Position numbers and translations under genes: made by a program. From positions 28,207 through 92,206 of IMG/VR virus record IMGVR_UViG_3300013308_000020: a stretch of DNA of 64,000 bases. One strand, given 5' to 3'. Positions within the stretch are counted from its first letter, which is position 1, and each line of letters begins with the position of its first letter. The stretch comes from a virus. Taxonomy: Duplodnaviria; Caudoviricetes. A model generated the notes under the pieces. It had not been told where the DNA came from and made no database searches. It saw only the letters and a program-made list of their open reading frames with translations. This document shows positions 1 to 64,000 of the stretch, one piece after another.

Positions 1-867
1 ACTGCTGCTGATACCAAAAAGATTGTAATTAATTCAATCTTTGGTAAAACTGGTAGTGAAACGTCATGGCTATATGACCCTCTCGCTATGATTCAGGTTA
101 CTATTAACAATCAGCTTTATATTATGATGCTTGCTGAAAGATTTGTTTTAGCAGGATTCCAGGTAATATCTGCAAATACAGATGGTCTTACTACTATAGT
201 TGAGAGAGGTAGAGAAGATGAATATTATGAGTGCTGTAAAGAATGGGAAAAACAAACACGATTTGAATTAGAGTATGCTTATTATCGTAAGTATATGAGA
301 ACAAATGTGAATAATTATCTTGTTCTTAAAGAGATGAAAGATGGTGAAGAGTTTGATTATGATAATCATATCAAATGTAAAGGAGATTTAGATCCATTTC
401 TTTATGAAAACTTCGAGAAAGGTTTTGATAAGCCAGTCGTAGCTCTCGCTGTATATAATCATTTTGTCAATAATATTCCTATTCAAAGAACTATTAAAGG
501 ACATACAGATATTTATGATTTTTGTATGTCTAAAAAGAATGATTCTTCTTATGATAATGAGTTTTATAGTGTAATAGATGGCGAAGTCAAGAAAGATGTG
601 CTCCAAAAAAGTAATCGCTATTATATCTCAGATAGAGGTCATGGAGGAAAACTTATCAAAGGCAAGGATACATTTGCTAACGTGGATGGTAAACTCGTCA
701 AAGGGAAACGAAAGCAAATGCAGCAAGTTGCGAAAGAATATGTAACTATATTTAATGATTATATTCCTAAAGAAATGGAAGAGTATAAGATTAAATATAT
801 GTATTATATAATTGCTGCACAAAAGTTAATAGATTCAGTTATACCTAAACAAAAAAGCCTATTCTAA
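1..867 (+). CDS. polB: Family B DNA polymerase, C-terminal part (5' truncated by window)
   Basis: Frame 1 is open from base 1: TAADTKKIVINSIFGKTG (motif B, KxxxNSxFG) and VISANTDG (motif C). The ATG at 88 is internal. Confidence 0.9.
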   Translation, partial: TAADTKKIVINSIFGKTGSETSWLYDPLAMIQVTINNQLYIMMLAERFVLAGFQVISANTDGLTTIVERGREDEYYECCKEWEKQTRFELEYAYYRKYMRTNVNNYLVLKEMKDGEEFDYDNHIKCKGDLDPFLYENFEKGFDKPVVALAVYNHFVNNIPIQRTIKGHTDIYDFCMSKKNDSSYDNEFYSVIDGEVKKDVLQKSNRYYISDRGHGGKLIKGKDTFANVDGKLVKGKRKQMQQVAKEYVTIFNDYIPKEMEEYKIKYMYYIIAAQKLIDSVIPKQKSLF

Positions 868-1130
868 TGAATATACAAGAATTTAATGCGAAAGTAAAAG
901 AAGCAGGTAAAAGATTATTTGAAGATAATTATAGCTTCAGTTCTACAGGTGTAGATAGTATTATTTATGGACATGAAGAAAGAATTGAGACAATGTATAG
1001 ACTGACTATATTTCTTAAAATAGGAGCAAGTGTTCATGCTGAAAGTCCTAATCTTGATATGATATTTGAGGTACTTGAATGTGAATATAAAAAGATTTTG
1101 GCTAGACCATCTGTTCATATAGAATTATAA
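867..1130 (+). CDS. hypothetical protein (87 aa)
   Basis: TAATG coupling to the polB stop. Confidence 0.7.
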   Translation: MNIQEFNAKVKEAGKRLFEDNYSFSSTGVDSIIYGHEERIETMYRLTIFLKIGASVHAESPNLDMIFEVLECEYKKILARPSVHIEL

Positions 1131-1158
1131 TTACATCTCTTCTTTTTCTAGCTGAAAT

Positions 1159-1956
1159 ATGGAAACCAAAGATAACGAAGAAGTAAGACGAATGCTTAAT
1201 TGTGTGCGTGTTACTGCAAATTATGCTCTAGCCGAATTAGATATTGTACATGAGTTGCTTGAAGAAGGTATGAACTTAGATGCAGCTGATATGGTGGTTA
1301 AAGTTGATGAAGCATTTTATAAAGCACGTAGAGCTTTATTTGATGCTAGGATTGAAGTAGATAAACTGCGTAAGTCTTTAGATAAACATGTATCTCATTG
1401 TCTTAATCCTATTGCTAAAACTGCTCCTAAGTCAGCTAAAAAAGGAAGAGATGTGCCAAGTATTCCTAAAGATAAAGCTAAACCTAAAAAGGTATCTGAT
1501 GAATATGATGAAAGAGTTGTAACTGCGGAAGAACCTTATTGGGTAAGACTTAGACAACCTGGAGGAGATGAATGGGTAGAGTATAAGATTCTAACAGATG
1601 ATGATGAACGTCCATATCTTTCATATCTTCGTAAGAGTGTTGATAGAGGAGAAAGTACTTGGAAAGGTGCAGGTTGTGTAGCATATAGAGAATTCTTCTT
1701 AGCACATAAAGATGAACCTCTTGTAATAGATACAGAACTTACAGATGATGGTATAGCAGTTCTTGAAAGATTAGCTAAGGAAGGCTTAGTATATAAGACT
1801 AATGCTAAAGTTATAAAAGTTGGTACTGATACCAATTGTATGCCTAAGTATTATTATGATAAGCCTCTTTATAAGTATAACTTTAAATGGAAGCCACAAA
1901 AGAATACTAGTCATTCTACTATAAGCAGAAAGAAACCTAATACTAATGAATCATGA
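1159..1956 (+). CDS. hypothetical protein (265 aa; N-terminal coiled coil, Lys/Pro-rich linker)
   Basis: Long ORF with phage-like codon usage; ATGA overlap with next gene. Confidence 0.75.
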   Translation: METKDNEEVRRMLNCVRVTANYALAELDIVHELLEEGMNLDAADMVVKVDEAFYKARRALFDARIEVDKLRKSLDKHVSHCLNPIAKTAPKSAKKGRDVPSIPKDKAKPKKVSDEYDERVVTAEEPYWVRLRQPGGDEWVEYKILTDDDERPYLSYLRKSVDRGESTWKGAGCVAYREFFLAHKDEPLVIDTELTDDGIAVLERLAKEGLVYKTNAKVIKVGTDTNCMPKYYYDKPLYKYNFKWKPQKNTSHSTISRKKPNTNES

Positions 1957-2276
1957 GTGTATACAAGTTTATAGAAAATAGAAATTTTGATAAACCTCTT
2001 GATTTAGAAGGTTTTGACAAAATCATTAAAGGTACAACAATATGTACTGGTGAAGGTGATTATCCTAAATTAAAAATTGATGGCTATGAAGGTGATAAAC
2101 GCTGGATAGCTGTTAAATGGAATGATAATCTAAGTTGGACTATATATTATGGTAAAGCTAAGTCTCCATTTGAGTATATCTATTTCAATGAGAAACAATT
2201 AACTGATATTAAAATAGTTAAGGAACTTATTGATTGTACAGATGAAGTATTAGAACTATATAGTTATGACGGGTAG
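1953..2276 (+). CDS. hypothetical protein (107 aa)
   Basis: ATGA-coupled ORF in operon. Confidence 0.7.
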   Translation: MSVYKFIENRNFDKPLDLEGFDKIIKGTTICTGEGDYPKLKIDGYEGDKRWIAVKWNDNLSWTIYYGKAKSPFEYIYFNEKQLTDIKIVKELIDCTDEVLELYSYDG

Positions 2277-3693
2277 ATGGGGTAATGGCTCTAGGCAGGA
2301 AAGATTAGATACTGCTCAGTGGCAAGGTGTGAATACTTGGAGAAGTCAACCTCATAGAGGAAATGGAACTCTAGAGTGGCATACTGGTGTTGGAAAGACA
2401 TATTCAATTGTCAAAGCTTATAAACCTTTTAGAGATAAATTTCCTGCTCATATAGAAGAGAATAATATCATAGTTGTTGTTCCTACTCTGAAACTGAAGG
2501 ATGATTGGGTTAAAGAAGGCGGTCATATAGATAAGCATGGCTTTGAAAATATATCTGTATATGTAATTAATAGCTATGTAACCGAATATCACCGTTGTAA
2601 ATGGTTGATAATAGATGAAGTTCATAGAGTATTAGGCGTAGATGCTGATACATTTAATAAGACAATCGAGTTTACTAAAACTGACTTTAGATTAGGATTA
2701 TCTGCTACTTTAACTCTTGAAGAAAAGGTAATCTTACGAGATAAAGGTATGCCTGTATGTCATACTATTACTGAATTTGAATCTAAAGTTGAAGGATTTA
2801 CTTCAGATTATTTTGAATATAATCTAGCAGTACCACTAAATCATTTAGAAATACGAAGATATGAGGAATATTCTCGTTTATTTGAACAGAATAAACGGTT
2901 CTTTATAGTGCAAGACCAATTCGATTTGAAATTGGCATTTGCCGCTACTAAGAATATGGATATTTGTCGCAATATATCTAAGTTTAGAGGATGGAGAGTC
3001 GATCAAGGAGAAGATGATGAAAATGCTCCAGCTAAAATAAAGGAAGGAGCAATCAAATGTATTATGGGTATGTCCAAGAGAAAGGAGATTATCTATAATT
3101 CACAGAATAAACTGTTAATTACTGAACAAATTATTAATAAGTTTCCGGATAAACTGATAATGACTTTTTCAATGAGTGCTGAAATGGCAGATGCTATTAC
3201 ATTTAAACTCGGAGCAAAAGCAAGAAGTTACCATACTAAAATCAAAGGGGAAACTAGAGAAGTTGTTCAAACAGATTTATTCAATACAACTCCCAAGACC
3301 AAAAAGATAGGGGTCGAAAGGATAAAAAAAGAGACAATCGAGCTGTTTTCAAAGCGAGAGATAACTGTAATGAATGCTGTAAAGGCACTTGATGAAGGAT
3401 TTGACTTACCACAAATAGATATGTCTATTATAACTTGTGGAGCAGCTTCTCAAAGGCAACAGAAACAGCGTAAAGGACGATCTACTCGTTTTAATGAGGC
3501 TGATGTTACAAAGAAGAGTATTATAGTTAATCTTTATGCGCCTAACACTCAAGATGAGAAGTGGTTGAAGGAAAGGCAAAAGACAACTACTGGTGCTAGA
3601 TGGATTACAACTTTAGAAGATATTGAAGATGAATCTACTGAAAGCATGGATTTCGATATTAGTCGTAAAGCAGAAAATTGGTCTGAATACTAA
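2266..3693 (+). CDS. Superfamily 2 (DExH) helicase
   Basis: Walker A HTGVGKT, Walker B IIDEVH, motif III SAT, motif V LDEGFDLP, motif VI QRKGRSTR. Confidence 0.92.
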   Translation: MTGRWGNGSRQERLDTAQWQGVNTWRSQPHRGNGTLEWHTGVGKTYSIVKAYKPFRDKFPAHIEENNIIVVVPTLKLKDDWVKEGGHIDKHGFENISVYVINSYVTEYHRCKWLIIDEVHRVLGVDADTFNKTIEFTKTDFRLGLSATLTLEEKVILRDKGMPVCHTITEFESKVEGFTSDYFEYNLAVPLNHLEIRRYEEYSRLFEQNKRFFIVQDQFDLKLAFAATKNMDICRNISKFRGWRVDQGEDDENAPAKIKEGAIKCIMGMSKRKEIIYNSQNKLLITEQIINKFPDKLIMTFSMSAEMADAITFKLGAKARSYHTKIKGETREVVQTDLFNTTPKTKKIGVERIKKETIELFSKREITVMNAVKALDEGFDLPQIDMSIITCGAASQRQQKQRKGRSTRFNEADVTKKSIIVNLYAPNTQDEKWLKERQKTTTGARWITTLEDIEDESTESMDFDISRKAENWSEY

Positions 3694-3838
3694 TCTAATA
3701 CAAGTACGCAAAGAAATAGAAAGAATGTTCTTTGAGACTGCAAGTTTAGATGATATTGAAGATTGTATGATTGAATTACGATATGATAATGAAGTCGAAG
3801 AAAATGAATTAGTTTTAGAATATTTAGAAAGTAAATAA
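3623..3838 (+). CDS. hypothetical acidic protein (~70 aa)
   Basis: Fills the gap between the helicase and the next ORF; overlaps the helicase 3' end; start uncertain. Confidence 0.5.
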   Translation: MKMNLLKAWISILVVKQKIGLNTNLIQVRKEIERMFFETASLDDIEDCMIELRYDNEVEENELVLEYLESK

Positions 3839-3839
3839 G

Positions 3840-4259
3840 ATGGCAAGTGTAGTAGTAGAAAAGAAAGTTGCAGAAAAGAAACAAGCTAAAATAGAAAGAA
3901 TACTAGAATTTGTGAGCAGAAGCAGAAGAGGTATCGGTATAGTTCCACAACCAATGGTTACTGTAAGTGGTACAACTCTTATATTTAATACAGCAGCAGT
4001 AATAAGTACTGATATATCAAGTTATTATTTTGTTCATGGTGCTATTGATCCAAATAATAATAAAGTTATTTATCTTGTTCTTAAAGAGGAAGAAGAAGAA
4101 GATTTCTTTACTGTTAGACACGATTGTAAAAATACATATGCTGTTTCTTGTGCATATCTTCTTAGAAGAACTTGTGCAGTAAGCGGTGATAAATTTGCTG
4201 TTACTCAAGAAGATTTTAATGGTAAACCAATGCTTGTATTAACTCTTTTAGTGAAATAA
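3840..4259 (+). CDS. hypothetical protein (139 aa)
   Basis: ORF tightly packed in operon. Confidence 0.7.
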   Translation: MASVVVEKKVAEKKQAKIERILEFVSRSRRGIGIVPQPMVTVSGTTLIFNTAAVISTDISSYYFVHGAIDPNNNKVIYLVLKEEEEEDFFTVRHDCKNTYAVSCAYLLRRTCAVSGDKFAVTQEDFNGKPMLVLTLLVK

Positions 4260-4264
4260 GATGT

Positions 4265-4888
4265 ATGCTGATAAATGCAAAAAAGATTGCGAAAATATGT
4301 GTAGAACTTAGAATTGATATAGAGCAGTTCTATGTCCTTTATCTTATATCGACAAAGGATTATGCAACTATGCGATATTATGTAAAGAATATTAATGGTT
4401 TTCATGAAACTCTATTAGATACTTTACAGAAAAAAGGTTTATTATTAGATATTAATAATTATAGTAAATCTTCTGATCTTACTAAAGAGGGTAAAAAGAT
4501 AATAAAGCTTAGTACTTTATTTACTACTCCAACTTTTGATGATGCTATAGCAGAAGATGATGTAATGCAAGGAGTTGCAGATGCCTATGATGAATTATTG
4601 GATGTATATCCATATGAGATTTTAGGTAGTAATGGTATTAAATATCCTGCTAGAACTGGTACTACTGAAAAGAATTCTGCTTTATATATTAAACATATTC
4701 TTAAATATCCTGAACAGCATGAGATTATTATTGCTGCTGTAAAATTCGGCAAAGAAAATAGTCTTATTAAGTGGGGTATTGAGAAGTTTATTGAGAATAA
4801 GTATTGGGGTCTCCTTATAGATGCTATGGAGGGGAACTCTAGGCAAACTGAAAACGGAGAACCTCTATATGGCAACAACGAATTTTAA
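4265..4888 (+). CDS. putative replication initiation / helicase-loader-like protein (winged-helix N-terminus)
   Basis: Immediately upstream of and overlapping DnaB; wHTH-like segment LDTLQKKGLL; C-terminal KFIENKYW. Function inferred from position. Confidence 0.5.
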   Translation: MLINAKKIAKICVELRIDIEQFYVLYLISTKDYATMRYYVKNINGFHETLLDTLQKKGLLLDINNYSKSSDLTKEGKKIIKLSTLFTTPTFDDAIAEDDVMQGVADAYDELLDVYPYEILGSNGIKYPARTGTTEKNSALYIKHILKYPEQHEIIIAAVKFGKENSLIKWGIEKFIENKYWGLLIDAMEGNSRQTENGEPLYGNNEF

Positions 4889-5840
4889 ACCAAAGTTACT
4901 CCCAATTATATCTAGTAAGCAAGCTGCGACTAATGCTCTAAAAGACATAGAAGAAGGAATGTCTGAAGAACAGGTAGTCTTACTATGTAGATGGGAAAAG
5001 GTTAATAGAGGTTTACTTGGAGGTTGGAGATTCTGCTTTACTTATATAATCGCTGGATTATCAGGTAGTGGTAAATCTTACTTTCTTAATATGATTCGTA
5101 AGGATTTTACTAATAGATTCCTTAATGGTCGGTATAAGAGAAAGTTCAGGCAGTTGCATATAGCATTTGAGATGACTGCTGCTGATGAAGTACTTCGAGA
5201 TGTCAGTGGTCAAGTTAAAACTTCTTATGGTGATATAATATCTGCATACAAAAGTGTCGATGGTTCTAGATTATCGCTAGAAAAGTATGAAGAGATTAAA
5301 GATTATCTAAAGACGATTGCTGAACTTGAAATTGATTATATTGAAGTTACTGGAACTGTACAACAAGTTTATGATACTATTCTTGATTGGGATCAGAGAT
5401 ATCCTGATGAACAAAAAATCATATCTCTTGACCATACTCTTCTAACTGATTTTGACAAAGAAGCTGATGAGATTGCTCTAGTAGCTAATCTATCTAAAAT
5501 GTTTTTGAAAGTTAAAAAGCAGATTGGAAGTATGAATATCATTATTGCTCAGTTGAATGGAGATATAGAAAGTGAATCTCGTATATCTAGACCAAGTGGA
5601 CATTTTCCTATTGGTAAAGATTTATATGGAGGAAAGTCTATTAGAAGAGATGCTGATGCAATTATGGTTCTTAATTCTCCTGAGAAGCTTGGTATTGCTC
5701 AATATGGAGTACAGAAGCATGATACCAAAGGAATTATCTTTTGGCATCTAATAAAAATGAGAAAAGCTACCACCGGATATATTAGGTTTCAAGATGATTT
5801 AAGAAATGGAAATCTTATTCAATTAGAAACTAATAATTAA
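4869..5840 (+). CDS. dnaB: DnaB-like replicative helicase (RecA-type core)
   Basis: Walker A GLSGSGKS, FEM catalytic Glu, SLDH Walker B, AQLN, DLYGGKSIRRDAD, KMR. Likely start at ATG 4869 (MATTNFK). Confidence 0.9.
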   Translation: MATTNFKPKLLPIISSKQAATNALKDIEEGMSEEQVVLLCRWEKVNRGLLGGWRFCFTYIIAGLSGSGKSYFLNMIRKDFTNRFLNGRYKRKFRQLHIAFEMTAADEVLRDVSGQVKTSYGDIISAYKSVDGSRLSLEKYEEIKDYLKTIAELEIDYIEVTGTVQQVYDTILDWDQRYPDEQKIISLDHTLLTDFDKEADEIALVANLSKMFLKVKKQIGSMNIIIAQLNGDIESESRISRPSGHFPIGKDLYGGKSIRRDADAIMVLNSPEKLGIAQYGVQKHDTKGIIFWHLIKMRKATTGYIRFQDDLRNGNLIQLETNN

Positions 5841-5905
5841 CCGAAACCTTTTCCTATAAATCCAGTATTATAAGTATAAAAAAGTCGTAAAATACTTGCT
5901 TCATA

Positions 5906-5936
5906 TTTGCATTACTGGTATATTTTCGTAACTTTA
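5906..5936 (+). promoter_or_regulatory. Bacteroidota-type primary sigma promoter (one mismatch)
   Basis: TTTG (5906-5909), 19 nt, TAACTTTA (5929-5936; consensus TAnnTTTG), in an intergenic gap 22 nt before ATG 5959. Confidence 0.5.
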
Positions 5937-5958
5937 CATAGTCATTAAGACAAAGACA

Positions 5959-6738
5959 ATGGCAGAACAAAAGGAAAAAGAGTTGCAAAGCGAATATGTT
6001 GAATTTCAGGATATAACTAGCGATTCCGAAAATAGTGAGAATGAGTATAGTAATGAAAATATTCCTGATGATAATAAAGCTGATGGAACAAGTTTAGCTA
6101 CTATACCTTCTGGTGAATTAACTGCTTTAAGTGCTATTAATGATGTTGATACATTAAAGCACTTTGCTATTAAGATGGGTATTCCAGGTTCGCCTGAGAG
6201 TGTTGCTCAAAGACTTGCTAGAGCCATAGAGTTAAGAGTTGGCTATATGCAAGGTCTTGACAATATCTATATCATTAATGGTAGAGCTACATTATCAGTA
6301 TGGTTATTCTTAATGCTAATAAAGAGAGCAGGATATGAAGTCCGTACTATAAGAGATAATGAATATCTTCTTAATGATGGTACTTATAGTAAGATTAAGC
6401 CTAATGTAACTAACGCTCAAGACCCTAAGTTTCCTATAGATAGAGTATGTGAACTAGAATGGGTTTGGAAGAGTAAGGTTACTGGTGAAATAGAAAGAGA
6501 GAGATATACTTACTATTGGTCTGAGGCTGTTGCTGCCGGACATACTACCAAAGCTACTTGGAAAGCATATAGCAAGCAAATGTTGTGGAAAACCACAGCG
6601 ATATTTGGTTCAAGAAGAATATGTGCCGAAGCTGTTGATATGTATGAATATGGTGAAATGGCTGATGCTAAAGGTATAGATTACAAAGTTGATGAAACTG
6701 GTAATTGTAAACCAATAGATATTACTCCTAAAAATTAA
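5959..6738 (+). CDS. RecT/Red-beta-like single-strand annealing protein
   Basis: MQGLDNIYIINGRATLS and W-KAYSKQML...R...AEAV patterns typical of phage SSAPs; replication-module context. Confidence 0.7.
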   Translation: MAEQKEKELQSEYVEFQDITSDSENSENEYSNENIPDDNKADGTSLATIPSGELTALSAINDVDTLKHFAIKMGIPGSPESVAQRLARAIELRVGYMQGLDNIYIINGRATLSVWLFLMLIKRAGYEVRTIRDNEYLLNDGTYSKIKPNVTNAQDPKFPIDRVCELEWVWKSKVTGEIERERYTYYWSEAVAAGHTTKATWKAYSKQMLWKTTAIFGSRRICAEAVDMYEYGEMADAKGIDYKVDETGNCKPIDITPKN

Positions 6739-6783
6739 GTTATTATTAAATAAATAATCCACAAACAAATTAAATTTATCATT

Positions 6784-7320
6784 ATGGCTATTAAAAGTGT
6801 AATCTCCGCAGGAACAAAGTCTAATCAATTTGAAGGTCCAATCGTTAAGATTGGTGCTTCTAATTCTATCAAATTAACTCGTCAGGTACTTGACTTGACT
6901 GGTGCAGAATTTGGTCATTTCGCATTCATCGCTGATGATACTGACGATAATAACCTTTTCTATATTGCTACTTCTGAAAGCTCTACTAACGAAGCTGGTG
7001 AGCGTGGTTCTAAATTAGGTATTGTAGGTGAAGTTACTGAATCTGCTAAAAACAATCCTAATCAATTGGCTTTCACTCATGCTACTTTGGGTGTTCGTCT
7101 TTATGATGTAGCTTCTACGTTCCGTGTAGATACTGATGGTGGTTTCGAGCATAACGGCTTGACATTCTATCCAATGACTGTTGAAGTTTCTCGTGAAGAA
7201 TGGAATAACGAAAAAGCTGCTTCTGATGCTATCAAAGCTTCTAAAGCTGATTCTTCATCTTCTTCTGATGAATCTCTTTCTACTTCTACTCGTCGCCGTT
7301 CTGCTGTAACTGCTGAATAA
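6784..7320 (+). CDS. hypothetical, probably highly expressed protein (178 aa, Ser-rich tail)
   Basis: Strong bias to GGT/GCT/CGT/ACT/TTC/AAC codons, A/T-rich leader, followed by a terminator. Confidence 0.8.
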   Translation: MAIKSVISAGTKSNQFEGPIVKIGASNSIKLTRQVLDLTGAEFGHFAFIADDTDDNNLFYIATSESSTNEAGERGSKLGIVGEVTESAKNNPNQLAFTHATLGVRLYDVASTFRVDTDGGFEHNGLTFYPMTVEVSREEWNNEKAASDAIKASKADSSSSSDESLSTSTRRRSAVTAE

Positions 7321-7344
7321 TTCTTGGTTGATTTAATGCTGTTA

Positions 7345-7376
7345 AAAGAGGGAGAGATTATATCTCTTCCTTTTTT
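7345..7376 (+). terminator. Rho-independent terminator
   Basis: AGGGAGAGAT-TAT-ATCTCTTCCT followed by a T-tract. Confidence 0.8.
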
Positions 7377-7437
7377 ACATTTAAATCAACTTTTACTCAT
7401 TTAAATAATCATTAATCAACCCAAAATAATTATTATT

Positions 7438-8115
7438 ATGTTTAAAATTAATAAAGAACAATCGACTGAAGGTAATGTTAAGATAGTTGCTAACATAGGT
7501 GCTCCAGGCATTTATAAGATGCAAGTTGTAGATATTCAACCATCTACTAAATTCAAAGGTAAGGACAAAGATGATGCTCCTACTATGAATATTACGTTTA
7601 AAGTTGTTCAAGTTATTGATGTGCCTAAGAAAGATGAGCATTTCACTAGAACTTTAATTGGTAAACTTCATACCGATATTATTGATCTTTCTTTAGAGTC
7701 TACTTCTGAGACTGCTGAGACAATGTTCAATAACAAACTTGCTCGTATTAAGCATATCTTGAAGAAAGCAGGTATTTCTGCTGAATCTATTGATGCTGCT
7801 ATTGAGCCAGTATTGAAGAAAATGGGTAAAGATGGTGTTTGGTCTCCTAATGACTTCACTGCTGCTATTCAACCGCTTCTTACTGATGATTGCAAGAAAA
7901 AGACAGGCTTTGGTAAAGTATCTGGTTCTGTATTTCAAGGCAATGCTCAGTGTAACTTTGCAGGCTTCTTAGGTTTCTATACTGAAGAAGAGCCTACTTT
8001 CAATACTAAAGAGCGTCAGGCTATTAATGAGTATTATGCTGCTTTAGATGGTCAAGTTCCTTCAATGGAAGGCGTTCCTTCGACTGGTGGCAACCAAGGT
8101 GGTTCTGCGTTCTAA
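7438..8115 (+). CDS. putative single-stranded DNA-binding protein
   Basis: PGIYKMQVVDIQ OB-fold-like start; flexible Gly-rich tail ending in Phe; lies between SSAP and primase. Confidence 0.55.
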   Translation: MFKINKEQSTEGNVKIVANIGAPGIYKMQVVDIQPSTKFKGKDKDDAPTMNITFKVVQVIDVPKKDEHFTRTLIGKLHTDIIDLSLESTSETAETMFNNKLARIKHILKKAGISAESIDAAIEPVLKKMGKDGVWSPNDFTAAIQPLLTDDCKKKTGFGKVSGSVFQGNAQCNFAGFLGFYTEEEPTFNTKERQAINEYYAALDGQVPSMEGVPSTGGNQGGSAF

Positions 8116-8134
8116 TAAAACTATGAATCTAATT

Positions 8135-8168
8135 AAGGGTGGAACTGTAAAAGGTTTCACCCTTTTTT
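8135..8168 (+). terminator. Rho-independent terminator
   Basis: AAGGGTGGAAC...GTTTCACCCTT followed by TTTT. Confidence 0.85.
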
Positions 8169-8185
8169 ATTCTTAAAATATAGAT

Positions 8186-8305
8186 ATGAAAAAAGAATTA
8201 ATAGTCTTATCAATAGCTATATTAGTAGTAGGAGGATTAGTGTTTTATATAATATTTATTCTTCTAGCGTTTATTGTAGCACTTGCAGATATAGCTAGTT
8301 TCTGA
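8186..8305 (+). CDS. small membrane protein (39 aa; not in ORF track)
   Basis: MKKELIVLSIAILVVGGLVFYIIFILLAFIVALADIASF*; TGATG coupling to the primase start. Confidence 0.6.
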   Translation: MKKELIVLSIAILVVGGLVFYIIFILLAFIVALADIASF

Positions 8306-9339
8306 TGTTTGCTATAGATAAAGCAAAACCTATAGAGAAAGTTAATATATCCAAAAGACTTATAGAAGATAAACTTTCTCAGAAAGATTTATGGAGATAT
8401 TATCTTAGTGGTTTTGATGTAGATGCTTGGTTAAATACTAGGCAGAATTTTAAATCTGAATTACGAACTGATAATAAACCTACTTGTTCCTTATATAGTA
8501 AAGGTCAGAATATTTATTATAAGGATTGGGCAGGACATTTTCAGGGAGATATTTATAATCTTGTTTGCTATCTGAATAACCTTTCTTATGGGGATTTAAT
8601 GGGTGCTATGAAAATCATAGTACGTGATTTTGCTCATGTGTTTTATGGTGCTAATGAAAGACAGAATGAATATATTAAAAGTCTTACTGTAGAACTTAAA
8701 GAAGAAGAAAATAGATTTAGACAGATTCAAATTAAGAAGATGATTTGGACTGTTGAATTGGTTAAGTATTGGAATAGATATGAAATCACACCTCTTTCTT
8801 TTCTAGCTGACCATGATGTTTTCTGTCCTCAATATGTTTGGATTGATGGTAAACTAAGATATACTTATAGTAAACATGACCCTGCTATTGCTTATTTCTT
8901 TGGCAATGGTAGATATAAAATTTATTTCCCTTTTAGAACTAAAGGTGCTAGATTTATTGGTAATTCTAATGCTATACAGGGCTATAACCAATTACCTGCT
9001 ACTGGGGATTTATTAATAATCACAAAGAGCATGAAAGATGTACTAGTATTAAAACTACTAGGCTTTAATGCTTGTGCCTTGCAATCAGAGCAACATCATT
9101 TAGAGAAGGAAGCTTATGAACATTTGTCCAAACGTTTTAAAAGAATTGTACTTCTGTATGACAATGATGAAGCAGGTAGAAATGGTGCAACAAAGATTTG
9201 TGATAGATACGATTTAACCTATATTGAGATTCCTAAAGAAGAATATGAGGATTCTAAAGATATAAGTGATGTATCTGATAATTATGGTATGCAGGAAGCA
9301 TATCAGTGCATGGAAAACTTAACTTATCAATGGTTATGA
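8305..9339 (+). CDS. dnaG: DnaG-type DNA primase (TOPRIM)
   Basis: Degenerate Zn-binding region (SELRTDNKPTCS..YYKDW), LIITKSMKDV, LYDNDEAG, KDISD. Confidence 0.88.
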   Translation: MFAIDKAKPIEKVNISKRLIEDKLSQKDLWRYYLSGFDVDAWLNTRQNFKSELRTDNKPTCSLYSKGQNIYYKDWAGHFQGDIYNLVCYLNNLSYGDLMGAMKIIVRDFAHVFYGANERQNEYIKSLTVELKEEENRFRQIQIKKMIWTVELVKYWNRYEITPLSFLADHDVFCPQYVWIDGKLRYTYSKHDPAIAYFFGNGRYKIYFPFRTKGARFIGNSNAIQGYNQLPATGDLLIITKSMKDVLVLKLLGFNACALQSEQHHLEKEAYEHLSKRFKRIVLLYDNDEAGRNGATKICDRYDLTYIEIPKEEYEDSKDISDVSDNYGMQEAYQCMENLTYQWL

Positions 9340-9476
9340 AACTAACTATAGAACAAGCTAAAGAAATAAAAAAATTACTTGATAAAGGCTATCCTTGTAA
9401 TAGGATAGCCCGTAATTTTCCCGTTAGTAGTTCAACTATTAATGCTATTAAAAACGGTAAAAAATATAATGTATGA
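9336..9476 (+). CDS. stand-alone HTH protein (46 aa; not in ORF track)
   Basis: MKLTIEQAKEIKKLLDKGYPCNRIARNFPVSSSTINAIKNGKKYNV*; ATGA overlaps at both ends. Confidence 0.7.
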   Translation: MKLTIEQAKEIKKLLDKGYPCNRIARNFPVSSSTINAIKNGKKYNV

Positions 9477-9805
9477 CAAAGAGCGAAAAAGCTTTCTTAG
9501 AAAGATATACAAATGCCGCAGGTGAGGTTACTACTACAGATATAGCAATAGGAATATTGACTAGAGAAGTTATGAAGTTAGCTATAAAAAAGGAAGAGAA
9601 GGTTGAGTTAGGTGAACCTGAAGCTTATGATATTACTAAGAAAATATCTATGAATGAGGATAATCTTATGGCTTCTATTAAAGTTTTAGAAGAAGCTATT
9701 AGAAAGAGTAGAAGAAATTGTAATTCTTTTGAACAATGGGATGAAGAAGTATATGAATCTTTTAGAGAATTTAAGAACTCTATTTATCGTATAAAAGATA
9801 AATAA
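9473..9805 (+). CDS. hypothetical protein (110 aa)
   Basis: ATGA-coupled ORF. Confidence 0.7.
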   Translation: MTKSEKAFLERYTNAAGEVTTTDIAIGILTREVMKLAIKKEEKVELGEPEAYDITKKISMNEDNLMASIKVLEEAIRKSRRNCNSFEQWDEEVYESFREFKNSIYRIKDK

Positions 9806-9806
9806 T

Positions 9807-10448
9807 ATGGAACTACTTCACGAGAAAGATGGGAAGTTAATACAGTCAGACGAAGAGTTATATGTAGCCTTTTGGTTAGCAGAGTTAAAAGAAGCAGGTT
9901 ATGTAAAAGAATATCAATTACAGCCTGCTCCTTTTAGACTTTCAGAAGATATAATGTTCAGTTGGACAAAGGATACTTCTACTAAGACTATTAAGAATAG
10001 GAGTGAACAGAAGTATTCATGTATGTTAGAAGGAAAGATATATACTCCTGATGTACGTGTAGTATGGAATGAAAGTGCTAGGAATATCTTCTATACTATT
10101 AATATACCTCAATCTAATAAATGTAAGCTCCTTATAGCTCATCATAAGTTTAATGCAATATTTGAAGAAGTGGAAGCTGTTTCATATATTGAAGTTAAAC
10201 CTCATTTTGATCAGAATAATATGGAACGAGAGTTTAAGATTAATCAGAAGTGGGTATATCAAGCACATAATACTTTTGTAAATCTAGTAGTTCCTAATAA
10301 ATTCTTTCCTTATAATTTTACACCTCAACAATGTATTGATACTATGGTTTACGTTAAGCAAACTACAACCAAGAAAAGAGGTATTAAATATAAAGGAGAT
10401 AGTAAGATTACTTGGACTGTTAAAACATTAAAAGAATACACTAAATGA
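9807..10448 (+). CDS. PD-(D/E)XK endonuclease (possible resolvase-like)
   Basis: SDEE, YTPDVRV and YIEVKP motifs. Confidence 0.75.
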   Translation: MELLHEKDGKLIQSDEELYVAFWLAELKEAGYVKEYQLQPAPFRLSEDIMFSWTKDTSTKTIKNRSEQKYSCMLEGKIYTPDVRVVWNESARNIFYTINIPQSNKCKLLIAHHKFNAIFEEVEAVSYIEVKPHFDQNNMEREFKINQKWVYQAHNTFVNLVVPNKFFPYNFTPQQCIDTMVYVKQTTTKKRGIKYKGDSKITWTVKTLKEYTK

Positions 10449-10603
10449 GTAAAGAAGAAATATTAGTAGAGTTCTATAATAGCTTAATTGATACTGATAC
10501 TGTATTTACAGGAGAAGAAGTTATTCAAGCTCTTACTAAGTTTTTAAATAAACATGAATTAAAAGACTTTCTTAAATTCCTTAAAGAAGAACATGGCTTA
10601 TGA
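10445..10603 (+). CDS. hypothetical protein (52 aa; not in ORF track)
   Basis: MSKEEILVEFYNSLIDTD...KEEHGL*; ATGA overlaps at both ends. Confidence 0.65.
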   Translation: MSKEEILVEFYNSLIDTDTVFTGEEVIQALTKFLNKHELKDFLKFLKEEHGL

Positions 10604-11826
10604 AATTAGAGACACTTTATAAAAGAGATAAGACAGGTAAGAAAATCCTATCTTATGAAGTAGAGATAGGATTAGTACATGCTAGTGGATTTTTTGCACA
10701 AGATACTGCAATAATCACTAAAACTACTGGTTTTCTTAATGGTAAGAAACAAATACATACTGATACGATTATTGCTGGTAAACAAAATCGTACTCCACAT
10801 CAACAAGCTATTAATGAAGCTGAATCATCTTGGAGAAGTAAGAAAGATGAAGGTTATAAGACTTTAGAAGATGCTGAGTGTAAAGTAGGATTATTACATG
10901 AGCATACAACTGATACCTTAGAACAATTTCTTATTCGTTGGCTTCCTGAAGATAGAACAGATGCTTCAGGTACATTAAAGCCTATGAAGTGTACTGCTAT
11001 GCAAGATGGTAAATCAGATAAACTTCTTCCTAATGTATTAAGAAAGATTCAATATCCGGCTCATGTTCAAACTAAGCTTGATGGTGTTCGTTGCTTTGCT
11101 ACTAATCATAAAGATGGTGGTTTTAGATTTACTTCTAGTTCAGGTACTTCTTATGATATTGTCTGTAGATTTATAAAAGAGGAACTTGATAATGTAGGTT
11201 TACCAATAGGAACTATTCTTGATGGTGAGTTATATATTCATGGTACACCTCTACAAAAGATTAGTGGATGGTGTAGAAAACAATCTCCAATAGATGCTCA
11301 TAAAACAATAGAATTTCATATATTTGATTTACCTAACAAAGATATTTGGGATGATAGGAAACAACAACTGGAAAGAATTATTACAAGTTTTGACCACGAT
11401 AACAAGCGTCTTAGATATGTTCCTGTTTATCGAGTTGATTCTCTTGATGAAATACAAGACCTCCATGATGAATTTGTTGAAGCTGGATATGAAGGTGTTA
11501 TTGTTCGTAATCTTAACGGTAGATATTCTTATGGGATACGTAGTACTGAAATTTTTAAGCTAAAAGCTTTTCAAGATGATGAATTCGTAATTACTGGTGC
11601 TAATGAAGGTAAGCGTGGTGCTGCTGATATGGTATTTGAATTACGTACTATGAAAGGACAATTCTTTGAAGCTAAACCTCTAGGTACTTTTGAGAAGAAG
11701 GAAGAGTATATGGAGAACTTAGATGAACTGGTAGGTAAAATGGCTACAGTTCGTTTTTTAAATTATAGTGAAACTGGAGTACCTGTTGGAAATCCTGTAC
11801 TTAAAGCAATTAGAGATTATGAATAA
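10600..11826 (+). CDS. lig: ATP-dependent DNA ligase
   Basis: Motif I QTKLDGVR, motif III ILDGELY, FHIFD, motif IV EGVIVR, motif V KLK, C-terminal OB domain ending IRDYE. Confidence 0.95.
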   Translation: MKLETLYKRDKTGKKILSYEVEIGLVHASGFFAQDTAIITKTTGFLNGKKQIHTDTIIAGKQNRTPHQQAINEAESSWRSKKDEGYKTLEDAECKVGLLHEHTTDTLEQFLIRWLPEDRTDASGTLKPMKCTAMQDGKSDKLLPNVLRKIQYPAHVQTKLDGVRCFATNHKDGGFRFTSSSGTSYDIVCRFIKEELDNVGLPIGTILDGELYIHGTPLQKISGWCRKQSPIDAHKTIEFHIFDLPNKDIWDDRKQQLERIITSFDHDNKRLRYVPVYRVDSLDEIQDLHDEFVEAGYEGVIVRNLNGRYSYGIRSTEIFKLKAFQDDEFVITGANEGKRGAADMVFELRTMKGQFFEAKPLGTFEKKEEYMENLDELVGKMATVRFLNYSETGVPVGNPVLKAIRDYE

Positions 11827-12091
11827 GACAGAAATTATACCTCAAGCAACAATGGTGGAATCTAATCACGGGGGGATAGAAATATCCCTTACGTATTCTA
11901 ATGATAGTCTTTATTGGAGACGTAATTGGGGAGATGATTCTATTAGTGAATGGAAGGAAGCTGAGATAGAATATTCCGATATAGATAATGATGGAGAATC
12001 ATTTGAAGATGGAGAATCTCAACCTTACTTTAGATTAGATGATGGTGGATGGAAATATTTCTTAAATCAATTTATGAGAATACAACTATGA
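11819..12091 (+). CDS. hypothetical acidic protein (~90 aa)
   Basis: Likely start ATG 11819 overlapping the ligase stop; ATGA overlap with next gene. Confidence 0.65.
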   Translation: MNKTEIIPQATMVESNHGGIEISLTYSNDSLYWRRNWGDDSISEWKEAEIEYSDIDNDGESFEDGESQPYFRLDDGGWKYFLNQFMRIQL

Positions 12092-13095
12092 CGGACAAAG
12101 AATATTTTGCTTTCGATGCTATTAGCCAATCTTCTATTAAAGATTTTATAGAGAATAGAAAATCTTATGAGTATAATCATGTACTCAAAATAGGAGAGAA
12201 TAAACATACTAAAGCTATGGACTTAGGTTCATTAAATCATTGTCTATTATTTGAACCGCAAGAGTTTCATAATAGATATGCTCACTTTAGTGGTGCAGTT
12301 CCTAGCAGTGCTAATCAGAAGAAATTCGTAGAATTAATTAATGCAGAAACAACCAATCTTACTGTAGAAGATGCTTATGCAAATTCTTATAGTACTAAGG
12401 GTTTAAAACCTGCTGATATTTCTAAGAAAGCTTTTGATTTATTACAAGAGTTAACTCCTTATTCCATGTTTATGAAACATAATGGTCATAAGGAAATGAT
12501 TACTCCTGAATTAGAAATACAATCTCGTAGAATGGTAGAGATTGTGTTGAATCATAGCGGAGTAGTTAAGACTTTAGTTTCAGGTAGAGCTAATCCAAAC
12601 TTTAAGATTTATAAAGAGCATTCAATTGTTCTAGAAGATCAAAGATTTGGTAGAATGATTAAGTGTAAGGTAGATGAAATGCACGTAGATGTAAAGAATC
12701 ATATCATTTATGCTTATGATTACAAAACTACTCGTTCTCAAAATACCAATTCATTTAAAGGTTCTGTTAGATATTATGGTTATGATATTCAGGAATCTTT
12801 CTATGCTACTTATATTAAGCAATGGGCTAAAGTTGAATTCGGTACTGACTTTAAAGTAGTATTTAGATTTATTCCTCAATTGAATATTGCTCCTTATAAT
12901 GTGCTTGATGTAATTGAATTCGATGAAGATGATAGAGAACAAGCATATCTACGTTGGAGTGAAGCTTTTGAACAACTTTCTGAATGTTTAAGTACTGGTC
13001 GTTTTGATAATCCTTCTGCATATTCTGATAGTGGTGTTAATGTAATGAAATTGAATAATACTGAAACTTATCTTATTAACACTGATTCTTTTTAA
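12088..13095 (+). CDS. RecE/exonuclease VIII-like PD-(D/E)XK exonuclease
   Basis: ISQSSIK, GSLNHCLLFEP, KCKVD, DYKTT, YGYDIQESFY; likely start ATG 12088. Confidence 0.85.
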   Translation: MTDKEYFAFDAISQSSIKDFIENRKSYEYNHVLKIGENKHTKAMDLGSLNHCLLFEPQEFHNRYAHFSGAVPSSANQKKFVELINAETTNLTVEDAYANSYSTKGLKPADISKKAFDLLQELTPYSMFMKHNGHKEMITPELEIQSRRMVEIVLNHSGVVKTLVSGRANPNFKIYKEHSIVLEDQRFGRMIKCKVDEMHVDVKNHIIYAYDYKTTRSQNTNSFKGSVRYYGYDIQESFYATYIKQWAKVEFGTDFKVVFRFIPQLNIAPYNVLDVIEFDEDDREQAYLRWSEAFEQLSECLSTGRFDNPSAYSDSGVNVMKLNNTETYLINTDSF

Positions 13096-13096
13096 T

Positions 13097-13300
13097 ATGA
13101 GAGAAGAATATGTAATCATAGAACCTTTTAGTGGTAGATATTATTCAGGTACTACAGAAGGAATGGCTAGACTGGATGTAGCAGGTACTATTACTTATGT
13201 TCCATTTAAAACTTACGAAGATGCTGAAGCTACTCTTAAAACATTAAGAGTAGCTCCTTATACAAGACTTAAAATAGAAAAGCATTATGTCTCAGTCTAA
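13097..13300 (+). CDS. hypothetical protein (67 aa)
   Basis: ORF in operon. Confidence 0.6.
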   Translation: MREEYVIIEPFSGRYYSGTTEGMARLDVAGTITYVPFKTYEDAEATLKTLRVAPYTRLKIEKHYVSV

Positions 13301-13418
13301 GAAGTATTGTATATCGTGTGATACTGATATTCCTTGTAAATGGTTAACTTGTCCTAATAGAAATGGCGATAAACACAATAACGGGAAAGAAACCTCCAAA
13401 GGTAACTCCGGCAAGTAA
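13287..13418 (+). CDS. small Cys-rich protein (43 aa; not in ORF track)
   Basis: MSQSKKYCISCNTDIPCKWLTCPNRNG...; fills the gap between neighbours. Confidence 0.45.
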   Translation: MSQSKKYCISCDTDIPCKWLTCPNRNGDKHNNGKETSKGNSGK

Positions 13419-13812
13419 AGTAGGTTCTCGTACTAAGGATGAAGTTATTTATGTAGAAAGACCTGCTACTCAACAAAAGAGTTCTATTAATTTAGAACAA
13501 GAAAGAGAAGAAGAATTAGTTAGAGAAGTAGTTAATATAGTTCACAAAGAAGAAGTAGTTGAACAAAATAAAAAACTTAATCGGATAACTAAGAATAATG
13601 TAAAGTTTGAATCCGTTCTACAAGTTCATAGAGTGGACTTATATCCTTTTGATGGTAAAACTAGAGAGAGATATATTCCTCAAAGCAAATTAGTATTCGA
13701 GACAGATGATGAATATTATAATTGGGCTATGAAAGGAGGATTTGATAAAGACTTGAATGATGATTACGATTATGTAGTTTTCAGGAGAATTCTTACTAAA
13801 AAAGAAGTATGA
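13363..13812 (+). CDS. hypothetical protein (149 aa)
   Basis: ORF in operon. Confidence 0.7.
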   Translation: MAINTITGKKPPKVTPASKVGSRTKDEVIYVERPATQQKSSINLEQEREEELVREVVNIVHKEEVVEQNKKLNRITKNNVKFESVLQVHRVDLYPFDGKTRERYIPQSKLVFETDDEYYNWAMKGGFDKDLNDDYDYVVFRRILTKKEV

Positions 13813-14048
13813 AATATTACGCTTATATTCCTAGAGAAGATGGTAGTGAACCTATGGGTACAGCTAATAGATGTTTGTTTGAATGTAAAGCGGATAGCTA
13901 TGCAAGAGGAATGGCATTTAGAAGATTAGGTGGACACTACCATTTTGTTCTAATACGTTATACAAATTTGTATGATGATTTTACACACGTAGTTTTAATG
14001 GGGAAACATTTAATAGATGGAAGTACTAACCAAGAAACAATTAATTAA
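13809..14048 (+). CDS. hypothetical protein (79 aa)
   Basis: ATGA-coupled ORF. Confidence 0.65.
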   Translation: MKYYAYIPREDGSEPMGTANRCLFECKADSYARGMAFRRLGGHYHFVLIRYTNLYDDFTHVVLMGKHLIDGSTNQETIN

Positions 14049-14304
14049 GGATGTTCCTAATAGATGGAAACAGCAATATCCTAATGGTAAAGAAGGAAAG
14101 TATGAAGCTCTAATAGCAGCTAAACCTTTAAGCAAGAAGAAGGTAGATGCTATTATAGGTAATGATAGTTGGACTACTCTTACTTGTGATCAATGCAATA
14201 AAGATGTACCATTAGTTGTTTTACTAGATAGTAGTGAATATTCTAATAGTATATGTGAACAATGTTTAAATAAAGCTTTAGATTTAATTAACGAACCAAA
14301 ATAA
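14017..14304 (+). CDS. hypothetical zinc-finger protein (95 aa)
   Basis: CDQC...CEQC. Confidence 0.7.
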   Translation: MEVLTKKQLIKDVPNRWKQQYPNGKEGKYEALIAAKPLSKKKVDAIIGNDSWTTLTCDQCNKDVPLVVLLDSSEYSNSICEQCLNKALDLINEPK

Positions 14305-15002
14305 TGCAAAGAGAAAAACTAAATATTGATTGGGGATATAATATCCAACAAGTAATAGATAAAGCTATTGAACAAGCTACTCTTAATGATACTGAAGTTG
14401 AAACTGATTTCAACGGAGTCAATGTAGTAGTTAATAGTTCTACTGATAAAGTAGCATTAGTAAGAGACTTTATGAATGCTCACTTAATGAAATGGGAAGA
14501 GATTGGTCCTAATCCTCCTGTAGAATATAGTAAAGATGTTGCTGCTCAAATTGCTTTAGCTAAGTTTGCTGCTGAAGAAGAGACTAAAGCAAGACAAGCT
14601 GAATATGATCGTCGGATGGAAGAAAAACAAGCTGACTTTGATAAAGAAGTTGAAGGTATTGAAATGGAAATTTCAGATAATGAATTTTGGGTTACTTATC
14701 TAACTAAGAATGTTGATTCTTATGGAAATACTATATGTGTTTATGCTGAAAACTGGGCTAAACTAATGCAGAAGAAAATGTCAGAAGGTACAGAACTTAA
14801 AGACATTGCAGGTGCTTGTTCTCATTTAGCAGATACAGAAGGTATTACTGGCTTTATGTATGGTGCTGCTGTTCATATGCTTTCTAAATGTTGGAAGTAT
14901 GGAGAAGAACTTCGCAAATGGCATAATAAAGAATATAACCATGAAGGCGAAGGTGTAGTTAATCCGGCTGTAATTACTATTTCTTCTAACGATAATGACT
15001 GA
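14304..15002 (+). CDS. phage hypothetical protein (232 aa)
   Basis: TAATG coupling; C-terminal GITGFMYGAAV..L..CWKYGEELRKWHN segment looks like a conserved phage hypothetical family. Confidence 0.75.
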   Translation: MQREKLNIDWGYNIQQVIDKAIEQATLNDTEVETDFNGVNVVVNSSTDKVALVRDFMNAHLMKWEEIGPNPPVEYSKDVAAQIALAKFAAEEETKARQAEYDRRMEEKQADFDKEVEGIEMEISDNEFWVTYLTKNVDSYGNTICVYAENWAKLMQKKMSEGTELKDIAGACSHLADTEGITGFMYGAAVHMLSKCWKYGEELRKWHNKEYNHEGEGVVNPAVITISSNDND

Positions 15003-15324
15003 GGAAAGAATCATTGAGATTGCTAAGAAACATACTCTTAGCAATCTCTATGTTACCCAAGCTATCATAAATGCTATAAGAGAAGCTCTTGCAGAAGAAA
15101 ATGGTAACACAACTGCTCCTTGGTCTACTGATGATTTCATGCATTATTGTGAAAGAAAAACGGGTGCAAATAATTATTTTGAATTAACTCCTGAAGAAGC
15201 TGAAGATTGTATGCAAATACTAAAGACAGAATCTGATACTAAAAAGGTTAATTGGGATGATATAGGAAAAATTATAAAAGGCTATAAAGATGCTAAGGGT
15301 AAACGAACTCAAGGAGAAGCTTAA
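14995..15324 (+). CDS. hypothetical protein (109 aa)
   Basis: Overlapping ORF in operon. Confidence 0.65.
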   Translation: MTEERIIEIAKKHTLSNLYVTQAIINAIREALAEENGNTTAPWSTDDFMHYCERKTGANNYFELTPEEAEDCMQILKTESDTKKVNWDDIGKIIKGYKDAKGKRTQGEA

Positions 15325-16348
15325 TTATACTGATGATAAAGGTAATCAATTAAAGTTCGATGGTAAGAATCTTAAAATATTATCAGAAGGTACAACTAGA
15401 GACATTGGATGGCTCGAAATGGTTGACGGTAAAGGTCTTACTTATAGAAAAAAAGAACGTGAGCAAGACCGCTATCGTAAAACTGATGCATGGAGTATTC
15501 CTGCCGTAATTCTAGAGGAAGTTACACATATTCAGTATCAGAGTGATGCTAGAGCATATGAAATAGCTGTTAATATAGCTTTTTTGTATGGAAAGAAAAT
15601 TAAATCTAAACCTAATCTTGAAGAGAAAGTTTATGTTCCTGTAGATAAATGGACTATCTTTAAGAGTATGGATGCTAAAGAGCAAGCTCGTATAGAGATG
15701 TTTGGTATTGAATGGTATAATAAACTTCATAAATTTATATGGAGTGATACTATGACTGACCTTTCTATATTTCTAGCTGAAAGAATGAAGGTAAATAAAG
15801 TATATCCTGAATTTAAACATCTATTTAAAGCATTTGCTACTACTCCTTTATCTAAGGTAAGGGTTGTATTCATAGGTAATGAACCAATACAAGAAGAGAT
15901 TTGTAATGGTATTGCCTATTATGTTGGATTACCTTTCTATGATTCTATTGAGATAAAGAATATTCAAGATGAATTAGAAAGAGAAGGAGATGATTATATG
16001 ATCAACTTTAATCCTAAGCATGTATTTGATTCTACTACTTGGGCAGAGCAAGGTTGTCTAATGATTAATCAATGTCTATCTGTAGAGAAAGGTCATCTTA
16101 TGACTCATGAAGGTAGAGGATGGGAAGAGCTAATTACTAATGTAGTTTGTGAATTAAATAAACAAGAACGTCCTATTTGCTTTGTGCTTATGGGAACTCG
16201 TGCTTATGGATTTGATCAATATATAGATAGTAATTATCATACTGTAATTAGAACAGATGTAACTTCTTCTAAGTTTATTGGTAGCAATTTATTTTGGGAA
16301 GTTGATGGCTTTATGAATAATAATTATAATACTAAAATTAATTGGTAA
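15290..16348 (+). CDS. Family-1 uracil-DNA glycosylase-fold protein with degenerate active site and extra N-terminal domain
   Basis: Colinear with UNG: VYP..LFKAF..TPLSKVRVVFIGNEPI, NGIAY, WAEQGCLMIN, HEGRGWE, FVLMG, final INW. GQDPY and HPSPLS motifs are altered. Confidence 0.85.
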   Translation: MLRVNELKEKLNYTDDKGNQLKFDGKNLKILSEGTTRDIGWLEMVDGKGLTYRKKEREQDRYRKTDAWSIPAVILEEVTHIQYQSDARAYEIAVNIAFLYGKKIKSKPNLEEKVYVPVDKWTIFKSMDAKEQARIEMFGIEWYNKLHKFIWSDTMTDLSIFLAERMKVNKVYPEFKHLFKAFATTPLSKVRVVFIGNEPIQEEICNGIAYYVGLPFYDSIEIKNIQDELEREGDDYMINFNPKHVFDSTTWAEQGCLMINQCLSVEKGHLMTHEGRGWEELITNVVCELNKQERPICFVLMGTRAYGFDQYIDSNYHTVIRTDVTSSKFIGSNLFWEVDGFMNNNYNTKINW

Positions 16349-16518
16349 TGGATAAGGTAATAGTATTTCTAATCTATCTATATGTTATAGTAGCAGGATT
16401 AATGGCATTAGTATTTAACTATCAATATGCTAGAGAACATGGCTTTATTTCATGGTTATTTTTTGGAGAGATAGTAGCTACGGTTAAAGCTATATTTTGG
16501 ATATTCTTTATATGGTAG
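16348..16518 (+). CDS. small two-TM membrane protein (56 aa; not in ORF track)
   Basis: MDKVIVFLIYLYVIVAGLMALVFNYQYAREHGFISWLFFGEIVATVKAIFWIFFIW*; TAATG coupling. Confidence 0.7.
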   Translation: MDKVIVFLIYLYVIVAGLMALVFNYQYAREHGFISWLFFGEIVATVKAIFWIFFIW

Positions 16519-16548
16519 TAAAAATATTTTGCTAATTAAGTCAAAAGA

Positions 16549-16580
16549 TTTGCAAATGTCGTTTCTAGTATGTATCTTTG
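16549..16580 (+). promoter_or_regulatory. Bacteroidota primary sigma promoter (-33/-7)
   Basis: TTTG (16549-16552), 20 nt, TATCTTTG (16573-16580): exact TTTG-N19-21-TAnnTTTG consensus in the largest intergenic region. Confidence 0.8.
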
Positions 16581-16589
16581 GTACATAAT

Positions 16590-16765
16590 GATTGAGTTGC
16601 GGCAATTGTTAGAGATTTGATAATGATACTTGTGAGAGAGTAGGTCATAAAGATAGTGCTGATAGTTATGGAGATACTGTCAACCTTTCAGTTCAAGCCC
16701 CTGATGTAGCCGCAACCTATATCGGGGGTTTACTGTTTTCGACCTATACTGAAATATGAGTAACT
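16590..16765 (+). ncRNA. putative structured RNA / attenuating leader
   Basis: Nested complementary segments: 16627-33/16756-62, 16641-46/16741-46, 16650-57/16732-39, 16660-66/16676-82, 16695-709/16717-31, plus GTTGCGGC 16596-603 complementary to GCCGCAAC 16709-16. Confidence 0.5.
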
Positions 16766-16882
16766 TGCACTTTAAATCAGTGCTTGGAACAAGCAATTAG
16801 TCTATGATGAAAAACGTAAGTAGACAACAGTAATAAAGAGTACAGGACGACACTGTTTGGTCGGGGAATAAGTAAGGGAGGG

Positions 16883-17323
16883 ATGGTACTATGTTTAACC
16901 CAAAACGTCATGTTAAAACTGTTAGAGTTACTAAGGACTATATACTTAGATAAATTCAACTTTAAATCAAAAGAGTATAAAGAAGGCTTTCTAAAAGCAA
17001 TACAAGTAGTTGAGTTTCATGGATTCAAGGCAGAAGCAATACATGAAACAAAGACGTTAAGAGAGAGAATAGAACAGGCAACGATAGAGTTAGAATTCTT
17101 GAAGTCTCAACTTCAGCTAGAAAAAGAAAAGATTGTTGCGCTCAAGCATAGACTAGATCAACAACGTAGTGTAATAAATACTCTTACTGATACTGATACT
17201 AAAAGAAGCATTAAACGTTTAAGATATATAGCGAATATTCTTCTTAGTCATACTAAGGATTCACATGAGAAAGTTGGTGAATGTATAGCTTATATCCAAT
17301 CAATTAAAGAAAATAAGAACTAA
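16883..17323 (+). CDS. hypothetical coiled-coil protein
   Basis: Heptad-rich central region; TAATG coupling downstream; start may be ATG 16910. Confidence 0.65.
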   Translation: MVLCLTQNVMLKLLELLRTIYLDKFNFKSKEYKEGFLKAIQVVEFHGFKAEAIHETKTLRERIEQATIELEFLKSQLQLEKEKIVALKHRLDQQRSVINTLTDTDTKRSIKRLRYIANILLSHTKDSHEKVGECIAYIQSIKENKN

Positions 17324-17733
17324 TGGCATTAATCGGTAAAGTAGCTCCTAAAGGTAATCAAAAATCATATATTCCTGAACCTGAACCACAACCTATGTGT
17401 GGTTCTTCTTATGATGATCCTCGTCAACCTAGTGCTATAGATATAGCAATGGAGAAACTTCATCATATGGGTGAAAGAATTCAGCGTATTAACGATTCAC
17501 ATAATATTAATAATCGTCAGATTGAAGAGGTTCTTAAAAGTTTTATAGGAGATATGCCAGATATGACTGATCTTAATGATGCTCTTAATGATAATAGATT
17601 AGATGTGAAGATAGTTACTAAAGGTGATGCTTTAGATAACTTTATTAATAGAATCTATGAATCTATGACTGATGCAGAAGAATTGAATTATAAAACAAAT
17701 CAATTAATTTCAACCCTCAAAAGAATAATATAA
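17323..17733 (+). CDS. hypothetical protein (136 aa)
   Basis: TAATG-coupled at both ends. Confidence 0.7.
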   Translation: MALIGKVAPKGNQKSYIPEPEPQPMCGSSYDDPRQPSAIDIAMEKLHHMGERIQRINDSHNINNRQIEEVLKSFIGDMPDMTDLNDALNDNRLDVKIVTKGDALDNFINRIYESMTDAEELNYKTNQLISTLKRII

Positions 17734-17939
17734 TGGCTAGAATTATTATTGAAGTAGAAAGTGATAGAATCGCTAATGCAATTGCATTATGGTTTGAAAC
17801 TAATGATGCTTTAGATTCATTTGCTGATTCTAGATCAGGAATGAATCTTGTAAAAGCAGGAGAAAATTGTCCAGAAGATGCTGAAGTTAACTTCGATGAA
17901 GCATCTAGAAATGTTACACACACTATAACTCTTAGCTAA
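17733..17939 (+). CDS. hypothetical protein (68 aa)
   Basis: TAATG-coupled. Confidence 0.65.
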   Translation: MARIIIEVESDRIANAIALWFETNDALDSFADSRSGMNLVKAGENCPEDAEVNFDEASRNVTHTITLS

Positions 17940-17940
17940 A

Positions 17941-19002
17941 ATGGCTCACAATATCAATATAATAAACGGAAAAGCATCTTTCATGTCAGTGAAAGAGAAA
18001 GCATGGCACGGTCTAGGTCAGATACTAGATAAACCTGCTACAGCTCAAGAAGCTATTGAAAGTGCAGGTTTAGACTTTGAAGTTGCTAAGGAACCTGTAT
18101 ATGTTCCTACACGTCAAGTAAATGTTAATGCTGCTCTTGACTTTGAGAACTGTATGAGAATAGGTTCTCCTAATAAACAACCTGGATATTTTGATATGAG
18201 AGTAGTAGAAGATAGATTTGCTACTTATCGTACTGATTCAGGTCATCCTTTTGGTGTTGTAGGTTCTCGTTATGAGATTGTACAAAACCGTGATGCTTTC
18301 TCATTCTTCGATGCAATCGTTGGTGAGGGAGAAGCTATATATGAAACTGCTGGAGCTTTGGGGAATGGAGAAGTAATCTTCATTACTGCAAAGCTTCCTT
18401 CATTTATAAGAGTTGGTGCTAATGACGATATCGAAAAGTATCTATTACTTACTAGCTCACACGATGGATCAGGTTCTATACAAGCCATGTTTACTCCTAT
18501 TAGGGTTGTTTGTAATAATACTCTTAATGCTGCACTTAGAAGCAACGCGGCAAGAGTAACTATCCGTCATACTAAATCAGTTCATGATAACTTGAAAAAG
18601 GCTCATGCTGTTCTCGGTATTACCAATAAGCTTACAGAAGAACTTACAGCTATCTATAATAATATGGCTAAGGTTCGTATTACTGATAAACAGTTGATGG
18701 ACTATATTGAAACTGTAGTTCTAGGAGATACACTAGAACGTATGTTAAACAAAGACGATAAGTTTGATCTATCTACTCGCTCTAGCAATATTATTGGCAA
18801 TATTACTAAGTATGCTTATGAGCATCCTACTCAACAATTAGAAACAACTAAAGGAACTGCATGGGGAGCATATCAAGCAATTACTGGTTACTATTCTAAT
18901 GTGAAGGATTATAAGAATGATGAAGCTAAAATGTCATCTTTGCTTATGGGTTCTACTTATGATATTATGCAGAAATCATTAGTACTTGCAACACAATTCT
19001 AA
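17941..19002 (+). CDS. DUF932 / phage-plasmid-like protein (TIGR03299-type)
   Basis: AWHGLG, YEIVQNRDAFSFFD, YETAGAL, SHDGSGS, TPIRVVCNNTL, RHT, GTAWGAYQAIT. Confidence 0.9.
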   Translation: MAHNINIINGKASFMSVKEKAWHGLGQILDKPATAQEAIESAGLDFEVAKEPVYVPTRQVNVNAALDFENCMRIGSPNKQPGYFDMRVVEDRFATYRTDSGHPFGVVGSRYEIVQNRDAFSFFDAIVGEGEAIYETAGALGNGEVIFITAKLPSFIRVGANDDIEKYLLLTSSHDGSGSIQAMFTPIRVVCNNTLNAALRSNAARVTIRHTKSVHDNLKKAHAVLGITNKLTEELTAIYNNMAKVRITDKQLMDYIETVVLGDTLERMLNKDDKFDLSTRSSNIIGNITKYAYEHPTQQLETTKGTAWGAYQAITGYYSNVKDYKNDEAKMSSLLMGSTYDIMQKSLVLATQF

Positions 19003-19259
19003 TGCGTATAAACATAGGATTAGATAATGAACTTGAATTAACTGAAGTATATAATCCTATTATTCTCAGAACTGATAGCGGGGAAATCCTCGCTATCACT
19101 ATGAGAGATTCTGGATTTGAATTTAAGTATCAAGGTAAATGGTATTCTGCTAAACAAGGTATAGTAGAATCATTTGAAGATATAGCAGAAAGAAGTAGAA
19201 GCGATATATCTACTGCTCAATCTGATGGTGAAGCAGAATTAAACAATACTAATAAATAA
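19002..19259 (+). CDS. hypothetical protein (85 aa)
   Basis: TAATG-coupled. Confidence 0.7.
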   Translation: MRINIGLDNELELTEVYNPIILRTDSGEILAITMRDSGFEFKYQGKWYSAKQGIVESFEDIAERSRSDISTAQSDGEAELNNTNK

Positions 19260-19263
19260 AATT

Positions 19264-19572
19264 ATGAGTTACGAAATAACGAGAGATTGTAGATTTGGTA
19301 GACGAGGTAAGATAGTAGATTATCCTACTTTTATGAGTGCTAATTATGAAGAACAAAGAACATGCTTTAAAGAAGTTGTTACGTATAGTAGTGACTCTCA
19401 TTATGATGGCAGCAATACTAATACTTCTTTCTTAGATCCTTTAGATTCTTTACTTAGTAGTGCAGATGATGCTTCTTCTTTTTCTAGCTCTACTGATTCA
19501 TCAGATCATTCATCTTTTGATGGATTTGGTGGGGGAGACTTTGGAGGCGGAGGAGCGAGCGACGACTACTAA
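19264..19572 (+). CDS. hypothetical protein with Ser/Asp-rich and FGGGxFGGGGAS tail (102 aa)
   Basis: C-terminus SSFDGFGGGDFGGGGASDDY. Confidence 0.75.
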   Translation: MSYEITRDCRFGRRGKIVDYPTFMSANYEEQRTCFKEVVTYSSDSHYDGSNTNTSFLDPLDSLLSSADDASSFSSSTDSSDHSSFDGFGGGDFGGGGASDDY

Positions 19573-19796
19573 TGCTAGTGGAGATAAACAAAGGTAAGAC
19601 TGAAGAACGAGAGTATATTCAGATTACGTTTGATGGTAGACAACAATTTTATGTAGAAGAAGATAAAGTTGATTGGACTGCTAATACCTTAGCTAAAGGC
19701 TTTTCTAATTGTCATATGATAAAGACAATGCTAGAGCAAGTATATATGTTAGGGCAGGAAGGGGAAGATATAGAATTTCATGTAAATATAATATGA
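19572..19796 (+). CDS. hypothetical protein (74 aa)
   Basis: TAATG-coupled. Confidence 0.65.
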   Translation: MLVEINKGKTEEREYIQITFDGRQQFYVEEDKVDWTANTLAKGFSNCHMIKTMLEQVYMLGQEGEDIEFHVNII

Positions 19797-19802
19797 TATT
19801 AT

Positions 19803-20183
19803 ATGAACAAGAAAGATGTAGAAACCTTTATAGAAACTAAGGTTGAAGAGCGAGAAGTTAAGAGAAGTAAACTATATCTTTCTAATGAAGATATAGAAAA
19901 AGAAGAATGGGAACTCATAGGGATTACAGTAATGCCTCAAGATAGACGTTGCGGAATTGTCGATATAAAGTTAGCATATAAAGATGATATTCGTGACGTG
20001 TATACAGTAAGGAATTCAGGTAATTTACATTTAAATGGAGTTTACCCAAACTTTGTAAAACGTCAGATAATTGCTCGTATTAAAGAAGTAGCTTTCGGAG
20101 AGATTAAGAAAGTTGCTAAGAAAAATGCTACTATAAGAACTGTTAATAGACCAACACCAATAACTATAAAAAGAAATAAATAA
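19803..20183 (+). CDS. hypothetical protein (126 aa)
   Basis: ORF in operon; TAATG coupling downstream. Confidence 0.7.
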   Translation: MNKKDVETFIETKVEEREVKRSKLYLSNEDIEKEEWELIGITVMPQDRRCGIVDIKLAYKDDIRDVYTVRNSGNLHLNGVYPNFVKRQIIARIKEVAFGEIKKVAKKNATIRTVNRPTPITIKRNK

Positions 20184-20800
20184 TGGAAACTATCCACGAA
20201 TTGACCAAAAGTACAATGGAAGTAGTAGGACAAACTGTTAGAGATACTCCTAGCATTCCTACTGTACCTGAAATGAAATTACGTCTTGCTTTAGAGTTTG
20301 AAGAACTTAAAGAGAAAGCAGAAGCAATGGGATTAGCTGGTACTTTTGCAATAATACTACATAAATCAATAGATAAGATACTTGATAAGATATATGAAGT
20401 AGAACCTAAATTAAAAGAACATCTTGTTACTCTACCTTTGGATAGTTTATTAGTAAAAGCAGATACTAATGAAGTTAATCTAGTAGAAGTATTAGATGCT
20501 TGTCTTGATCAAAGAGTAGTTGCTAGTGGTACTGACTTATGCTTTGGTTTCCAACATATCATTCCTGATGGAGATGAAGCGGTATATGTTAGTAATATGT
20601 CTAAATTTGATACAGAAGCAGATGTTGCTTTGGCAGGTGTAGCGGCTTATACTGAAAAAGGTATTAGTACTTACATTGATACACAAGGTGAATACCATGT
20701 AATCAAACGTGTAGAAGATGGTAAGTATCTTAAATCTTTGAATTATAGTCCAGTTAACCTTCATAATCTAGTAGGACTTAACGAAACTAATACATATTAA
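20183..20800 (+). CDS. MazG-like (PRA-PH/DR2231-type) NTP pyrophosphohydrolase
   Basis: LRLALEFEELKE, EVLDACLD, VYVSNMSK, DGKYLKS.NY motifs. Confidence 0.8.
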   Translation: METIHELTKSTMEVVGQTVRDTPSIPTVPEMKLRLALEFEELKEKAEAMGLAGTFAIILHKSIDKILDKIYEVEPKLKEHLVTLPLDSLLVKADTNEVNLVEVLDACLDQRVVASGTDLCFGFQHIIPDGDEAVYVSNMSKFDTEADVALAGVAAYTEKGISTYIDTQGEYHVIKRVEDGKYLKSLNYSPVNLHNLVGLNETNTY

Positions 20801-20873
20801 CATAAGCTGAGATTGTTTTAAACAATTTAGTCTATACAGTTGTTCAGTATTCTCACATATAACTATATATATT

Positions 20874-21098
20874 ATGAAAGATTTTAATATAGATGCAGCT
20901 AAGGTTGCAGAACACGTAGGACATAAGATTATTATTTCAGTTTATGGTGGAGCTGAACTTACAATAGAATGTAATACTTGCTATGAGGTTATTGCTAGTA
21001 TTCCTTATAAGATTCCTGTAACATTCGATGTTGATGATTCTAAGGAACGAAAACCCTCCTGTAATATGGATGAAGGCTGCGTTTCTTGCGGTTCGTAA
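20874..21098 (+). CDS. small Cys-rich protein ending in CxxCGS (74 aa)
   Basis: H..H...CNTC and C-terminal SCNMDEGCVSCGS; A/T-rich leader. Confidence 0.7.
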   Translation: MKDFNIDAAKVAEHVGHKIIISVYGGAELTIECNTCYEVIASIPYKIPVTFDVDDSKERKPSCNMDEGCVSCGS

Positions 21099-21125
21099 CG
21101 TCCAATGTTTAGGGCATTAAATAAA

Positions 21126-21161
21126 GAAAAAGGATAGTCCATTCGGGCTATCCTTTTTTTT
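21126..21161. terminator. bidirectional Rho-independent terminator between convergent modules
   Basis: AAAAAGGATAGTCC-ATTC-GGGCTATCCTTTTTTTT: A-tract before and T-tract after the stem. Confidence 0.92.
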
Positions 21162-21166
21162 ACCGT

Positions 21167-24100
21167 TCAATGTGCCGAAGTAGTTTCATCAAGGTCAGTA
21201 TCAATATATCTACTAACATCTTTCCAAGAAGAAGCTAAAGGAACAGCTTGACCAAGAAGATAATTCCAACCTGGAATATCTCCCTTTTGAGTTCTCTTAC
21301 CTTTAAGTAGACCTTCTATTAGAATATCTTTCATAGCCAAACTCGTTTTATATAACTTAGGTAAAGCTGAAGCTTGACTTTGAACAGAATTAAGAACATC
21401 CCAAAAGGCAATACCTTGAGATTGATCATCAGCAAGTCTTAGTAACTTACGTTGAATCATTTTCTCCCAATCAGTCATTTTATCATCATCATCATCATCG
21501 TCTCCATGTAGAACTGCATTAGCAACATTCATACCAGCAAGGAATGTACCTGCTACCATTAGTTCTACAATACGTTGTCTCTGTTCTTGAGGCATAGTAG
21601 ACCACTTATAATTAGGATCATTCTGAAGTCTTAATGTAGCACCCAACCATTTTACTAATACTCTTGCACGACCTTCATTAATTCTAGCTATCCAAGTATA
21701 AACATCTTCTCCCGCTTCATTTTGACGTAGTTCATATCTACCTAAAGAGTCATCATTATATTTAGATTGACCCATACTTTCAAGTACGTTAGGTAAATAT
21801 TTCTTAAACTGATTAAGTAATTGACCCATAGCTGTAAGGTCAAGAGAAGTTCTTTCATCTTGTCTATAACCACCATGTACTAATGAAGATACCCTTTTGA
21901 ATTTACGAATCTCTTCAGCAGATAAGGCTGTAAGAGTTTCTCCATTAGCTAACTTCATATTACGATCTCCTACATATTGAAACTTACCATCTTTAAAATC
22001 ATAAGAATCCCACATAGACATACTACCCATTTTATAATGATGTGCTTGAGCACCTAGTAGTGTAAGAGCAGCATATTCTTCACCTATAGAATGAAAGAAA
22101 TAAAGGTTTGACCTATCTAATAGACTGTTTTTCTTAAATTGAAGTTCACTTTTACGTATAGCATAATCATAATTATCAGGTAGATAATCTAAATGTTTAG
22201 CTAATTGCCAAAGTTTACTTTTCTCTTTCTGACCCATCATTGCATGGAATAAGAAATCAGCATAGTTTATTTGTGCTCTAGCTAAATGTCTTATTGAAAA
22301 ATCATAATCTTCAGGATTAGCACCAGGTAACCTCTTCGCAATAGAACCTACAATAGCTTTATTAGAGTTCATTACTACAATTAATCCAGCATTAAACATA
22401 GCAGGAATAGGTTTTACCCACATAGCTGACCATGATACCCAAGATTTTATTCCTCTTAAAACTTTATCAATAGATACTGTTTTCTTTTCTCCCTCATAAG
22501 TGAAAGTAATATGACGACTAGTCCATTTAGGATTTCTTTTAGTATCCTGAACATGAAGAAGTATTTGATCTTGTAGGAATTCAATAGTATTCTTGAACTC
22601 ATTGCCTTCATTATCAGTCTTAGTTTTAAGCAACTCAACTATACCATCTCCTAAAGATTGCATATCATCTAATTCATCTTTCATAATGACATTAGATATG
22701 AAGTTCTTAAATGATATTTCAGAAGATAACGTATGGTTTTGAGACTTAATTATATTAGAACTACCCATAAATTTAAGTGGTAATCCTCCTTTTTGTTTAT
22801 CATTAGGTTTATATTGATTTGCAGTAAAATCAGATAGTACAGAATTTATAAAATAATCCTTATACTCTTTACTCATTCTACCATTTCTTTCAATAGCTTC
22901 TTCTCCTGTCATTGCATAACGAGGCATAAAGTCAGGGTCAAGTTCAGCAGGAAGTCCTTGTGCTTCAGCAATAGTTACAGCATGTTTACCTCTATAGTGA
23001 GATATTTTACCTACTGCTTGTTTATATTCTTTCTGCATCGTTTCACGAATATACTTATTATATTCATATTGTGCTTGAGAATATTTACCACTATCAACTT
23101 GCGCTTGAGTAATAACTCTAGTATAATAACCATCGTGAGTATCATCCTTCTTGTATTCATTCATGAACTCAAATACTTCTTGATATTTTAAAGCATTAAG
23201 ACCACCAAGAGTAGCTTTCTTAAGCAAGTCTTTCATTCCATGCTTATCGAAATACTCAGTATAAACTTTCTTTCCAAGTTCATCAAGATGCTCATGAATC
23301 TCTCTTATTCTATCTCTACCTGATTTCTGTCTATTAGTTAGAATTTTTATAAAGCTTTTTATACGAGGATTCTTAATACTATTCATATTACCAATCTTAC
23401 GTTTAATCCAACCCATATCAGATATATCATCTGTAGTAGGATCTTCACCTAATTCGGCATTAACTTTAGCAACTTGGTCTACAAGTTGTAAACGTTTGGC
23501 TTCAGCAGCACCAATTTCAGCATAACTCTTCTTCTTATTTTCTTTAAGGTCTTTAATATAATTAGTATGTTCACGAAGTTCATTAGCCCAAAAAACTTTC
23601 TTTTCAGCTACGGTCATGTTCTTAGTTCTGTCATCTACTAATTCATCATTATTACCTATATATTGAGTAGGGTCAAATAAACCTTGTGCTTTAAGTTGAG
23701 CATACACATCTAGTTTTTCATTAGCTGCATCAGCATAATAAGATTCTATCAAACCTAAATAAGGTTCAATATTTATCTCATGAACTTGAGTAGGGTTATT
23801 TTTAGATATTCCTACAATAGCAAGATCTTTATATCGTACAGTTTTATCCTTCATACTTTCTTTAAAAATCATAGCACGAAGAACTACTTCAAGTTTAGCT
23901 TTATTAAGCTTGGTATCAAGTATAGGTTCTATTTGATTTCTACCATACTTCATAAAGTTAGCATAAGTAGCATCTGATAATAAGTTACCAGTTTTCCAGT
24001 CAAATATAGAAAATAACCCTTTTGCATCTTGTACTAGAGTATCTATAGTTGTAGCAATACCCATCAACTTAGAAGCAATAGTAACTTCAGAAAGTACTTT

Positions 24101-25441
24101 ATCTTTATCTTTAGGTTTAATTCCTTTCTGATAGGTGTTAATTCCTACAGCTTCAAATATTTCTCCTATCTTTTCTTCTACCCAAGAGTATTCTTCTTCA
24201 TCAATAGCAAAGGATTCTCCTTTCTTACCTGCATAATATCCAGCTAAATCCTTAGCAATCTTCTCACTAGGTTTAATAATATTTTGAATAATAGCATGGA
24301 CAATCTTACCTCTAATTCTCCAGTCAGTATTTTGCTTCATTCGCTTATACTCAACTAGTTCTTTATAGGTCATTGTCTTACCATCTACAGAAATATCTTC
24401 TGCAAATTGTTTCTTAGCTTTTCTATATTCCTCACGTGCAGCATGTTCTTCATAAGATAGATTAGGTTCACCTTTAGGATTATCATTACTATACATCTTA
24501 TGTAAGACTTCTGTACCACGACCAAATTCAAAGTCTTTATTTACATCTGTATAATGAGTTTCATCAGGAGAAAGTTCATATCCTTTTTCTGCAATATGTT
24601 GTTCTACATCTTCAAGAGTAGCTCTTTGCTGTTGAATATCTCTAGATATTTTACCTTTACCTTCACGTAGTTTACCACGTACCATATCCATAGCAAGTTT
24701 CTTTGCTACGTTAGGTTGAATACCTAGTTTCTCTCCGATTGCTCTAAAGACTCTACTTAACCAAAAGTTCCAACGTTTAACAGCTTCGGGATTATCAAAA
24801 AGGTCAGCAGCTTCTACACCAATAGCAGTAGTAAGAATCTCTTTATCTAAAGCTCTTCCGCTTAGGTCAGGATATGTTTCTCTAACTTCATCTGCTAATT
24901 TACTATCTCTTAGTTGGTCTACTCCTTGCTGAATAATAGGGTCATCTCCTAGAATATCAATATAAACGTGTCCATATTCATGAGGTATAGTATCTTTAAA
25001 TACCTTGTTAGGGTTTAGAGTAATAGTTGCACTTCTATCTCCTGTACCTTTAACATTAGCATTCTCACCAAGAGAGTTATCAAACTTCACATTAACATCA
25101 ATACCTGCATCAGCAAAGGTTTTGGTTAATCCTTCCATTTTTCTAGCTGAATCCTCAAGTGTATCTTCTTGGGTTCTCAGCTTATAGCTAGAAGAAAGAG
25201 AAGCATTAAGTGTAGCAAGAGTTGGTTGACCATTCTCATCAAGTTCACCTCTATACTTAGATGGAAAATATTCCCAATCACCATTCTTAGATTTAAAGGC
25301 AGATGTATAGATAAGATTATACATACGTATTGCTTCATTTCTTTTCATCCCCGATAAAAGAAGGTCGGTGAAGAGCTTGCTCTCCACCATTTCACCTTCT
25401 TTATTCTTTATCAGGGGCACTAGATTACAAGTTGCGCCCAT
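21167..25441 (-). CDS. large virion cargo/ejection protein with zincin and PD-(D/E)XK nuclease domains (1424 aa)
   Basis: HEYGH (24968-24982) plus a downstream E; RGKIVH..SEV..IDTL..FDWKTG nuclease motifs; N-terminal FKSKNGDWE..LDENGQP; C-terminal GQLLNQFKKY; directly follows the vRNAP gene. Confidence 0.8.
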   Translation of the reverse strand: MGATCNLVPLIKNKEGEMVESKLFTDLLLSGMKRNEAIRMYNLIYTSAFKSKNGDWEYFPSKYRGELDENGQPTLATLNASLSSSYKLRTQEDTLEDSARKMEGLTKTFADAGIDVNVKFDNSLGENANVKGTGDRSATITLNPNKVFKDTIPHEYGHVYIDILGDDPIIQQGVDQLRDSKLADEVRETYPDLSGRALDKEILTTAIGVEAADLFDNPEAVKRWNFWLSRVFRAIGEKLGIQPNVAKKLAMDMVRGKLREGKGKISRDIQQQRATLEDVEQHIAEKGYELSPDETHYTDVNKDFEFGRGTEVLHKMYSNDNPKGEPNLSYEEHAAREEYRKAKKQFAEDISVDGKTMTYKELVEYKRMKQNTDWRIRGKIVHAIIQNIIKPSEKIAKDLAGYYAGKKGESFAIDEEEYSWVEEKIGEIFEAVGINTYQKGIKPKDKDKVLSEVTIASKLMGIATTIDTLVQDAKGLFSIFDWKTGNLLSDATYANFMKYGRNQIEPILDTKLNKAKLEVVLRAMIFKESMKDKTVRYKDLAIVGISKNNPTQVHEINIEPYLGLIESYYADAANEKLDVYAQLKAQGLFDPTQYIGNNDELVDDRTKNMTVAEKKVFWANELREHTNYIKDLKENKKKSYAEIGAAEAKRLQLVDQVAKVNAELGEDPTTDDISDMGWIKRKIGNMNSIKNPRIKSFIKILTNRQKSGRDRIREIHEHLDELGKKVYTEYFDKHGMKDLLKKATLGGLNALKYQEVFEFMNEYKKDDTHDGYYTRVITQAQVDSGKYSQAQYEYNKYIRETMQKEYKQAVGKISHYRGKHAVTIAEAQGLPAELDPDFMPRYAMTGEEAIERNGRMSKEYKDYFINSVLSDFTANQYKPNDKQKGGLPLKFMGSSNIIKSQNHTLSSEISFKNFISNVIMKDELDDMQSLGDGIVELLKTKTDNEGNEFKNTIEFLQDQILLHVQDTKRNPKWTSRHITFTYEGEKKTVSIDKVLRGIKSWVSWSAMWVKPIPAMFNAGLIVVMNSNKAIVGSIAKRLPGANPEDYDFSIRHLARAQINYADFLFHAMMGQKEKSKLWQLAKHLDYLPDNYDYAIRKSELQFKKNSLLDRSNLYFFHSIGEEYAALTLLGAQAHHYKMGSMSMWDSYDFKDGKFQYVGDRNMKLANGETLTALSAEEIRKFKRVSSLVHGGYRQDERTSLDLTAMGQLLNQFKKYLPNVLESMGQSKYNDDSLGRYELRQNEAGEDVYTWIARINEGRARVLVKWLGATLRLQNDPNYKWSTMPQEQRQRIVELMVAGTFLAGMNVANAVLHGDDDDDDDKMTDWEKMIQRKLLRLADDQSQGIAFWDVLNSVQSQASALPKLYKTSLAMKDILIEGLLKGKRTQKGDIPGWNYLLGQAVPLASSWKDVSRYIDTDLDETTSAH

Positions 25442-25443
25442 AG

Positions 25444-28400
25444 TTATTTACATAATTCGTCTAAGTCTACAATATCAGTTTCACTTAATTCTTCTCGATT
25501 AAAGTTAATAACTTTTCTACCATTATCCAACCCATAAGTTACTTTATCCGCACCTTCTCTATCTTCTAAAATCTTACTACCTCTTGTATAAGTTATACTT
25601 TTAATAGTATAATCAAAAGCATTAAGTCTTTCAGAATCATTCAAAGTCCTTAAAGTAATTGTATCTTCAAGTTCAAAATGATTATATTTAGGATCGCCTG
25701 AATATTCACTTTGGTCATTAGCTTTAGGAACACTACGAGCTTTAACATCTCTTTTAAAGGCATCAGCAAGACTATAACCAAAGAACATAACGTTTTTATC
25801 AAACTCATATCCTTGTTTACTACCTTTCTCTTCCCTAGCAAGATATTGATAATATACATAAGGATCTCCTTCTTTACTTGGTACTCTTACATAGGATTTC
25901 TCATAGTAACTTAGGAAGTCAGGGAAACCATTAATCTTAATCTCCTTAGTTAGTGTTGGGTCATTATCATTAGGTGCAGCAGCATCAGCTACTTGAGTTG
26001 TAGGTTCTCCTTGTTTTTCATCTAAACTAACTGTAGCTTCATCTTTATTATCACCATCAGGTACAGCTTGAGTAGTTTCAGAAGCTTTCTCATACTCATA
26101 CTTTAACTCATAGTTAACTCTTTCACCATTAGGAAGTATATCAAAACCTTGTTCGGGATAAATAGTTCCAGGTTTTTTGACAAACTCTTTATTAGTAGCA
26201 AGTTTACTAGGAAACTGTTTAGCAAATTTAGCTGCAAAGTATTCATTAAGATTCTTAAATCTCTTTTCAACTATCTCAGGCTTTCTAGCTTCTGTAGGAC
26301 TAAGTAAAGTATTAAAGAACTTATTCATTGCTGTATCGAAATCTGCATAGACTTCGGCAGGTAGTAATAAGCTATAAGAACTTAGACCAAAAGATAGACC
26401 TTGATTCAAAGCAGCATATTTAACAAAGTTATGCATAAAAGGAGTAAATTTACCATCAACTTTTAATTCATTAAAAGCTTTTTGTAAATCCTGAATCTCA
26501 GCTTGTTCCATTGCAGCAGTAGTATTATATTCTACTTGATACATGTTCTTGCCTACTCCTAACTGTGGTGCTATTCTTATCTTACTTAAAAACTTATTAG
26601 CAGGATTAGCTTTTTGTGCAGCACGAACTTCTTCAACAAAACTTTGGTTGAAAGCATTAAGACCTACTAAATCTTTAGCTCCTTCTAATGGTATTTGCTC
26701 ATTCTTTTTATTTAAAGCAAATTGTTTAAATGTAGCATTAGAAGTATTAAAGTTAACAGTAATTCCATCAGATACATAAGATAAGCCTGATAAGAACATA
26801 CGCATAATTTCATCACGTATCATTCTCTTATTCTTATTGATATTTGAATCTAATCTAATTCCAGTATGTCTAATTGCTGCTTCAGCAACCTTATTTAGTT
26901 CCTCTCTATGTTTATAGAATTGATTATTAACAATACTACTAACTTTAATTAAAGAATGGTGTGCTTCTTTAATATGAGGTAAAGACATAATATTTATAGT
27001 ACCTAAAAGCCCATCTTTAGCAGCTTTAAGATCATCAAATAAATCTACTAAGTCTTGAATCTCTTCTTGTGCTACTGGAAACTGTTTAAGTATCTTAGTT
27101 GCTTTAGCTACTTGACCTATATCTTCACCATTACTATTACCATTAATAAAATTAGTTAATGCTTTTTGCTGAACTATAAGCTCTTCTATAGTAAGTTTAT
27201 CTATACTAAAATCTTCTTCATTTCCTTTTTTAATTAAATTATCAAGAGCCTCTTCATCAAGTTTAACATTATCTTTAACTGCATCTAATGCTTCAGGAGT
27301 AATATTACCAGCTTTTTCAGCAATAAGTGCATTTAATACTTTTACACTTTCTGATTGAGCAAGTTTCATATTACGAGCATCAGCAAGATTCTTAATTACA
27401 GGAGTAAGAAAATGTTTAGATGTAGCTACAAGCGGCATACCAACAGCAAGCATACCAAAATAAGCTTTGCCAGTATTATTGGTAAGTTTGATAATAGGTA
27501 GAATCTGTTCTTTAACGTTATCGAGAGCAGCATTTATAAGTGCATCAAAAGTATCAGAAACGTTGAAAGGTTTACCATTTTTCTGTTTCTTACCACTCTC
27601 TTTAATAGTTAATTTATTATATACTTTACCATCAAATGCTAGCGTTTTTGTTTCTGAAACATAAGGAGTATCATAAACAATATTAAATTCATCTTCTACT
27701 TCTTTAAAAGCAGCTTCAGCTGTTGCACGGAATTCTTCATAAGTTATTTCACCCTTATTACTTTGTGTAACAGCCTTATTATAAATATCCATTGCTTTAT
27801 TAAAAGCTTCAACCTTTTCAGGAGTTTTGAAACGTTTAATAATTTTTATTCTAGTATCAAAATCAGGTTTATAAGATTGAAGAGTATAAGAAAGACCTCT
27901 AACTAAATCTGCAATAGCACCTACGATAGCAGTACCGCTAAAGTTATCTTGATGTATTTGCATTTGATCAATAGGGTCATTTAAGTCATACTCTTTTTCA
28001 ACAGTTACACCTATTGCTTTTAGTTTACTAAATACAGATTCATTATCTTCCAAATCATTTAAACGATCCATACTAATAGGAGTCATCATACGCTCTTCAT
28101 TTCTTCTAGCTGTAACTACTTCTAAGAATTTATCTACGATTTCATTCTTAATAGCAGAATCTAAAGCACCATCAAGCAAATTAATATACTTATTAATTCT
28201 TCTGATTTCCTCTTTATCATCTTTCTTATCTAGAATTTTCTTTCTTTCTTTAAGGTCTTTAATCTCTTTCTCCATTCTAGGTATAAACTTAGGAATCTTT
28301 TCACCATCAAGTTTTCTACCTATAATAGCACCATGCATAAGCAAATCTTTATAATTAGCTCTTTGTGCATAGTCAGCTTTAGATTCTTTTTCACCTTGTT

Positions 28401-31400
28401 TAGGAAGATATGGAGTTCTTCTCATAATGAAAAGAGCATCTATATCATAGTCACTACCATGAAGAATAGTAAGTTCTCTAGGAGCAATTACAACGTTAGT
28501 TCCTTTACCATCATAGAATCCTACAATCTTAATAGGTAAAGCGGAGTGTAATTCAGTAGAAGGAATACGGAAAGCTAATGCACTTTCAAATAGAATATCT
28601 CCCATTTGAAATTGGTCTTTATAGATATTATCCATAAGTACCTCTGCATACTGAACTTTCTTACCATCAACAGTTGTTTCTGTTCTGATTTTAAGTCTAC
28701 GGCTTGATTTCTCTTTACCGCTTTCATCTATATACTTAATACCAAAGTCAGCTTGTAATGGTAATTTAGTACCATCATACTTAACTTGAACTGTAGCTTT
28801 AGATACAGTAGAAGCAATCTGAGTTACAACTTTATTAACTACAGTAGGAAAGTTAAGAGATAGTAAATAGTTACCATCTTTATCTTTAGCACTCATGAAG
28901 TCATAAAGTCTTGCATCAGTAGCACCTAAAGAATCAAGGAAGAACTTTCTAAGTTTAGAAGCATTACCATTACCTCCACCTAGTTTCTGATTCATTCTAT
29001 TTAAACCTCTTCTAATTAACTTAGCATTCAGTTTAAACAATTCATTAGCAGCTTTACTATTTTTACCGTCAATATCAACAAAATAGGTAATCTGAGTAGG
29101 GTGAGCAGTTTCTCCTTCAAGAGTATGTACTGGATTTAACTGAATTCTCCAATTACTATTATCCAATTCAACTATAGAACGAGGGTCAATACCTTTTTGC
29201 TTTTTACCTTGAGCATCAGTATAAACATTTTCTTCGTTAATACCATGTCCAGTAAGGTTTTCAGGAGCACCAATTTTAAAAGCAGATATGAATACATATT
29301 CATCTACTTTTTTATCATACATTTCTTGACGTAATCTAACTAATTCAGGGAAACGTTCAGAACCATCTTTATTATAAAGAAGTGCATCTGATAGTTCAAT
29401 AGTACTATATTTCATACCTTGTGGTACACCTAATTTATTTAAAGCCCAGTATACTGGTTTCATAATAGCACCTAAAGCCATTTCTTTACCGAAACCTTTT
29501 CTAATGTCAAGACCTCTTTCAGGAGTATGATAACCTTGAGCATCAGCAGCTTCACCTGTTTTACCATAGAAAGCTTGATGTTTTTTGAACTGTTTCTCAG
29601 TAATACCGAACATTATTTTCTTGGCAACAGCAACGGTAAACTTCTCTTTCATGAAGCCTTCATTGTTAACCATTCCACTATAACCCATCGCAAATGCAAT
29701 AGACATACGTTTAATTTGGTCAGCAGGATTTTTATAGAACGCTTGGTCTCCCATTACCAATTGGTTCAGGAAGTGTCCGTTCATATAATTGTTCTTCATC
29801 CATAAGTCCATTAAAGGTAGCAATTGTTCTTTAGTCAATTGATACTCTTTATTCTTTATAGACTGTAAACTTTCAGGTAAAGTATGTTCTTCTAATAATG
29901 CTTTACCATCAGCAGTTTTGTATTTATCATCTATATGAGCAAGAAGTTTATTTTGAGTTTTATGAACATCATAATCTAATACAAACTTAGCATCAATTAG
30001 TTTATCTACTAATCTCTCACTTTTCTTCTCAATAGCTGCAAATACTTTATCTATTTTAGTTTCTAGTAACTTATTGAATTGAGATTCCTTACCTGAAATA
30101 TCCATTGCTTCATATTCCTGAAGGTCTCTTAATTCAGTTATATCAGCTTCAGTTAAACCTGCAAGATAAGACTTATTATAGTTCTTACCATAATTCTGAG
30201 CATCTTGATAAGGTCTCTCAACTTCTTGCATTACTGCTTGATAGATTACGTCCTTAATCTCACTAGACTTTTTAAGGTTTAATTCAGCACTATAAGGGGC
30301 AGGTTTATTTGATATAGTATAAAACTGTTGAATATATCTAAAACCTTTAGATGCTTTAGCATTACCAATTAAAGAAAGAAAAGTATAATTAATATTACGA
30401 TGTAACCATTGCTCAGAAGTCTCATTTTTATATGGAGTAGGTTTGTATTTATTATCCTTTTCCTTTATAGAATCATGGTCTACAAAACTATGAATCTTAT
30501 TATGAGCAGCTTTCTCACGTTTAGTTTTACCGTTACCCATAAGAATGTTTCTACGGAATACAGCAGATTCCATAAAATCCGGTCTATTTTCTACAAAACC
30601 TTTAGTAAGATGAATAAGAGTATCAACACCAAAAGAACTATTTGTCCATTCATAACGTTTCTTACCATCACCTGATATATAAGATACTGGACGTAAATCC
30701 TCACTATCTTTAACAAGTAAATCTGTAAGATTCTCTATACGTTGATTAGAGTCTTTTAAGAATTGATCCCAAGTAAACGTAACCTTTTTCTCAACACCTT
30801 CATTACCATCATCATCAATATCAGTTTTTGTTTCTTCTTTACCTACAGCTTCGACTTGTTGAAATAAGTTTTTAAGAGAAGCATGAATATTAAATTCTTC
30901 ACCTTTAACAATAGTAGGTTTAGGTAAACCTAGATAATGTATTAAGTCCTCAATATTCTTTGTTGTAGCTTCAGTACTATCATCTGCTGTTTCTAAGAAA
31001 CGTTGCTTTAAAGCATCAGGAATAGTTGGTCCTTTAGTCATAAAAGCAGTTTCTACAGCAGCACGCATATTTTGTTTAGCACCTTGTTCACGTACAGAAA
31101 CATAACGATAACTAACACCATAGAATTCTCTTTTTTTCTGACTATCCCATTGGCTAGTAGCTCTAACAGCTATCATCACATTCTTTTTACGTTGTGAACC
31201 AATAGATTGACGTATTTGAGTTAGAACTTCTTTTGCTACTGCACGTTTATATTGAAGATTAAGTCTTTCATTATTAACTACATAACCTTCTTTTTCTAAT
31301 GCAGCTGCAATAGATTTCATGAAAGCAACAGAAGTCATTTTACCTCTTGATACAGATGAAGTTTTATCCATTGCATTCTTAAAGATAAATACATCATCAT

Positions 31401-34400
31401 TTTGGAAATCATAACCTATCTTATCAAAAGTAGGTAAAGGTTTACCATTAGCATCACTATTATCATTAGCTGTAGTTATTAAGTCTACAACTTTATCATA
31501 GATAGCAGCAACTTTACGATTAGATGTTTTAGTAGGACCAAAGTTAAGACCTATTTGTTCTATCATTTTACCTAAGTCTTTGGTAGTTACACCAACAAAA
31601 CCTTCAAGTAATTTGATATAGCCCATACGAGGGTTAACTATATTACCTCCTTCATCTACAATAGTAGCTAAGAAATCTTTAACTCCGCGTTTAACAGCAG
31701 ATTCGTTATCTATTCTATCTGATTCAATAATATCTTCGTAAATACTACCATCAGTTTGAGCATCTTCTATTTCTTGTGCTATTTCTTCATCAGTCTCAGC
31801 AAGATTTTCAGTAAACTCTTTATTACCTAAGTATAAAGTAGGATAGATTTCTCTTAATAAATCTTTAGATTTACGAGGGTCATTAAGAATAGTATAAAGT
31901 TCTTTACTAAAAATATCATCTTCGTCAGGTTGCTCTCCTTCTTCTACAGTTTCAGCTATTGATTCAGTATAAAGGTCTAAATAATATTTAAATTCCTCAC
32001 GTAAATCATTAATAGCTTCTTCAAAAGGCATAGGAGTAGCTTCTTTCATATTAGAGCCGTCCTTATTAAGATTTACTTTCTTTAAAGCTCCTTCTTCATC
32101 ATCCCATTCAGTAGCATTTAATCTATTAGACATACCGCTAGTAACTAAATCTCTAGCTTTTCTGTAATGGTCAGTAGTTAAATAATCTTCACGGATTTTA
32201 ACTAAATTTCTAGTTGCATCTTCTACTACTTCGCCTTCTTTATCAAGTAGACCTGCATCCATAGCATCAAATAGACTCTCAATATTATCGAAGTTAGCTT
32301 TATATAAACCTAACCAGTTTAATATTTTCTTGAATCCGTTTATTAATGCAAGAGATACAACACCTCTTTTAGTAGTCCAGTTCTGATATTGTTCTGCTAA
32401 CCATTCTTCAACACGTACAGGAGTAATATGTTCAAGTGCAGGATTAATACGTCTAGCAGTTTTAATTAATTTTTCTCTTTCTGCTTCAGTTAAATGGTTA
32501 TTAAAGATACGGTGAAAAGCTTCATGTCTAATTACTTTATGATATACACCTTCTGCACCTTCAAGAAGATAAATAATACCTTCTCTGAAATGACCCCAAG
32601 CAGCTCTACCATCAGTAAGTTTAAGCATTACTGCTTCTGATACAACTTTAACATCTTCCTTTCTAATAGAAGGGATAATCTTACGAACTAAATCATAAGG
32701 ATTTTTAACTAAATGTCCTAAAGAAGTACCACGTTCTTTAAGTAATTCTCTTTTATTTCCAAACTTTTGTTTATTCTTAGCTTTTGCAAGATCAGCTTTC
32801 TTTTTTGCTTTAATCTCTGCCGGAGTTAGAACATTCTCATTAACTATAGCTTCTTCTTCTTTAGCCTTTTCAGCTTTATAAGTTTCATCTATTGCAGAGA
32901 TTTCATTTTTAGTATAATCGTAATGGATACTACCTTTAGTATTATCAGTAATATAACGATTATCATCAATTATAGTATCTCCATACTTATGTGCCCTGTC
33001 CATCTTATTCTTATCTGATTGTCCAGTTAGAATTTGAGCTACAGGAATACCTAAAAGATCAGATAGATATTTAACTCTACCTTTACCTGAAGTTACTATA
33101 TGAATATCTCCTTTTTTGATAGAACCATCAGCTAATCTTTTAAGAAGTAGTTTACCTAATTCAGTAAGTTCTACTTTAGCTAACATGTTATCTACTTGCT
33201 CTTCATAGATACCTTTCTCGAAGAAGAAAGCTTGCTTCTTACTAGCAGAACTATGTTCAAAATCTAGTTTCTCAACAGCTTCAGAAGTCTTAATGATAGT
33301 ATCATCTACATCTATAAGTAATTTCTTACCTCTAGGTAGGAATTTATCAAGTTCTTCTTCTTTAACTTCAGCAGCAGATTTAGCTTTAGGTGCAGCAGGT
33401 TTAGGTGCAGCTTGAGTTTCAGCAGGTTTAGTTACCTCTCTTTCTTTTCTAGCTGACGGTCTCTCAATCGAGATTGCTGATGAAGCAACTTCTTCAAAAG
33501 TATCATTAATATAATCAGAAACATTAGCAAGACTAGTACCTTCTGATTCACTATTCTCTTGAAAGTGTTTAATATCTAAAGGAACATGAAGAAGTGAAGA
33601 TTTACCTTCTCCATCAAATTGCATTAACTCTTTTAACTGTTCTAAAGAGAAAGTTTCACCTTGTTCAATTAATAAACCTTTAGCAAAAGATTCAACAGTG
33701 AAACCAATACCGTTACGATTTGGAATCTTTTTGTAAACTCTAATAGGATATCCATTAGGATTAGCATTAGCTTTTGCAATAGCATTAAGAGCAATTTGAG
33801 CAGGTCCAGCTACACGTTTCTCTACAGCAACTCTTTCAAGATTTTCAATAGGAACAATCATAATTGTACCATCAGAAGCTTTCACTTGTGCAGATGTTAC
33901 TTTATTGTCCTTTTCAATAAGTTTAACTACTCTTGCATTACCATCAAACATTTTATTGTCTGATGTATCTTTTACATGGTGATTTTGTTTAATGTCTTTA
34001 GAATCTTTGAAACGTTCTAATTCTTTACTATATACAAGGTCATGTAATTTATCTCTTGCATCTAAGAAATCATTAAAGTTTTCAGTAGTTACTTTAGGTA
34101 ATACACTACCTATTATTTTAAGTAAATATTCATCGTCAGCTTTAATGATTTCACTATATTGAGGAGTACCAAATTCTATACCCTCCATAAAATAATCCAT
34201 CTCTTCAATAGCAGCTATTAACTTCTTAATAGGTCTAGTATATTTAGAGTGTTTATTTTCATCAAGGAAAGCAGGAGTTAAACGGATAAACTGTTGCTTA
34301 CTAAATTTAGCAGAACGAGTAAGATTATCAAGTACAAGATAAGGCACACCTGCTTGAGGAGTAAAAGGAATTTCCTTACCCTTATCTTTATAACTTTGAA

Positions 34401-37400
34401 CTAATTCCCCAACTCCGTTTGTAGTATAAATACGAACTTTACTATTTTCACTTATTTTATTAATATCTGGATTTTCTCCATTAGTAAAGAAACCTTTAAC
34501 AAATCTACTAATAGTATTGAGAACATCATAAGGTTTAGGTGCACCATATTTATAAGCAAGTTTTTGAGTATGAGCAATCCTACCTGAAGTAATAGGATTT
34601 AATACTGAAACTTTAAGTATACCTTTACTCTTATCTTCTGTAGTAAATGCACTTGAAGGATAAGTATCTCCTAAATCATCATTAAGAGCATCTTGTAATA
34701 AGATATATAGTTCATCTTGGTCTTTAACTCCTTTTGCAAGTTCCTTCTTAGATACTATACCTACTTCATGATATCTTCCTCTTTGACCTTCAATAGGAGC
34801 TAAGATAGCAATGTAATATTCACCACTAGAAGTTTTAGCTTTTACATAATGAACTTCATCTCCAGGTTTAACTCCAGGACCATAACTACCATCTTTGTTT
34901 TTTCTTGCTACGGATGCACCTGTAGGATAGCCAATAGTATAAATATCTGTTCCTTGAGTAACTCCTAGAGGAGCAGCAGTTACTTGACCATTACCCTCTT
35001 TCTCATTCATACCATCCTGATTATCAGGATTGTATTCAACTTCTACGTGATCTTCTTCTGATTTAAAATCGTCTTGAACTGCTTGTTCATCTTCAAGTGG
35101 TTCATCTATAGCAGGATCGGCAGTAGTAGCATTTTGTGCATGATATATACTAATAATATCATTTATCTCTTTGGATTTACTTCCAAAGATAGCTTGCTCT
35201 CTATCAGTTAATTTCTCATTATTGATAATCTTATCAGCAATACGATTTAATATTTCTTGAGAAACATTATCATTATCTACAAATTCTGCATAATCGGCAT
35301 CTGATATATCATCTGCAACAGTAGTAGCTTTCTCAGTATCAGGAGTTTTAGCTTCTTTAGGAGGTAAAAGATTATCCATTTTAATCAATTCTGCTTTGCG
35401 CTGTGCAATAAATTTAGCAGAACGGTCTTTATTTTGTTTCTCTTTTTCTTCCTTATTACTCTCAATAGTATCAGATAACTGATTATCTACATTGAAACCA
35501 CCAATATAAATGTAATCTGTTGCTCTAGAAGTAGCAGTATACATTGCTGTATTATACTCTTGTACACTTCTATACTCATTGGTAAAAGGGATATTAGTAT
35601 ATACCTCATTAATAGTTCTACCTTGAGCATCAGTATCAGTCATTACCTGAACATTGTCGATACCTGCTGCTTTCAACATAGCTTCATACTTAGCTACATC
35701 AGCATCATTACCAACAATAATAGCACGAGTACGACTTCTATCATCCTTACGGGCTAATAGAGTAGCCATTACATCTTTATCAAAATCTCTAAGACTTCCG
35801 TTCACTCCCAATAATGGAATGGAGCTAGAAAGAGTAGAGGGATTCAGTGTATTAGCTTTAGTACTAATCGTACTCTTAGTTAAGTCTTGATCTTGGTCTA
35901 TAAATAAATCCTGAACATCTACAATAGCTGCAATATCAGAACGGAATCTAATAGTTAATGGACTAATAGATGTCATGTTTTCTGAACCTACTAATTCAGT
36001 AGGACTCTCAAGCATAGACTTAACTTTATTAGCAACCTTTTGATTCGGGTCTCCCATAAAAAGAAGTTTTACTTTCTCTTTGCGACCTTTATTCAAAGTT
36101 TGTAATGCAGTACTAATTGCTCTAAGATTTGCACTAGTAACACCAGGAGCTTCATCAAGTATAATAAACTTGATGTTAGAATCCATAGTAGGTAAATCAG
36201 CAATAAGTTTATCTACTGAATTAATAGCACTCTTGTTTAAGCTGGAACTAAGAGTTTCAGCTGAATGTACATTATGACCTGCTAAATAATACTGATTGGT
36301 TTTAAGACCTAACATCTTAATAACCCAACGTATAGTTACATTAGTTTTACCAGTACCTGCAAATCCTTTAATATACGCAATATCTTCAAATAACTTACCG
36401 CTAGTTTTACCTTGTACAAATCTAACAATTTGACGCATTGCTACCCATTGCTGATTAGAAGGAGTAGGAGTCTTTCTATTCTTATCAGCAGCTAATTCTT
36501 CTTCGTGCTTTTGTTCAGCTACAGTTTCAGTATGTAAATCAAAATTAGAATCAAGAGAAGCTTCTAAATCAAATAGCGAAGCATATTGCTCATGAAGTTT
36601 AACTACAGCTAATATCTCTTCTTTAGTTACAGAACTAGTACTTCTATCTTCATTATTAAGGTCGTTAATAAATTCAGCTACATCTCCTTCTTTAAAGAAT
36701 TTGTATATAGAACTAGTTTTTTGATTATCATAAGCATCAGGACCAAGACCATCTTTAATACCATTAATAAGGTCTTTGACCATTCTAAATGGACTAAGCT
36801 GATACATATTAAATACCTTACCTCTCTTAGCAAAAGCTTTTTGTATATTAGGTAAGGCAAGCATTTTTCTCATTACAGCTTTCTTAGAATCAGCTATAGC
36901 TTCATCTATACGAGTACGATCTGTAACGTTATCCTTTAAAGTTTGAATAAGGATATTAGCATGAACAAGAGTAAGTTTGCCTTTGGCATCAGCCATTACT
37001 CTATTATAATCGGCATCACCGATAATAGATTTAGAAATTGCATTTAACTCTTCTTTGCCTTCAACAACAGTTCCATCAGGATTTAATCCTAATTGATTAA
37101 GAGCAAGAACTGCTTCATTATCAACAATCCGATTGTCTCTAGCATCTCTATCTTCTAAACGTTTTGTTACTTCTGTTTCTATATTTTCAAGAGTCTCTAT
37201 GTGTTTATCCATAGTATCTTCAAAATCTTGAAATGCTTCTGAAGCTTTCATCTCAGGAGCAACTCTATCTTCATAGATTTTCTTGAGATGTTTAGCTCTC
37301 TTTACTTCTCTCTTTACAGAAGCAATATCATTATAATGAGGATTCTTATTAAACTTATCTTGGATATACTCAGAACCTTTTAAGAAAGTATTTTTGATTC

Positions 37401-40035
37401 TACGTTTAATAGTATTATCATCTGCTTCAGGAATCTCTTCTTGAAGTTTCTCACGATTAGCTTTAAATGCTTCTTTCTGTGTTGCAAATCTAGTATAATC
37501 TTCTCCTCTAAGTCTAGCAAGTCTTGCAACTTGATCAGCATCAGGTTCTTCACCCATAGCTTCATCTGTAGCAATACTCTCTTCGATTTCATCTGCTTCT
37601 GCTTTAATATCAGATATATGTTCTTCCTTACTAGCAATAGCCTCGTCAATCATACGAGTTGCTTCTTTGCCAAGTTTAGGATTTTCAGCATTTATCTCTT
37701 CAAGAATATCATCTACATTCTCACCTGAATCTATACGAGAACGAATATTCTTTTCAAAAGCTTCACGCTCAACTTTATTCAGTTTGTATTTAAGACGTTC
37801 AGTAGCAAGTTGTTGTTTCTCATGTGCTTCATATTGAGGAACAGTACCTTCATCTAAATTAAATGCTTTTACAGGAGCAATTTTTTTCTTAGCTGCTTGT
37901 TCTCTTTCATATTCACGGTTTAAAAAGTCTTTAGCACCTTGTCTAGTATGAAGATCAAGTAATTGATTATGTAAATCTTCTCTAACTAATGAAGCATTAG
38001 TACGTTTCTCTTCAACAGCAGTTAACTTCTGAATATGCTCAAGATTCTTTTTAACTTTATCTTCAGTAATATTATTATTCTCTAAAGTCTCTTTATATTC
38101 ATTAAGAGTTTTTGCATACTTCTCTTCAAGAACTTTTTCATAAGCCTTGATATTAGAAGGTTTTTGTTCTTCAGGAATAGCATGATACTTATCTAGAGTG
38201 CTACGCATAGCATCTAGAGCAGCACGTTTAGTTAATGCTTGATTAAGTTGAGGATTAGCAATTAAAGTTGTTAATGCCTCATGCTCTTTTAAATAATTCT
38301 CAGCATCTAAGTTATTAGTTACATCTATATTCTCTAATCTAGAAGTTAGATGTTGTGCTCTATTAAATACAGCAGCTACATGTTCATCTCTTAATAAAGG
38401 ATTATTGTCATAGATTTTATCATATAACTCTTTTCCTTTTTTAGCTTTAGCCAATTCTCTTTGAGCCATTGCAGACCTTTCAGGGTCTTTAGCACTAGTT
38501 TGAGCAACATTATCTAATGCTTCAAAAAGAAAATTCTCTCTACCTTTAGAAAAGTATTTTGTATAGAGATTAGCTCTATACATAGCCTTTTCATCATTCA
38601 ACTGGGCTTCTGTCATTTTACTAACATCTTGCCTAGTATTATAAGCTGTATATTCATCCCCAGCTACTTTCATTACACCACCTGCACCGGACATTAAACC
38701 GCCTAAGATGAAGCCACTACGAGCAGCATTACGATAGTTAGCATCTTCTTCGTATCCTGCTTCTGTTTTACCAGTAGTAGCATATTCAATAGACTGTTTT
38801 CTATGACCTAAACTTTCTTTAAAGTTATCATAGAAAGAGTTATCATCTTTATATTTACCTGCAAGATATTGTTGAGTAACTGAGAACTGGTCAGTCTCTT
38901 CCATTTGCTCTAATAGAGCAGTAAGACCTACGCCACCCATAGTTTTAGCAGCACGACCAATACGAGTACCAGTACCTAATTCTTCAAATGCAGTTAACGC
39001 TTTACCTACTTTACCAAATACAGAAGCAGCTTTACCTGCTTTAGCAATACTGGAAAGAGTTCTCCACGGAGTTGCCATTACAAGAACTTCGGCAGCATCA
39101 GAAAGACTAAGGTTATTATTTTGTTCTACTACATCTTTAAGACCTTCGTGAGCCTTAATCTGAATATCAAGTTTCTCTTGTTCAGATATAGGATTACCTC
39201 CATTCTTTTCTGTTGCTACTGCAATATCTTGTTGAACCTTTTGCTCATAAGCATCATTAGCTTCAGCTTGAGATTCATTCTGTCTCATTTGGTAAATACC
39301 ATATAGACCCGCAGCAGTTTCAGTAGCACCAAGACCTGCCATAACCCAAGGTAATTCAGGAATATCTGCACCACCTGTAGCAGCTACAGAAGTTAAAGTT
39401 TTCTGAACAATCTTATTAATTATCTGAGGACCAAATGTAGTAAGCATTTGAGTACCAATTTCAGAAGCAGAACCACCTAATTCTTTAGGCATTTCATATT
39501 TCATATAATCATGGAAGTTAGTATTTTCTTCCATCATAGCTTGCTCTGATTTTATCTCATAACGTTTAGTTACAGGACGTGCAGCAATATCAGTATCTTT
39601 TTCAGCTATATCTTTATGAATAGCATTATATTCAGGATCTTCTTGAATATTATTTAATTCATCTTGCTGCATTTGAATCTTTCTATCAGCTTCTTCTTGA
39701 GTCATATAGCCTTTAGCTACCTTATCTTGAAGTGCTAGAATTTCTCTTTTTGCAGTTTGTTGTCGAAGCTCAAAAGGTTTTAGTCTATAACCGTAAGTAG
39801 ATTTCTTAATTTCATCAATACCATTAACAAAAGAATTCCATCTATCATCTTCTCCTGCACCAGACTCTTCCATCATTTCAGGAGCATCTGTTTTATGAGG
39901 ATCAGAATAACCTTGACCTCCATAAGTAGCAGCTGATTCAGTAAGTGCTTCTATCATTCTAGTACCTGAACTAGGGGAAGTTGTTTCCCCTAGTCCTGTT
40001 GTACCTGCTTGCTTTAAAATATCTAGCCCTCTCAT
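25444..40035 (-). CDS. giant virion-packaged two-barrel RNA polymerase with SF1 helicase, HAD and zincin domains (4863 aa)
   Basis: GSDYDID (DYDID at 28438-28452; crAss-type DxDID catalytic loop) preceded by FRIP, DAQG, KPVY and SAFKIG; GFAGTGKT/DEA/GDPNQ/YTATSRA; DVDDT; HEAFH. Confidence 0.9.
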   Translation of the reverse strand: MRGLDILKQAGTTGLGETTSPSSGTRMIEALTESAATYGGQGYSDPHKTDAPEMMEESGAGEDDRWNSFVNGIDEIKKSTYGYRLKPFELRQQTAKREILALQDKVAKGYMTQEEADRKIQMQQDELNNIQEDPEYNAIHKDIAEKDTDIAARPVTKRYEIKSEQAMMEENTNFHDYMKYEMPKELGGSASEIGTQMLTTFGPQIINKIVQKTLTSVAATGGADIPELPWVMAGLGATETAAGLYGIYQMRQNESQAEANDAYEQKVQQDIAVATEKNGGNPISEQEKLDIQIKAHEGLKDVVEQNNNLSLSDAAEVLVMATPWRTLSSIAKAGKAASVFGKVGKALTAFEELGTGTRIGRAAKTMGGVGLTALLEQMEETDQFSVTQQYLAGKYKDDNSFYDNFKESLGHRKQSIEYATTGKTEAGYEEDANYRNAARSGFILGGLMSGAGGVMKVAGDEYTAYNTRQDVSKMTEAQLNDEKAMYRANLYTKYFSKGRENFLFEALDNVAQTSAKDPERSAMAQRELAKAKKGKELYDKIYDNNPLLRDEHVAAVFNRAQHLTSRLENIDVTNNLDAENYLKEHEALTTLIANPQLNQALTKRAALDAMRSTLDKYHAIPEEQKPSNIKAYEKVLEEKYAKTLNEYKETLENNNITEDKVKKNLEHIQKLTAVEEKRTNASLVREDLHNQLLDLHTRQGAKDFLNREYEREQAAKKKIAPVKAFNLDEGTVPQYEAHEKQQLATERLKYKLNKVEREAFEKNIRSRIDSGENVDDILEEINAENPKLGKEATRMIDEAIASKEEHISDIKAEADEIEESIATDEAMGEEPDADQVARLARLRGEDYTRFATQKEAFKANREKLQEEIPEADDNTIKRRIKNTFLKGSEYIQDKFNKNPHYNDIASVKREVKRAKHLKKIYEDRVAPEMKASEAFQDFEDTMDKHIETLENIETEVTKRLEDRDARDNRIVDNEAVLALNQLGLNPDGTVVEGKEELNAISKSIIGDADYNRVMADAKGKLTLVHANILIQTLKDNVTDRTRIDEAIADSKKAVMRKMLALPNIQKAFAKRGKVFNMYQLSPFRMVKDLINGIKDGLGPDAYDNQKTSSIYKFFKEGDVAEFINDLNNEDRSTSSVTKEEILAVVKLHEQYASLFDLEASLDSNFDLHTETVAEQKHEEELAADKNRKTPTPSNQQWVAMRQIVRFVQGKTSGKLFEDIAYIKGFAGTGKTNVTIRWVIKMLGLKTNQYYLAGHNVHSAETLSSSLNKSAINSVDKLIADLPTMDSNIKFIILDEAPGVTSANLRAISTALQTLNKGRKEKVKLLFMGDPNQKVANKVKSMLESPTELVGSENMTSISPLTIRFRSDIAAIVDVQDLFIDQDQDLTKSTISTKANTLNPSTLSSSIPLLGVNGSLRDFDKDVMATLLARKDDRSRTRAIIVGNDADVAKYEAMLKAAGIDNVQVMTDTDAQGRTINEVYTNIPFTNEYRSVQEYNTAMYTATSRATDYIYIGGFNVDNQLSDTIESNKEEKEKQNKDRSAKFIAQRKAELIKMDNLLPPKEAKTPDTEKATTVADDISDADYAEFVDNDNVSQEILNRIADKIINNEKLTDREQAIFGSKSKEINDIISIYHAQNATTADPAIDEPLEDEQAVQDDFKSEEDHVEVEYNPDNQDGMNEKEGNGQVTAAPLGVTQGTDIYTIGYPTGASVARKNKDGSYGPGVKPGDEVHYVKAKTSSGEYYIAILAPIEGQRGRYHEVGIVSKKELAKGVKDQDELYILLQDALNDDLGDTYPSSAFTTEDKSKGILKVSVLNPITSGRIAHTQKLAYKYGAPKPYDVLNTISRFVKGFFTNGENPDINKISENSKVRIYTTNGVGELVQSYKDKGKEIPFTPQAGVPYLVLDNLTRSAKFSKQQFIRLTPAFLDENKHSKYTRPIKKLIAAIEEMDYFMEGIEFGTPQYSEIIKADDEYLLKIIGSVLPKVTTENFNDFLDARDKLHDLVYSKELERFKDSKDIKQNHHVKDTSDNKMFDGNARVVKLIEKDNKVTSAQVKASDGTIMIVPIENLERVAVEKRVAGPAQIALNAIAKANANPNGYPIRVYKKIPNRNGIGFTVESFAKGLLIEQGETFSLEQLKELMQFDGEGKSSLLHVPLDIKHFQENSESEGTSLANVSDYINDTFEEVASSAISIERPSARKEREVTKPAETQAAPKPAAPKAKSAAEVKEEELDKFLPRGKKLLIDVDDTIIKTSEAVEKLDFEHSSASKKQAFFFEKGIYEEQVDNMLAKVELTELGKLLLKRLADGSIKKGDIHIVTSGKGRVKYLSDLLGIPVAQILTGQSDKNKMDRAHKYGDTIIDDNRYITDNTKGSIHYDYTKNEISAIDETYKAEKAKEEEAIVNENVLTPAEIKAKKKADLAKAKNKQKFGNKRELLKERGTSLGHLVKNPYDLVRKIIPSIRKEDVKVVSEAVMLKLTDGRAAWGHFREGIIYLLEGAEGVYHKVIRHEAFHRIFNNHLTEAEREKLIKTARRINPALEHITPVRVEEWLAEQYQNWTTKRGVVSLALINGFKKILNWLGLYKANFDNIESLFDAMDAGLLDKEGEVVEDATRNLVKIREDYLTTDHYRKARDLVTSGMSNRLNATEWDDEEGALKKVNLNKDGSNMKEATPMPFEEAINDLREEFKYYLDLYTESIAETVEEGEQPDEDDIFSKELYTILNDPRKSKDLLREIYPTLYLGNKEFTENLAETDEEIAQEIEDAQTDGSIYEDIIESDRIDNESAVKRGVKDFLATIVDEGGNIVNPRMGYIKLLEGFVGVTTKDLGKMIEQIGLNFGPTKTSNRKVAAIYDKVVDLITTANDNSDANGKPLPTFDKIGYDFQNDDVFIFKNAMDKTSSVSRGKMTSVAFMKSIAAALEKEGYVVNNERLNLQYKRAVAKEVLTQIRQSIGSQRKKNVMIAVRATSQWDSQKKREFYGVSYRYVSVREQGAKQNMRAAVETAFMTKGPTIPDALKQRFLETADDSTEATTKNIEDLIHYLGLPKPTIVKGEEFNIHASLKNLFQQVEAVGKEETKTDIDDDGNEGVEKKVTFTWDQFLKDSNQRIENLTDLLVKDSEDLRPVSYISGDGKKRYEWTNSSFGVDTLIHLTKGFVENRPDFMESAVFRRNILMGNGKTKREKAAHNKIHSFVDHDSIKEKDNKYKPTPYKNETSEQWLHRNINYTFLSLIGNAKASKGFRYIQQFYTISNKPAPYSAELNLKKSSEIKDVIYQAVMQEVERPYQDAQNYGKNYNKSYLAGLTEADITELRDLQEYEAMDISGKESQFNKLLETKIDKVFAAIEKKSERLVDKLIDAKFVLDYDVHKTQNKLLAHIDDKYKTADGKALLEEHTLPESLQSIKNKEYQLTKEQLLPLMDLWMKNNYMNGHFLNQLVMGDQAFYKNPADQIKRMSIAFAMGYSGMVNNEGFMKEKFTVAVAKKIMFGITEKQFKKHQAFYGKTGEAADAQGYHTPERGLDIRKGFGKEMALGAIMKPVYWALNKLGVPQGMKYSTIELSDALLYNKDGSERFPELVRLRQEMYDKKVDEYVFISAFKIGAPENLTGHGINEENVYTDAQGKKQKGIDPRSIVELDNSNWRIQLNPVHTLEGETAHPTQITYFVDIDGKNSKAANELFKLNAKLIRRGLNRMNQKLGGGNGNASKLRKFFLDSLGATDARLYDFMSAKDKDGNYLLSLNFPTVVNKVVTQIASTVSKATVQVKYDGTKLPLQADFGIKYIDESGKEKSSRRLKIRTETTVDGKKVQYAEVLMDNIYKDQFQMGDILFESALAFRIPSTELHSALPIKIVGFYDGKGTNVVIAPRELTILHGSDYDIDALFIMRRTPYLPKQGEKESKADYAQRANYKDLLMHGAIIGRKLDGEKIPKFIPRMEKEIKDLKERKKILDKKDDKEEIRRINKYINLLDGALDSAIKNEIVDKFLEVVTARRNEERMMTPISMDRLNDLEDNESVFSKLKAIGVTVEKEYDLNDPIDQMQIHQDNFSGTAIVGAIADLVRGLSYTLQSYKPDFDTRIKIIKRFKTPEKVEAFNKAMDIYNKAVTQSNKGEITYEEFRATAEAAFKEVEDEFNIVYDTPYVSETKTLAFDGKVYNKLTIKESGKKQKNGKPFNVSDTFDALINAALDNVKEQILPIIKLTNNTGKAYFGMLAVGMPLVATSKHFLTPVIKNLADARNMKLAQSESVKVLNALIAEKAGNITPEALDAVKDNVKLDEEALDNLIKKGNEEDFSIDKLTIEELIVQQKALTNFINGNSNGEDIGQVAKATKILKQFPVAQEEIQDLVDLFDDLKAAKDGLLGTINIMSLPHIKEAHHSLIKVSSIVNNQFYKHREELNKVAEAAIRHTGIRLDSNINKNKRMIRDEIMRMFLSGLSYVSDGITVNFNTSNATFKQFALNKKNEQIPLEGAKDLVGLNAFNQSFVEEVRAAQKANPANKFLSKIRIAPQLGVGKNMYQVEYNTTAAMEQAEIQDLQKAFNELKVDGKFTPFMHNFVKYAALNQGLSFGLSSYSLLLPAEVYADFDTAMNKFFNTLLSPTEARKPEIVEKRFKNLNEYFAAKFAKQFPSKLATNKEFVKKPGTIYPEQGFDILPNGERVNYELKYEYEKASETTQAVPDGDNKDEATVSLDEKQGEPTTQVADAAAPNDNDPTLTKEIKINGFPDFLSYYEKSYVRVPSKEGDPYVYYQYLAREEKGSKQGYEFDKNVMFFGYSLADAFKRDVKARSVPKANDQSEYSGDPKYNHFELEDTITLRTLNDSERLNAFDYTIKSITYTRGSKILEDREGADKVTYGLDNGRKVINFNREELSETDIVDLDELCK

Positions 40036-42236
40036 ACGTTATTCTCTTGTAGGTATAAAATGAATGCTTCTCTTTCTCTATCAGTCATAGAACTAAATCT
40101 ATCTACTTCTTTGATTTTTTCTTTTGCTGTATTTAATCTAGGAGTAAGGTCATTTTGTATATATAACTGTCTTTCTTTTTCGTCCTTAACTTTTGTGTTA
40201 AGTTCGTCCATATAATCTTTTACTTGTTTATCTAATTGCTTCTGTAATAAAACCTTAGTACGTTCTCTAAAAGGAACTTGTTTCGATTTAGGATTAGTAG
40301 GGTCTACAGGTACGGGAGCATTACCAATTAAACCTTTCATTTTATAACCTAGATTAGCCATATTACGTTGGTTTTCTGCATTTTGAGTTACATACTCAGC
40401 ATGATTTGCAGCAACATCAGTAGTACCCATTTTCTTCTTATCAAAATCTTCTGCAATAGTAGCAGATTCAGGTATCTTAGATACGAAGTTAACGTTATAA
40501 TATTTATTTTCTTCAATCTTATCATCAGGACCTAAACCAGTAATTAGATTATGAGTTTTAGCCCATTCCAAATCAGAAGCTGACATATCAGATAACTCAG
40601 TACCTTTCATTTTAGTAGTGAACTCTCCATACTTTTTACCGTTTACACGATAAGTATTTGTAGGATTTTTCATGTTAACATTGGCATCAACTACTTTACC
40701 ATTGAACTTTTTACCTATTGCTTCATAAGCTTTAAGATTATCTCCTTCAAAAGCAGTTTTATATTTTGCTGCAATATTAGCATGTTCAGCAGGTAGTTTC
40801 TTTAATTCTGCTTGAGCCTTTTCTAAATCTTTTTCGAGTAAAAATTTCTTTCTTTCTTTATCTTCACCGAATGTACCTTGCGCTATATCAACAGCTTTAC
40901 CTATAACTGGGAATGCAGTACCAAGTGTTTTTGATATTGCAGAAGGTTCTTCTAAATTTAAGAGTTTCTCTTTAATAGTATTAACATCACTTTCTTTCTT
41001 ATAGTATTCTTTAGCTATCTTAACTTGTTCTTCATTAAATCCTGCAGCTTCAGGAACAAAAGTACTACCCATTGTACCTATTTCCATAGGAACTCTCATA
41101 GCATCATATTTATTCTTAGTTTCAGGATCTTCTACAGTTACTTTAGGGAAGTGTATACCTGAGAAAGTTTCATCATTACTAACAGTACCATAGTTACCAT
41201 TCTCATCTGTTAGACTTGCAGCTCTATCCCATAATGCATGAGGAGCTAAAGCAACTGCTTCTTTCTTAGCTATTTTCTCTGCTTTCTCTTTAACAGTAGC
41301 AGCTTTAGCTAATTTCTTATCCTCTTCTATAGCATCTGCTGCAATTTTTTGTCTTTGAAGTTCAAGAGCTTGTCTATGATTAATAGCATCTCTTTGTAAA
41401 TCAAACGCTTGTTGATCTTCTCTATTCTCACGTTGTACAGCAGGAGCATTAACTTGATAGTTAACATCTTCTTTTGTAAATGTTTGTGCTTTACCTACGT
41501 TAAACAAATAATTAGAAATATAATCATCTGCTTCACCTTCACCCATACCTTTAATCTTAGTAAGTTTGCGTTTCATTTGGTCGCCCTCCGGACTATTCAT
41601 AAAACGCATAATAGAACCTTCTAAGTTATCTTTAACTCTTTGGTCAGATATACCAGTGATAGAACCACTTTGTAAGAAGTCTCTGATATTAGCAGGAGTT
41701 AAACCTAAATTTCTAGTACTAGCTATAAGTTTACTTACCTCTTGTGCTCTAGTATCGTAGTCTAATTCTTTCTCATTTTGAGCAACAAATCTTCTAGCTT
41801 TACCATCTGCTCCAACAGTTTTCCAACCTTCAGCAGGATTAAAGTCAAGAACACTATGACCGGCAGCTTGCATAGCTTGTCTAGTTTTCTCAGCTTCTTT
41901 AATAGCAGTCATATTCTCTTTAGCCATATTTAAATTTTGGTCAGCAGACCAATCTCTAACAGCTAACCCTATACGTGGAGTAGCATAAGCATAATCACCA
42001 CTAGATGCAATAGCATCTCTTTGTTGTTTAAGTCTACCTAATGCTGCATCCTTAATATCTCTATCACCATCTGCGACTTGAGTATTATTAGCCATAATAT
42101 CTAAAGCAGACATAGCGGCATAATTTTCATCATGCCGCTTCTGAACTGCTCCGAGACTATTAGCCAATATATCGAGCTTAGGGTCGACATACATCGACAT
42201 AGGCTCATTATATATTTGTTGACCGAAGTATCCCAT
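40032..42236 (-). CDS. virion cargo/ejection protein (734 aa, helical)
   Basis: Lies between the 1670-aa cargo gene and the vRNAP gene with ATGA coupling; coiled-coil-rich. Confidence 0.65.
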   Translation of the reverse strand: MGYFGQQIYNEPMSMYVDPKLDILANSLGAVQKRHDENYAAMSALDIMANNTQVADGDRDIKDAALGRLKQQRDAIASSGDYAYATPRIGLAVRDWSADQNLNMAKENMTAIKEAEKTRQAMQAAGHSVLDFNPAEGWKTVGADGKARRFVAQNEKELDYDTRAQEVSKLIASTRNLGLTPANIRDFLQSGSITGISDQRVKDNLEGSIMRFMNSPEGDQMKRKLTKIKGMGEGEADDYISNYLFNVGKAQTFTKEDVNYQVNAPAVQRENREDQQAFDLQRDAINHRQALELQRQKIAADAIEEDKKLAKAATVKEKAEKIAKKEAVALAPHALWDRAASLTDENGNYGTVSNDETFSGIHFPKVTVEDPETKNKYDAMRVPMEIGTMGSTFVPEAAGFNEEQVKIAKEYYKKESDVNTIKEKLLNLEEPSAISKTLGTAFPVIGKAVDIAQGTFGEDKERKKFLLEKDLEKAQAELKKLPAEHANIAAKYKTAFEGDNLKAYEAIGKKFNGKVVDANVNMKNPTNTYRVNGKKYGEFTTKMKGTELSDMSASDLEWAKTHNLITGLGPDDKIEENKYYNVNFVSKIPESATIAEDFDKKKMGTTDVAANHAEYVTQNAENQRNMANLGYKMKGLIGNAPVPVDPTNPKSKQVPFRERTKVLLQKQLDKQVKDYMDELNTKVKDEKERQLYIQNDLTPRLNTAKEKIKEVDRFSSMTDREREAFILYLQENNV

Positions 42237-42243
42237 CTTTTAT

Positions 42244-45200
42244 TTATTTTAAACTTGCGTAGTATTTCTCTAAGTCTTTGAGTGCAGCACTATTAGGAGT
42301 ATTAACTCTCATTTGATCTATTTTAGATTTTAGTCCTTGAGGGTCATTAGCATACATATCTTTAATTGCTTGCAATTGATATCCATAATCAGCACTATTA
42401 GGATTTGCCATAGCAATTTGTTTAATGCTTTCTAAATCTCTAGCATCCATTTTAGCATCTCTAGCAGAAGTATATTGGTCTAAGGCAAAGTTTCTAGCAT
42501 TACCTACAATATCTTCCTGAATACCTGCTCTACGTTTAGTATCTTCTACATCGTAAGCATATCTCTTATCATTATTGCGAGAGTTGATACCTGAATTTAC
42601 TAAAATTTCTTTATTTTTCAACTCATTTTCTATATTATTTTTCTGAGCATATAAAGCATTTTGATTATCAAGAGAAGAAGCGTAAAGCTGTTGCATATTA
42701 GAATTAGCTGCACCACCTTGAACTGTATTCTGTCTAATATTGGTAGCTGATGCATCTCTTGCATTTCTAGCTGCCTGCAATTGTGGATTGATATCGAATG
42801 TAGTATTCATTCTAACAGCAGGGTCAAGATAAGGTTTAGCAATTTGAGGAGTATTAGCTGTCATAATTCCACTAGCTAAGTTGTCAACATATTGCCAAGG
42901 AATACCATTACCACCTTTCATAGCATTTTTAGTTGCTTCACCTTCAGGGATAGGTAGTTTTTGAAGTTCAGGAGCAGCAAGTTTATTAAAAGGAGCACTC
43001 GTTATTCCCAAACTAGCAGGTCTAGTTTCTAACTTTTGAATAGCATTAGGGTCTTGATAATTATTATCAACATAGAATTGAGTACCTGTTTGCTTATCCA
43101 TTACTGTTGGTTCAATATATGGATTAACTACACCAGTAGAACTTGTACGACCAGGTGCTACATATTCACCTGTACCTGCACCAAAAGCTCTACCTCTAGT
43201 AGCAGCATTATATTCACCTCTTCTATTTACAATATTAGTAGGACGTATACTTCTAGGGTCAGTACTCCAACCACCTTTAGCAGGAAGAGGATTAAATGAT
43301 GCCCCAGGAGCTTTACCATATTGATATCCCATTGGATATGCGAATGGTTGAGGTTGAGTTAACTTCATACCATTATATAACTTAGGAAGTCTACCACCAT
43401 TAGCCATTGCAGGCATAGAGCTATAAATAGAAGGAGGTAGAGCCAATTGCTTTTTCATTTCTTGTTCATTGAATAGTTGGTCTAATTTCATATCCATTCG
43501 TTCAGTCATTCTATGACCAGTATTACTGATAGCTTCATTTGTACTAGGAATCTTAGCTTCAAACTTAGCCTTTTGTTTTCCTATCTCTTCTGCTTCTTTA
43601 GCATAAGTTTTCTTATTAGCAGTTTTCATTCTATCAGAGAATACTCTTTCACCACCTGCACCTGCAACTCCACCTTCTGCATGAGAAGGAGCTTGGTCAG
43701 GAACTTTAGTCATATCAGAAGCAACTTGTTGTTGTTGTCCATCTTCAAGCATTGGTTGTTGACCCTGAATCATTTCACCACCTTCAACTTCATATTCAGG
43801 TTCTTGTGGCATTTGACCTCCATAAGGATAAGCATAAAGCATACCTCCATCACCATGTTTCTTCTTTCTACCTTTATGTTTCCATTTAGCAGCATTCCTA
43901 GCAAAGTTAGCCATCTGACGTACATGAGGGTCTTTAGAATGTAAAGCTTCTTCTGTAGTCTTTCCTGTACGTTTTTTATAAGCAGTGAACTTACCTCTAT
44001 TTTCTTTTTTAATATGTATCTTACCTCCTTTACCATATTCAGGAAGGTCTCCTCCCCAAGCATAAGAACCTGATACACTAGTACCATGTTTAGGTTTACC
44101 TAAATTAATCTTAACAGGAATACCTGAACCTTTTTTAGTAGAAGCAAGATTACCCATTTGCCCATATATTGCTGCATAAGGGTTAGTTAATTGATCAGTT
44201 CTATTCTGCATTCTTTTTATAAGACCTTCTTCTTGTTTTCCTGCAAAATCAAATCTATCAGATATTATAGCATCATCTGTAGGTTTACCTTTTTTAATAC
44301 TAGTTTCTCCTAAAGTAGTTTGCATTCTATGAGTAGGGTCAACTAATGCATGAACAAAGGTTGGTATATCATGTGGGTCAACTCCTTCTGAAGATGGACC
44401 ATAATCAGCATATTCAGCACCAAAATATTTACCTTTATTATCTGGTTCATCTCCAGCTCTAACAGTAGCATTTCTATGAACTCTTCTCATTACATTTAAT
44501 TCTTCCGGAGTTAAATCCTTTTCGGTTAAAGGAGTAGGAGTTCCTCTAGTTAAGAAATTATCACCAGTAAATCTCTTCATTGCATTACCTGTAACATCTT
44601 GAGCAAGCATTGCAGCATTAATAGGAAGTACTGCTCTAGTTGCTTTAGTAACACCTTGATTAATAAGATTACCAAATTCATCTAAAGTACCACCATCAGC
44701 TAATTTTTTAGTTTTTAAATATGCAATAGGATCTTTATCTGCTATCTTTTTAATATTATCATAATTATTTAATCCTATTTCTCCAAGAGTTGCTCCAACT
44801 AAATGAGGATTCTTTGCCGCAGAAAGAACTTTTCCTGCTGTAGAAGATCCTTTAGCTAAATAAATAGTATTAGGTTTTCCTACAAAATTTTCACCTCCTA
44901 CTATACCTGCAAATCCACTTAATCCTGCACCTAAAGCATCTCTTTTAGCATCACCATATTCTCCTCTATACGAATCTAATAAAGTTTGACCTATACCAGT
45001 TCCCATACCTGCAACAGAAGCAACTTTACCTACACTTTGACCTATAGGTTCAGGAGAGAAATTACCTAATTGACCATAAGAAGCTATTTGATCTGCTGTT
45101 TCTAAACCTTCTTTAAGTCCTTGAGTATCTTTTCTTCTTTGTTGATATTTATATCTTCTAGCAAGTTCATCTCTTAGAAATGCTTCTTCATTAGCTTTTT

Positions 45201-47256
45201 GATCTTTTACTAAACCTACAGGAATAACAGGAGCAACACCAGTAGATTCTGGAAGAACATCTCGATAAGGATTTCCGCCATCAACATATTGAGGTAAACT
45301 TCCTCCATATGCATATGCACCAGTTGTAGTAACTCCTTTAGTATTATAGTTACGAAGCGTTTGCTGAGAACCCATAGTAGCTTGGTCATTGAGATTATTC
45401 ATATATCTCTCTCTAGCTTTTGCTTCTTCTCTCTTAGCTTTTTCAGCTTGAAGTAAAGCAAGACCTCCGCCAACAACAGCACCAACAGCCATTCCAGGGA
45501 GTCCTCCAGCTGCACCCATAGATGCTCCACTTGCTATACCTGAAGCAACTCCTCCAAGTGTAGAAGGTTTACCATTCATACCATCAATCATATTGATGCC
45601 TTGAGATACACCTTGTAAACCTCCACTAAGTGCAGTAGTGCCTTTTTCACTCATATTGTTAACTCTTCGGTTAACATCTCCAACTCCTACAGCAACAGAT
45701 TTTCCTGCATTAATAAGTGCATTTCCAATACCTCCTCCTCCAGTTGCTCCAGCAGTAGTTTGACCAGTATTAAAAGTTTCCCATCCACTTAATCCTAATT
45801 CTTCATTAGGATTAGTAGGAGGATTATATCCACCTAAATCATATCTAGGAAGAGAACCTCCATAAGCATAACCAAATGTTTCTCTTGCTCCTCGTCTAAA
45901 TTCATCTCCTACACTATCAAGAAGAGGTCTTTTTGCAAACTTATTCTCAACCATTCTACTTATAGGTCTCGTTGCGAAAGCAGGTAAACCTTCACTTTCT
46001 TCTTCGGAAGTTCCTATAGTTTCTCCATTAGGAGTTAATATCTCAGCATTTTTATCAAATCTTCTTATTTCTCTATTTATATTAGTTCCTAATTCATTAG
46101 GATTTTGAGATAAAGGTCTATTAAAAGAAGAAGAAGGTTTAGTAAGGTTAGCTTGATATTCTTCACCTAATCTTCTAGCTTTTCTAGCCCAATAATCATC
46201 TTGTTCTATCTCCCCTGTTCTAGGATTTCTACCTGCCCAACTACGAGCATTTTCAGTAGCTATACCTTGTTCATCAGGTTCTCCAAAAGGTCTTGAACGA
46301 GAATAAGCATTTCTTTGTGCTCTATTTAATGTAGTTTTTTGAACAGGAGTGTTAAGAATTTCTCGTTCTTCGGAAGGCATTATTTCATTACCCTTTTTAT
46401 CATACTTAATGTCTTTCATCCAAGGGTCATTACCTACACCACCAGTAGTTACTGGTTTAGCAGGTTCAAAAGTAGTACTAGATACAAAAGGAGTTTCTGT
46501 TTTAGTAACTGTCTTAGTTGGAGTAGTTACTTTCTTAGTAGTAACTACAGGTTGATTAGCAAGTTTCTTTAAAGGAGCAGAAACATATTTACCATTCTTT
46601 TCTACAACTCTAGGAAACTCTTCTCCACTTCTATTTGTACTTAAAGTTGCATTCTTTCTTTTACCTAAAGTATAAAAATCCTTTGCTGATTCTTCACCAT
46701 TTTTATAACTTATACCCCCAGGACGTTTATTACCATATAATACATTTTCAAATCCACTTGGCTTACTTTCCTGATTACCAAGAGTCATAGTACCTTTAGG
46801 TTCATCTTCCCATTTAGGCATATTAACTTTATTAGTCCTAGTTGGTTGTAATTCAGGAAGTTTAGGTTTAGGAGTTGTACTTGGTGTAATTGGTTTTGGC
46901 TTTATGCCGGTTGTATCTATACTAGCTTGAAATGCAGAATCTGCTTTAGCTCCTATATTTACTTTGCCTACTGTAGTATCTCCTTTACTTACAGTAGATA
47001 CTTTAGCATTAGGAGTACCTGTAACTGTTGCTTTATAACCAGTATTAGGATTAACTCCAGTTATATCTTTTAGTCTTTTACCTACTATATCAGCAGCATA
47101 TGTTCTAGGACCATCTTTTACTGCATATTTTAAACCATCTGGAGTAGTATAAGTTTTTTGCTTATTTTTTAAAGCATCTGTATATGCTTTATCCATAGCT
47201 TGTGCTTCAAAAAGAGAAGCTGTAGCTAACTTTCTTTTATATTGGTTTTGTGCCAT
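42244..47256 (-). CDS. large virion cargo protein with repeated Y-x-x-G-G motifs and glycine zipper (1670 aa)
   Basis: Follows the tail-stabilisation gene. Contains a Gly-zipper GGVASGIASGASMGAAGGLPGMAVGAVVGGGLALL, a basic IHIKKENRGKF module, an EVEGGE..HAEGGV..VFSD module and ten GG motifs. Confidence 0.75.
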   Translation of the reverse strand: MAQNQYKRKLATASLFEAQAMDKAYTDALKNKQKTYTTPDGLKYAVKDGPRTYAADIVGKRLKDITGVNPNTGYKATVTGTPNAKVSTVSKGDTTVGKVNIGAKADSAFQASIDTTGIKPKPITPSTTPKPKLPELQPTRTNKVNMPKWEDEPKGTMTLGNQESKPSGFENVLYGNKRPGGISYKNGEESAKDFYTLGKRKNATLSTNRSGEEFPRVVEKNGKYVSAPLKKLANQPVVTTKKVTTPTKTVTKTETPFVSSTTFEPAKPVTTGGVGNDPWMKDIKYDKKGNEIMPSEEREILNTPVQKTTLNRAQRNAYSRSRPFGEPDEQGIATENARSWAGRNPRTGEIEQDDYWARKARRLGEEYQANLTKPSSSFNRPLSQNPNELGTNINREIRRFDKNAEILTPNGETIGTSEEESEGLPAFATRPISRMVENKFAKRPLLDSVGDEFRRGARETFGYAYGGSLPRYDLGGYNPPTNPNEELGLSGWETFNTGQTTAGATGGGGIGNALINAGKSVAVGVGDVNRRVNNMSEKGTTALSGGLQGVSQGINMIDGMNGKPSTLGGVASGIASGASMGAAGGLPGMAVGAVVGGGLALLQAEKAKREEAKARERYMNNLNDQATMGSQQTLRNYNTKGVTTTGAYAYGGSLPQYVDGGNPYRDVLPESTGVAPVIPVGLVKDQKANEEAFLRDELARRYKYQQRRKDTQGLKEGLETADQIASYGQLGNFSPEPIGQSVGKVASVAGMGTGIGQTLLDSYRGEYGDAKRDALGAGLSGFAGIVGGENFVGKPNTIYLAKGSSTAGKVLSAAKNPHLVGATLGEIGLNNYDNIKKIADKDPIAYLKTKKLADGGTLDEFGNLINQGVTKATRAVLPINAAMLAQDVTGNAMKRFTGDNFLTRGTPTPLTEKDLTPEELNVMRRVHRNATVRAGDEPDNKGKYFGAEYADYGPSSEGVDPHDIPTFVHALVDPTHRMQTTLGETSIKKGKPTDDAIISDRFDFAGKQEEGLIKRMQNRTDQLTNPYAAIYGQMGNLASTKKGSGIPVKINLGKPKHGTSVSGSYAWGGDLPEYGKGGKIHIKKENRGKFTAYKKRTGKTTEEALHSKDPHVRQMANFARNAAKWKHKGRKKKHGDGGMLYAYPYGGQMPQEPEYEVEGGEMIQGQQPMLEDGQQQQVASDMTKVPDQAPSHAEGGVAGAGGERVFSDRMKTANKKTYAKEAEEIGKQKAKFEAKIPSTNEAISNTGHRMTERMDMKLDQLFNEQEMKKQLALPPSIYSSMPAMANGGRLPKLYNGMKLTQPQPFAYPMGYQYGKAPGASFNPLPAKGGWSTDPRSIRPTNIVNRRGEYNAATRGRAFGAGTGEYVAPGRTSSTGVVNPYIEPTVMDKQTGTQFYVDNNYQDPNAIQKLETRPASLGITSAPFNKLAAPELQKLPIPEGEATKNAMKGGNGIPWQYVDNLASGIMTANTPQIAKPYLDPAVRMNTTFDINPQLQAARNARDASATNIRQNTVQGGAANSNMQQLYASSLDNQNALYAQKNNIENELKNKEILVNSGINSRNNDKRYAYDVEDTKRRAGIQEDIVGNARNFALDQYTSARDAKMDARDLESIKQIAMANPNSADYGYQLQAIKDMYANDPQGLKSKIDQMRVNTPNSAALKDLEKYYASLK
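43393..45870 (-). repeat. protein-level tandem motif (Y/L/M/H)-x-x-G-G, mostly as pairs 9 aa apart
   Basis: YAYGGSLPRYDLGG 45829-45870; YAYGGSLPQYVDGG 45274-45315; LADGG 44689-44703; YAWGGDLPEYGKGG 44023-44064; HGDGGMLYAYPYGG 43816-43857; MANGG 43393-43407. Confidence 0.85.
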
Positions 47257-48605
47257 TATCTGTAACTTACTTTATCGTTAATACTAAAATCTGATAATAC
47301 TATTTCTGTAAATCTTGACCCATTATTAAAGATTAATCTTGAACAGATATAATCACTAATGAACCTAGCCTGTTTATAAAAAGATTTACTAGAAGAAATA
47401 GCAGTAGGTATTACATTACCTTTAGAATCTAGAAATATAGAATTAGGGTCTTTTATTAAATCCCTAAAATCATTAAATCTCCAAACACCTTCGGCATTAC
47501 GAGTAGTCTTATTAGGTATTATTGTTACTTCTCCACTACATTGATTATGATTATAAATCATAATAGTATCAAATGTAATATGTTCAATAATTATACCTGA
47601 TATTTTAACTTGAGTTTTCCAGCTAACAGAATGATAAGATTTAGTAAGAATATTAGGTGCAACAAACTCTATTTGAGATTTAAATGGAATTGGAACTGGA
47701 ACTTCAAGTGAAGGTTGATTATAAAACCAACCTTTTTTATCAAGTTGATTATGAATATAAATCTTAGTCTCTTTAAAAGACATTAAGAAGTTAGCAGTAC
47801 AAAAAATAGCGTCAGGTTTATAATCATGAAAACAAGACCAAGATTTATTCTCAAGAGAATATGATACAGTAAAAGAAGTATCTTCCATTACAACTTCTTC
47901 AAACTTAATATCAGTATCACATTTTAAGTTAGCATCTGCATCTGCAACAGCAAGTGCATATGCATTGGCACTTGCATTAGCAGGAGAAGATAAACTAAAA
48001 GCTCCTTTTGTTGATGTATAACTACCTGTTTGATTAGCACCACAATATTTAGTATAACTTCTTACTCTATAATAAATAGTTAGATTCTCACTATACCCTG
48101 TAACATCTGTAATAGTTACAGTAAAGTTTAAAGAATTTAAAGAAGGATTTACAACTGATACTATACTATAATGTTTAGAACTTATAATAGTTTTATTTAC
48201 AGGAATAGCATTACCACTTGAATCTTTATAAGTATCACTTAATATATTTTGTAAACTAGTAATATCAAGTCTAATAGTATTAGGAGTAGTTAAATTAGGA
48301 GTAATTGTAATATCTACTGGAGGTACACAATCAATAGTAATATTTGAAATTACTTCAAAATCCTGATTATTACTACCATATGCAATTACTCTATATAATC
48401 CGTCAGGTAAATTATTTACAGTAACACTAGATTGGTATAAAACATATGCACTAGTACCTAGAACTACACCATCTTCATCTGTAATTTGAACACTTACACT
48501 TTCATCTTTTTCAGGATCATTTGAAGTAACCGTAGCTGTTATAGTTCCTTTGTAATTTGAACAACTCTTAGTTGTCCTTAAAGTTACATTATTTATACCT
48601 GTCAT
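47256..48605 (-). CDS. tail stabilisation (muzzle) protein, C-terminal part, preceded by Ig-like domains
   Basis: FTVSYS...WSCFHDYKP and RNAEGVWRFN..R..ISDY motifs typical of the stabiliser C-terminus; likely start ATG 48605 (TAA-T-ATG after the upstream stop). Confidence 0.7.
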   Translation of the reverse strand: MTGINNVTLRTTKSCSNYKGTITATVTSNDPEKDESVSVQITDEDGVVLGTSAYVLYQSSVTVNNLPDGLYRVIAYGSNNQDFEVISNITIDCVPPVDITITPNLTTPNTIRLDITSLQNILSDTYKDSSGNAIPVNKTIISSKHYSIVSVVNPSLNSLNFTVTITDVTGYSENLTIYYRVRSYTKYCGANQTGSYTSTKGAFSLSSPANASANAYALAVADADANLKCDTDIKFEEVVMEDTSFTVSYSLENKSWSCFHDYKPDAIFCTANFLMSFKETKIYIHNQLDKKGWFYNQPSLEVPVPIPFKSQIEFVAPNILTKSYHSVSWKTQVKISGIIIEHITFDTIMIYNHNQCSGEVTIIPNKTTRNAEGVWRFNDFRDLIKDPNSIFLDSKGNVIPTAISSSKSFYKQARFISDYICSRLIFNNGSRFTEIVLSDFSINDKVSYR

Positions 48606-48606
48606 A

Positions 48607-51600
48607 TTATTCGCTTGGTAAAATTTCTTCCGGTGGTATAGGAACATCTACAAAAGGAGATTCCGCTACAACTCTCATATATTTTCCATCTTTATACACA
48701 ACATCTCCTTCTTTCAGACTACGTATAAATTCTACATCTTCTGTATAATGTCCTTTATAATTTAAAAGGTCATTAGGTGGGAGAAGTAATTGCTTCTTTA
48801 CAAAGATAATTCTATTATTAACTTCATCATAAGAAGAGCAGAGTCCATTAAAAGTAAAAGGATTGTTTGTAGTAAGACTTCCAATCATAGGTAGGTTATC
48901 TCTAAACCATTTGTACATACCTTCATTGGAAATTTCTTTCATGGCATTATCCATAATGAATACTTTACCTTGCTTTTCATCAGCAGTAAAATATCCACCT
49001 TTAAACTTACCACAAACGAATTTAGAATTACAACCTACATATCCATCTTTAGAATCTAGAATCTCTTTAGGAGGACGAGCAAACACATCTCCTGTTCCTA
49101 CTTGAACTGTAGATATATCTGTTTGTAATTGTTCATTGCTCCTAGTTATATAAAGACCGTATTCATGTTGAATAAGTATATCCCCATTGATAGCTTCAAG
49201 ATGAACTATACCACCTCTATCCTTAACTGTTTCATAGTAATCATTAGCACTGAATTGTCTCCAAGAAAGATTCTTAGATTCTCTTCCTATTCTACCTGAA
49301 CGTAAAATACGATTAAAATGTCTAGTTAAATCTTGTTCCTCAAACTCCATATGCTGTACAGCATTAAGAGTATTTACTGTTGTATAATCTTTATGGAATC
49401 TAATAGGATATTCTGTTTGATTAGATGTTCCATTATTAACCATTGGATAATCATACTTAGGATAGAAATCTCCATATTGTAATTCAGGAGGATTTGCAGT
49501 TTCTACAAAGAATATAATCTTATGACGAATACCATCATGTTGATCATTATCATTATAAGTATTCCAAGTAGGAGCAGTAAGAATATTTCCTTGTCTACCA
49601 TAATAACCATCTCCACCAAATATAGGAATAGTAGCAAGTGCGGCATTATCAATTCTATATCCAGTAGATACTAATTCTTGTTCATCATATCTAAGATAAG
49701 CATTATCTTTAACTAAACATAAATCAGTAAGATATGTTTCACAAAACATTGCTCCTCCTTTTAAAGTACCATAACTTATATTAGCAGGAAGGTTTAAATT
49801 CATAGAAGGATTTCCTCTACCTTGAGTATCTGCTTGAAATTTAGCATAAAATACTTCTTCACACCATCTATTACTTACATTAAGACCATCTATATTTCCA
49901 ATAATTGTATTAAATGGAAGGTATCTTTGATCATATATTCCTCTAACTCTGTATTCTTCTGCGGCAGGAATAATAGAAACAGTTCCTCCTGAAGGTGTCC
50001 AATTTGTAAAATCTGTAAAGGCAAAAATAGAACCATCTTCACTACCATCTTCATTACTTTTACAAGTAGGATCTACATCAGTATCTCCATGAAGCTTCCA
50101 GTTATTATAAATATAATTAGGCATTACACTTGTCTTATCAACAAGCATATCAAAAGGATGAACTCTAATAGTTTTATAATCTAAAAATTGAGTTTTAACT
50201 TGAGTACTACTTGTACCTGAGGTTACACTCCAATTACCTGCATTAGAAGTAATATTATTATTTTGAGGATCAATTCCTTGTGCACCAAAGAACATTAATG
50301 CTCTACCTGCAAGAGTACAATTATCTCCTTTACGTTTAGCATAAAATATTTCTATATTTTGTATTTGGTCTCTTATCTCTTGTGGAAAATTTATATTAGA
50401 TATTTTTAAACCTAATATATTAGCATTATGAGTATCTTGAGTAAAGTAACCATCTCTACCAATAGTAGGAGTTTTATGGTGTCTTACTTTTTGACCACCT
50501 AGATTATCAATAACGTTTCCATTAGCATCTAATATATCCCAATCAGGAGTACTAGGATAAACTTCATCTTTGTTTTCCCAATATCCCATAGTGCCAATAG
50601 GAAAACCTGATGTATCTCTAGTTTGAAAATACTTAACATTTGTAGCTACAACATTATCTTCTTTTAAATATCCTGCTCCACTAGTATTCATTATATTAGA
50701 AACTAATTCGTTTTCTTTGAAAGTACTTGTAAAAGGAGCACCTACTATATTTCTAGCAGCACGACCAGGAATATGAAAGGCATATTGATAATTACCAGTT
50801 GTCATAGTAACTACTGCATATAAAGCATATACTTCATTATGCATAAAGCATCTTTTAAGATGAAAAGAACTACCATCTTTATAAGTACCTTCGGGACTAG
50901 CCATAGATGATACAGATATTTCATCTCTTACATATTCAACCTTCCAATTATTTATATACTTTTGAATATTAATTATAGGCTTAGTTCCTACATCAGCAAG
51001 ATATAAAATATCACTATCAATTAATACAGAAGAAGCAGTTGTATAACTAGGTCTATCTACAACAACTTCACTCATAGATATACTTTGTACTGGTTCTGTA
51101 CCTGTATATACTGCTGTTGCTGTTGCACCATGAATGTTTATAGTAGTAAATGATTCAGCATAATACTGACTTCCCTCTTTACGAACTACTATAAGCTTTA
51201 TTTTCTTATAACGAGTATCAATATTTTCAATAAATAGCTCTACTGAATTAGGAGTTTTAGTTCCAATAGGATCTCCACTTATTTGAGTATAAGTAGAGTT
51301 CATATTTATAATAAGAACTGGATTTCCTATTGGAAAAGTATCAGTTATATATCCACTATAATCTTCATATTGTCCTGTAAAGAAAATAGTACCTGTAGTA
51401 ATATCTCCTCCATCAGGTCTTACCTTTAATGCATTAATTTTAGGTATTACTGCATTAGGAAATACAAGAGTATTATTTAATAAAGTAGGGTCAACTAAAG
51501 TATAATCGGGATTAAGTTTAAAAGGAAGATTATCTATATTAAGAACTCTTACAGGATTATAATTATCTGTAAATATAATCTCAACATCATTATAAATATT

Positions 51601-51930
51601 ACGATGATGGCGTCCACTAATAGGATGTTCTATACTAAAACCAAATCCTGCATCTCTAACAATAACGCTATAAACTCCTTTATTACTTATTCTACCTATT
51701 TCAGAAGTAGTAGTTACTGAAAAGATAATTACCTCATCATCATATAATGTAATAAAACCAATTGGGGTAGCCCCTTCAGTATAATTACGAGCATAAAAGT
51801 CGAAACCATCTTCATTCTTAACAGCTTTTCTATCTTTGGTTATTACAATATTTCTAGTATTCGTTGTCCAAGTTCCTTCTGATGAATTCGCTCTATCCAA
51901 GCTATCATCATACATACCTTTTAACTCCAT
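48607..51930 (-). CDS. tail stabilisation (muzzle) protein, N-terminal part (1107 aa)
   Basis: KGM.D..., NEDGF, FTDNYNPVRVLN, VRHHKTP, SWRQFSANDY, EISNEGMYKWF, YDEVNNRIIF; follows the tail tubular gene. Confidence 0.82.
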   Translation of the reverse strand: MELKGMYDDSLDRANSSEGTWTTNTRNIVITKDRKAVKNEDGFDFYARNYTEGATPIGFITLYDDEVIIFSVTTTSEIGRISNKGVYSVIVRDAGFGFSIEHPISGRHHRNIYNDVEIIFTDNYNPVRVLNIDNLPFKLNPDYTLVDPTLLNNTLVFPNAVIPKINALKVRPDGGDITTGTIFFTGQYEDYSGYITDTFPIGNPVLIINMNSTYTQISGDPIGTKTPNSVELFIENIDTRYKKIKLIVVRKEGSQYYAESFTTINIHGATATAVYTGTEPVQSISMSEVVVDRPSYTTASSVLIDSDILYLADVGTKPIINIQKYINNWKVEYVRDEISVSSMASPEGTYKDGSSFHLKRCFMHNEVYALYAVVTMTTGNYQYAFHIPGRAARNIVGAPFTSTFKENELVSNIMNTSGAGYLKEDNVVATNVKYFQTRDTSGFPIGTMGYWENKDEVYPSTPDWDILDANGNVIDNLGGQKVRHHKTPTIGRDGYFTQDTHNANILGLKISNINFPQEIRDQIQNIEIFYAKRKGDNCTLAGRALMFFGAQGIDPQNNNITSNAGNWSVTSGTSSTQVKTQFLDYKTIRVHPFDMLVDKTSVMPNYIYNNWKLHGDTDVDPTCKSNEDGSEDGSIFAFTDFTNWTPSGGTVSIIPAAEEYRVRGIYDQRYLPFNTIIGNIDGLNVSNRWCEEVFYAKFQADTQGRGNPSMNLNLPANISYGTLKGGAMFCETYLTDLCLVKDNAYLRYDEQELVSTGYRIDNAALATIPIFGGDGYYGRQGNILTAPTWNTYNDNDQHDGIRHKIIFFVETANPPELQYGDFYPKYDYPMVNNGTSNQTEYPIRFHKDYTTVNTLNAVQHMEFEEQDLTRHFNRILRSGRIGRESKNLSWRQFSANDYYETVKDRGGIVHLEAINGDILIQHEYGLYITRSNEQLQTDISTVQVGTGDVFARPPKEILDSKDGYVGCNSKFVCGKFKGGYFTADEKQGKVFIMDNAMKEISNEGMYKWFRDNLPMIGSLTTNNPFTFNGLCSSYDEVNNRIIFVKKQLLLPPNDLLNYKGHYTEDVEFIRSLKEGDVVYKDGKYMRVVAESPFVDVPIPPEEILPSE

Positions 51931-51940
51931 AGTATTCAGG

Positions 51941-52651
51941 TTAGTTGTTAGCTAGTTTATTTTGATCTACATAAGTAGGTAGGGTTGATGCTCCACCTCC
52001 TAGTATAGTATCATCACTATACTCAAGACCTCTACCAAAGTTTTCCATAAATAGACCATCATCAAATAATCTAGTCCAGCAATTACCAAAAGCCACATGC
52101 TCATCACGAGAAGGCATTTTCATATTATTACAAGCTCTTGCAGAATGTTCTGTCCATTTAGCATCACAATCTTTATAATTGAATACTTTATGTTCATATC
52201 CACTAGAAAGCATACCCATCATTATATACCATTCAATTGCTCTTTGATAGTCAAAGTCATTATAGACTAGAGGTAAACCTCTTTCATCTACAGGAATAGC
52301 TTTATATACACAATTAATATTGCCTTCATTAAATGGACAAATGAGATAGCCAGGATTCATCCAATAACCACCTCCTTCATTTCTTTGTTCTGCAGGAATA
52401 CCTTTAGCTACAGGAATACGAGAACCTTCATAACTAAAACCTATATGGTCAACCATATCTTTAGGTAAGATAGCACGTCTATTAATAACAGGTAGACATA
52501 CACTTTTTGTTTCCATTGGAAGCGCAGTACCAATACCTTGTATAGCTTCACCTATAAAACGTATTGCATCATTCATCCAAGATTTATCTTTCGGTTTGAA
52601 TCTTCTTTGAACATTCAATAGAATGGTCATTGAACTTATTATATTTGACAT
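51941..52651 (-). CDS. tail tubular / ring protein (P22 gp4-like)
   Basis: YKAIPVDERGLPLV..AIEWYI motif; canonical position between IHF-like and stabiliser genes. Confidence 0.78.
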   Translation of the reverse strand: MSNIISSMTILLNVQRRFKPKDKSWMNDAIRFIGEAIQGIGTALPMETKSVCLPVINRRAILPKDMVDHIGFSYEGSRIPVAKGIPAEQRNEGGGYWMNPGYLICPFNEGNINCVYKAIPVDERGLPLVYNDFDYQRAIEWYIMMGMLSSGYEHKVFNYKDCDAKWTEHSARACNNMKMPSRDEHVAFGNCWTRLFDDGLFMENFGRGLEYSDDTILGGGASTLPTYVDQNKLANN

Positions 52652-53181
52652 TAGCTTTCCTTTAAAAATTTGAATTCACAATCTCTATAATTAATACTAG
52701 CTTTGTCATTTTGTTTTACATAATGAGCAAGTTTACGAGATATACCTATAGGTCCATCGGTAACAGCTAGTTGCCAACCTGTCTTATTTTTGATACTAAC
52801 TCCATCAGATTTAGACCAATTCCATTTACAGATAAGTGTGTTAGTATGATATGCAACTTGATTAATACCGGCAGCCTTATTCTTTCTTGTAGTACCAAAG
52901 TCAATAGATAATCCTTTAACTTTATCTTCATCATCTATATGGAATACTTTTTCATATTTTACTACTTCAAGCACTCCTATTTCACTACCAAAATTATATC
53001 GTCCTCCTTTAAGACATTCTTCTACTGCTTCTTTATGACATTCAGTAACGATTGTTTTAAATAGATTATAATTTTTCTTTTGTGCTATAAGACTATTAGG
53101 ATAAGTTTTGATATATGTTTTATACATCATCTTAGTAGTTATCCTTTTAGTATTTAAGAATTTAGATGCTTTAGTTGCCAT
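52651..53181 (-). CDS. IHF/HU-like DNA-binding protein
   Basis: Basic; GGRYNFGSEIGVLEVVK HU-like signature; IDFGTT..W.WSK; conserved crAss position. Confidence 0.75.
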   Translation of the reverse strand: MATKASKFLNTKRITTKMMYKTYIKTYPNSLIAQKKNYNLFKTIVTECHKEAVEECLKGGRYNFGSEIGVLEVVKYEKVFHIDDEDKVKGLSIDFGTTRKNKAAGINQVAYHTNTLICKWNWSKSDGVSIKNKTGWQLAVTDGPIGISRKLAHYVKQNDKASINYRDCEFKFLKES

Positions 53182-53807
53182 TATAGTTTAATTTCGTCGT
53201 TCTCAGGGTTTCTCTCTATTCCATGAAGTTTGAGCATTTCTGTCTCTATATCCTTTATCATGTCTGTAGGAGTGTATGCGTTCTGTAATATTGAGCAATT
53301 TGCACCATCATTATCAGCAAATTCAGCAGCTTCTTGAGGATGTATAAACATAGTCCGAATATTAATGGTATTCTTACCGTTAACAACGTATATGAAACCG
53401 TTCTTTCGGAAGTAGGTAGGGTATAGGGCAGGAAACGGCTCGTAGCAAGCGTTCTCATTTTCAAATTCAGTAGTAGGTTGATAGTCAGGTGAACCATCAG
53501 CAGCTCCTATATACATAAATTGATTAAGATACTTAGTGTCAATAGGAGTTGGAATAGGGAACTCTGTGCGTTTCATATTACAGTCCTTTGGTATATTACA
53601 TTCACCTTTAGGTACATCTACAAGTTTAATGCAACCTAAATCTTGAATACTCTCAGGTCTATAAAGCATATTCTTATTGAAGTCATTACGTAAATACGTA
53701 GCACGTATATTCCATAATGTATCACGGAGTTCAATTATGTAGCCTAAGTCATTCCTTCTATCAAGGATTTCAGCTACCTTGTAAGTTATTGCATCTATTT
53801 GATTCAT
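53181..53807 (-). CDS. tail ring / structural protein (208 aa)
   Basis: QDLGCIKLVDV..C...C...RT..PIP and NGFIYV motifs; lies upstream of the IHF-like gene. Confidence 0.7.
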   Translation of the reverse strand: MNQIDAITYKVAEILDRRNDLGYIIELRDTLWNIRATYLRNDFNKNMLYRPESIQDLGCIKLVDVPKGECNIPKDCNMKRTEFPIPTPIDTKYLNQFMYIGAADGSPDYQPTTEFENENACYEPFPALYPTYFRKNGFIYVVNGKNTINIRTMFIHPQEAAEFADNDGANCSILQNAYTPTDMIKDIETEMLKLHGIERNPENDEIKL

Positions 53808-54157
53808 AGTCGTGTTCCTACGTAAAATCCAAGTAAAGTACTAGTTACAGCAAAGATTTTCCACAATGTCATATTCTTTTTAAGAGTTTTATTTGATTGT
53901 CTAAGTATTGTATTTTCAACATTCATATCTTTATTTATTTCTGTAAGAAGTTGAACTGATTCTCTTTCTACAGCAAAGGCGTATTTCAAATCATCACGTT
54001 CTCTATAAGAATCATATAGAGCAATCTTACATTCATCGAAACCTATTAAGCCTTTCACGATCTCCCTCTTTTGTGAAAGGTGTATATTTCCAGTTTGTGA
54101 GTATGCTGTCAAGTTCAGCATTAGTAGCATTGCGAGTAATCCTATCAACATTTTCAT
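53804..54157 (-). CDS. secreted coiled-coil protein with C-terminal hydrophobic anchor (spanin-like partner)
   Basis: Signal peptide MKMLIGLLAMLLMLNLTAYS|Q, coiled coil, C-terminal WKIFAVTSTLLGFYVG; overlaps the upstream gene by 125 nt. Confidence 0.6.
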   Translation of the reverse strand: MKMLIGLLAMLLMLNLTAYSQTGNIHLSQKREIVKGLIGFDECKIALYDSYRERDDLKYAFAVERESVQLLTEINKDMNVENTILRQSNKTLKKNMTLWKIFAVTSTLLGFYVGTRL

Positions 54158-54413
54158 TTATCGTTCTATATACAGTTTCTTTAGATGGATGTTTTTCTAC
54201 CATTTTAATTACAGAATCTACTTTAGGTATAATAGCATCTCTACTTTTTATAGCTGAAGTCAAAGCGACCTGATTCATAGTAGGCTCTTTCGGTATCATT
54301 GCAGCTAGAAAAGGAAGAGATTCCTCTATAACTACTCCTGCTGATATACCTACTAAAAACATAAAAGCCTTAGCTTTTAAAGCATTCTGAAATATCTGCA
54401 TAAGTGGATTCAT
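54033..54413 (-). CDS. membrane-anchored protein, putative i-spanin-like
   Basis: N-terminal hydrophobic segment AFMFLVGISAGVVI, helical remainder; likely start ATG 54413 (TAATG coupling). Confidence 0.55.
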   Translation of the reverse strand: MNPLMQIFQNALKAKAFMFLVGISAGVVIEESLPFLAAMIPKEPTMNQVALTSAIKSRDAIIPKVDSVIKMVEKHPSKETVYRTINENVDRITRNATNAELDSILTNWKYTPFTKEGDRERLNRFR

Positions 54414-54616
54414 TAGGATATTAAGCCAAAGGTGTAAAGACAATCTCTATTATCATATAAACTACAACTATAACTCATTGGTTGTGCCGGATAAGGAACA
54501 TTATAATTAAATACATTTTCATAATCTTCATCTGCAATAGCATTACTATCTAGAATTATATAGTTAAATATTGCTCGATTAGGATTCTCAATTGGTTTAG
54601 TTAGCTGCTTCCTCAT
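54413..54616 (-). CDS. hypothetical protein (67 aa)
   Basis: First ORF after the terminator; TAATG coupling downstream. Confidence 0.55.
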   Translation of the reverse strand: MRKQLTKPIENPNRAIFNYIILDSNAIADEDYENVFNYNVPYPAQPMSYSCSLYDNRDCLYTFGLIS

Positions 54617-54704
54617 ATATGTAGTTACTTATAGAGTTTATTTTCCTTTACTCAATATAAAATTATACGGATAATATACAAATAAGTCCGACTTAATTTT
54701 TAAC

Positions 54705-54737
54705 AAAAAGAGTAGCTATGCTAGGCATAACTACTCT
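54705..54737 (-). terminator. Rho-independent terminator after tailspike cluster
   Basis: Minus strand AGAGTAGTTATGC-CTA-GCATAGCTACTCT-TTTT. Confidence 0.85.
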
Positions 54738-54762
54738 ATTAGCTATATACATATAGCCATAA

Positions 54763-56193
54763 TTAGGCAATTGAAGTATTAGTTATTACACCGGCATCAT
54801 TCATAGTAGAATACCAAAGTTTTCCATTAGGGGATGCATAATTTATACTTACATCAGTTAATGAAGTAGAAATAGTTTTATTCGTTAAAGCTGTATTAAA
54901 TATAACTTTATTTAAAGTTACACCGGCACTAGTATTTAATCCTTCAACTGATTGATTAAATTGTACAGAATTTAATTTAATAGGTACTGTTAATGTACCT
55001 AAAGTATTAACGTTATATAGAGATTTAATATTTTGACAAGAATTTTCAAATACTGAATTACTTGTACCAGCAATAGAATTATTAGAAAAAGTATGTCCTA
55101 TTACACAACTTCCCATTGATAATCTATTGAACTGAAAATTAGCTTTAATTATATTTTGATTAGTATAAACACCAGTCCAACTATCAGTATAATTACCTCC
55201 ATAGTAATTAAGATAAGAACCTACCATAGTACTTCTACAAAAAATACCTTTAAATAAAGCATTATAGAAATTTAAGAAGTTTCCATATATCTCACATCCA
55301 GGAAGAAATAGACCTAATGCAAGATAATCAAAAGTATTATCATTAACTTTATTACTATGAAAGGTTGATTGATTTCCAGGGTTAAGAGATTTATTATTAA
55401 AAATTCCTGCACCATCATTAGTAGCAAAGAATGTTACACCATCATTAGTAACAGTATTATTTATAATATTACCAGATCCTTTAAATTCATCATAATTACC
55501 GTTACTCGCATCATGACCAAAGGCATTAAACGTATAAAAATATTTAAGATCTGTAGTAGATATAGTTAATGGTTCAACTACTATATAATTACCATCTCTA
55601 TAATATTGAAATTCTTCCGCAGCATAAAAGTTATCTGTTTCATTAAATAGAAAATCCCATACATCAGAAGCTACAGGAGAAGCCACAGGAGCAGTACCAG
55701 CAGCTACGTTATCTCTTGTCAGAATATAGTAACGCATGACACCTCCAATACTATGCTTAACAATAGCTCCTACTAAATAGGTAGTAGCTGCACTCCAAAG
55801 TCCTGCTTGCGCTCTACCTTTTTTAAATACAACATTTCTAAAATCATATCCTATAACTTCATTATTAAGAATATTATCTTTTCGATAAGTAATAAATCCA
55901 GGTCTAGGTGTAATACCATCTTCACATAAAACATCTGTTATATCATATCTAATAGTATCCTTAGGATAAAGTGTTGAAATAACAATAGAATCAAATGTAT
56001 TAGGTGTAAGGGCTTTAAGAGTTAAAGTCTCCATTGGACCTTTATGTATTATACTTGTTCCATTAATTCTATGTGTTGTAGCATAATCAGTTATTTGATA
56101 TATACCTCCTGCTACAAGACCTCCTGTATCTTTTAATATTTTAATAGCAGAATGATTTGATATAATGTATGGAGTTGCTTCAGAATTTGTCAT
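54763..56193 (-). CDS. tailspike/receptor-binding protein paralogue 3 (beta-helix; 476 aa)
   Basis: Shared N-domain YQITDY..CEDG.TPR.G.I.YRKD, WSAATTY CBM-like motif, Asn/Phe-rich beta-helix repeats, SPNGKLW C-terminus. Confidence 0.72.
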   Translation of the reverse strand: MTNSEATPYIISNHSAIKILKDTGGLVAGGIYQITDYATTHRINGTSIIHKGPMETLTLKALTPNTFDSIVISTLYPKDTIRYDITDVLCEDGITPRPGFITYRKDNILNNEVIGYDFRNVVFKKGRAQAGLWSAATTYLVGAIVKHSIGGVMRYYILTRDNVAAGTAPVASPVASDVWDFLFNETDNFYAAEEFQYYRDGNYIVVEPLTISTTDLKYFYTFNAFGHDASNGNYDEFKGSGNIINNTVTNDGVTFFATNDGAGIFNNKSLNPGNQSTFHSNKVNDNTFDYLALGLFLPGCEIYGNFLNFYNALFKGIFCRSTMVGSYLNYYGGNYTDSWTGVYTNQNIIKANFQFNRLSMGSCVIGHTFSNNSIAGTSNSVFENSCQNIKSLYNVNTLGTLTVPIKLNSVQFNQSVEGLNTSAGVTLNKVIFNTALTNKTISTSLTDVSINYASPNGKLWYSTMNDAGVITNTSIA

Positions 56194-56217
56194 AGTATTA
56201 ATTTATTAAAATTGTGA

Positions 56218-57855
56218 TTATATTATTTTTTCAGTAGTTATTTGTCCTGTATCATCTATACCATGTGCCCATAAAGAACCATCAGGAGATATAGAAGATA
56301 TTACCTTATTAGTTAGTGATATAGGAAATGTCTTAGAAATAGATACAAGACTTACAACACCAGTAAGAACTACTCCTGTATTCGCTACTTGCATAGCTGT
56401 TACAATTTTATTAAATACGCAGTTATTTATAGCAAGAGGTATTGCTAATGTTCCTCCACTAAAATCATTATTAATAACATTCTTGATAGAACTTGCAGCA
56501 AAATAAGTACCCGTTAATAAACTACCCATAAATTTGTTATCTGTACAATTAGCACCAAATGTAACTCCATTGCAAAGTTTAACAAAATTATTTTGAAAGG
56601 TAATATCAAATTCATTATTCTGTATAATACCTGCAATATTACTAGACCAACTACTATTACAATTATTATTATAAGCTAATATCAAAATGTTATTTGAAGT
56701 AACAGCTTCTGCAAAAAAGTTATTAAATGCTCTACCATTATTAAAAGTATTATATTGAAAATTTACACCAATTACATTATTATTAAATTGACTGGAAAAG
56801 TTATTCTGATACGTTCTTCCCCAATAAAGTCCATTATTAAATAATGCAATATTACTAGTAAAACCGGAATCAGTTGTATTACCTGCAAATCCTCCCTGAA
56901 GAAGATTATTTAATGAACCTGAACCTATTCTATTAGTATTAAAGTTTTTACCTGCAATAGTAGAATCAGCACAACCTGTATCAAATATACAATCATAATT
57001 ACTAACTCCATCATCAAGATTTGATACAAAAACAATATTATTATATGTTGTATGTTTCTTTATACTAATTTGTTTAACACTTCCTATAGCACCTATAGTA
57101 GTAGTATTGAAAGTATGATAATCAATAAAAGTATTAACATCTACAGGAACGTTAGAAGAAGCAGCTAAATTAAATCCTGCTGGTTTAGTAGCTACATGAA
57201 AAGTATTAACTGTATATAATATTCTTTCCCACCAAGGACTCCTAATTTGATATTGATTTAATTGTGTACTAGCAATGGGATCATTAGCAGTATTGGATGC
57301 CTTTTTAGATAAATAAGCATGTCCATCAGAACCTAAAACTAATGCCCATTTAGCATAAGTAGTTCCTGCACTCCAAGCATTAGGAGTTACTTTCCATCTT
57401 CTAAACTTTACAGCTCTAAAATCATAATAAGTTTCAATATCAAGATTAACATCTCTTCTATAAATTATCTTACCTCTTCTAGGAGTAATATTATCTTCGC
57501 ATACAATATCATTAATATTATAATGAATTATATCAGTAGGATATGTAATTGAATAAGAAATAGGAGAGAAAGTAGTATTAGTTGCAGCTAATACAAGTAG
57601 TTCTTCAACACCTTCATCTTTAACAGGTTTATTAGGATCCCATAAAGCAGGATTATTGTAAACAACTCCGTTTACTGCAAGGGCTTTGGTACTAGGAGCA
57701 GTATCAGTATAAGGAATTATATGTATAGTTTGATGGTCAGTTATTCTATAAACAGCTCCTGGTTTTAAAGTACCAGCAGTAGCTAAAGCTCTTATCTGAG
57801 CATGAGTACCTACAACACCTATAGGAGACTCAGAAAGTTGTGCATGTACTCCCAT
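56218..57855 (-). CDS. tailspike/receptor-binding protein paralogue 2 (beta-helix; 545 aa)
   Basis: YRITDH..CEDN.TPRRGKIIYRRD, WSAGTTY, G..F..N repeats, SPDGSLW. Confidence 0.72.
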   Translation of the reverse strand: MGVHAQLSESPIGVVGTHAQIRALATAGTLKPGAVYRITDHQTIHIIPYTDTAPSTKALAVNGVVYNNPALWDPNKPVKDEGVEELLVLAATNTTFSPISYSITYPTDIIHYNINDIVCEDNITPRRGKIIYRRDVNLDIETYYDFRAVKFRRWKVTPNAWSAGTTYAKWALVLGSDGHAYLSKKASNTANDPIASTQLNQYQIRSPWWERILYTVNTFHVATKPAGFNLAASSNVPVDVNTFIDYHTFNTTTIGAIGSVKQISIKKHTTYNNIVFVSNLDDGVSNYDCIFDTGCADSTIAGKNFNTNRIGSGSLNNLLQGGFAGNTTDSGFTSNIALFNNGLYWGRTYQNNFSSQFNNNVIGVNFQYNTFNNGRAFNNFFAEAVTSNNILILAYNNNCNSSWSSNIAGIIQNNEFDITFQNNFVKLCNGVTFGANCTDNKFMGSLLTGTYFAASSIKNVINNDFSGGTLAIPLAINNCVFNKIVTAMQVANTGVVLTGVVSLVSISKTFPISLTNKVISSISPDGSLWAHGIDDTGQITTEKII

Positions 57856-57856
57856 A

Positions 57857-59626
57857 TTAGCTTATTAAAGTTGTGGTTAAACTACCTGTATTAGATTGAA
57901 TAGTTAATGCCCATAATGCTCCATCAGGAGAAGCGTTAACTGTCGAATCACTTTGATTACTTGTAATATTCTTATTAGTTATAGCTGAATTAAAAACAAC
58001 TCTAGTTAAGGTTATACCTGCATTAGTTGTTAGTCCTGAAACAGGTTGATTAAATACACAGCTAATAAGACTAAGAGGAGCAGCTTGTGTGCCACCACTA
58101 AAAGTATTATTAAATGTATTCTGACTTGTTCCAATTGCAAAATATGTTCCTGCTGCTATTGTACCATTAATTTTATTGTATTGAAAATTGTCCGGTATAT
58201 TTAAATTATTAAAAATGCAGTTTTTAATTGAATTGTATCTAAAAAGGTTTCCTACAGTTGAATTACTAACTCCCATAATGAAATTGGATTTACAACCGTT
58301 TCCAAATATAGTAGCCCTTAATCCGCTTGTACCATCTCCCCCACCATAAACTACATTCTGTGAGAAAGTATCACCAAAATTACAGCTATTCACAAATTGA
58401 AAAACATTATCTTGAGAATCTTTATTAAATGAATTATTATAAAAGTGTCCTTGAATATAATTACGTTCAAAACTAACTCCAAAAAAACCATTTGCTATAT
58501 AAGAACCTTCTAAAACAGTATTATATCGAAATTGCCCGTTTAAAACATGCCCTGAAAAACCCCCTCCAATTTTATTATCTGAAGTTCCTCCCAAACTCAT
58601 AAAATCACAATAAGCAGCTATACTATTTGCAAAACCTGAACCTGTTTCATTATTATAAAAAACTCCCTGAATAATAATGTTACCACTACCCATACCAAAT
58701 TTATTATTTAAAATAAACCATCCCTGAATAGTACAATTATAACAGCCAATTTCAAATTCATTATTTAAAGTATAATAATTATTATCCGGTGCACCACCCC
58801 AATCTAAAGCATCATTAATAAAAATGATATTATTATAACCAGGAGTAAAGCCAATTTTTATATTATTAGCTAATCCATAATCGCCTTTTACTCCATTAGT
58901 ATTGAATGTATACCAATCAGTAAAATCATTAGCATCTACTGGAATATTTGCTGAAGCAATTTGCTGCGTGTCTGGTTGATAAGCTAAATATTGATTCTTA
59001 TTAGCTAGAACTATCTTTTCCCACCAAATAGAATTAGTGTTTGCATATTCATTAAACCATGAATTATTAGGATCATAATAAGAAGAATTAATTGGGTCAT
59101 TTCCAGTATTACTGGCTCTTTTTGAAATGTAAATACTTCCATCTGAACCTAAAACCGCTTCACTTCTAGGATATGTTTTTAAATTATCATAAGCAACCGG
59201 TTTTAATTTCCAACGTCTAAATATGACATTTCTCCAATCATAATAAATTTCTATATTAACTATAGGATCTTTTCTATAAATAATCTTACCTGTTCTAGAA
59301 GTAGTTCCATCTTCACATACATCATCATTTAAATTATAGTAAATAATATCTCTAGGATATATAGAAGAGAATGCAGCAGAATCTAAAACATTAACTGTAT
59401 TTGCTCTTATACTTAGAGGTTCAATAGGACCGATATGAATTTCAGTTGTTCCACTAATTTGATGTTTAGTTTGATAATCTATTATTCTATAATAAGTTCC
59501 AGGTATTAAACTATTAGCTGCAATCTTAAGTACTAAGTTAGCATAAGTAATATCTAATGGAGCTTTTAAAAAATCAAATACAGAATCTCGTAATTGTTCT
59601 TTCTTTATTCTATTATCTATAGCCAT
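57857..59626 (-). CDS. tailspike/receptor-binding protein paralogue 1 (beta-helix; 589 aa)
   Basis: YRIIDY..CEDGTTSRTGKIIYRKD, G..F..N repeats, SPDGALW. Confidence 0.72.
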   Translation of the reverse strand: MAIDNRIKKEQLRDSVFDFLKAPLDITYANLVLKIAANSLIPGTYYRIIDYQTKHQISGTTEIHIGPIEPLSIRANTVNVLDSAAFSSIYPRDIIYYNLNDDVCEDGTTSRTGKIIYRKDPIVNIEIYYDWRNVIFRRWKLKPVAYDNLKTYPRSEAVLGSDGSIYISKRASNTGNDPINSSYYDPNNSWFNEYANTNSIWWEKIVLANKNQYLAYQPDTQQIASANIPVDANDFTDWYTFNTNGVKGDYGLANNIKIGFTPGYNNIIFINDALDWGGAPDNNYYTLNNEFEIGCYNCTIQGWFILNNKFGMGSGNIIIQGVFYNNETGSGFANSIAAYCDFMSLGGTSDNKIGGGFSGHVLNGQFRYNTVLEGSYIANGFFGVSFERNYIQGHFYNNSFNKDSQDNVFQFVNSCNFGDTFSQNVVYGGGDGTSGLRATIFGNGCKSNFIMGVSNSTVGNLFRYNSIKNCIFNNLNIPDNFQYNKINGTIAAGTYFAIGTSQNTFNNTFSGGTQAAPLSLISCVFNQPVSGLTTNAGITLTRVVFNSAITNKNITSNQSDSTVNASPDGALWALTIQSNTGSLTTTLIS

Positions 59627-59639
59627 AATCTTAGATTAA

Positions 59640-61907
59640 TTAATTTGGAAAATATGTCATTGTTGCTCTAATAGTTGTTTGATCATAATCTTTTACAAGA
59701 GAAATTTTTCCAGTTGCAGCTTCAATCTTAAGTATATTAGTACTTCCATTATCTCCAATAACAGGAAAATATTTTGCAGTTAATGGTCTTGTACCTGTTG
59801 GAAGAGTTGCTATAATACCACCTGCAAAATAAATTACAGCATTAGTAATAATTATAGATAATTGACATATACCATTTGTTCGTGTTATATTAGTTTGATT
59901 TACTACAGTTGTAAAACCTCCTCCAACGGTTAAATTAGCAGTTGCAACATTATTTTGTAAATCAAAATCTGAAGTATAAGCGTAAGTACCTTGAGTTACA
60001 CCACCATTACTTTCACATTGTAATCGTAAGTTTCCTGTATTAAGTCTTATTACTAATCCACTACCTGATTTTTTATAGAAAAGTCCACCATCAAATAATT
60101 GAAAACCATAACCATCTGTTCCAACGAAGAAATGATTATTAGTAACTGTTTTATATCCTGTAATTGTTTCAGCACCTGCTAAATGAACTACAGCATTATC
60201 AGTTGCTTTTAATGCATTTCCTGCATTAACGGCATCTACTGTTGGATATTTAGTTCCAGTACCATCAATAGCTAATGAATTTTGTTTATTAGCTTTATCT
60301 TCTTTATTAGCTACATCTACTGTAGTAGAACCATAAGTATAAATTATAGTTATTAAATCTTTATCCGCAGCACTAGATATATTAAAAGTACTTGGAGCAG
60401 TAAAAGTATATTGTGCAGAAGATAATGCCTGACCATTCATTGATACTTCAATAATGGTATTGACAACATGAGATACTAAGAATGTTTTATTTGTTCCTAC
60501 AGCTTCATATTCTTGTACTGTAATCTCTTTAGCAAGATATCCAACACCTCCTGTAAGAATACCATCTATATAAATTTTAGAATCAGATAAGGTTTTAGTA
60601 TCTCCCGCATTAACAGCATCTACAGTAGGTATTTTATTACCTGTTCCATCTGTATTTAAATTATTTTGTATTCTTCCTAATAAAGTATTTATCTGACCTT
60701 GAAGTTTACCAAAAGCCATTATTACAGTATCAGCAGTAGTAATAGTCGCAGTTGTAGCTACAGTTAATCCTGTAAGTAGAGTGGCTAATACTCTATCCAT
60801 ACTAAACCATTTATTATTAGGATTAGTAGGTTCAGATATATCATCTGTATCTAAAACTACAACACCAGTAGCACCATTAACTGAAGTAACAGTACCATCA
60901 TTATTAATAGTTACAACTGTAGCACTATTAGGTATATCATCAGTTATAGTAACATTTCCTAGGAACTGTAATTTATTTCTTTGAGCAAATGAAATTGTAT
61001 CATTAGCTATTACGTGTCCTACACCTGTACCAACTATTGAAAAGAAGGGAGCACCCCATGAAATACCATCCCATTTATATACATCATTAGTATCTCTTCT
61101 AAGACCTAAATCCCCCGCATGTTGACCTGTTTGAGCATCTTGTTCAGCTTGACTATTCCAAGCATATTTTATTCCATAAGTAGATAATAGTCTAAACATA
61201 TTATCTGTTTCATCTTTGGAATATGTATATCTTACTACAGCACCAGATGTAGGTACTTCTGCATCACTATTATTTACTTGACTTTTAACATCACTTAATG
61301 GTAAATAATTAGCTAAGGTGGTTGCTAAATCTGTAATGTCAGACATTACATGTGTATGTACATCAGGAGGAAAAGTAGCAGGTTTACCTGCAATATCTAC
61401 CCATGCAACTGAAGCACTTGAACCACCTACTTTTTGCCATAAAGCACCATCATATTTAGCTTGGTCGTATTGTAAGAAATCAATACTTCCTGCACCAAAA
61501 TCACGAGCACCTGCAACAGATGCAATCCAGTATTGTCCTATAACACCTGTACCATTTGCTATTACTGGTGTAGCAGCAGCAGGGTCAAAAAATCCTTGAA
61601 AAGGTTCAGCAGTACTAGCTACAAATTCTTGCCAATCGTTATCAGTAGTAGTATCAGTTCCAGGTTCATTCTTTAACCACCATAATTTAACTTCTGTACC
61701 TGTTCTAACACATACAAAGAAAGGTCTAGGTGTAGCATTAACTCCACCATTTTCATAAGTATATTTACGTCTATCAATAGGAATAAGATTTCTTTCCGCT
61801 GTAGAATAAACAGAATGAAAACCTAAAGCAGTTCTATTGGCATCCCCTGTAGCATAGGTGTCTGTCTCCGCAAACGTACCTACTCTATCACTTAATTTTA
61901 CTGCCAT
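59640..61907 (-). CDS. tail fibre protein (755 aa)
   Basis: W.DI.GKPATFPP..HTH, VTSVNGATG.V.L, duplicated DGTG.K.PTVDAVNAG, AETITGYKT, C-terminal IATLPTGTRP domain. Confidence 0.8.
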   Translation of the reverse strand: MAVKLSDRVGTFAETDTYATGDANRTALGFHSVYSTAERNLIPIDRRKYTYENGGVNATPRPFFVCVRTGTEVKLWWLKNEPGTDTTTDNDWQEFVASTAEPFQGFFDPAAATPVIANGTGVIGQYWIASVAGARDFGAGSIDFLQYDQAKYDGALWQKVGGSSASVAWVDIAGKPATFPPDVHTHVMSDITDLATTLANYLPLSDVKSQVNNSDAEVPTSGAVVRYTYSKDETDNMFRLLSTYGIKYAWNSQAEQDAQTGQHAGDLGLRRDTNDVYKWDGISWGAPFFSIVGTGVGHVIANDTISFAQRNKLQFLGNVTITDDIPNSATVVTINNDGTVTSVNGATGVVVLDTDDISEPTNPNNKWFSMDRVLATLLTGLTVATTATITTADTVIMAFGKLQGQINTLLGRIQNNLNTDGTGNKIPTVDAVNAGDTKTLSDSKIYIDGILTGGVGYLAKEITVQEYEAVGTNKTFLVSHVVNTIIEVSMNGQALSSAQYTFTAPSTFNISSAADKDLITIIYTYGSTTVDVANKEDKANKQNSLAIDGTGTKYPTVDAVNAGNALKATDNAVVHLAGAETITGYKTVTNNHFFVGTDGYGFQLFDGGLFYKKSGSGLVIRLNTGNLRLQCESNGGVTQGTYAYTSDFDLQNNVATANLTVGGGFTTVVNQTNITRTNGICQLSIIITNAVIYFAGGIIATLPTGTRPLTAKYFPVIGDNGSTNILKIEAATGKISLVKDYDQTTIRATMTYFPN

Positions 61908-61908
61908 A

Positions 61909-63045
61909 TCATATTATATATATAGAGATTTCTGCACCTAAATTAAATTTAGTTCTATAAAGTTGACCTGCAAGAGCTAAATCTACTGGATTATTTACAG
62001 TTAAAGGTACAGGAGGTTCCATACTAACTTCAAGTCTTGTTACTGAATCCATAAACTTAATTCCAGTTTGATCAATATTATTAGGTATAAATACATATTT
62101 AAATCCTGCACCATAAATAGTGAAACTAATTTGTCTACCATTAGTCTTAGCAGAATTGAAGGCTTTTACTTCACTAGCAGTTACAGTAGGATCTGTATCA
62201 TTTCCAAACCATATTCTAGAATACCAAGTAAGATATACAGAGGGGCGATTCATTGGTACAGGAACATCTACCGTTGAACTAGATGCAAGACCATTAAGAG
62301 TTATTATTAATGTTCCTGGAGTTGTTTTAGTATAATCTCCTGAAAATGTACGTGTATCACCTGATGTGCCAAATAAATTAAATGGAGGATTACTAACAAA
62401 AGGAGAAGCTTCACTAATAGTTAAATTACCTGAAGCACTATCATTTAGAACATTAGCAGGTAAATCAATAGACCAACTTAAAGTCATTACACCATTAATA
62501 ACTTCTCCTAAATCGTAACTAGTAGGTTTATTTTGACTAAAGGATGTGAATGAAGGTACAGTATATTTATTCATTAATTTATTTAGGAACTCTTCTAGTG
62601 TACCTATAAAACTAGTACCAAATCTATCTTGAAATTGATTAATATTTGTAAGAGCAATATTTATATCATTATCAACATGAGTATGAGGAATAAGAGCAAC
62701 ATTAGGTTTACCCTCTATATTATCCCAATGACACTTTCCGCCACCACTACCGCCACCACTAATTATAATTTCTATAAGTCCAGTAAGACTTATAGGAATT
62801 ACTTTATTTAGATTACCTATATGAGTTATATATAATACTAAATTATTTATTTCTTCTTCTGTATAATCATTAGGAATAATAAATAATGCAGTATGATATA
62901 AAGATAAAAAGTTATATAAACATTTATGTTGTTCTGCACATTCATATTCATCGTCAAGTTCAGCTTTAGCTTGCTTATAAGCTGTATCTAACATTGCAGA
63001 TAACAACTTAACTCTAAAAGTTTCTAATTGTTCAGATGTTAGCAT
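61909..63045 (-). CDS. tail-associated structural protein (378 aa)
   Basis: WDNIEGKP...HTH fibre-type motif; beta-rich C-terminal domain; structural-module position. Confidence 0.62.
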   Translation of the reverse strand: MLTSEQLETFRVKLLSAMLDTAYKQAKAELDDEYECAEQHKCLYNFLSLYHTALFIIPNDYTEEEINNLVLYITHIGNLNKVIPISLTGLIEIIISGGGSGGGKCHWDNIEGKPNVALIPHTHVDNDINIALTNINQFQDRFGTSFIGTLEEFLNKLMNKYTVPSFTSFSQNKPTSYDLGEVINGVMTLSWSIDLPANVLNDSASGNLTISEASPFVSNPPFNLFGTSGDTRTFSGDYTKTTPGTLIITLNGLASSSTVDVPVPMNRPSVYLTWYSRIWFGNDTDPTVTASEVKAFNSAKTNGRQISFTIYGAGFKYVFIPNNIDQTGIKFMDSVTRLEVSMEPPVPLTVNNPVDLALAGQLYRTKFNLGAEISIYII

Positions 63046-63722
63046 GAGCAGGAACAGTTAGGATTTGATATAGATTCTAATATTATTTCACCTTTATAAA
63101 ATTCATTAGATGCAGCAGCAATTTCTACAGCTTCTAATTTATCTCGTAAGCAGCGTAAATCAGTTATGTTAGGACTACAACAAATATTACCATCTTTAGG
63201 AATAACTAAAGCATCTTCACTATAAGTAAATGCTAAGTTATTAAAGTAAAGAAATTCTACTGATTCATAGAAAGTACTTTCTCCAGCATTTGGAATCTCA
63301 ACTTTATTAATTACATCTTCAGGAGCAAATACATCTATTATCTCCCAATTTGTATAGTCAATATCAGGAGTAGTATAGGGAGATAAAATATCAAATAAAG
63401 CAATATAATAAATACCTACATGATATACAATTGTACCTTTAGTTATAAATGCAGGAACATATTGAGATACAAGTTTAACAAATATAGGTACTAATACTAA
63501 TTCAAATTTATAATGACCATCAACTAAATCTGTAAATACCCATTTAGCATCAGCAGTTAAATCTGTAAATGGAACAGTTATATGTACATCTCCCGTAGAC
63601 TTCTTTAAATTAAAAAATGTAGCACCTACATAATTATTTCTAAATTCAGGAGAAGCATATATAGTGGTATCAAGAATAGTTATTGTAGTATCAACTATTT
63701 CGTGGGAAAGTAATATATCCAT
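63039..63722 (-). CDS. putative ring/collar structural protein (227 aa)
   Basis: DGHYKF motif; Cys-rich C-terminus (NCSCSC); first gene after a terminator in the structural module. Confidence 0.55.
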   Translation of the reverse strand: MDILLSHEIVDTTITILDTTIYASPEFRNNYVGATFFNLKKSTGDVHITVPFTDLTADAKWVFTDLVDGHYKFELVLVPIFVKLVSQYVPAFITKGTIVYHVGIYYIALFDILSPYTTPDIDYTNWEIIDVFAPEDVINKVEIPNAGESTFYESVEFLYFNNLAFTYSEDALVIPKDGNICCSPNITDLRCLRDKLEAVEIAAASNEFYKGEIILESISNPNCSCSC

Positions 63723-63742
63723 TTTATTATTGATTTAGAAGG

Positions 63743-63777
63743 TAAAAATATAGGGAGACATTTCTATCTCCCTATAT
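63743..63777 (-). terminator. Rho-independent terminator
   Basis: Minus strand ATATAGGGAGA-TAGAAATG-TCTCCCTATAT-TTTT. Confidence 0.85.
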
Positions 63778-63797
63778 GTTATGAACACCAGTAAATA

Positions 63798-63998
63798 TTA
63801 ATGTTTGTGCCCATCTCTATGAGCATTTTTTTCCCGTTCTTCTCTTTCCTTTGCTTCTTTTGCTTCTCTTTCTTTTTCTTCCTGTTTTTCTCTTAGAGTT
63901 TGTTCTGCAGGAAGTTGTGTTGCATGTCCTCTTTCAGCTCTTTCTCTTTCTTCTCTTTCTCTTTGAGAGTGTTCTGCCGGAAGTTGCTCAGCTTTTCC
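63798..63998 (-). CDS. 3' end of a highly charged low-complexity protein (truncated by window)
   Basis: Open frame GKAEQLPAEHSQREREERERAERGHATQLPAEQTLREKQEEKEREAKEAKEREEREKNAHRDGHKH*, followed by a terminator. Confidence 0.6.
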   Translation of the reverse strand, partial: GKAEQLPAEHSQREREERERAERGHATQLPAEQTLREKQEEKEREAKEAKEREEREKNAHRDGHKH

Positions 63999-64000
63999 TC

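Follow-up and report, generated by a model that had tools for sequence, protein, structure and literature searches.

The minus-strand open reading frame at positions 25444–40035 probably encodes a fused "transcription block" cargo protein of a divergent crAss-like phage, in which a zincin would cut or activate the chain and a helicase would open duplex DNA for a virion RNA polymerase. The window, i.e., the whole stretch of DNA that was analysed, comprises 64,000 nucleotides (positions 28,207 to 92,206) of the IMG/VR record IMGVR_UViG_3300013308_000020; the source record is 92,206 bp long and carries a terminal repeat.

The frame runs without a stop through 4863 codons and gives a protein of 4863 aa (P0001). 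The initial annotation had reported one uninterrupted frame of this length together with its motif positions, and the recomputed coordinates agreed exactly in every case. The closest relative, P0002 (4791 aa), comes from other samples and is collinear with P0001 from residue 1 to the end, at 59–67% identity. As independent relatives are collinear over the full length, an assembly or frameshift artefact was ruled out. The start codon overlaps the stop codon of the upstream gene, and the downstream gene begins 2 bases past the stop codon of the giant frame. The features of the locus are the following:

40032–51930, minus strand: upstream operon genes (734, 1670, 463 and 1107 aa) whose order follows that of the muzzle and cargo genes in relatives
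25444–40035, minus strand: the whole open reading frame P0001, 4863 aa, a predicted cargo module fused to a virion RNA polymerase
38419–39573, minus strand: N-terminal conserved region rich in Gly and hydrophobic residues, residues 155–539
35326–36588, minus strand: predicted SF1 (RecD/Dda/Pif1-like) helicase, residues 1150–1570
36343–36366, minus strand: GFAGTGKT, residues 1224–1231
Residue 1290, minus strand: FIILDEA, helicase motif
Residue 1327, minus strand: MGDPNQ, helicase motif
Residue 1469, minus strand: DAQG, helicase motif
35521–35541, minus strand: YTATSRA, helicase motif, residues 1499–1505
33388–35040, minus strand: conserved region between the helicase and the linker, residues 1666–2216, with BLASTP blocks shared with P0004, P0005, P0006 and P0007
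32851–33357, minus strand: probable HAD-like insert, residues 2227–2395, with a four-motif core at 2239–2358
Residue 2241, minus strand: IDVDDT, HAD-like motif
32311–32715, minus strand: predicted zincin-like metallopeptidase, residues 2441–2575, with HEAFH at 2504 and EE at 2543–2544
32512–32526, minus strand: HEAFH, residues 2504–2508, the sole HExxH of the giant protein
Residue 2542, minus strand: VEEWLAE, downstream of HEAFH
27250–30132, minus strand: predicted two-barrel virion RNA polymerase core, residues 3302–4262
28438–28452, minus strand: DYDID, polymerase motif, residues 3862–3866
25450–25452, minus strand: the only Cys of the giant protein, residue 4862 of 4863
21167–25441, minus strand: downstream gene, 1424 aa, the counterpart of phi14:2 gp65 by position and weak sequence similarity, with HEYGH at residue 154

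The major capsid protein, portal and TerL of this genome match PHROG families, and its TerL is 39–41% identical to those of Suoliviridae (order Crassvirales). The plus-strand half encodes SNF2-like and DnaB-like helicases, a primase, a ligase and a PD-(D/E)xK nuclease. The ATP-dependent DNA ligase (10600–11826, plus strand; E 4e-19) and a strong DUF932 protein (17941–19002, plus strand; E 5.5e-62) lie in the replication block, and a 232-aa protein (14304–15002, plus strand) matches the Pfam family Tad4, a type I Thoeris inhibitor (E 7.8e-33, 113.6 bits). The nuclease gene (12049–13095, plus strand; DUF3799, PDDEXK_1) was recognised by hmmscan. A RecB-like nuclease in the giant frame or in the 1424-aa gene was looked for and not found: the genome-wide search gave no PDDEXK_1 match and the 1424-aa protein had no Pfam match; that search, made with PF12705, was insensitive, because it missed the plus-strand PDDEXK gene later matched by hmmscan.

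Searches with the giant protein as a whole were negative: PHROGs, phmmer against PDB, megablast of the reading frame against phages and a pattern search of viral contigs all gave no match. The tblastn search with residues 1–2399 against phages likewise gave none and missed cr118_1, although a pairwise BLASTP comparison later matched it.

Residues 1150–1570 are a predicted SF1 helicase with intact catalytic motifs. When compared alone with Pfam, this segment scored above the cut-offs of three families, AAA_30 (29.9 bits, cut-off 27), Viral_helicase1 (25.7, cut-off 21) and SLFN-g3_helicase (27.2, cut-off 24), with a weak match to UvrD_C_2 (16 bits); in the scan of the whole protein the helicase matches fell slightly below the cut-off (AAA_30, 25.4). 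Walker A, Walker B and motifs III–VI are present in order, and RecD and Pif1 are among the PDB matches of the helicase profile. Moreover, six relatives with 22–72% identity all retain GxGK (Walker A), DE (Walker B), both the D and the Q of GDxxQ, the QG and YxAxSRA motifs and Arg216, which is the motif IV arginine in the first-sequence numbering of alignment A1. The SF1/RecD-like call made in the initial annotation was therefore confirmed by three Pfam families and by invariant catalytic motifs. The genome has no other helicase of this kind, and the one described here is not the replicative helicase, because the DnaB-like and SNF2-like genes are located in the plus-strand replication block.

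The assignment of residues 2441–2575 to a zincin-like domain holds, as the motif, the predicted fold and the profile agree. RHExFHxIF and a downstream EExxA are invariant across relatives; in an alignment of 16 sequences H280, E281, H284, E319 and E320 (alignment numbering) do not vary, and neither does the F of HExFH. HExxH is retained in 158 of 159 related proteins. The AF2 model built from these 16 sequences has a block-mean pLDDT of 81–95 over most of residues 2441–2575, and both HExxH and the later EE motif are placed on helices. Ten of the top 11 VIA matches are zincin-fold domains, with middling Z-scores: anthrax lethal factor (Z 8.4, rmsd 3.6, 126 aligned), Certhrax (7.7), PPEP-2 (7.0), PprI (6.8) and SPRTN (6.3). 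Foldseek with this second model returned nothing at E < 0.001, with small zincins clustered among the weak rows, and an earlier model from seven sequences (mean pLDDT 55.8) was uninformative in both Foldseek and VIA. The zincin profile matched selecase (4QHJ), a minimal gluzincin, in PDB (E 0.002); the zincin residues matched no curated family in Pfam or NCBIfam. The zincin proposed initially from its motif thus gained a confident model whose best structural matches are zincin metallopeptidases.

The C-terminal half contains, as predicted from sequence, a crAss-type two-barrel virion RNA polymerase of the gp66 family (residues 3302–4262). A profile of the core built from seven sequences has a sole match in PDB, the phi14:2 gp66 structure 6VR4 (E 2.5e-38, gp66 residues 850–1677), and the pairwise comparison with gp66 gave E 2e-15. 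Using tblastn, the C-terminal half matched phi14:2 gp66 as well as further crAss polymerases, with identities of about 24%. The aspartates of DYDID (D561, D563 and D565 in alignment numbering) are invariant in seven relatives. The two-barrel polymerase with DYDID described initially is borne out. The protein shares with the gp66 family the homologous core, DxDxD and the position in the cargo block with a gp65-like gene next to it.

The HAD domain of the initial annotation is plausible. Motifs I–IV (LLIDVDDTI, IVTSG, K and IIDD) are present in order within residues 2239–2358, and a profile or fold match was not obtained. Pfam gave only DUF6648, below the cut-off (E 0.005, 17 bits), phmmer against PDB and NCBIfam gave no match, the AF2 model has a pLDDT mostly below 60, and the comparison with the crAss polynucleotide kinase/phosphatase gave E 0.66. 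The four-motif pattern, which was written after viewing the sequence, occurred in none of 3000 shuffles of the giant protein, and canonical motif I occurs once in the 637,921 residues of the protein set. Residues 2227–2395 fill exactly the gap between two alignment blocks with the closest relative. No homologue of the insert was found among 158 relatives, and a homologue search with it returned none of similar length. In our view it is probably a HAD-like insert that is specific to this lineage.

Two further regions are conserved. The N-terminal region (residues 155–539), which might have a role in envelope passage, aligns with residues 194–639 of cr118_1 gp14 at 25% identity (pairwise E 7e-20). 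The region between the helicase and the linker (residues 1666–2216) matched no Pfam family. The upstream genes are ordered as in the contigs L002, L006 and L020 of relatives, in which the proteins at the place of the 1107-aa gene (1102, 1375 and 1777 aa, respectively) match crAss_MUZ, the Pfam family of the crAss muzzle protein.

The giant protein has one Cys in 4863 residues, compared with 0.65% in the reading frames of the genome. The 1424-aa protein also has a single Cys, at residue 5 (25427–25429), and Cys is missing altogether from the upstream cargo proteins of 1670 and 734 aa. This near-absence of Cys fits passage through the tail and the envelope. Facing chain ends keep Cys in split relatives as well as in gp67, gp66 and gp65 of phi14:2 (loci L003, L020 and L001). 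Among three fully fused relatives that were checked, P0006 and P0008 have no Cys, whereas in the third there are four, all of them internal.

A profile of the zincin region matched 1067 cluster representatives at E ≤ 1e-3 and 486 at E ≤ 1e-10. Domain classes were scored with local profiles on 159 proteins, covering the best 150 of the 1067 matches. Helicase, zincin and D[FYW]DxD occur in one chain of 4000–7300 aa in 85 of the 159; 33 have zincin and polymerase only, 12 helicase and zincin only, and 29 a zincin match without helicase or DxDxD (158–4460 aa, in many cases short fragments). In all 97 chains with both domains the helicase comes first, preceding the zincin by 536–1217 residues, and in all 24 relatives longer than 5,500 aa a gp65-like protein is fused at the C-terminus. 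In L003, which is split before the zincin, a 2851-aa helicase protein (AAA_19, 40 bits) is followed by a 2937-aa zincin-polymerase; in L020, split after the zincin, a 2859-aa helicase-zincin protein is followed by a 2369-aa polymerase. Gene boundaries thus occur naturally on both sides of the zincin. The uncultured relatives P0002–P0159, metagenomic giants of 4000–7300 aa, share the three-domain order in the 85 chains and differ from P0001 in that none has the HAD-like insert, while all 24 longer than 5,500 aa are also fused to the gp65-like protein and others are split before or after the zincin. The giant protein is typical of its clade, which is large and mostly uncultured; as an instance it is ordinary there, and the putative HAD-like insert is its one peculiar feature. 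The architecture had at first been taken as unusual, which is not supported in view of these 85 chains and of cr118_1, which fuses all three domains in another order; the ground for refutation named in the initial annotation, a routine occurrence of the architecture in described Crassvirales, largely applies.

The cr118_1 phage (Besingivirus coli, Suoliviridae) encodes gp14, a protein of 4946 aa annotated as "exonuclease V", with a HEAFH zincin at residue 1734, DFDID at 3209 and a helicase at 4436–4924 belonging to the same SF1 family (profile E 1.4e-11 and 3.3e-8). It resembles P0001 as a giant chain with the same zincin type, the same helicase family and a homologous N-terminal region. However, its helicase is C-terminal, past the polymerase, it has no HAD-like insert, and the TerL proteins are only about 41% identical. 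Among ten described Crassvirales genomes tested, the helicase is missing from nine, while the zincin profile matches eight. The block proteins of three Steigviridae, phi14:2, cr111_1 and Kehishuvirus 'tikkala', gave no helicase match with all filters off, and six further genomes gave none in a less sensitive search. Because these Steigviridae have no helicase in the block, the polymerase family works without one.

In Kehishuvirus 'tikkala' (L010, crAss001-like; 22457–29389), the same zincin type is placed C-terminally in a "RNA-polymerase subunit" of 2310 aa, with HEAFH at residue 2157, and the gene of this subunit is convergent to the polymerase gene; the split thus falls after the zincin here as well. 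The zincin-profile matches in six Suoliviridae (NC_055898.1, NC_055900.1, NC_055901.1, NC_055894.1, NC_055891.1 and NC_055888.1) contain one or two in-frame TAG codons, as expected if TAG encodes an amino acid there.

The gp67-gp66-gp65 block of phi14:2 is similar to the present locus in its homologous polymerase core, in DxDxD, in the position after the tail and cargo genes, in the neighbouring gp65-like HExxH protein (1424 aa here, 1421 aa in phi14:2) and in the terminal-Cys pattern common to both. It differs in that gp67 and gp66 are encoded separately, the former without a helicase and the latter without HExxH. The phi14:2 gp66 has 2180 aa, compared with the 4863 aa found here, where a helicase, a zincin before the polymerase and the HAD-like insert are added. 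According to Drobysheva et al. (bioRxiv 10.1101/2020.03.07.982082), the three block proteins are present in virions, in some phages they are fused as a polyprotein that is probably cleaved, and the zincin-like domain may activate the polymerase. A 2023 review (PMC10136315) names polymerases reaching about 6000 aa as a hallmark of the crAss group and has the cargo proteins ejected ahead of or with the DNA. Giant fused polymerases, and a zincin with a possible role in their processing or activation, are already published, and the helicase module is undiscussed in the literature searched. No discussion of an SF1 helicase in the crAss transcription block was found there; the coverage of that literature is incomplete, and earlier figures may mark one.

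A wider likeness is to the N4 virion RNA polymerase and the polyvalent proteins described by Iyer et al. (2017, PMC5512222), in which very large virion-delivered polymerases are combined with a zincin and other enzymes, and zincin hubs in injected proteins of phages and plasmids join unrelated enzymes. The zincin found here resembles anthrax lethal factor, as reported there for the zincins of polyvalent proteins. However, the N4 polymerase is T7-like and single-subunit, whereas the present one has two barrels, and no mention of an SF1 helicase was found in that paper, in which the term "SF1" has no occurrences.

The locus corresponds to the phi14:2 block, which consists of the three genes gp67, gp66 and gp65, with the gp67 and gp66 positions joined in one chain. 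The SF1 helicase, its motifs intact, lies in the gp67-position module, followed by the zincin-like domain and the gp66-type polymerase, and the gp65-like protein remains a separate gene. By analogy with the family, the protein would travel inside the capsid, leave it unfolded along with the DNA and transcribe the early genes. The zincin, located at a natural module boundary, would cut or activate the chain after entry, and the helicase, held beside the polymerase, would unwind the incoming duplex. The HAD-like domain would be a recent lineage-specific addition to the linker, outside the core machine. Duplex opening is proposed for the helicase because purified gp66, which is autoinhibited, is published to transcribe single-stranded and hardly double-stranded DNA in vitro; the helicase may thus supply the single-stranded template preferred by the polymerase. 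The initial annotation had suggested that the helicase pulls DNA in or feeds template, which is a reasonable proposal. We only tentatively extend this to the fuller suggestion that crAss-type virion RNA polymerases find their missing partner for template opening in the SF1 helicase, which a large uncultured clade would tether to the polymerase covalently or end to end via the terminal Cys, with the junction zincin releasing and activating the parts.

In the main rival reading, the helicase would be an optional accessory, injected in the style of polyvalent proteins and directed against host or defence targets (protein clearing, anti-restriction) rather than serving the polymerase. The absence of the helicase from nine of the ten described genomes, including the Steigviridae checked, is in line with this, and its position past the polymerase in cr118_1 makes it look like a movable accessory. 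The same linker region also accepts unrelated inserts, such as the HAD-like domain, and the joining of unrelated enzymes around a zincin hub is known from polyvalent proteins (PMC5512222). However, the order is fixed and the catalytic motifs are intact in 97 of 97 two-domain chains of the clade, and the helicase adjoins the polymerase gene even in the split forms; we consider the accessory role somewhat unlikely. Alternatively, the helicase could act as a translocase and draw the genome into the cell, with template opening being incidental. Genome entry driven by a polymerase, as in T7, would be a comparable process. The translocase role was proposed initially and would suit an enzyme located in a cargo protein whose ejection precedes or accompanies that of the DNA (PMC10136315), but relatives without the helicase must still internalise their genomes, and the sequence does not separate translocation from template opening; we consider it highly improbable as the main function.

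For the zincin, the alternative is that the HExxH domain does not process its own chain and either digests cell-wall or host proteins or is a structural remnant. Peptidoglycan digestion has been raised for the block zincin by Drobysheva et al. (bioRxiv 10.1101/2020.03.07.982082), and non-catalytic domains of the lethal-factor-like type are among the best structural matches. Nevertheless, the invariance of HExxH and EExxA over very divergent sequences favours catalysis, and the gene boundaries of split relatives flank the domain on either side; this alternative appears unlikely. We retain the fused block with a cutting or activating zincin and a duplex-opening helicase as the preferred reading.

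The three natural split points around the zincin suggest where processing of the chain may occur. If the tentative template-opening suggestion is true, the entering duplex would be unwound straight into an enzyme able to start on single strands only. For the question of how the crAss virion polymerase gains access to its template in the cell, a conserved and apparently active predicted helicase, kept on the same chain throughout a large clade, is a concrete candidate.

Follow-up and report, generated by a model that had tools for sequence, protein, structure and literature searches.

The locus and its cargo gene

The stretch of DNA analysed here (the window, 64,000 nucleotides) comes from a complete crAss-like phage genome of 92,206 bp, which carries terminal repeats. 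Positions 42244-47256, on the minus strand, hold an open reading frame whose translation, P0001, is 1670 amino acids long. This gene lies directly after the muzzle gene, which is split into two ORFs (1107 aa and 463 aa; 47256-51930, minus strand) and is assigned through the orthologous ORFs of L040, which match PF25731 (crAss_MUZ); the 463-aa ORF gives a weak crAss_MUZ_C match (E 0.15). Further upstream is the gene for tail ring protein 1 (51941-52651, minus strand; PF24228, E 9.9e-27). Downstream of P0001, a 734-aa gene at the C2 position and the gene for a 4863-aa helicase-polymerase fusion occupy 25444-42236, again on the minus strand. The resulting order (ring 2, ring 1, muzzle, C1 (P0001), 734-aa gene, giant polymerase) is not peculiar to this genome. 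The same neighbours flank the positional orthologues P0003 and P0023, and the order around the C1 gene is also matched at gp45 of PhicrAss001 and gp060 of IAS virus.

Family searches were uninformative for this gene. Pfam and PHROG scans, applied to the whole of P0001 and block by block, found no family, and no N-terminal leader common to P0001 and the other cargo genes of the genome was found. P0001 contains no cysteine and no HExxH; one HExxH is present at residue 2504 of the 4863-aa fusion and another in a 1424-aa neighbour.

Judged by its sequence, P0001 is an expanded homologue of the PhicrAss001 cargo protein C1, gp45 (PDB 7QOG, 7QOI, 7QOJ, 7QOL and 8CKB; Pfam PF25725; Bayfield et al. 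2023, PMC10172136). BLASTP aligns P0001 residues 1077-1223 with gp45 373-509 (E 1e-9), at about 29% identity over 147 residues. IAS virus gp060 forms a bridge between the two (E 1.6e-24 to P0001, E 5.6e-77 to 7qog_M), and its residues 666-875 match gp45 607-812, which covers the C-terminal part (block G, below). A PDB sequence search with P0001 itself returned no match, the link to gp45 running through IAS gp060 and pairwise BLAST. Likewise, PF25725 (crAss_CARG1) was matched neither by the whole of P0001, nor by residues 1065-1290 (E up to 5), nor by the six-frame translation of the genome. With the predicted model of blocks E and F, VIA-align ranked 7qog_M 425-552 first among 48,161 chains (Z 6.5, rmsd 2.8 Å over 92 residues; next Z 5.4), and Foldseek found no match in the PDB.

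Both proteins follow the muzzle gene, and both have a glycine-zipper segment then a basic helix and, in equal order, a basic IHIK/IKIK module, a portal-bound domain and an Asn/Gln-rich C-terminal part. Both also bear the Gly-Gly motif described below. On the other hand, P0001 is twice as long (1670 vs 842 aa) and has the extra cassettes A, C and D. Portions of gp45 are visible on both sides of the portal in PhicrAss001, and the paper describing it makes no mention of the motif or of module exchange (PMC10172136). A preliminary description of this DNA had taken P0001 for a crAss-type cargo gene, and synteny, the gp45 match and the IAS gp060 bridge all bear it out. Most likely, P0001 is packed into the particle and injected.

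Seven blocks and six glycine motifs

P0001 is divided by six Gly-Gly motif sites (M1 to M6) into seven blocks (A to G), all encoded on the minus strand. The sites had been proposed earlier, and the translation agrees with them at the residues and coordinates that follow (residue 463 corresponds to 45868-45870 and residue 1288 to 43393-43395); for M1, M2 and M4 the codons were compared as well. Self-BLAST of P0001 shows no similarity among the seven blocks, as the preliminary description had supposed.

Block A (residues 1-462; 45871-47256) has a conserved N-terminus of about 60 residues and then a variable Lys/Thr/Pro-rich region. It aligns to relatives only over those first 60 or so residues, plus residues 275-462 or 418-462 in some. 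The N-terminus, MAQNQYKRKLATAS, is a degenerate version of the leader MAANNKYKKRLATGG of P0023. M1, YAYGGSLPRYDLGG (463-476; 45829-45870), follows, and five orthologues all keep its residues A464, G466, G467, L469, G475 and G476. Block B (477-647; 45316-45828) consists of a membrane-type segment with a glycine zipper and, after it, a basic helix; it is 20% Gly and is found in every relative mapped. Compared by eye, it looks like gp45 segment 120-200, and gp45 has a predicted transmembrane helix at 136-158 (PMC10172136). M2, YAYGGSLPQYVDGG (648-661; 45274-45315), is invariant in orthologues from Y648 to G652, and in P0003 its counterpart is fused straight onto block D.

Block C (662-851; 44704-45273) is a cassette specific to the source phage, missing from seven of seven relatives mapped, and no relative of it was found among long proteins. 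It is followed by M3, LADGG (852-856; 44689-44703), and by block D (857-1064; 44065-44688), which is conserved (48-70% identity in four orthologues) and includes a His-rich stretch. For block D we found no Pfam family and no phage-collection match, and the protein Atlas gave unnamed viral clusters only. Homology in block D begins immediately after the M3 Gly-Gly in P0003 and P0004, at most two residues off in P0006, and 11 residues past YANGG in P0005. The predicted model of residues 645-1085, with blocks C and D, has a mean pLDDT of 33.

M4, YAWGGDLPEYGKGG (1065-1078; 44023-44064), precedes block E (1079-1133; 43858-44022), a small basic helical module (KIHIKKENRGKFT...WKHKGRKKK) that the model predicts as folded (pLDDT 71-89) and that matches gp45 375-424 by pairwise BLAST. 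M5, HGDGGMLYAYPYGG (1134-1147; 43816-43857), aligns with gp45 AFGG 425-428, a part of the modelled portal-bound chain. Block F (43408-43815) is the homologue of the portal-binding domain (the BLASTP match to gp45), with pLDDT 71-94 in its model. M6, MANGG (1284-1288; 43393-43407), has M1284, G1287, G1288 and L1290 invariant in orthologues; its counterpart, gp45 FAYGG 559-563, is found just past the modelled domain. Block G (1289-1670; 42247-43392) is the conserved C-terminal part, Asn/Gln-rich and mostly helical, with 46-77% identity in mapped relatives and always in last place. The stretches with M4, M5 and M6 have pLDDT below 50 and flank or lie between the folded blocks E and F, and the motif peptide on its own is predicted to sit in a disordered linker.

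In gp45 the further copies are FDTGG 17-21, AYGG 207-210, FAEGG 260-264, AFGG 330-333 and KDGG 371-374. The AFGG at 425-428, where the aromatic residue is at P3 and not P5, is accompanied by TQGG 432-435. The tail-barrel segment of gp45 (214-245) begins four residues past AYGG (PMC10172136).

A glycine-rich protein may be expected to produce such motifs as a low-complexity effect. P0001 is 10.8% Gly with 27 Gly-Gly dipeptides, and at least 27 arise in 710 of 20,000 shuffles. The arrangement of the motif speaks against this explanation. Four Gly-Gly pairs are spaced exactly nine residues apart (a regularity that had been pointed out before), and none of 20,000 shuffles reproduces them; [YFWLM]xxGG occurs nine times against a shuffle mean of 3.0, with at least nine in 41 of 10,000 shuffles. 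A chance origin, to which we attach practically no weight, is refuted by these shuffles together with the invariance of the motif among orthologues and, as described below, its 4.5-fold enrichment over 167 relatives, its defined logo and its placement beside block E.

Three 14-residue copies of the motif differ in synonymous codons (e.g. Ser TCT vs AGT). Since the codons vary between copies, the repeat is maintained at the protein level and does not stem from a recent DNA duplication. In a DNA repeat search the common stretch was no more than some 19 nt long, at 74-89% identity, as the peptide predicts, and we rejected a recent duplication or a DNA-level signal because the DNA repeat is no longer than the peptide requires. 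P0001 is where the motif clusters within the full 92-kb genome: the 4863-aa fusion has one non-canonical match vs 1.6 expected, and the 734-aa, 1424-aa and 463-aa proteins have none.

Module exchange and the motif among relatives

Eight relatives of 916-1941 aa were compared (including P0003-P0006, P0023, P0028 and P0032), and for P0003 and P0023 the neighbouring genes confirm positional orthology. Blocks are lost, replaced or reordered among these proteins, which display eight different architectures. Most block alignments in the seven named relatives start at most two residues from a Gly-Gly. Block E precedes block D in P0005 and P0006, P0004 and P0006 bear other cassettes, and each of the cassettes C and X is confined to its lineage. 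Within one orthologue, identity also varies by block (E 96-98%, D 48-70%, B 52-68%). In L041 and L042 the gene is naturally split, at a point within block F and not at any motif. In phages where C1 starts with the basic module, no gene split at the junction was found; upstream of C1 these phages have either the muzzle gene or a 349-aa gene unrelated to it. Sequence comparison strongly supports the motifs as marks of module borders, with the blocks between them gained, lost and reordered as units. The gene had been described at the outset as an expandable cassette, and the orthologue check suggested for that idea comes out in its favour.

The pattern extends to very distant proteins. Residues 1065-1290 of P0001, which include block E, retrieve 2639 clusters of relatives at E <= 0.001, and most of the matches listed for this query span block E alone. 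Block E is placed N-terminally, centrally or C-terminally in relatives, is duplicated in some, and occurs as a stand-alone gene in Suoliviridae. Over 167 distant relatives we counted 1018 motifs vs 225 expected. In 123 of 160 cases (77%) a motif ends 0-3 residues upstream of block E, vs 5.8% for random positions, and the spacing between motifs peaks at nine residues (47 cases). The consensus reads basic, [Y/F/M], [A/K/Q], x, G, G, x, [I/L/V] and is often doubled, with selected residues at P6, P5, P4 and P2' even in very distant relatives. Pro directly follows Gly-Gly at 4.3% vs a background of 5.6%. Proteins that end at Gly-Gly, as products of cleavage should, are not enriched (7 of 167 vs about 6 estimated from motif density). 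A basic N-terminal leader closing in the motif is present in 78 of the 167 proteins; in the source clade this N-terminal Gly-Gly has decayed to Ala-Ser and the leader is still conserved.

Possible roles of the motif

The preliminary description had read the motif as a protease site or a capsid-loading tag, in a polyprotein cut after Gly-Gly. In full, this reading holds that the motifs are cleavage sites, and that a phage protease (e.g. a zincin-like domain of the neighbouring cargo proteins) or a host protease cuts after Gly-Gly, in the procapsid or after ejection, thereby freeing membrane, basic, portal-binding and other modules and stripping leaders. Several observations are in line with it. 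The motif stands exactly at module borders and at the ends of basic N-terminal leaders, and a leader closing in a fixed dipeptide resembles a cleavable targeting peptide of the T4/phiKZ type. The linkers are disordered and accessible in the predicted model, and the free order of modules is at least as easily explained by their release from one another. Moreover, the 4863-aa and 1424-aa neighbours have the zincin-like HExxH, and the fused crAss polymerase proteins are already expected to be cleaved, with a zincin domain indicated (bioRxiv 10.1101/2020.03.07.982082; PMC5512222). Separate fragments would also explain the presence of gp45 on both sides of the portal.

However, the suggested search for a protease did not detect one. 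The 92,206-bp genome with its terminal repeats gave no C39, C48 (Ulp) or C5 (adenain) peptidase, families of which a very divergent enzyme could escape such a search, and no prohead or ClpP-type protease (Peptidase_S78, S77; HK97, T4 and ClpP types); no protease family was found in the head and tail genes scanned, including the interval from the portal to the capsid protein. P0001 itself lacks cysteine and HExxH, the fused polymerase protein lacks such a motif, and Pro is tolerated after Gly-Gly. Sites paired at nine residues would free a useless nonapeptide, and a clade that lost the N-terminal Gly-Gly retained its leader. The virion model of PhicrAss001 traces gp45 425-552 as a single chain (PMC10172136), which passes through AFGG-WLNTQGG, the counterpart of P0001 1134-1147. 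That gp45 is modelled through these two Gly-Gly argues against cutting at that single junction; cleavage at copies other than the AFGG counterpart is possible. For gp45, neither a band size nor a peptide map is given in the supplements to the two PhicrAss001 papers. As it stands, the protease-site reading is not supported and the polyprotein is unlikely, whereas the data are consistent with the other half of the earlier proposal, a tag for loading or docking. A variant that combines the two, in which aromatic-x-x-Gly-Gly is a portable cargo code whose flanked modules are loaded and later freed by an unrecognised protease after ejection or during maturation, is in our view distinctly unlikely. 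If true, it would make C1 a true polyprotein and would account for gp45 on both sides of the portal.

A different explanation denies the motif any role in the particle, and sees in the peptide and its DNA a neutral linker that aids cassette exchange by recombination between co-infecting phages, much like the junction motifs that delimit the variable toxin domains of CdiA or Rhs proteins. The match between block borders and motif, the widely different identity of blocks to the same orthologue and the lineage-specific cassettes C and X would all suit it. Yet the peptide is conserved with varied codons and with only the short common stretch of DNA noted above, and its residues at P6, P5, P4 and P2' are under selection in very distant relatives. 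The motif also closes N-terminal leaders, where no cassette is joined, and the L041/L042 split lies in block F. A mere recombination linker therefore seems very unlikely.

Gly-Gly processing is found in ASFV pp220/pp62 (by pS273R), with the adenovirus protease ((M/I/L)XGG|X), with Ulp proteases and deubiquitinases, and with the C39 peptidases of double-glycine leaders. To our knowledge, all of these systems require a cysteine protease. The P0001 motif is like these sites in that Gly-Gly is preceded, at a distance of a few positions, by a hydrophobic residue, and in standing at the borders of functional units of virion proteins. It differs in that the hydrophobic residue is at P5 instead of P4, P2' is a conserved hydrophobic residue and Pro is tolerated at P1'; further, no cysteine protease is detectable here and one copy is seen uncut in PhicrAss001. 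Capsid-targeting peptides processed by prohead proteases are known from T4 (IPIII, with gp21, which removes them) and from the inner-body proteins of phiKZ (with gp175). Their sites end in Glu, and the prohead protease also trims the capsid protein. The C1 family is similar in its short N-terminal leader and in the further copies of that site which larger proteins carry internally, whereas in P0001 the leader Gly-Gly is lost and no prohead protease was detected. Polymorphic toxins carry junction peptides such as VENN in CdiA and PxxxxDPxGL in Rhs, which form a single border before the C-terminal toxin. Both there and in P0001 a short conserved peptide is found where variable cassettes swap, but the Gly-Gly peptide recurs up to a dozen times per protein and is also N-terminal.

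A parallel in architecture is offered by the polyvalent proteins of phages and conjugative elements, which are defined by effector domains of known kinds and, in most cases, include a zincin-like peptidase thought to process them (Iyer, Burroughs, Anand, de Souza, Aravind 2017, PMC5512222). P0001 would likewise join many unrelated modules in one phage-delivered polypeptide of variable architecture, if its delivery is as we infer. Unlike them, it has no HExxH (found only in two neighbours) and no recognised domain, and the paper on polyvalent proteins is silent on linkers and on any glycine junction peptide (PMC5512222). Searches of the literature found no description of a Gly-Gly junction tag or of a characterised phage system of this kind, in agreement with the preliminary description.

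Altogether, the motif seems better described as an uncut joint or a docking tag than as a site for a protease. We regard it as an evenly balanced proposition that P0001 is a C1-type cargo protein in which the uncut peptide would act both as flexible joint and as docking peg, the docking part being a guess. The conserved core consists of the membrane segment (block B), the portal-binding domain (block F) and the helical C-terminal part (block G); the optional cassettes A, C, D and E have been added onto it, and the short linear Gly-Gly peptide connects each module to the next. The peptide would stay uncut in the particle; jointed in this way, the protein, like beads on a string, could be stored along the portal, the tail barrel and the muzzle and leave as a thread, its N-terminus leading. 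An identical neutral joint beside every cassette would allow modules to be inserted, lost or reordered without harm to their neighbours.

Crassviruses are the most abundant human gut phages. They have to load and eject several megadaltons of protein, a process on which the tag may offer a handle, since it predicts the exact residues for virion mass spectrometry and mutation. In uncultured genomes, where Pfam is blind, the tag would provide a rule to recognise cargo proteins and their cassettes. Finally, the reordering of modules in positional orthologues suggests that the injected payload of these phages evolves quickly.

An expanded C1 cargo protein behind the muzzle gene

P0001, a 1670-aa protein (window 42244-47256, minus strand), can be divided into blocks A (residues 1-462), B (477-647), C (662-851), D (857-1064), E (1079-1133), F and G (1289-1670). 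Searches of Pfam and PHROGs and a direct sequence search of the PDB gave no match. By tblastn, it matches IAS virus gp060, the gene that follows the muzzle gene in a Steigviridae phage, and gp060 in turn matches, at E 5.6e-77, gp45 (PDB 7QOG chain M), which is cargo protein 1 (C1) of PhicrAss001. Residues 1077-1223 also align directly to gp45 373-509 (E 1e-9). In an AlphaFold model of residues 1060-1300, E (1080-1126) and F (1150-1279) each form a folded unit, at pLDDT 71-94. Among 48,161 representative chains, the model's best structural match is 7qog_M 425-552, a modest one (Z 6.5, rmsd 2.8 A, 92 residues); Foldseek with the E-F model did not recover gp45.

The virus record (92,206 bp, direct terminal repeats present) carries a crAss-type virion block on the minus strand at about 21-64 kb of the window. 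It runs, in order, from ring protein 2 (PF25702) and ring protein 1 (PF24228, E 9.9e-27) through the muzzle gene (ORFs of 1107 and 463 aa, 47256-51930) to the P0001 gene, a 734-aa ORF, a 4863-aa helicase-polymerase fusion (25444-40035) and, last, a 1424-aa ORF (21167-25441). The capsid protein (PF23898) and portal genes lie in the genome's opening 28 kb. The two muzzle ORFs overlap by 41 nt, and since the gene is split likewise (1102 and 456 aa) in an orthologous contig, this is not an assembly error.

Given the gp45 homology, the structural match and synteny, P0001 is an expanded C1 cargo protein and a divergent member of the gp45 family. The gp45 counterparts are ~120-200 for B, ~375-424 for E, ~425-552 for F and ~600-812 for G.

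A junction motif and its cassettes

The blocks meet at junction motifs of the aromatic-x-x-Gly-Gly type (M1-M6). Translation places six Gly-Gly sites in P0001 as the preliminary description had them, with residues 463 and 1288 as the limits of the feature. The blocks between them are indeed mutually unrelated, and four Gly-Gly pairs do lie exactly 9 residues apart, which none of 20,000 shuffles reached. [YFWLM]xxGG occurs 9 times vs a shuffle mean of 3.0 (at least 9 in 41 of 10,000 shuffles). Three 14-residue copies have 9-11 residues in common; at identical residues, only about half of the codons match (e.g. Ser TCT vs AGT), and the DNA repeat behind them is only 19 nt, at 74-89% identity. 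Because the pattern is unlikely by shuffling, the blocks are unrelated, the codons differ and the DNA repeat is short, we conclude from sequence that the motif peptide itself is under selection. Genome-wide, P0001 is where the motif concentrates; the cargo-position genes other than it and the polymerase fusion have none.

A search with residues 1065-1290 against 1.84 billion cluster representatives returned 2639 clusters at E <= 0.001, and motif statistics were taken from 167 relative proteins. These hold 1018 motifs vs 225 expected. A motif ends 0-3 residues before E in 123 of 160 near-complete E modules (5.8% for random positions), and another 12 of the 160 begin within 5 residues of the protein N-terminus. 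F is flanked by a motif upstream in 8/11 cases and downstream in 10/11. The spacing of successive motifs peaks sharply at 9 (47 cases), with at most 15 at any other spacing up to 30. The motif reads K at P6, Y/F/M at P5, A/K/Q at P4, then Gly-Gly, a variable P1', I/L/V at P2' (47%) and P/H at P3'; it is also present in gp45 and IAS gp060. E itself may be N-terminal, central or C-terminal in a relative, and is at times duplicated. A basic leader (e.g. MKKLKKYQSGG) is closed by a motif within the first 40 residues of 78/167 proteins. In the clade of P0001, this N-terminal copy has decayed (LATGG in the relative P0023, then LATAS), with the first 60 residues still conserved.

In phage cr109_1 (Suoliviridae; L002:5950-6189), a separate gene encodes E by itself as a 79-residue protein; it lies between the portal and capsid genes, carries the annotation 'transcriptional regulator', and its product has a 25-residue leader whose last residues are KYKDGG. 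Since the gene contains one in-frame stop under table 11, cr109_1 probably reads that codon as an amino acid. In other crAss-like phages (L041:5001-7449, L042:5001-7134), the C1 gene lies directly after the muzzle gene and opens with E (MSIHIKK..., MAIHIKKK...); by eye, the F counterpart looks to be spread over two neighbouring genes, with no Gly-Gly motif at the break.

Every P0001 block was BLASTed singly against close relatives (1238, 1941, 1294 and 1746 aa, from a search of 5.8 billion proteins) and further ones (916, 1251 and 930 aa, from the representative search). The P0003 and P0023 genes are placed as the P0001 gene is, with the muzzle gene on one side and the polymerase gene on the other. 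Alignments mostly begin within 2 residues of a Gly-Gly, with left contexts such as ...FDIGG, ...YADGG, ...GKGG and ...LADGG; block D of P0005 begins 11 residues past YANGG. None of the relatives so compared has block C: P0003 joins D straight to M2 (648-661), and P0004 and P0006 carry different cassettes in its place. E precedes D in P0005 and P0006, and block-wise BLAST found no E in P0028 or P0032. With X for other cassettes, the eight architectures are A-B-C-D-E-F-G, a-B-D-E-F-G, a-B-X-D-E-F-X-G, A-B-E-D-F-G, A-B-X-E-X-D-F-G, leader-B-E-X-F-G, a-X-B-X-F-G and X-B-F-X-G; B ahead of F, and F-G last, are constant. Since blocks are lost, replaced and reordered with borders at Gly-Gly, the earlier idea of an expandable cassette, gaining and losing units at the motifs, survives a comparison that could have gone against it.

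In block A (window 45871-47256), only the first ~60 residues are conserved among orthologues (57-65% identity), and these may be the counterpart of an unassigned 14-residue helix at the PhicrAss001 muzzle; the rest is Lys/Thr/Pro-rich and freely changing. Block D (44065-44688, minus strand) has a conserved stretch, DPHDIPTFVHALVDPTHR, in which D960, P961, H969, A970, P974 and R977 are invariant across five orthologues. Five of the 13 histidines of P0001 fall in this block, which may be a metal site or small enzyme but was matched to no family or fold.

Cut or uncut at the junctions

We put about even weight on the motif being an uncut joint or docking tag within a modular, thread-like ejection protein. 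A true polyprotein, cut at the motif, seems unlikely. Free module order and the predicted disorder of motif-bearing linkers speak for it, as do two HExxH sites in neighbouring cargo proteins: HEAFH, at residue 2504 of the polymerase fusion, and HEYGH, at residue 154 of the 1424-aa protein. Neither is called by Pfam, and no other protease-like signature was seen in the genome. Against it, the 92,206-bp genome has no detectable C39, C48, C5, S78, S77 or ClpP protease, the scanned head and tail genes no protease family, and P0001 neither cysteine nor HExxH. Ubiquitin-type Gly-Gly peptidases would avoid proline at P1', which is tolerated here (4.3% vs a background of 5.6%). The fused polymerase proteins of crAss phages are expected to be cleaved (bioRxiv 10.1101/2020.03.07.982082), yet the fusion in this genome has one poor motif match vs 1.6 expected.

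The other argument comes from gp45, which shows clear density on the portal for residues 425-552 (PMC10172136). AFGG (425-428) and TQGG (432-435), aligned to the YPYGG end of M5 (1134-1147), both fall within this density, so the junction is continuous, in 12 copies per virion. It is the one junction that the published model spans. A second resolved piece, 214-245 (PMC10172136), starts 4 residues past AYGG, and the portal-bound domain stops 7 residues short of FAYGG; both fit either reading. The published gp45 mass-spectrometry peptides (79-101, 181-190, 275-300 and 307-320; PMC10172136) are ordinary tryptic ones away from the motifs, and the supplements of the PhicrAss001 papers give no gel size for gp45. 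With no cognate protease found, a polymerase fusion without the motif and one continuous gp45 junction, the proposed protease site is not upheld, though other copies could be cut. That the motif is a linker retained for recombination only, cassette borders falling on it, is quite improbable, and chance deserves next to no weight.

As an uncut thread, P0001 would keep its N-terminal part waiting in the tail barrel, like gp45, and would insert into the membrane by block B, with F and G the last to leave the portal. Gly-Gly at the joints may give the chain flexibility for channel passage, and the hydrophobic residues flanking it may grip the 12-fold inner surfaces.

P0001 is similar to the polyvalent proteins described by Iyer et al. 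(PMC5512222). Neither that paper, nor the PhicrAss001 papers, nor the other literature searched mentions the junction peptide, its 9-residue pairing or cassette exchange. What this locus adds is a set of relatives from one lineage, two of them confirmed positional orthologues, with cassette loss, replacement and reordering exactly at the motif; a family-wide junction rule with numbers; and a leader retained though its N-terminal Gly-Gly is lost.
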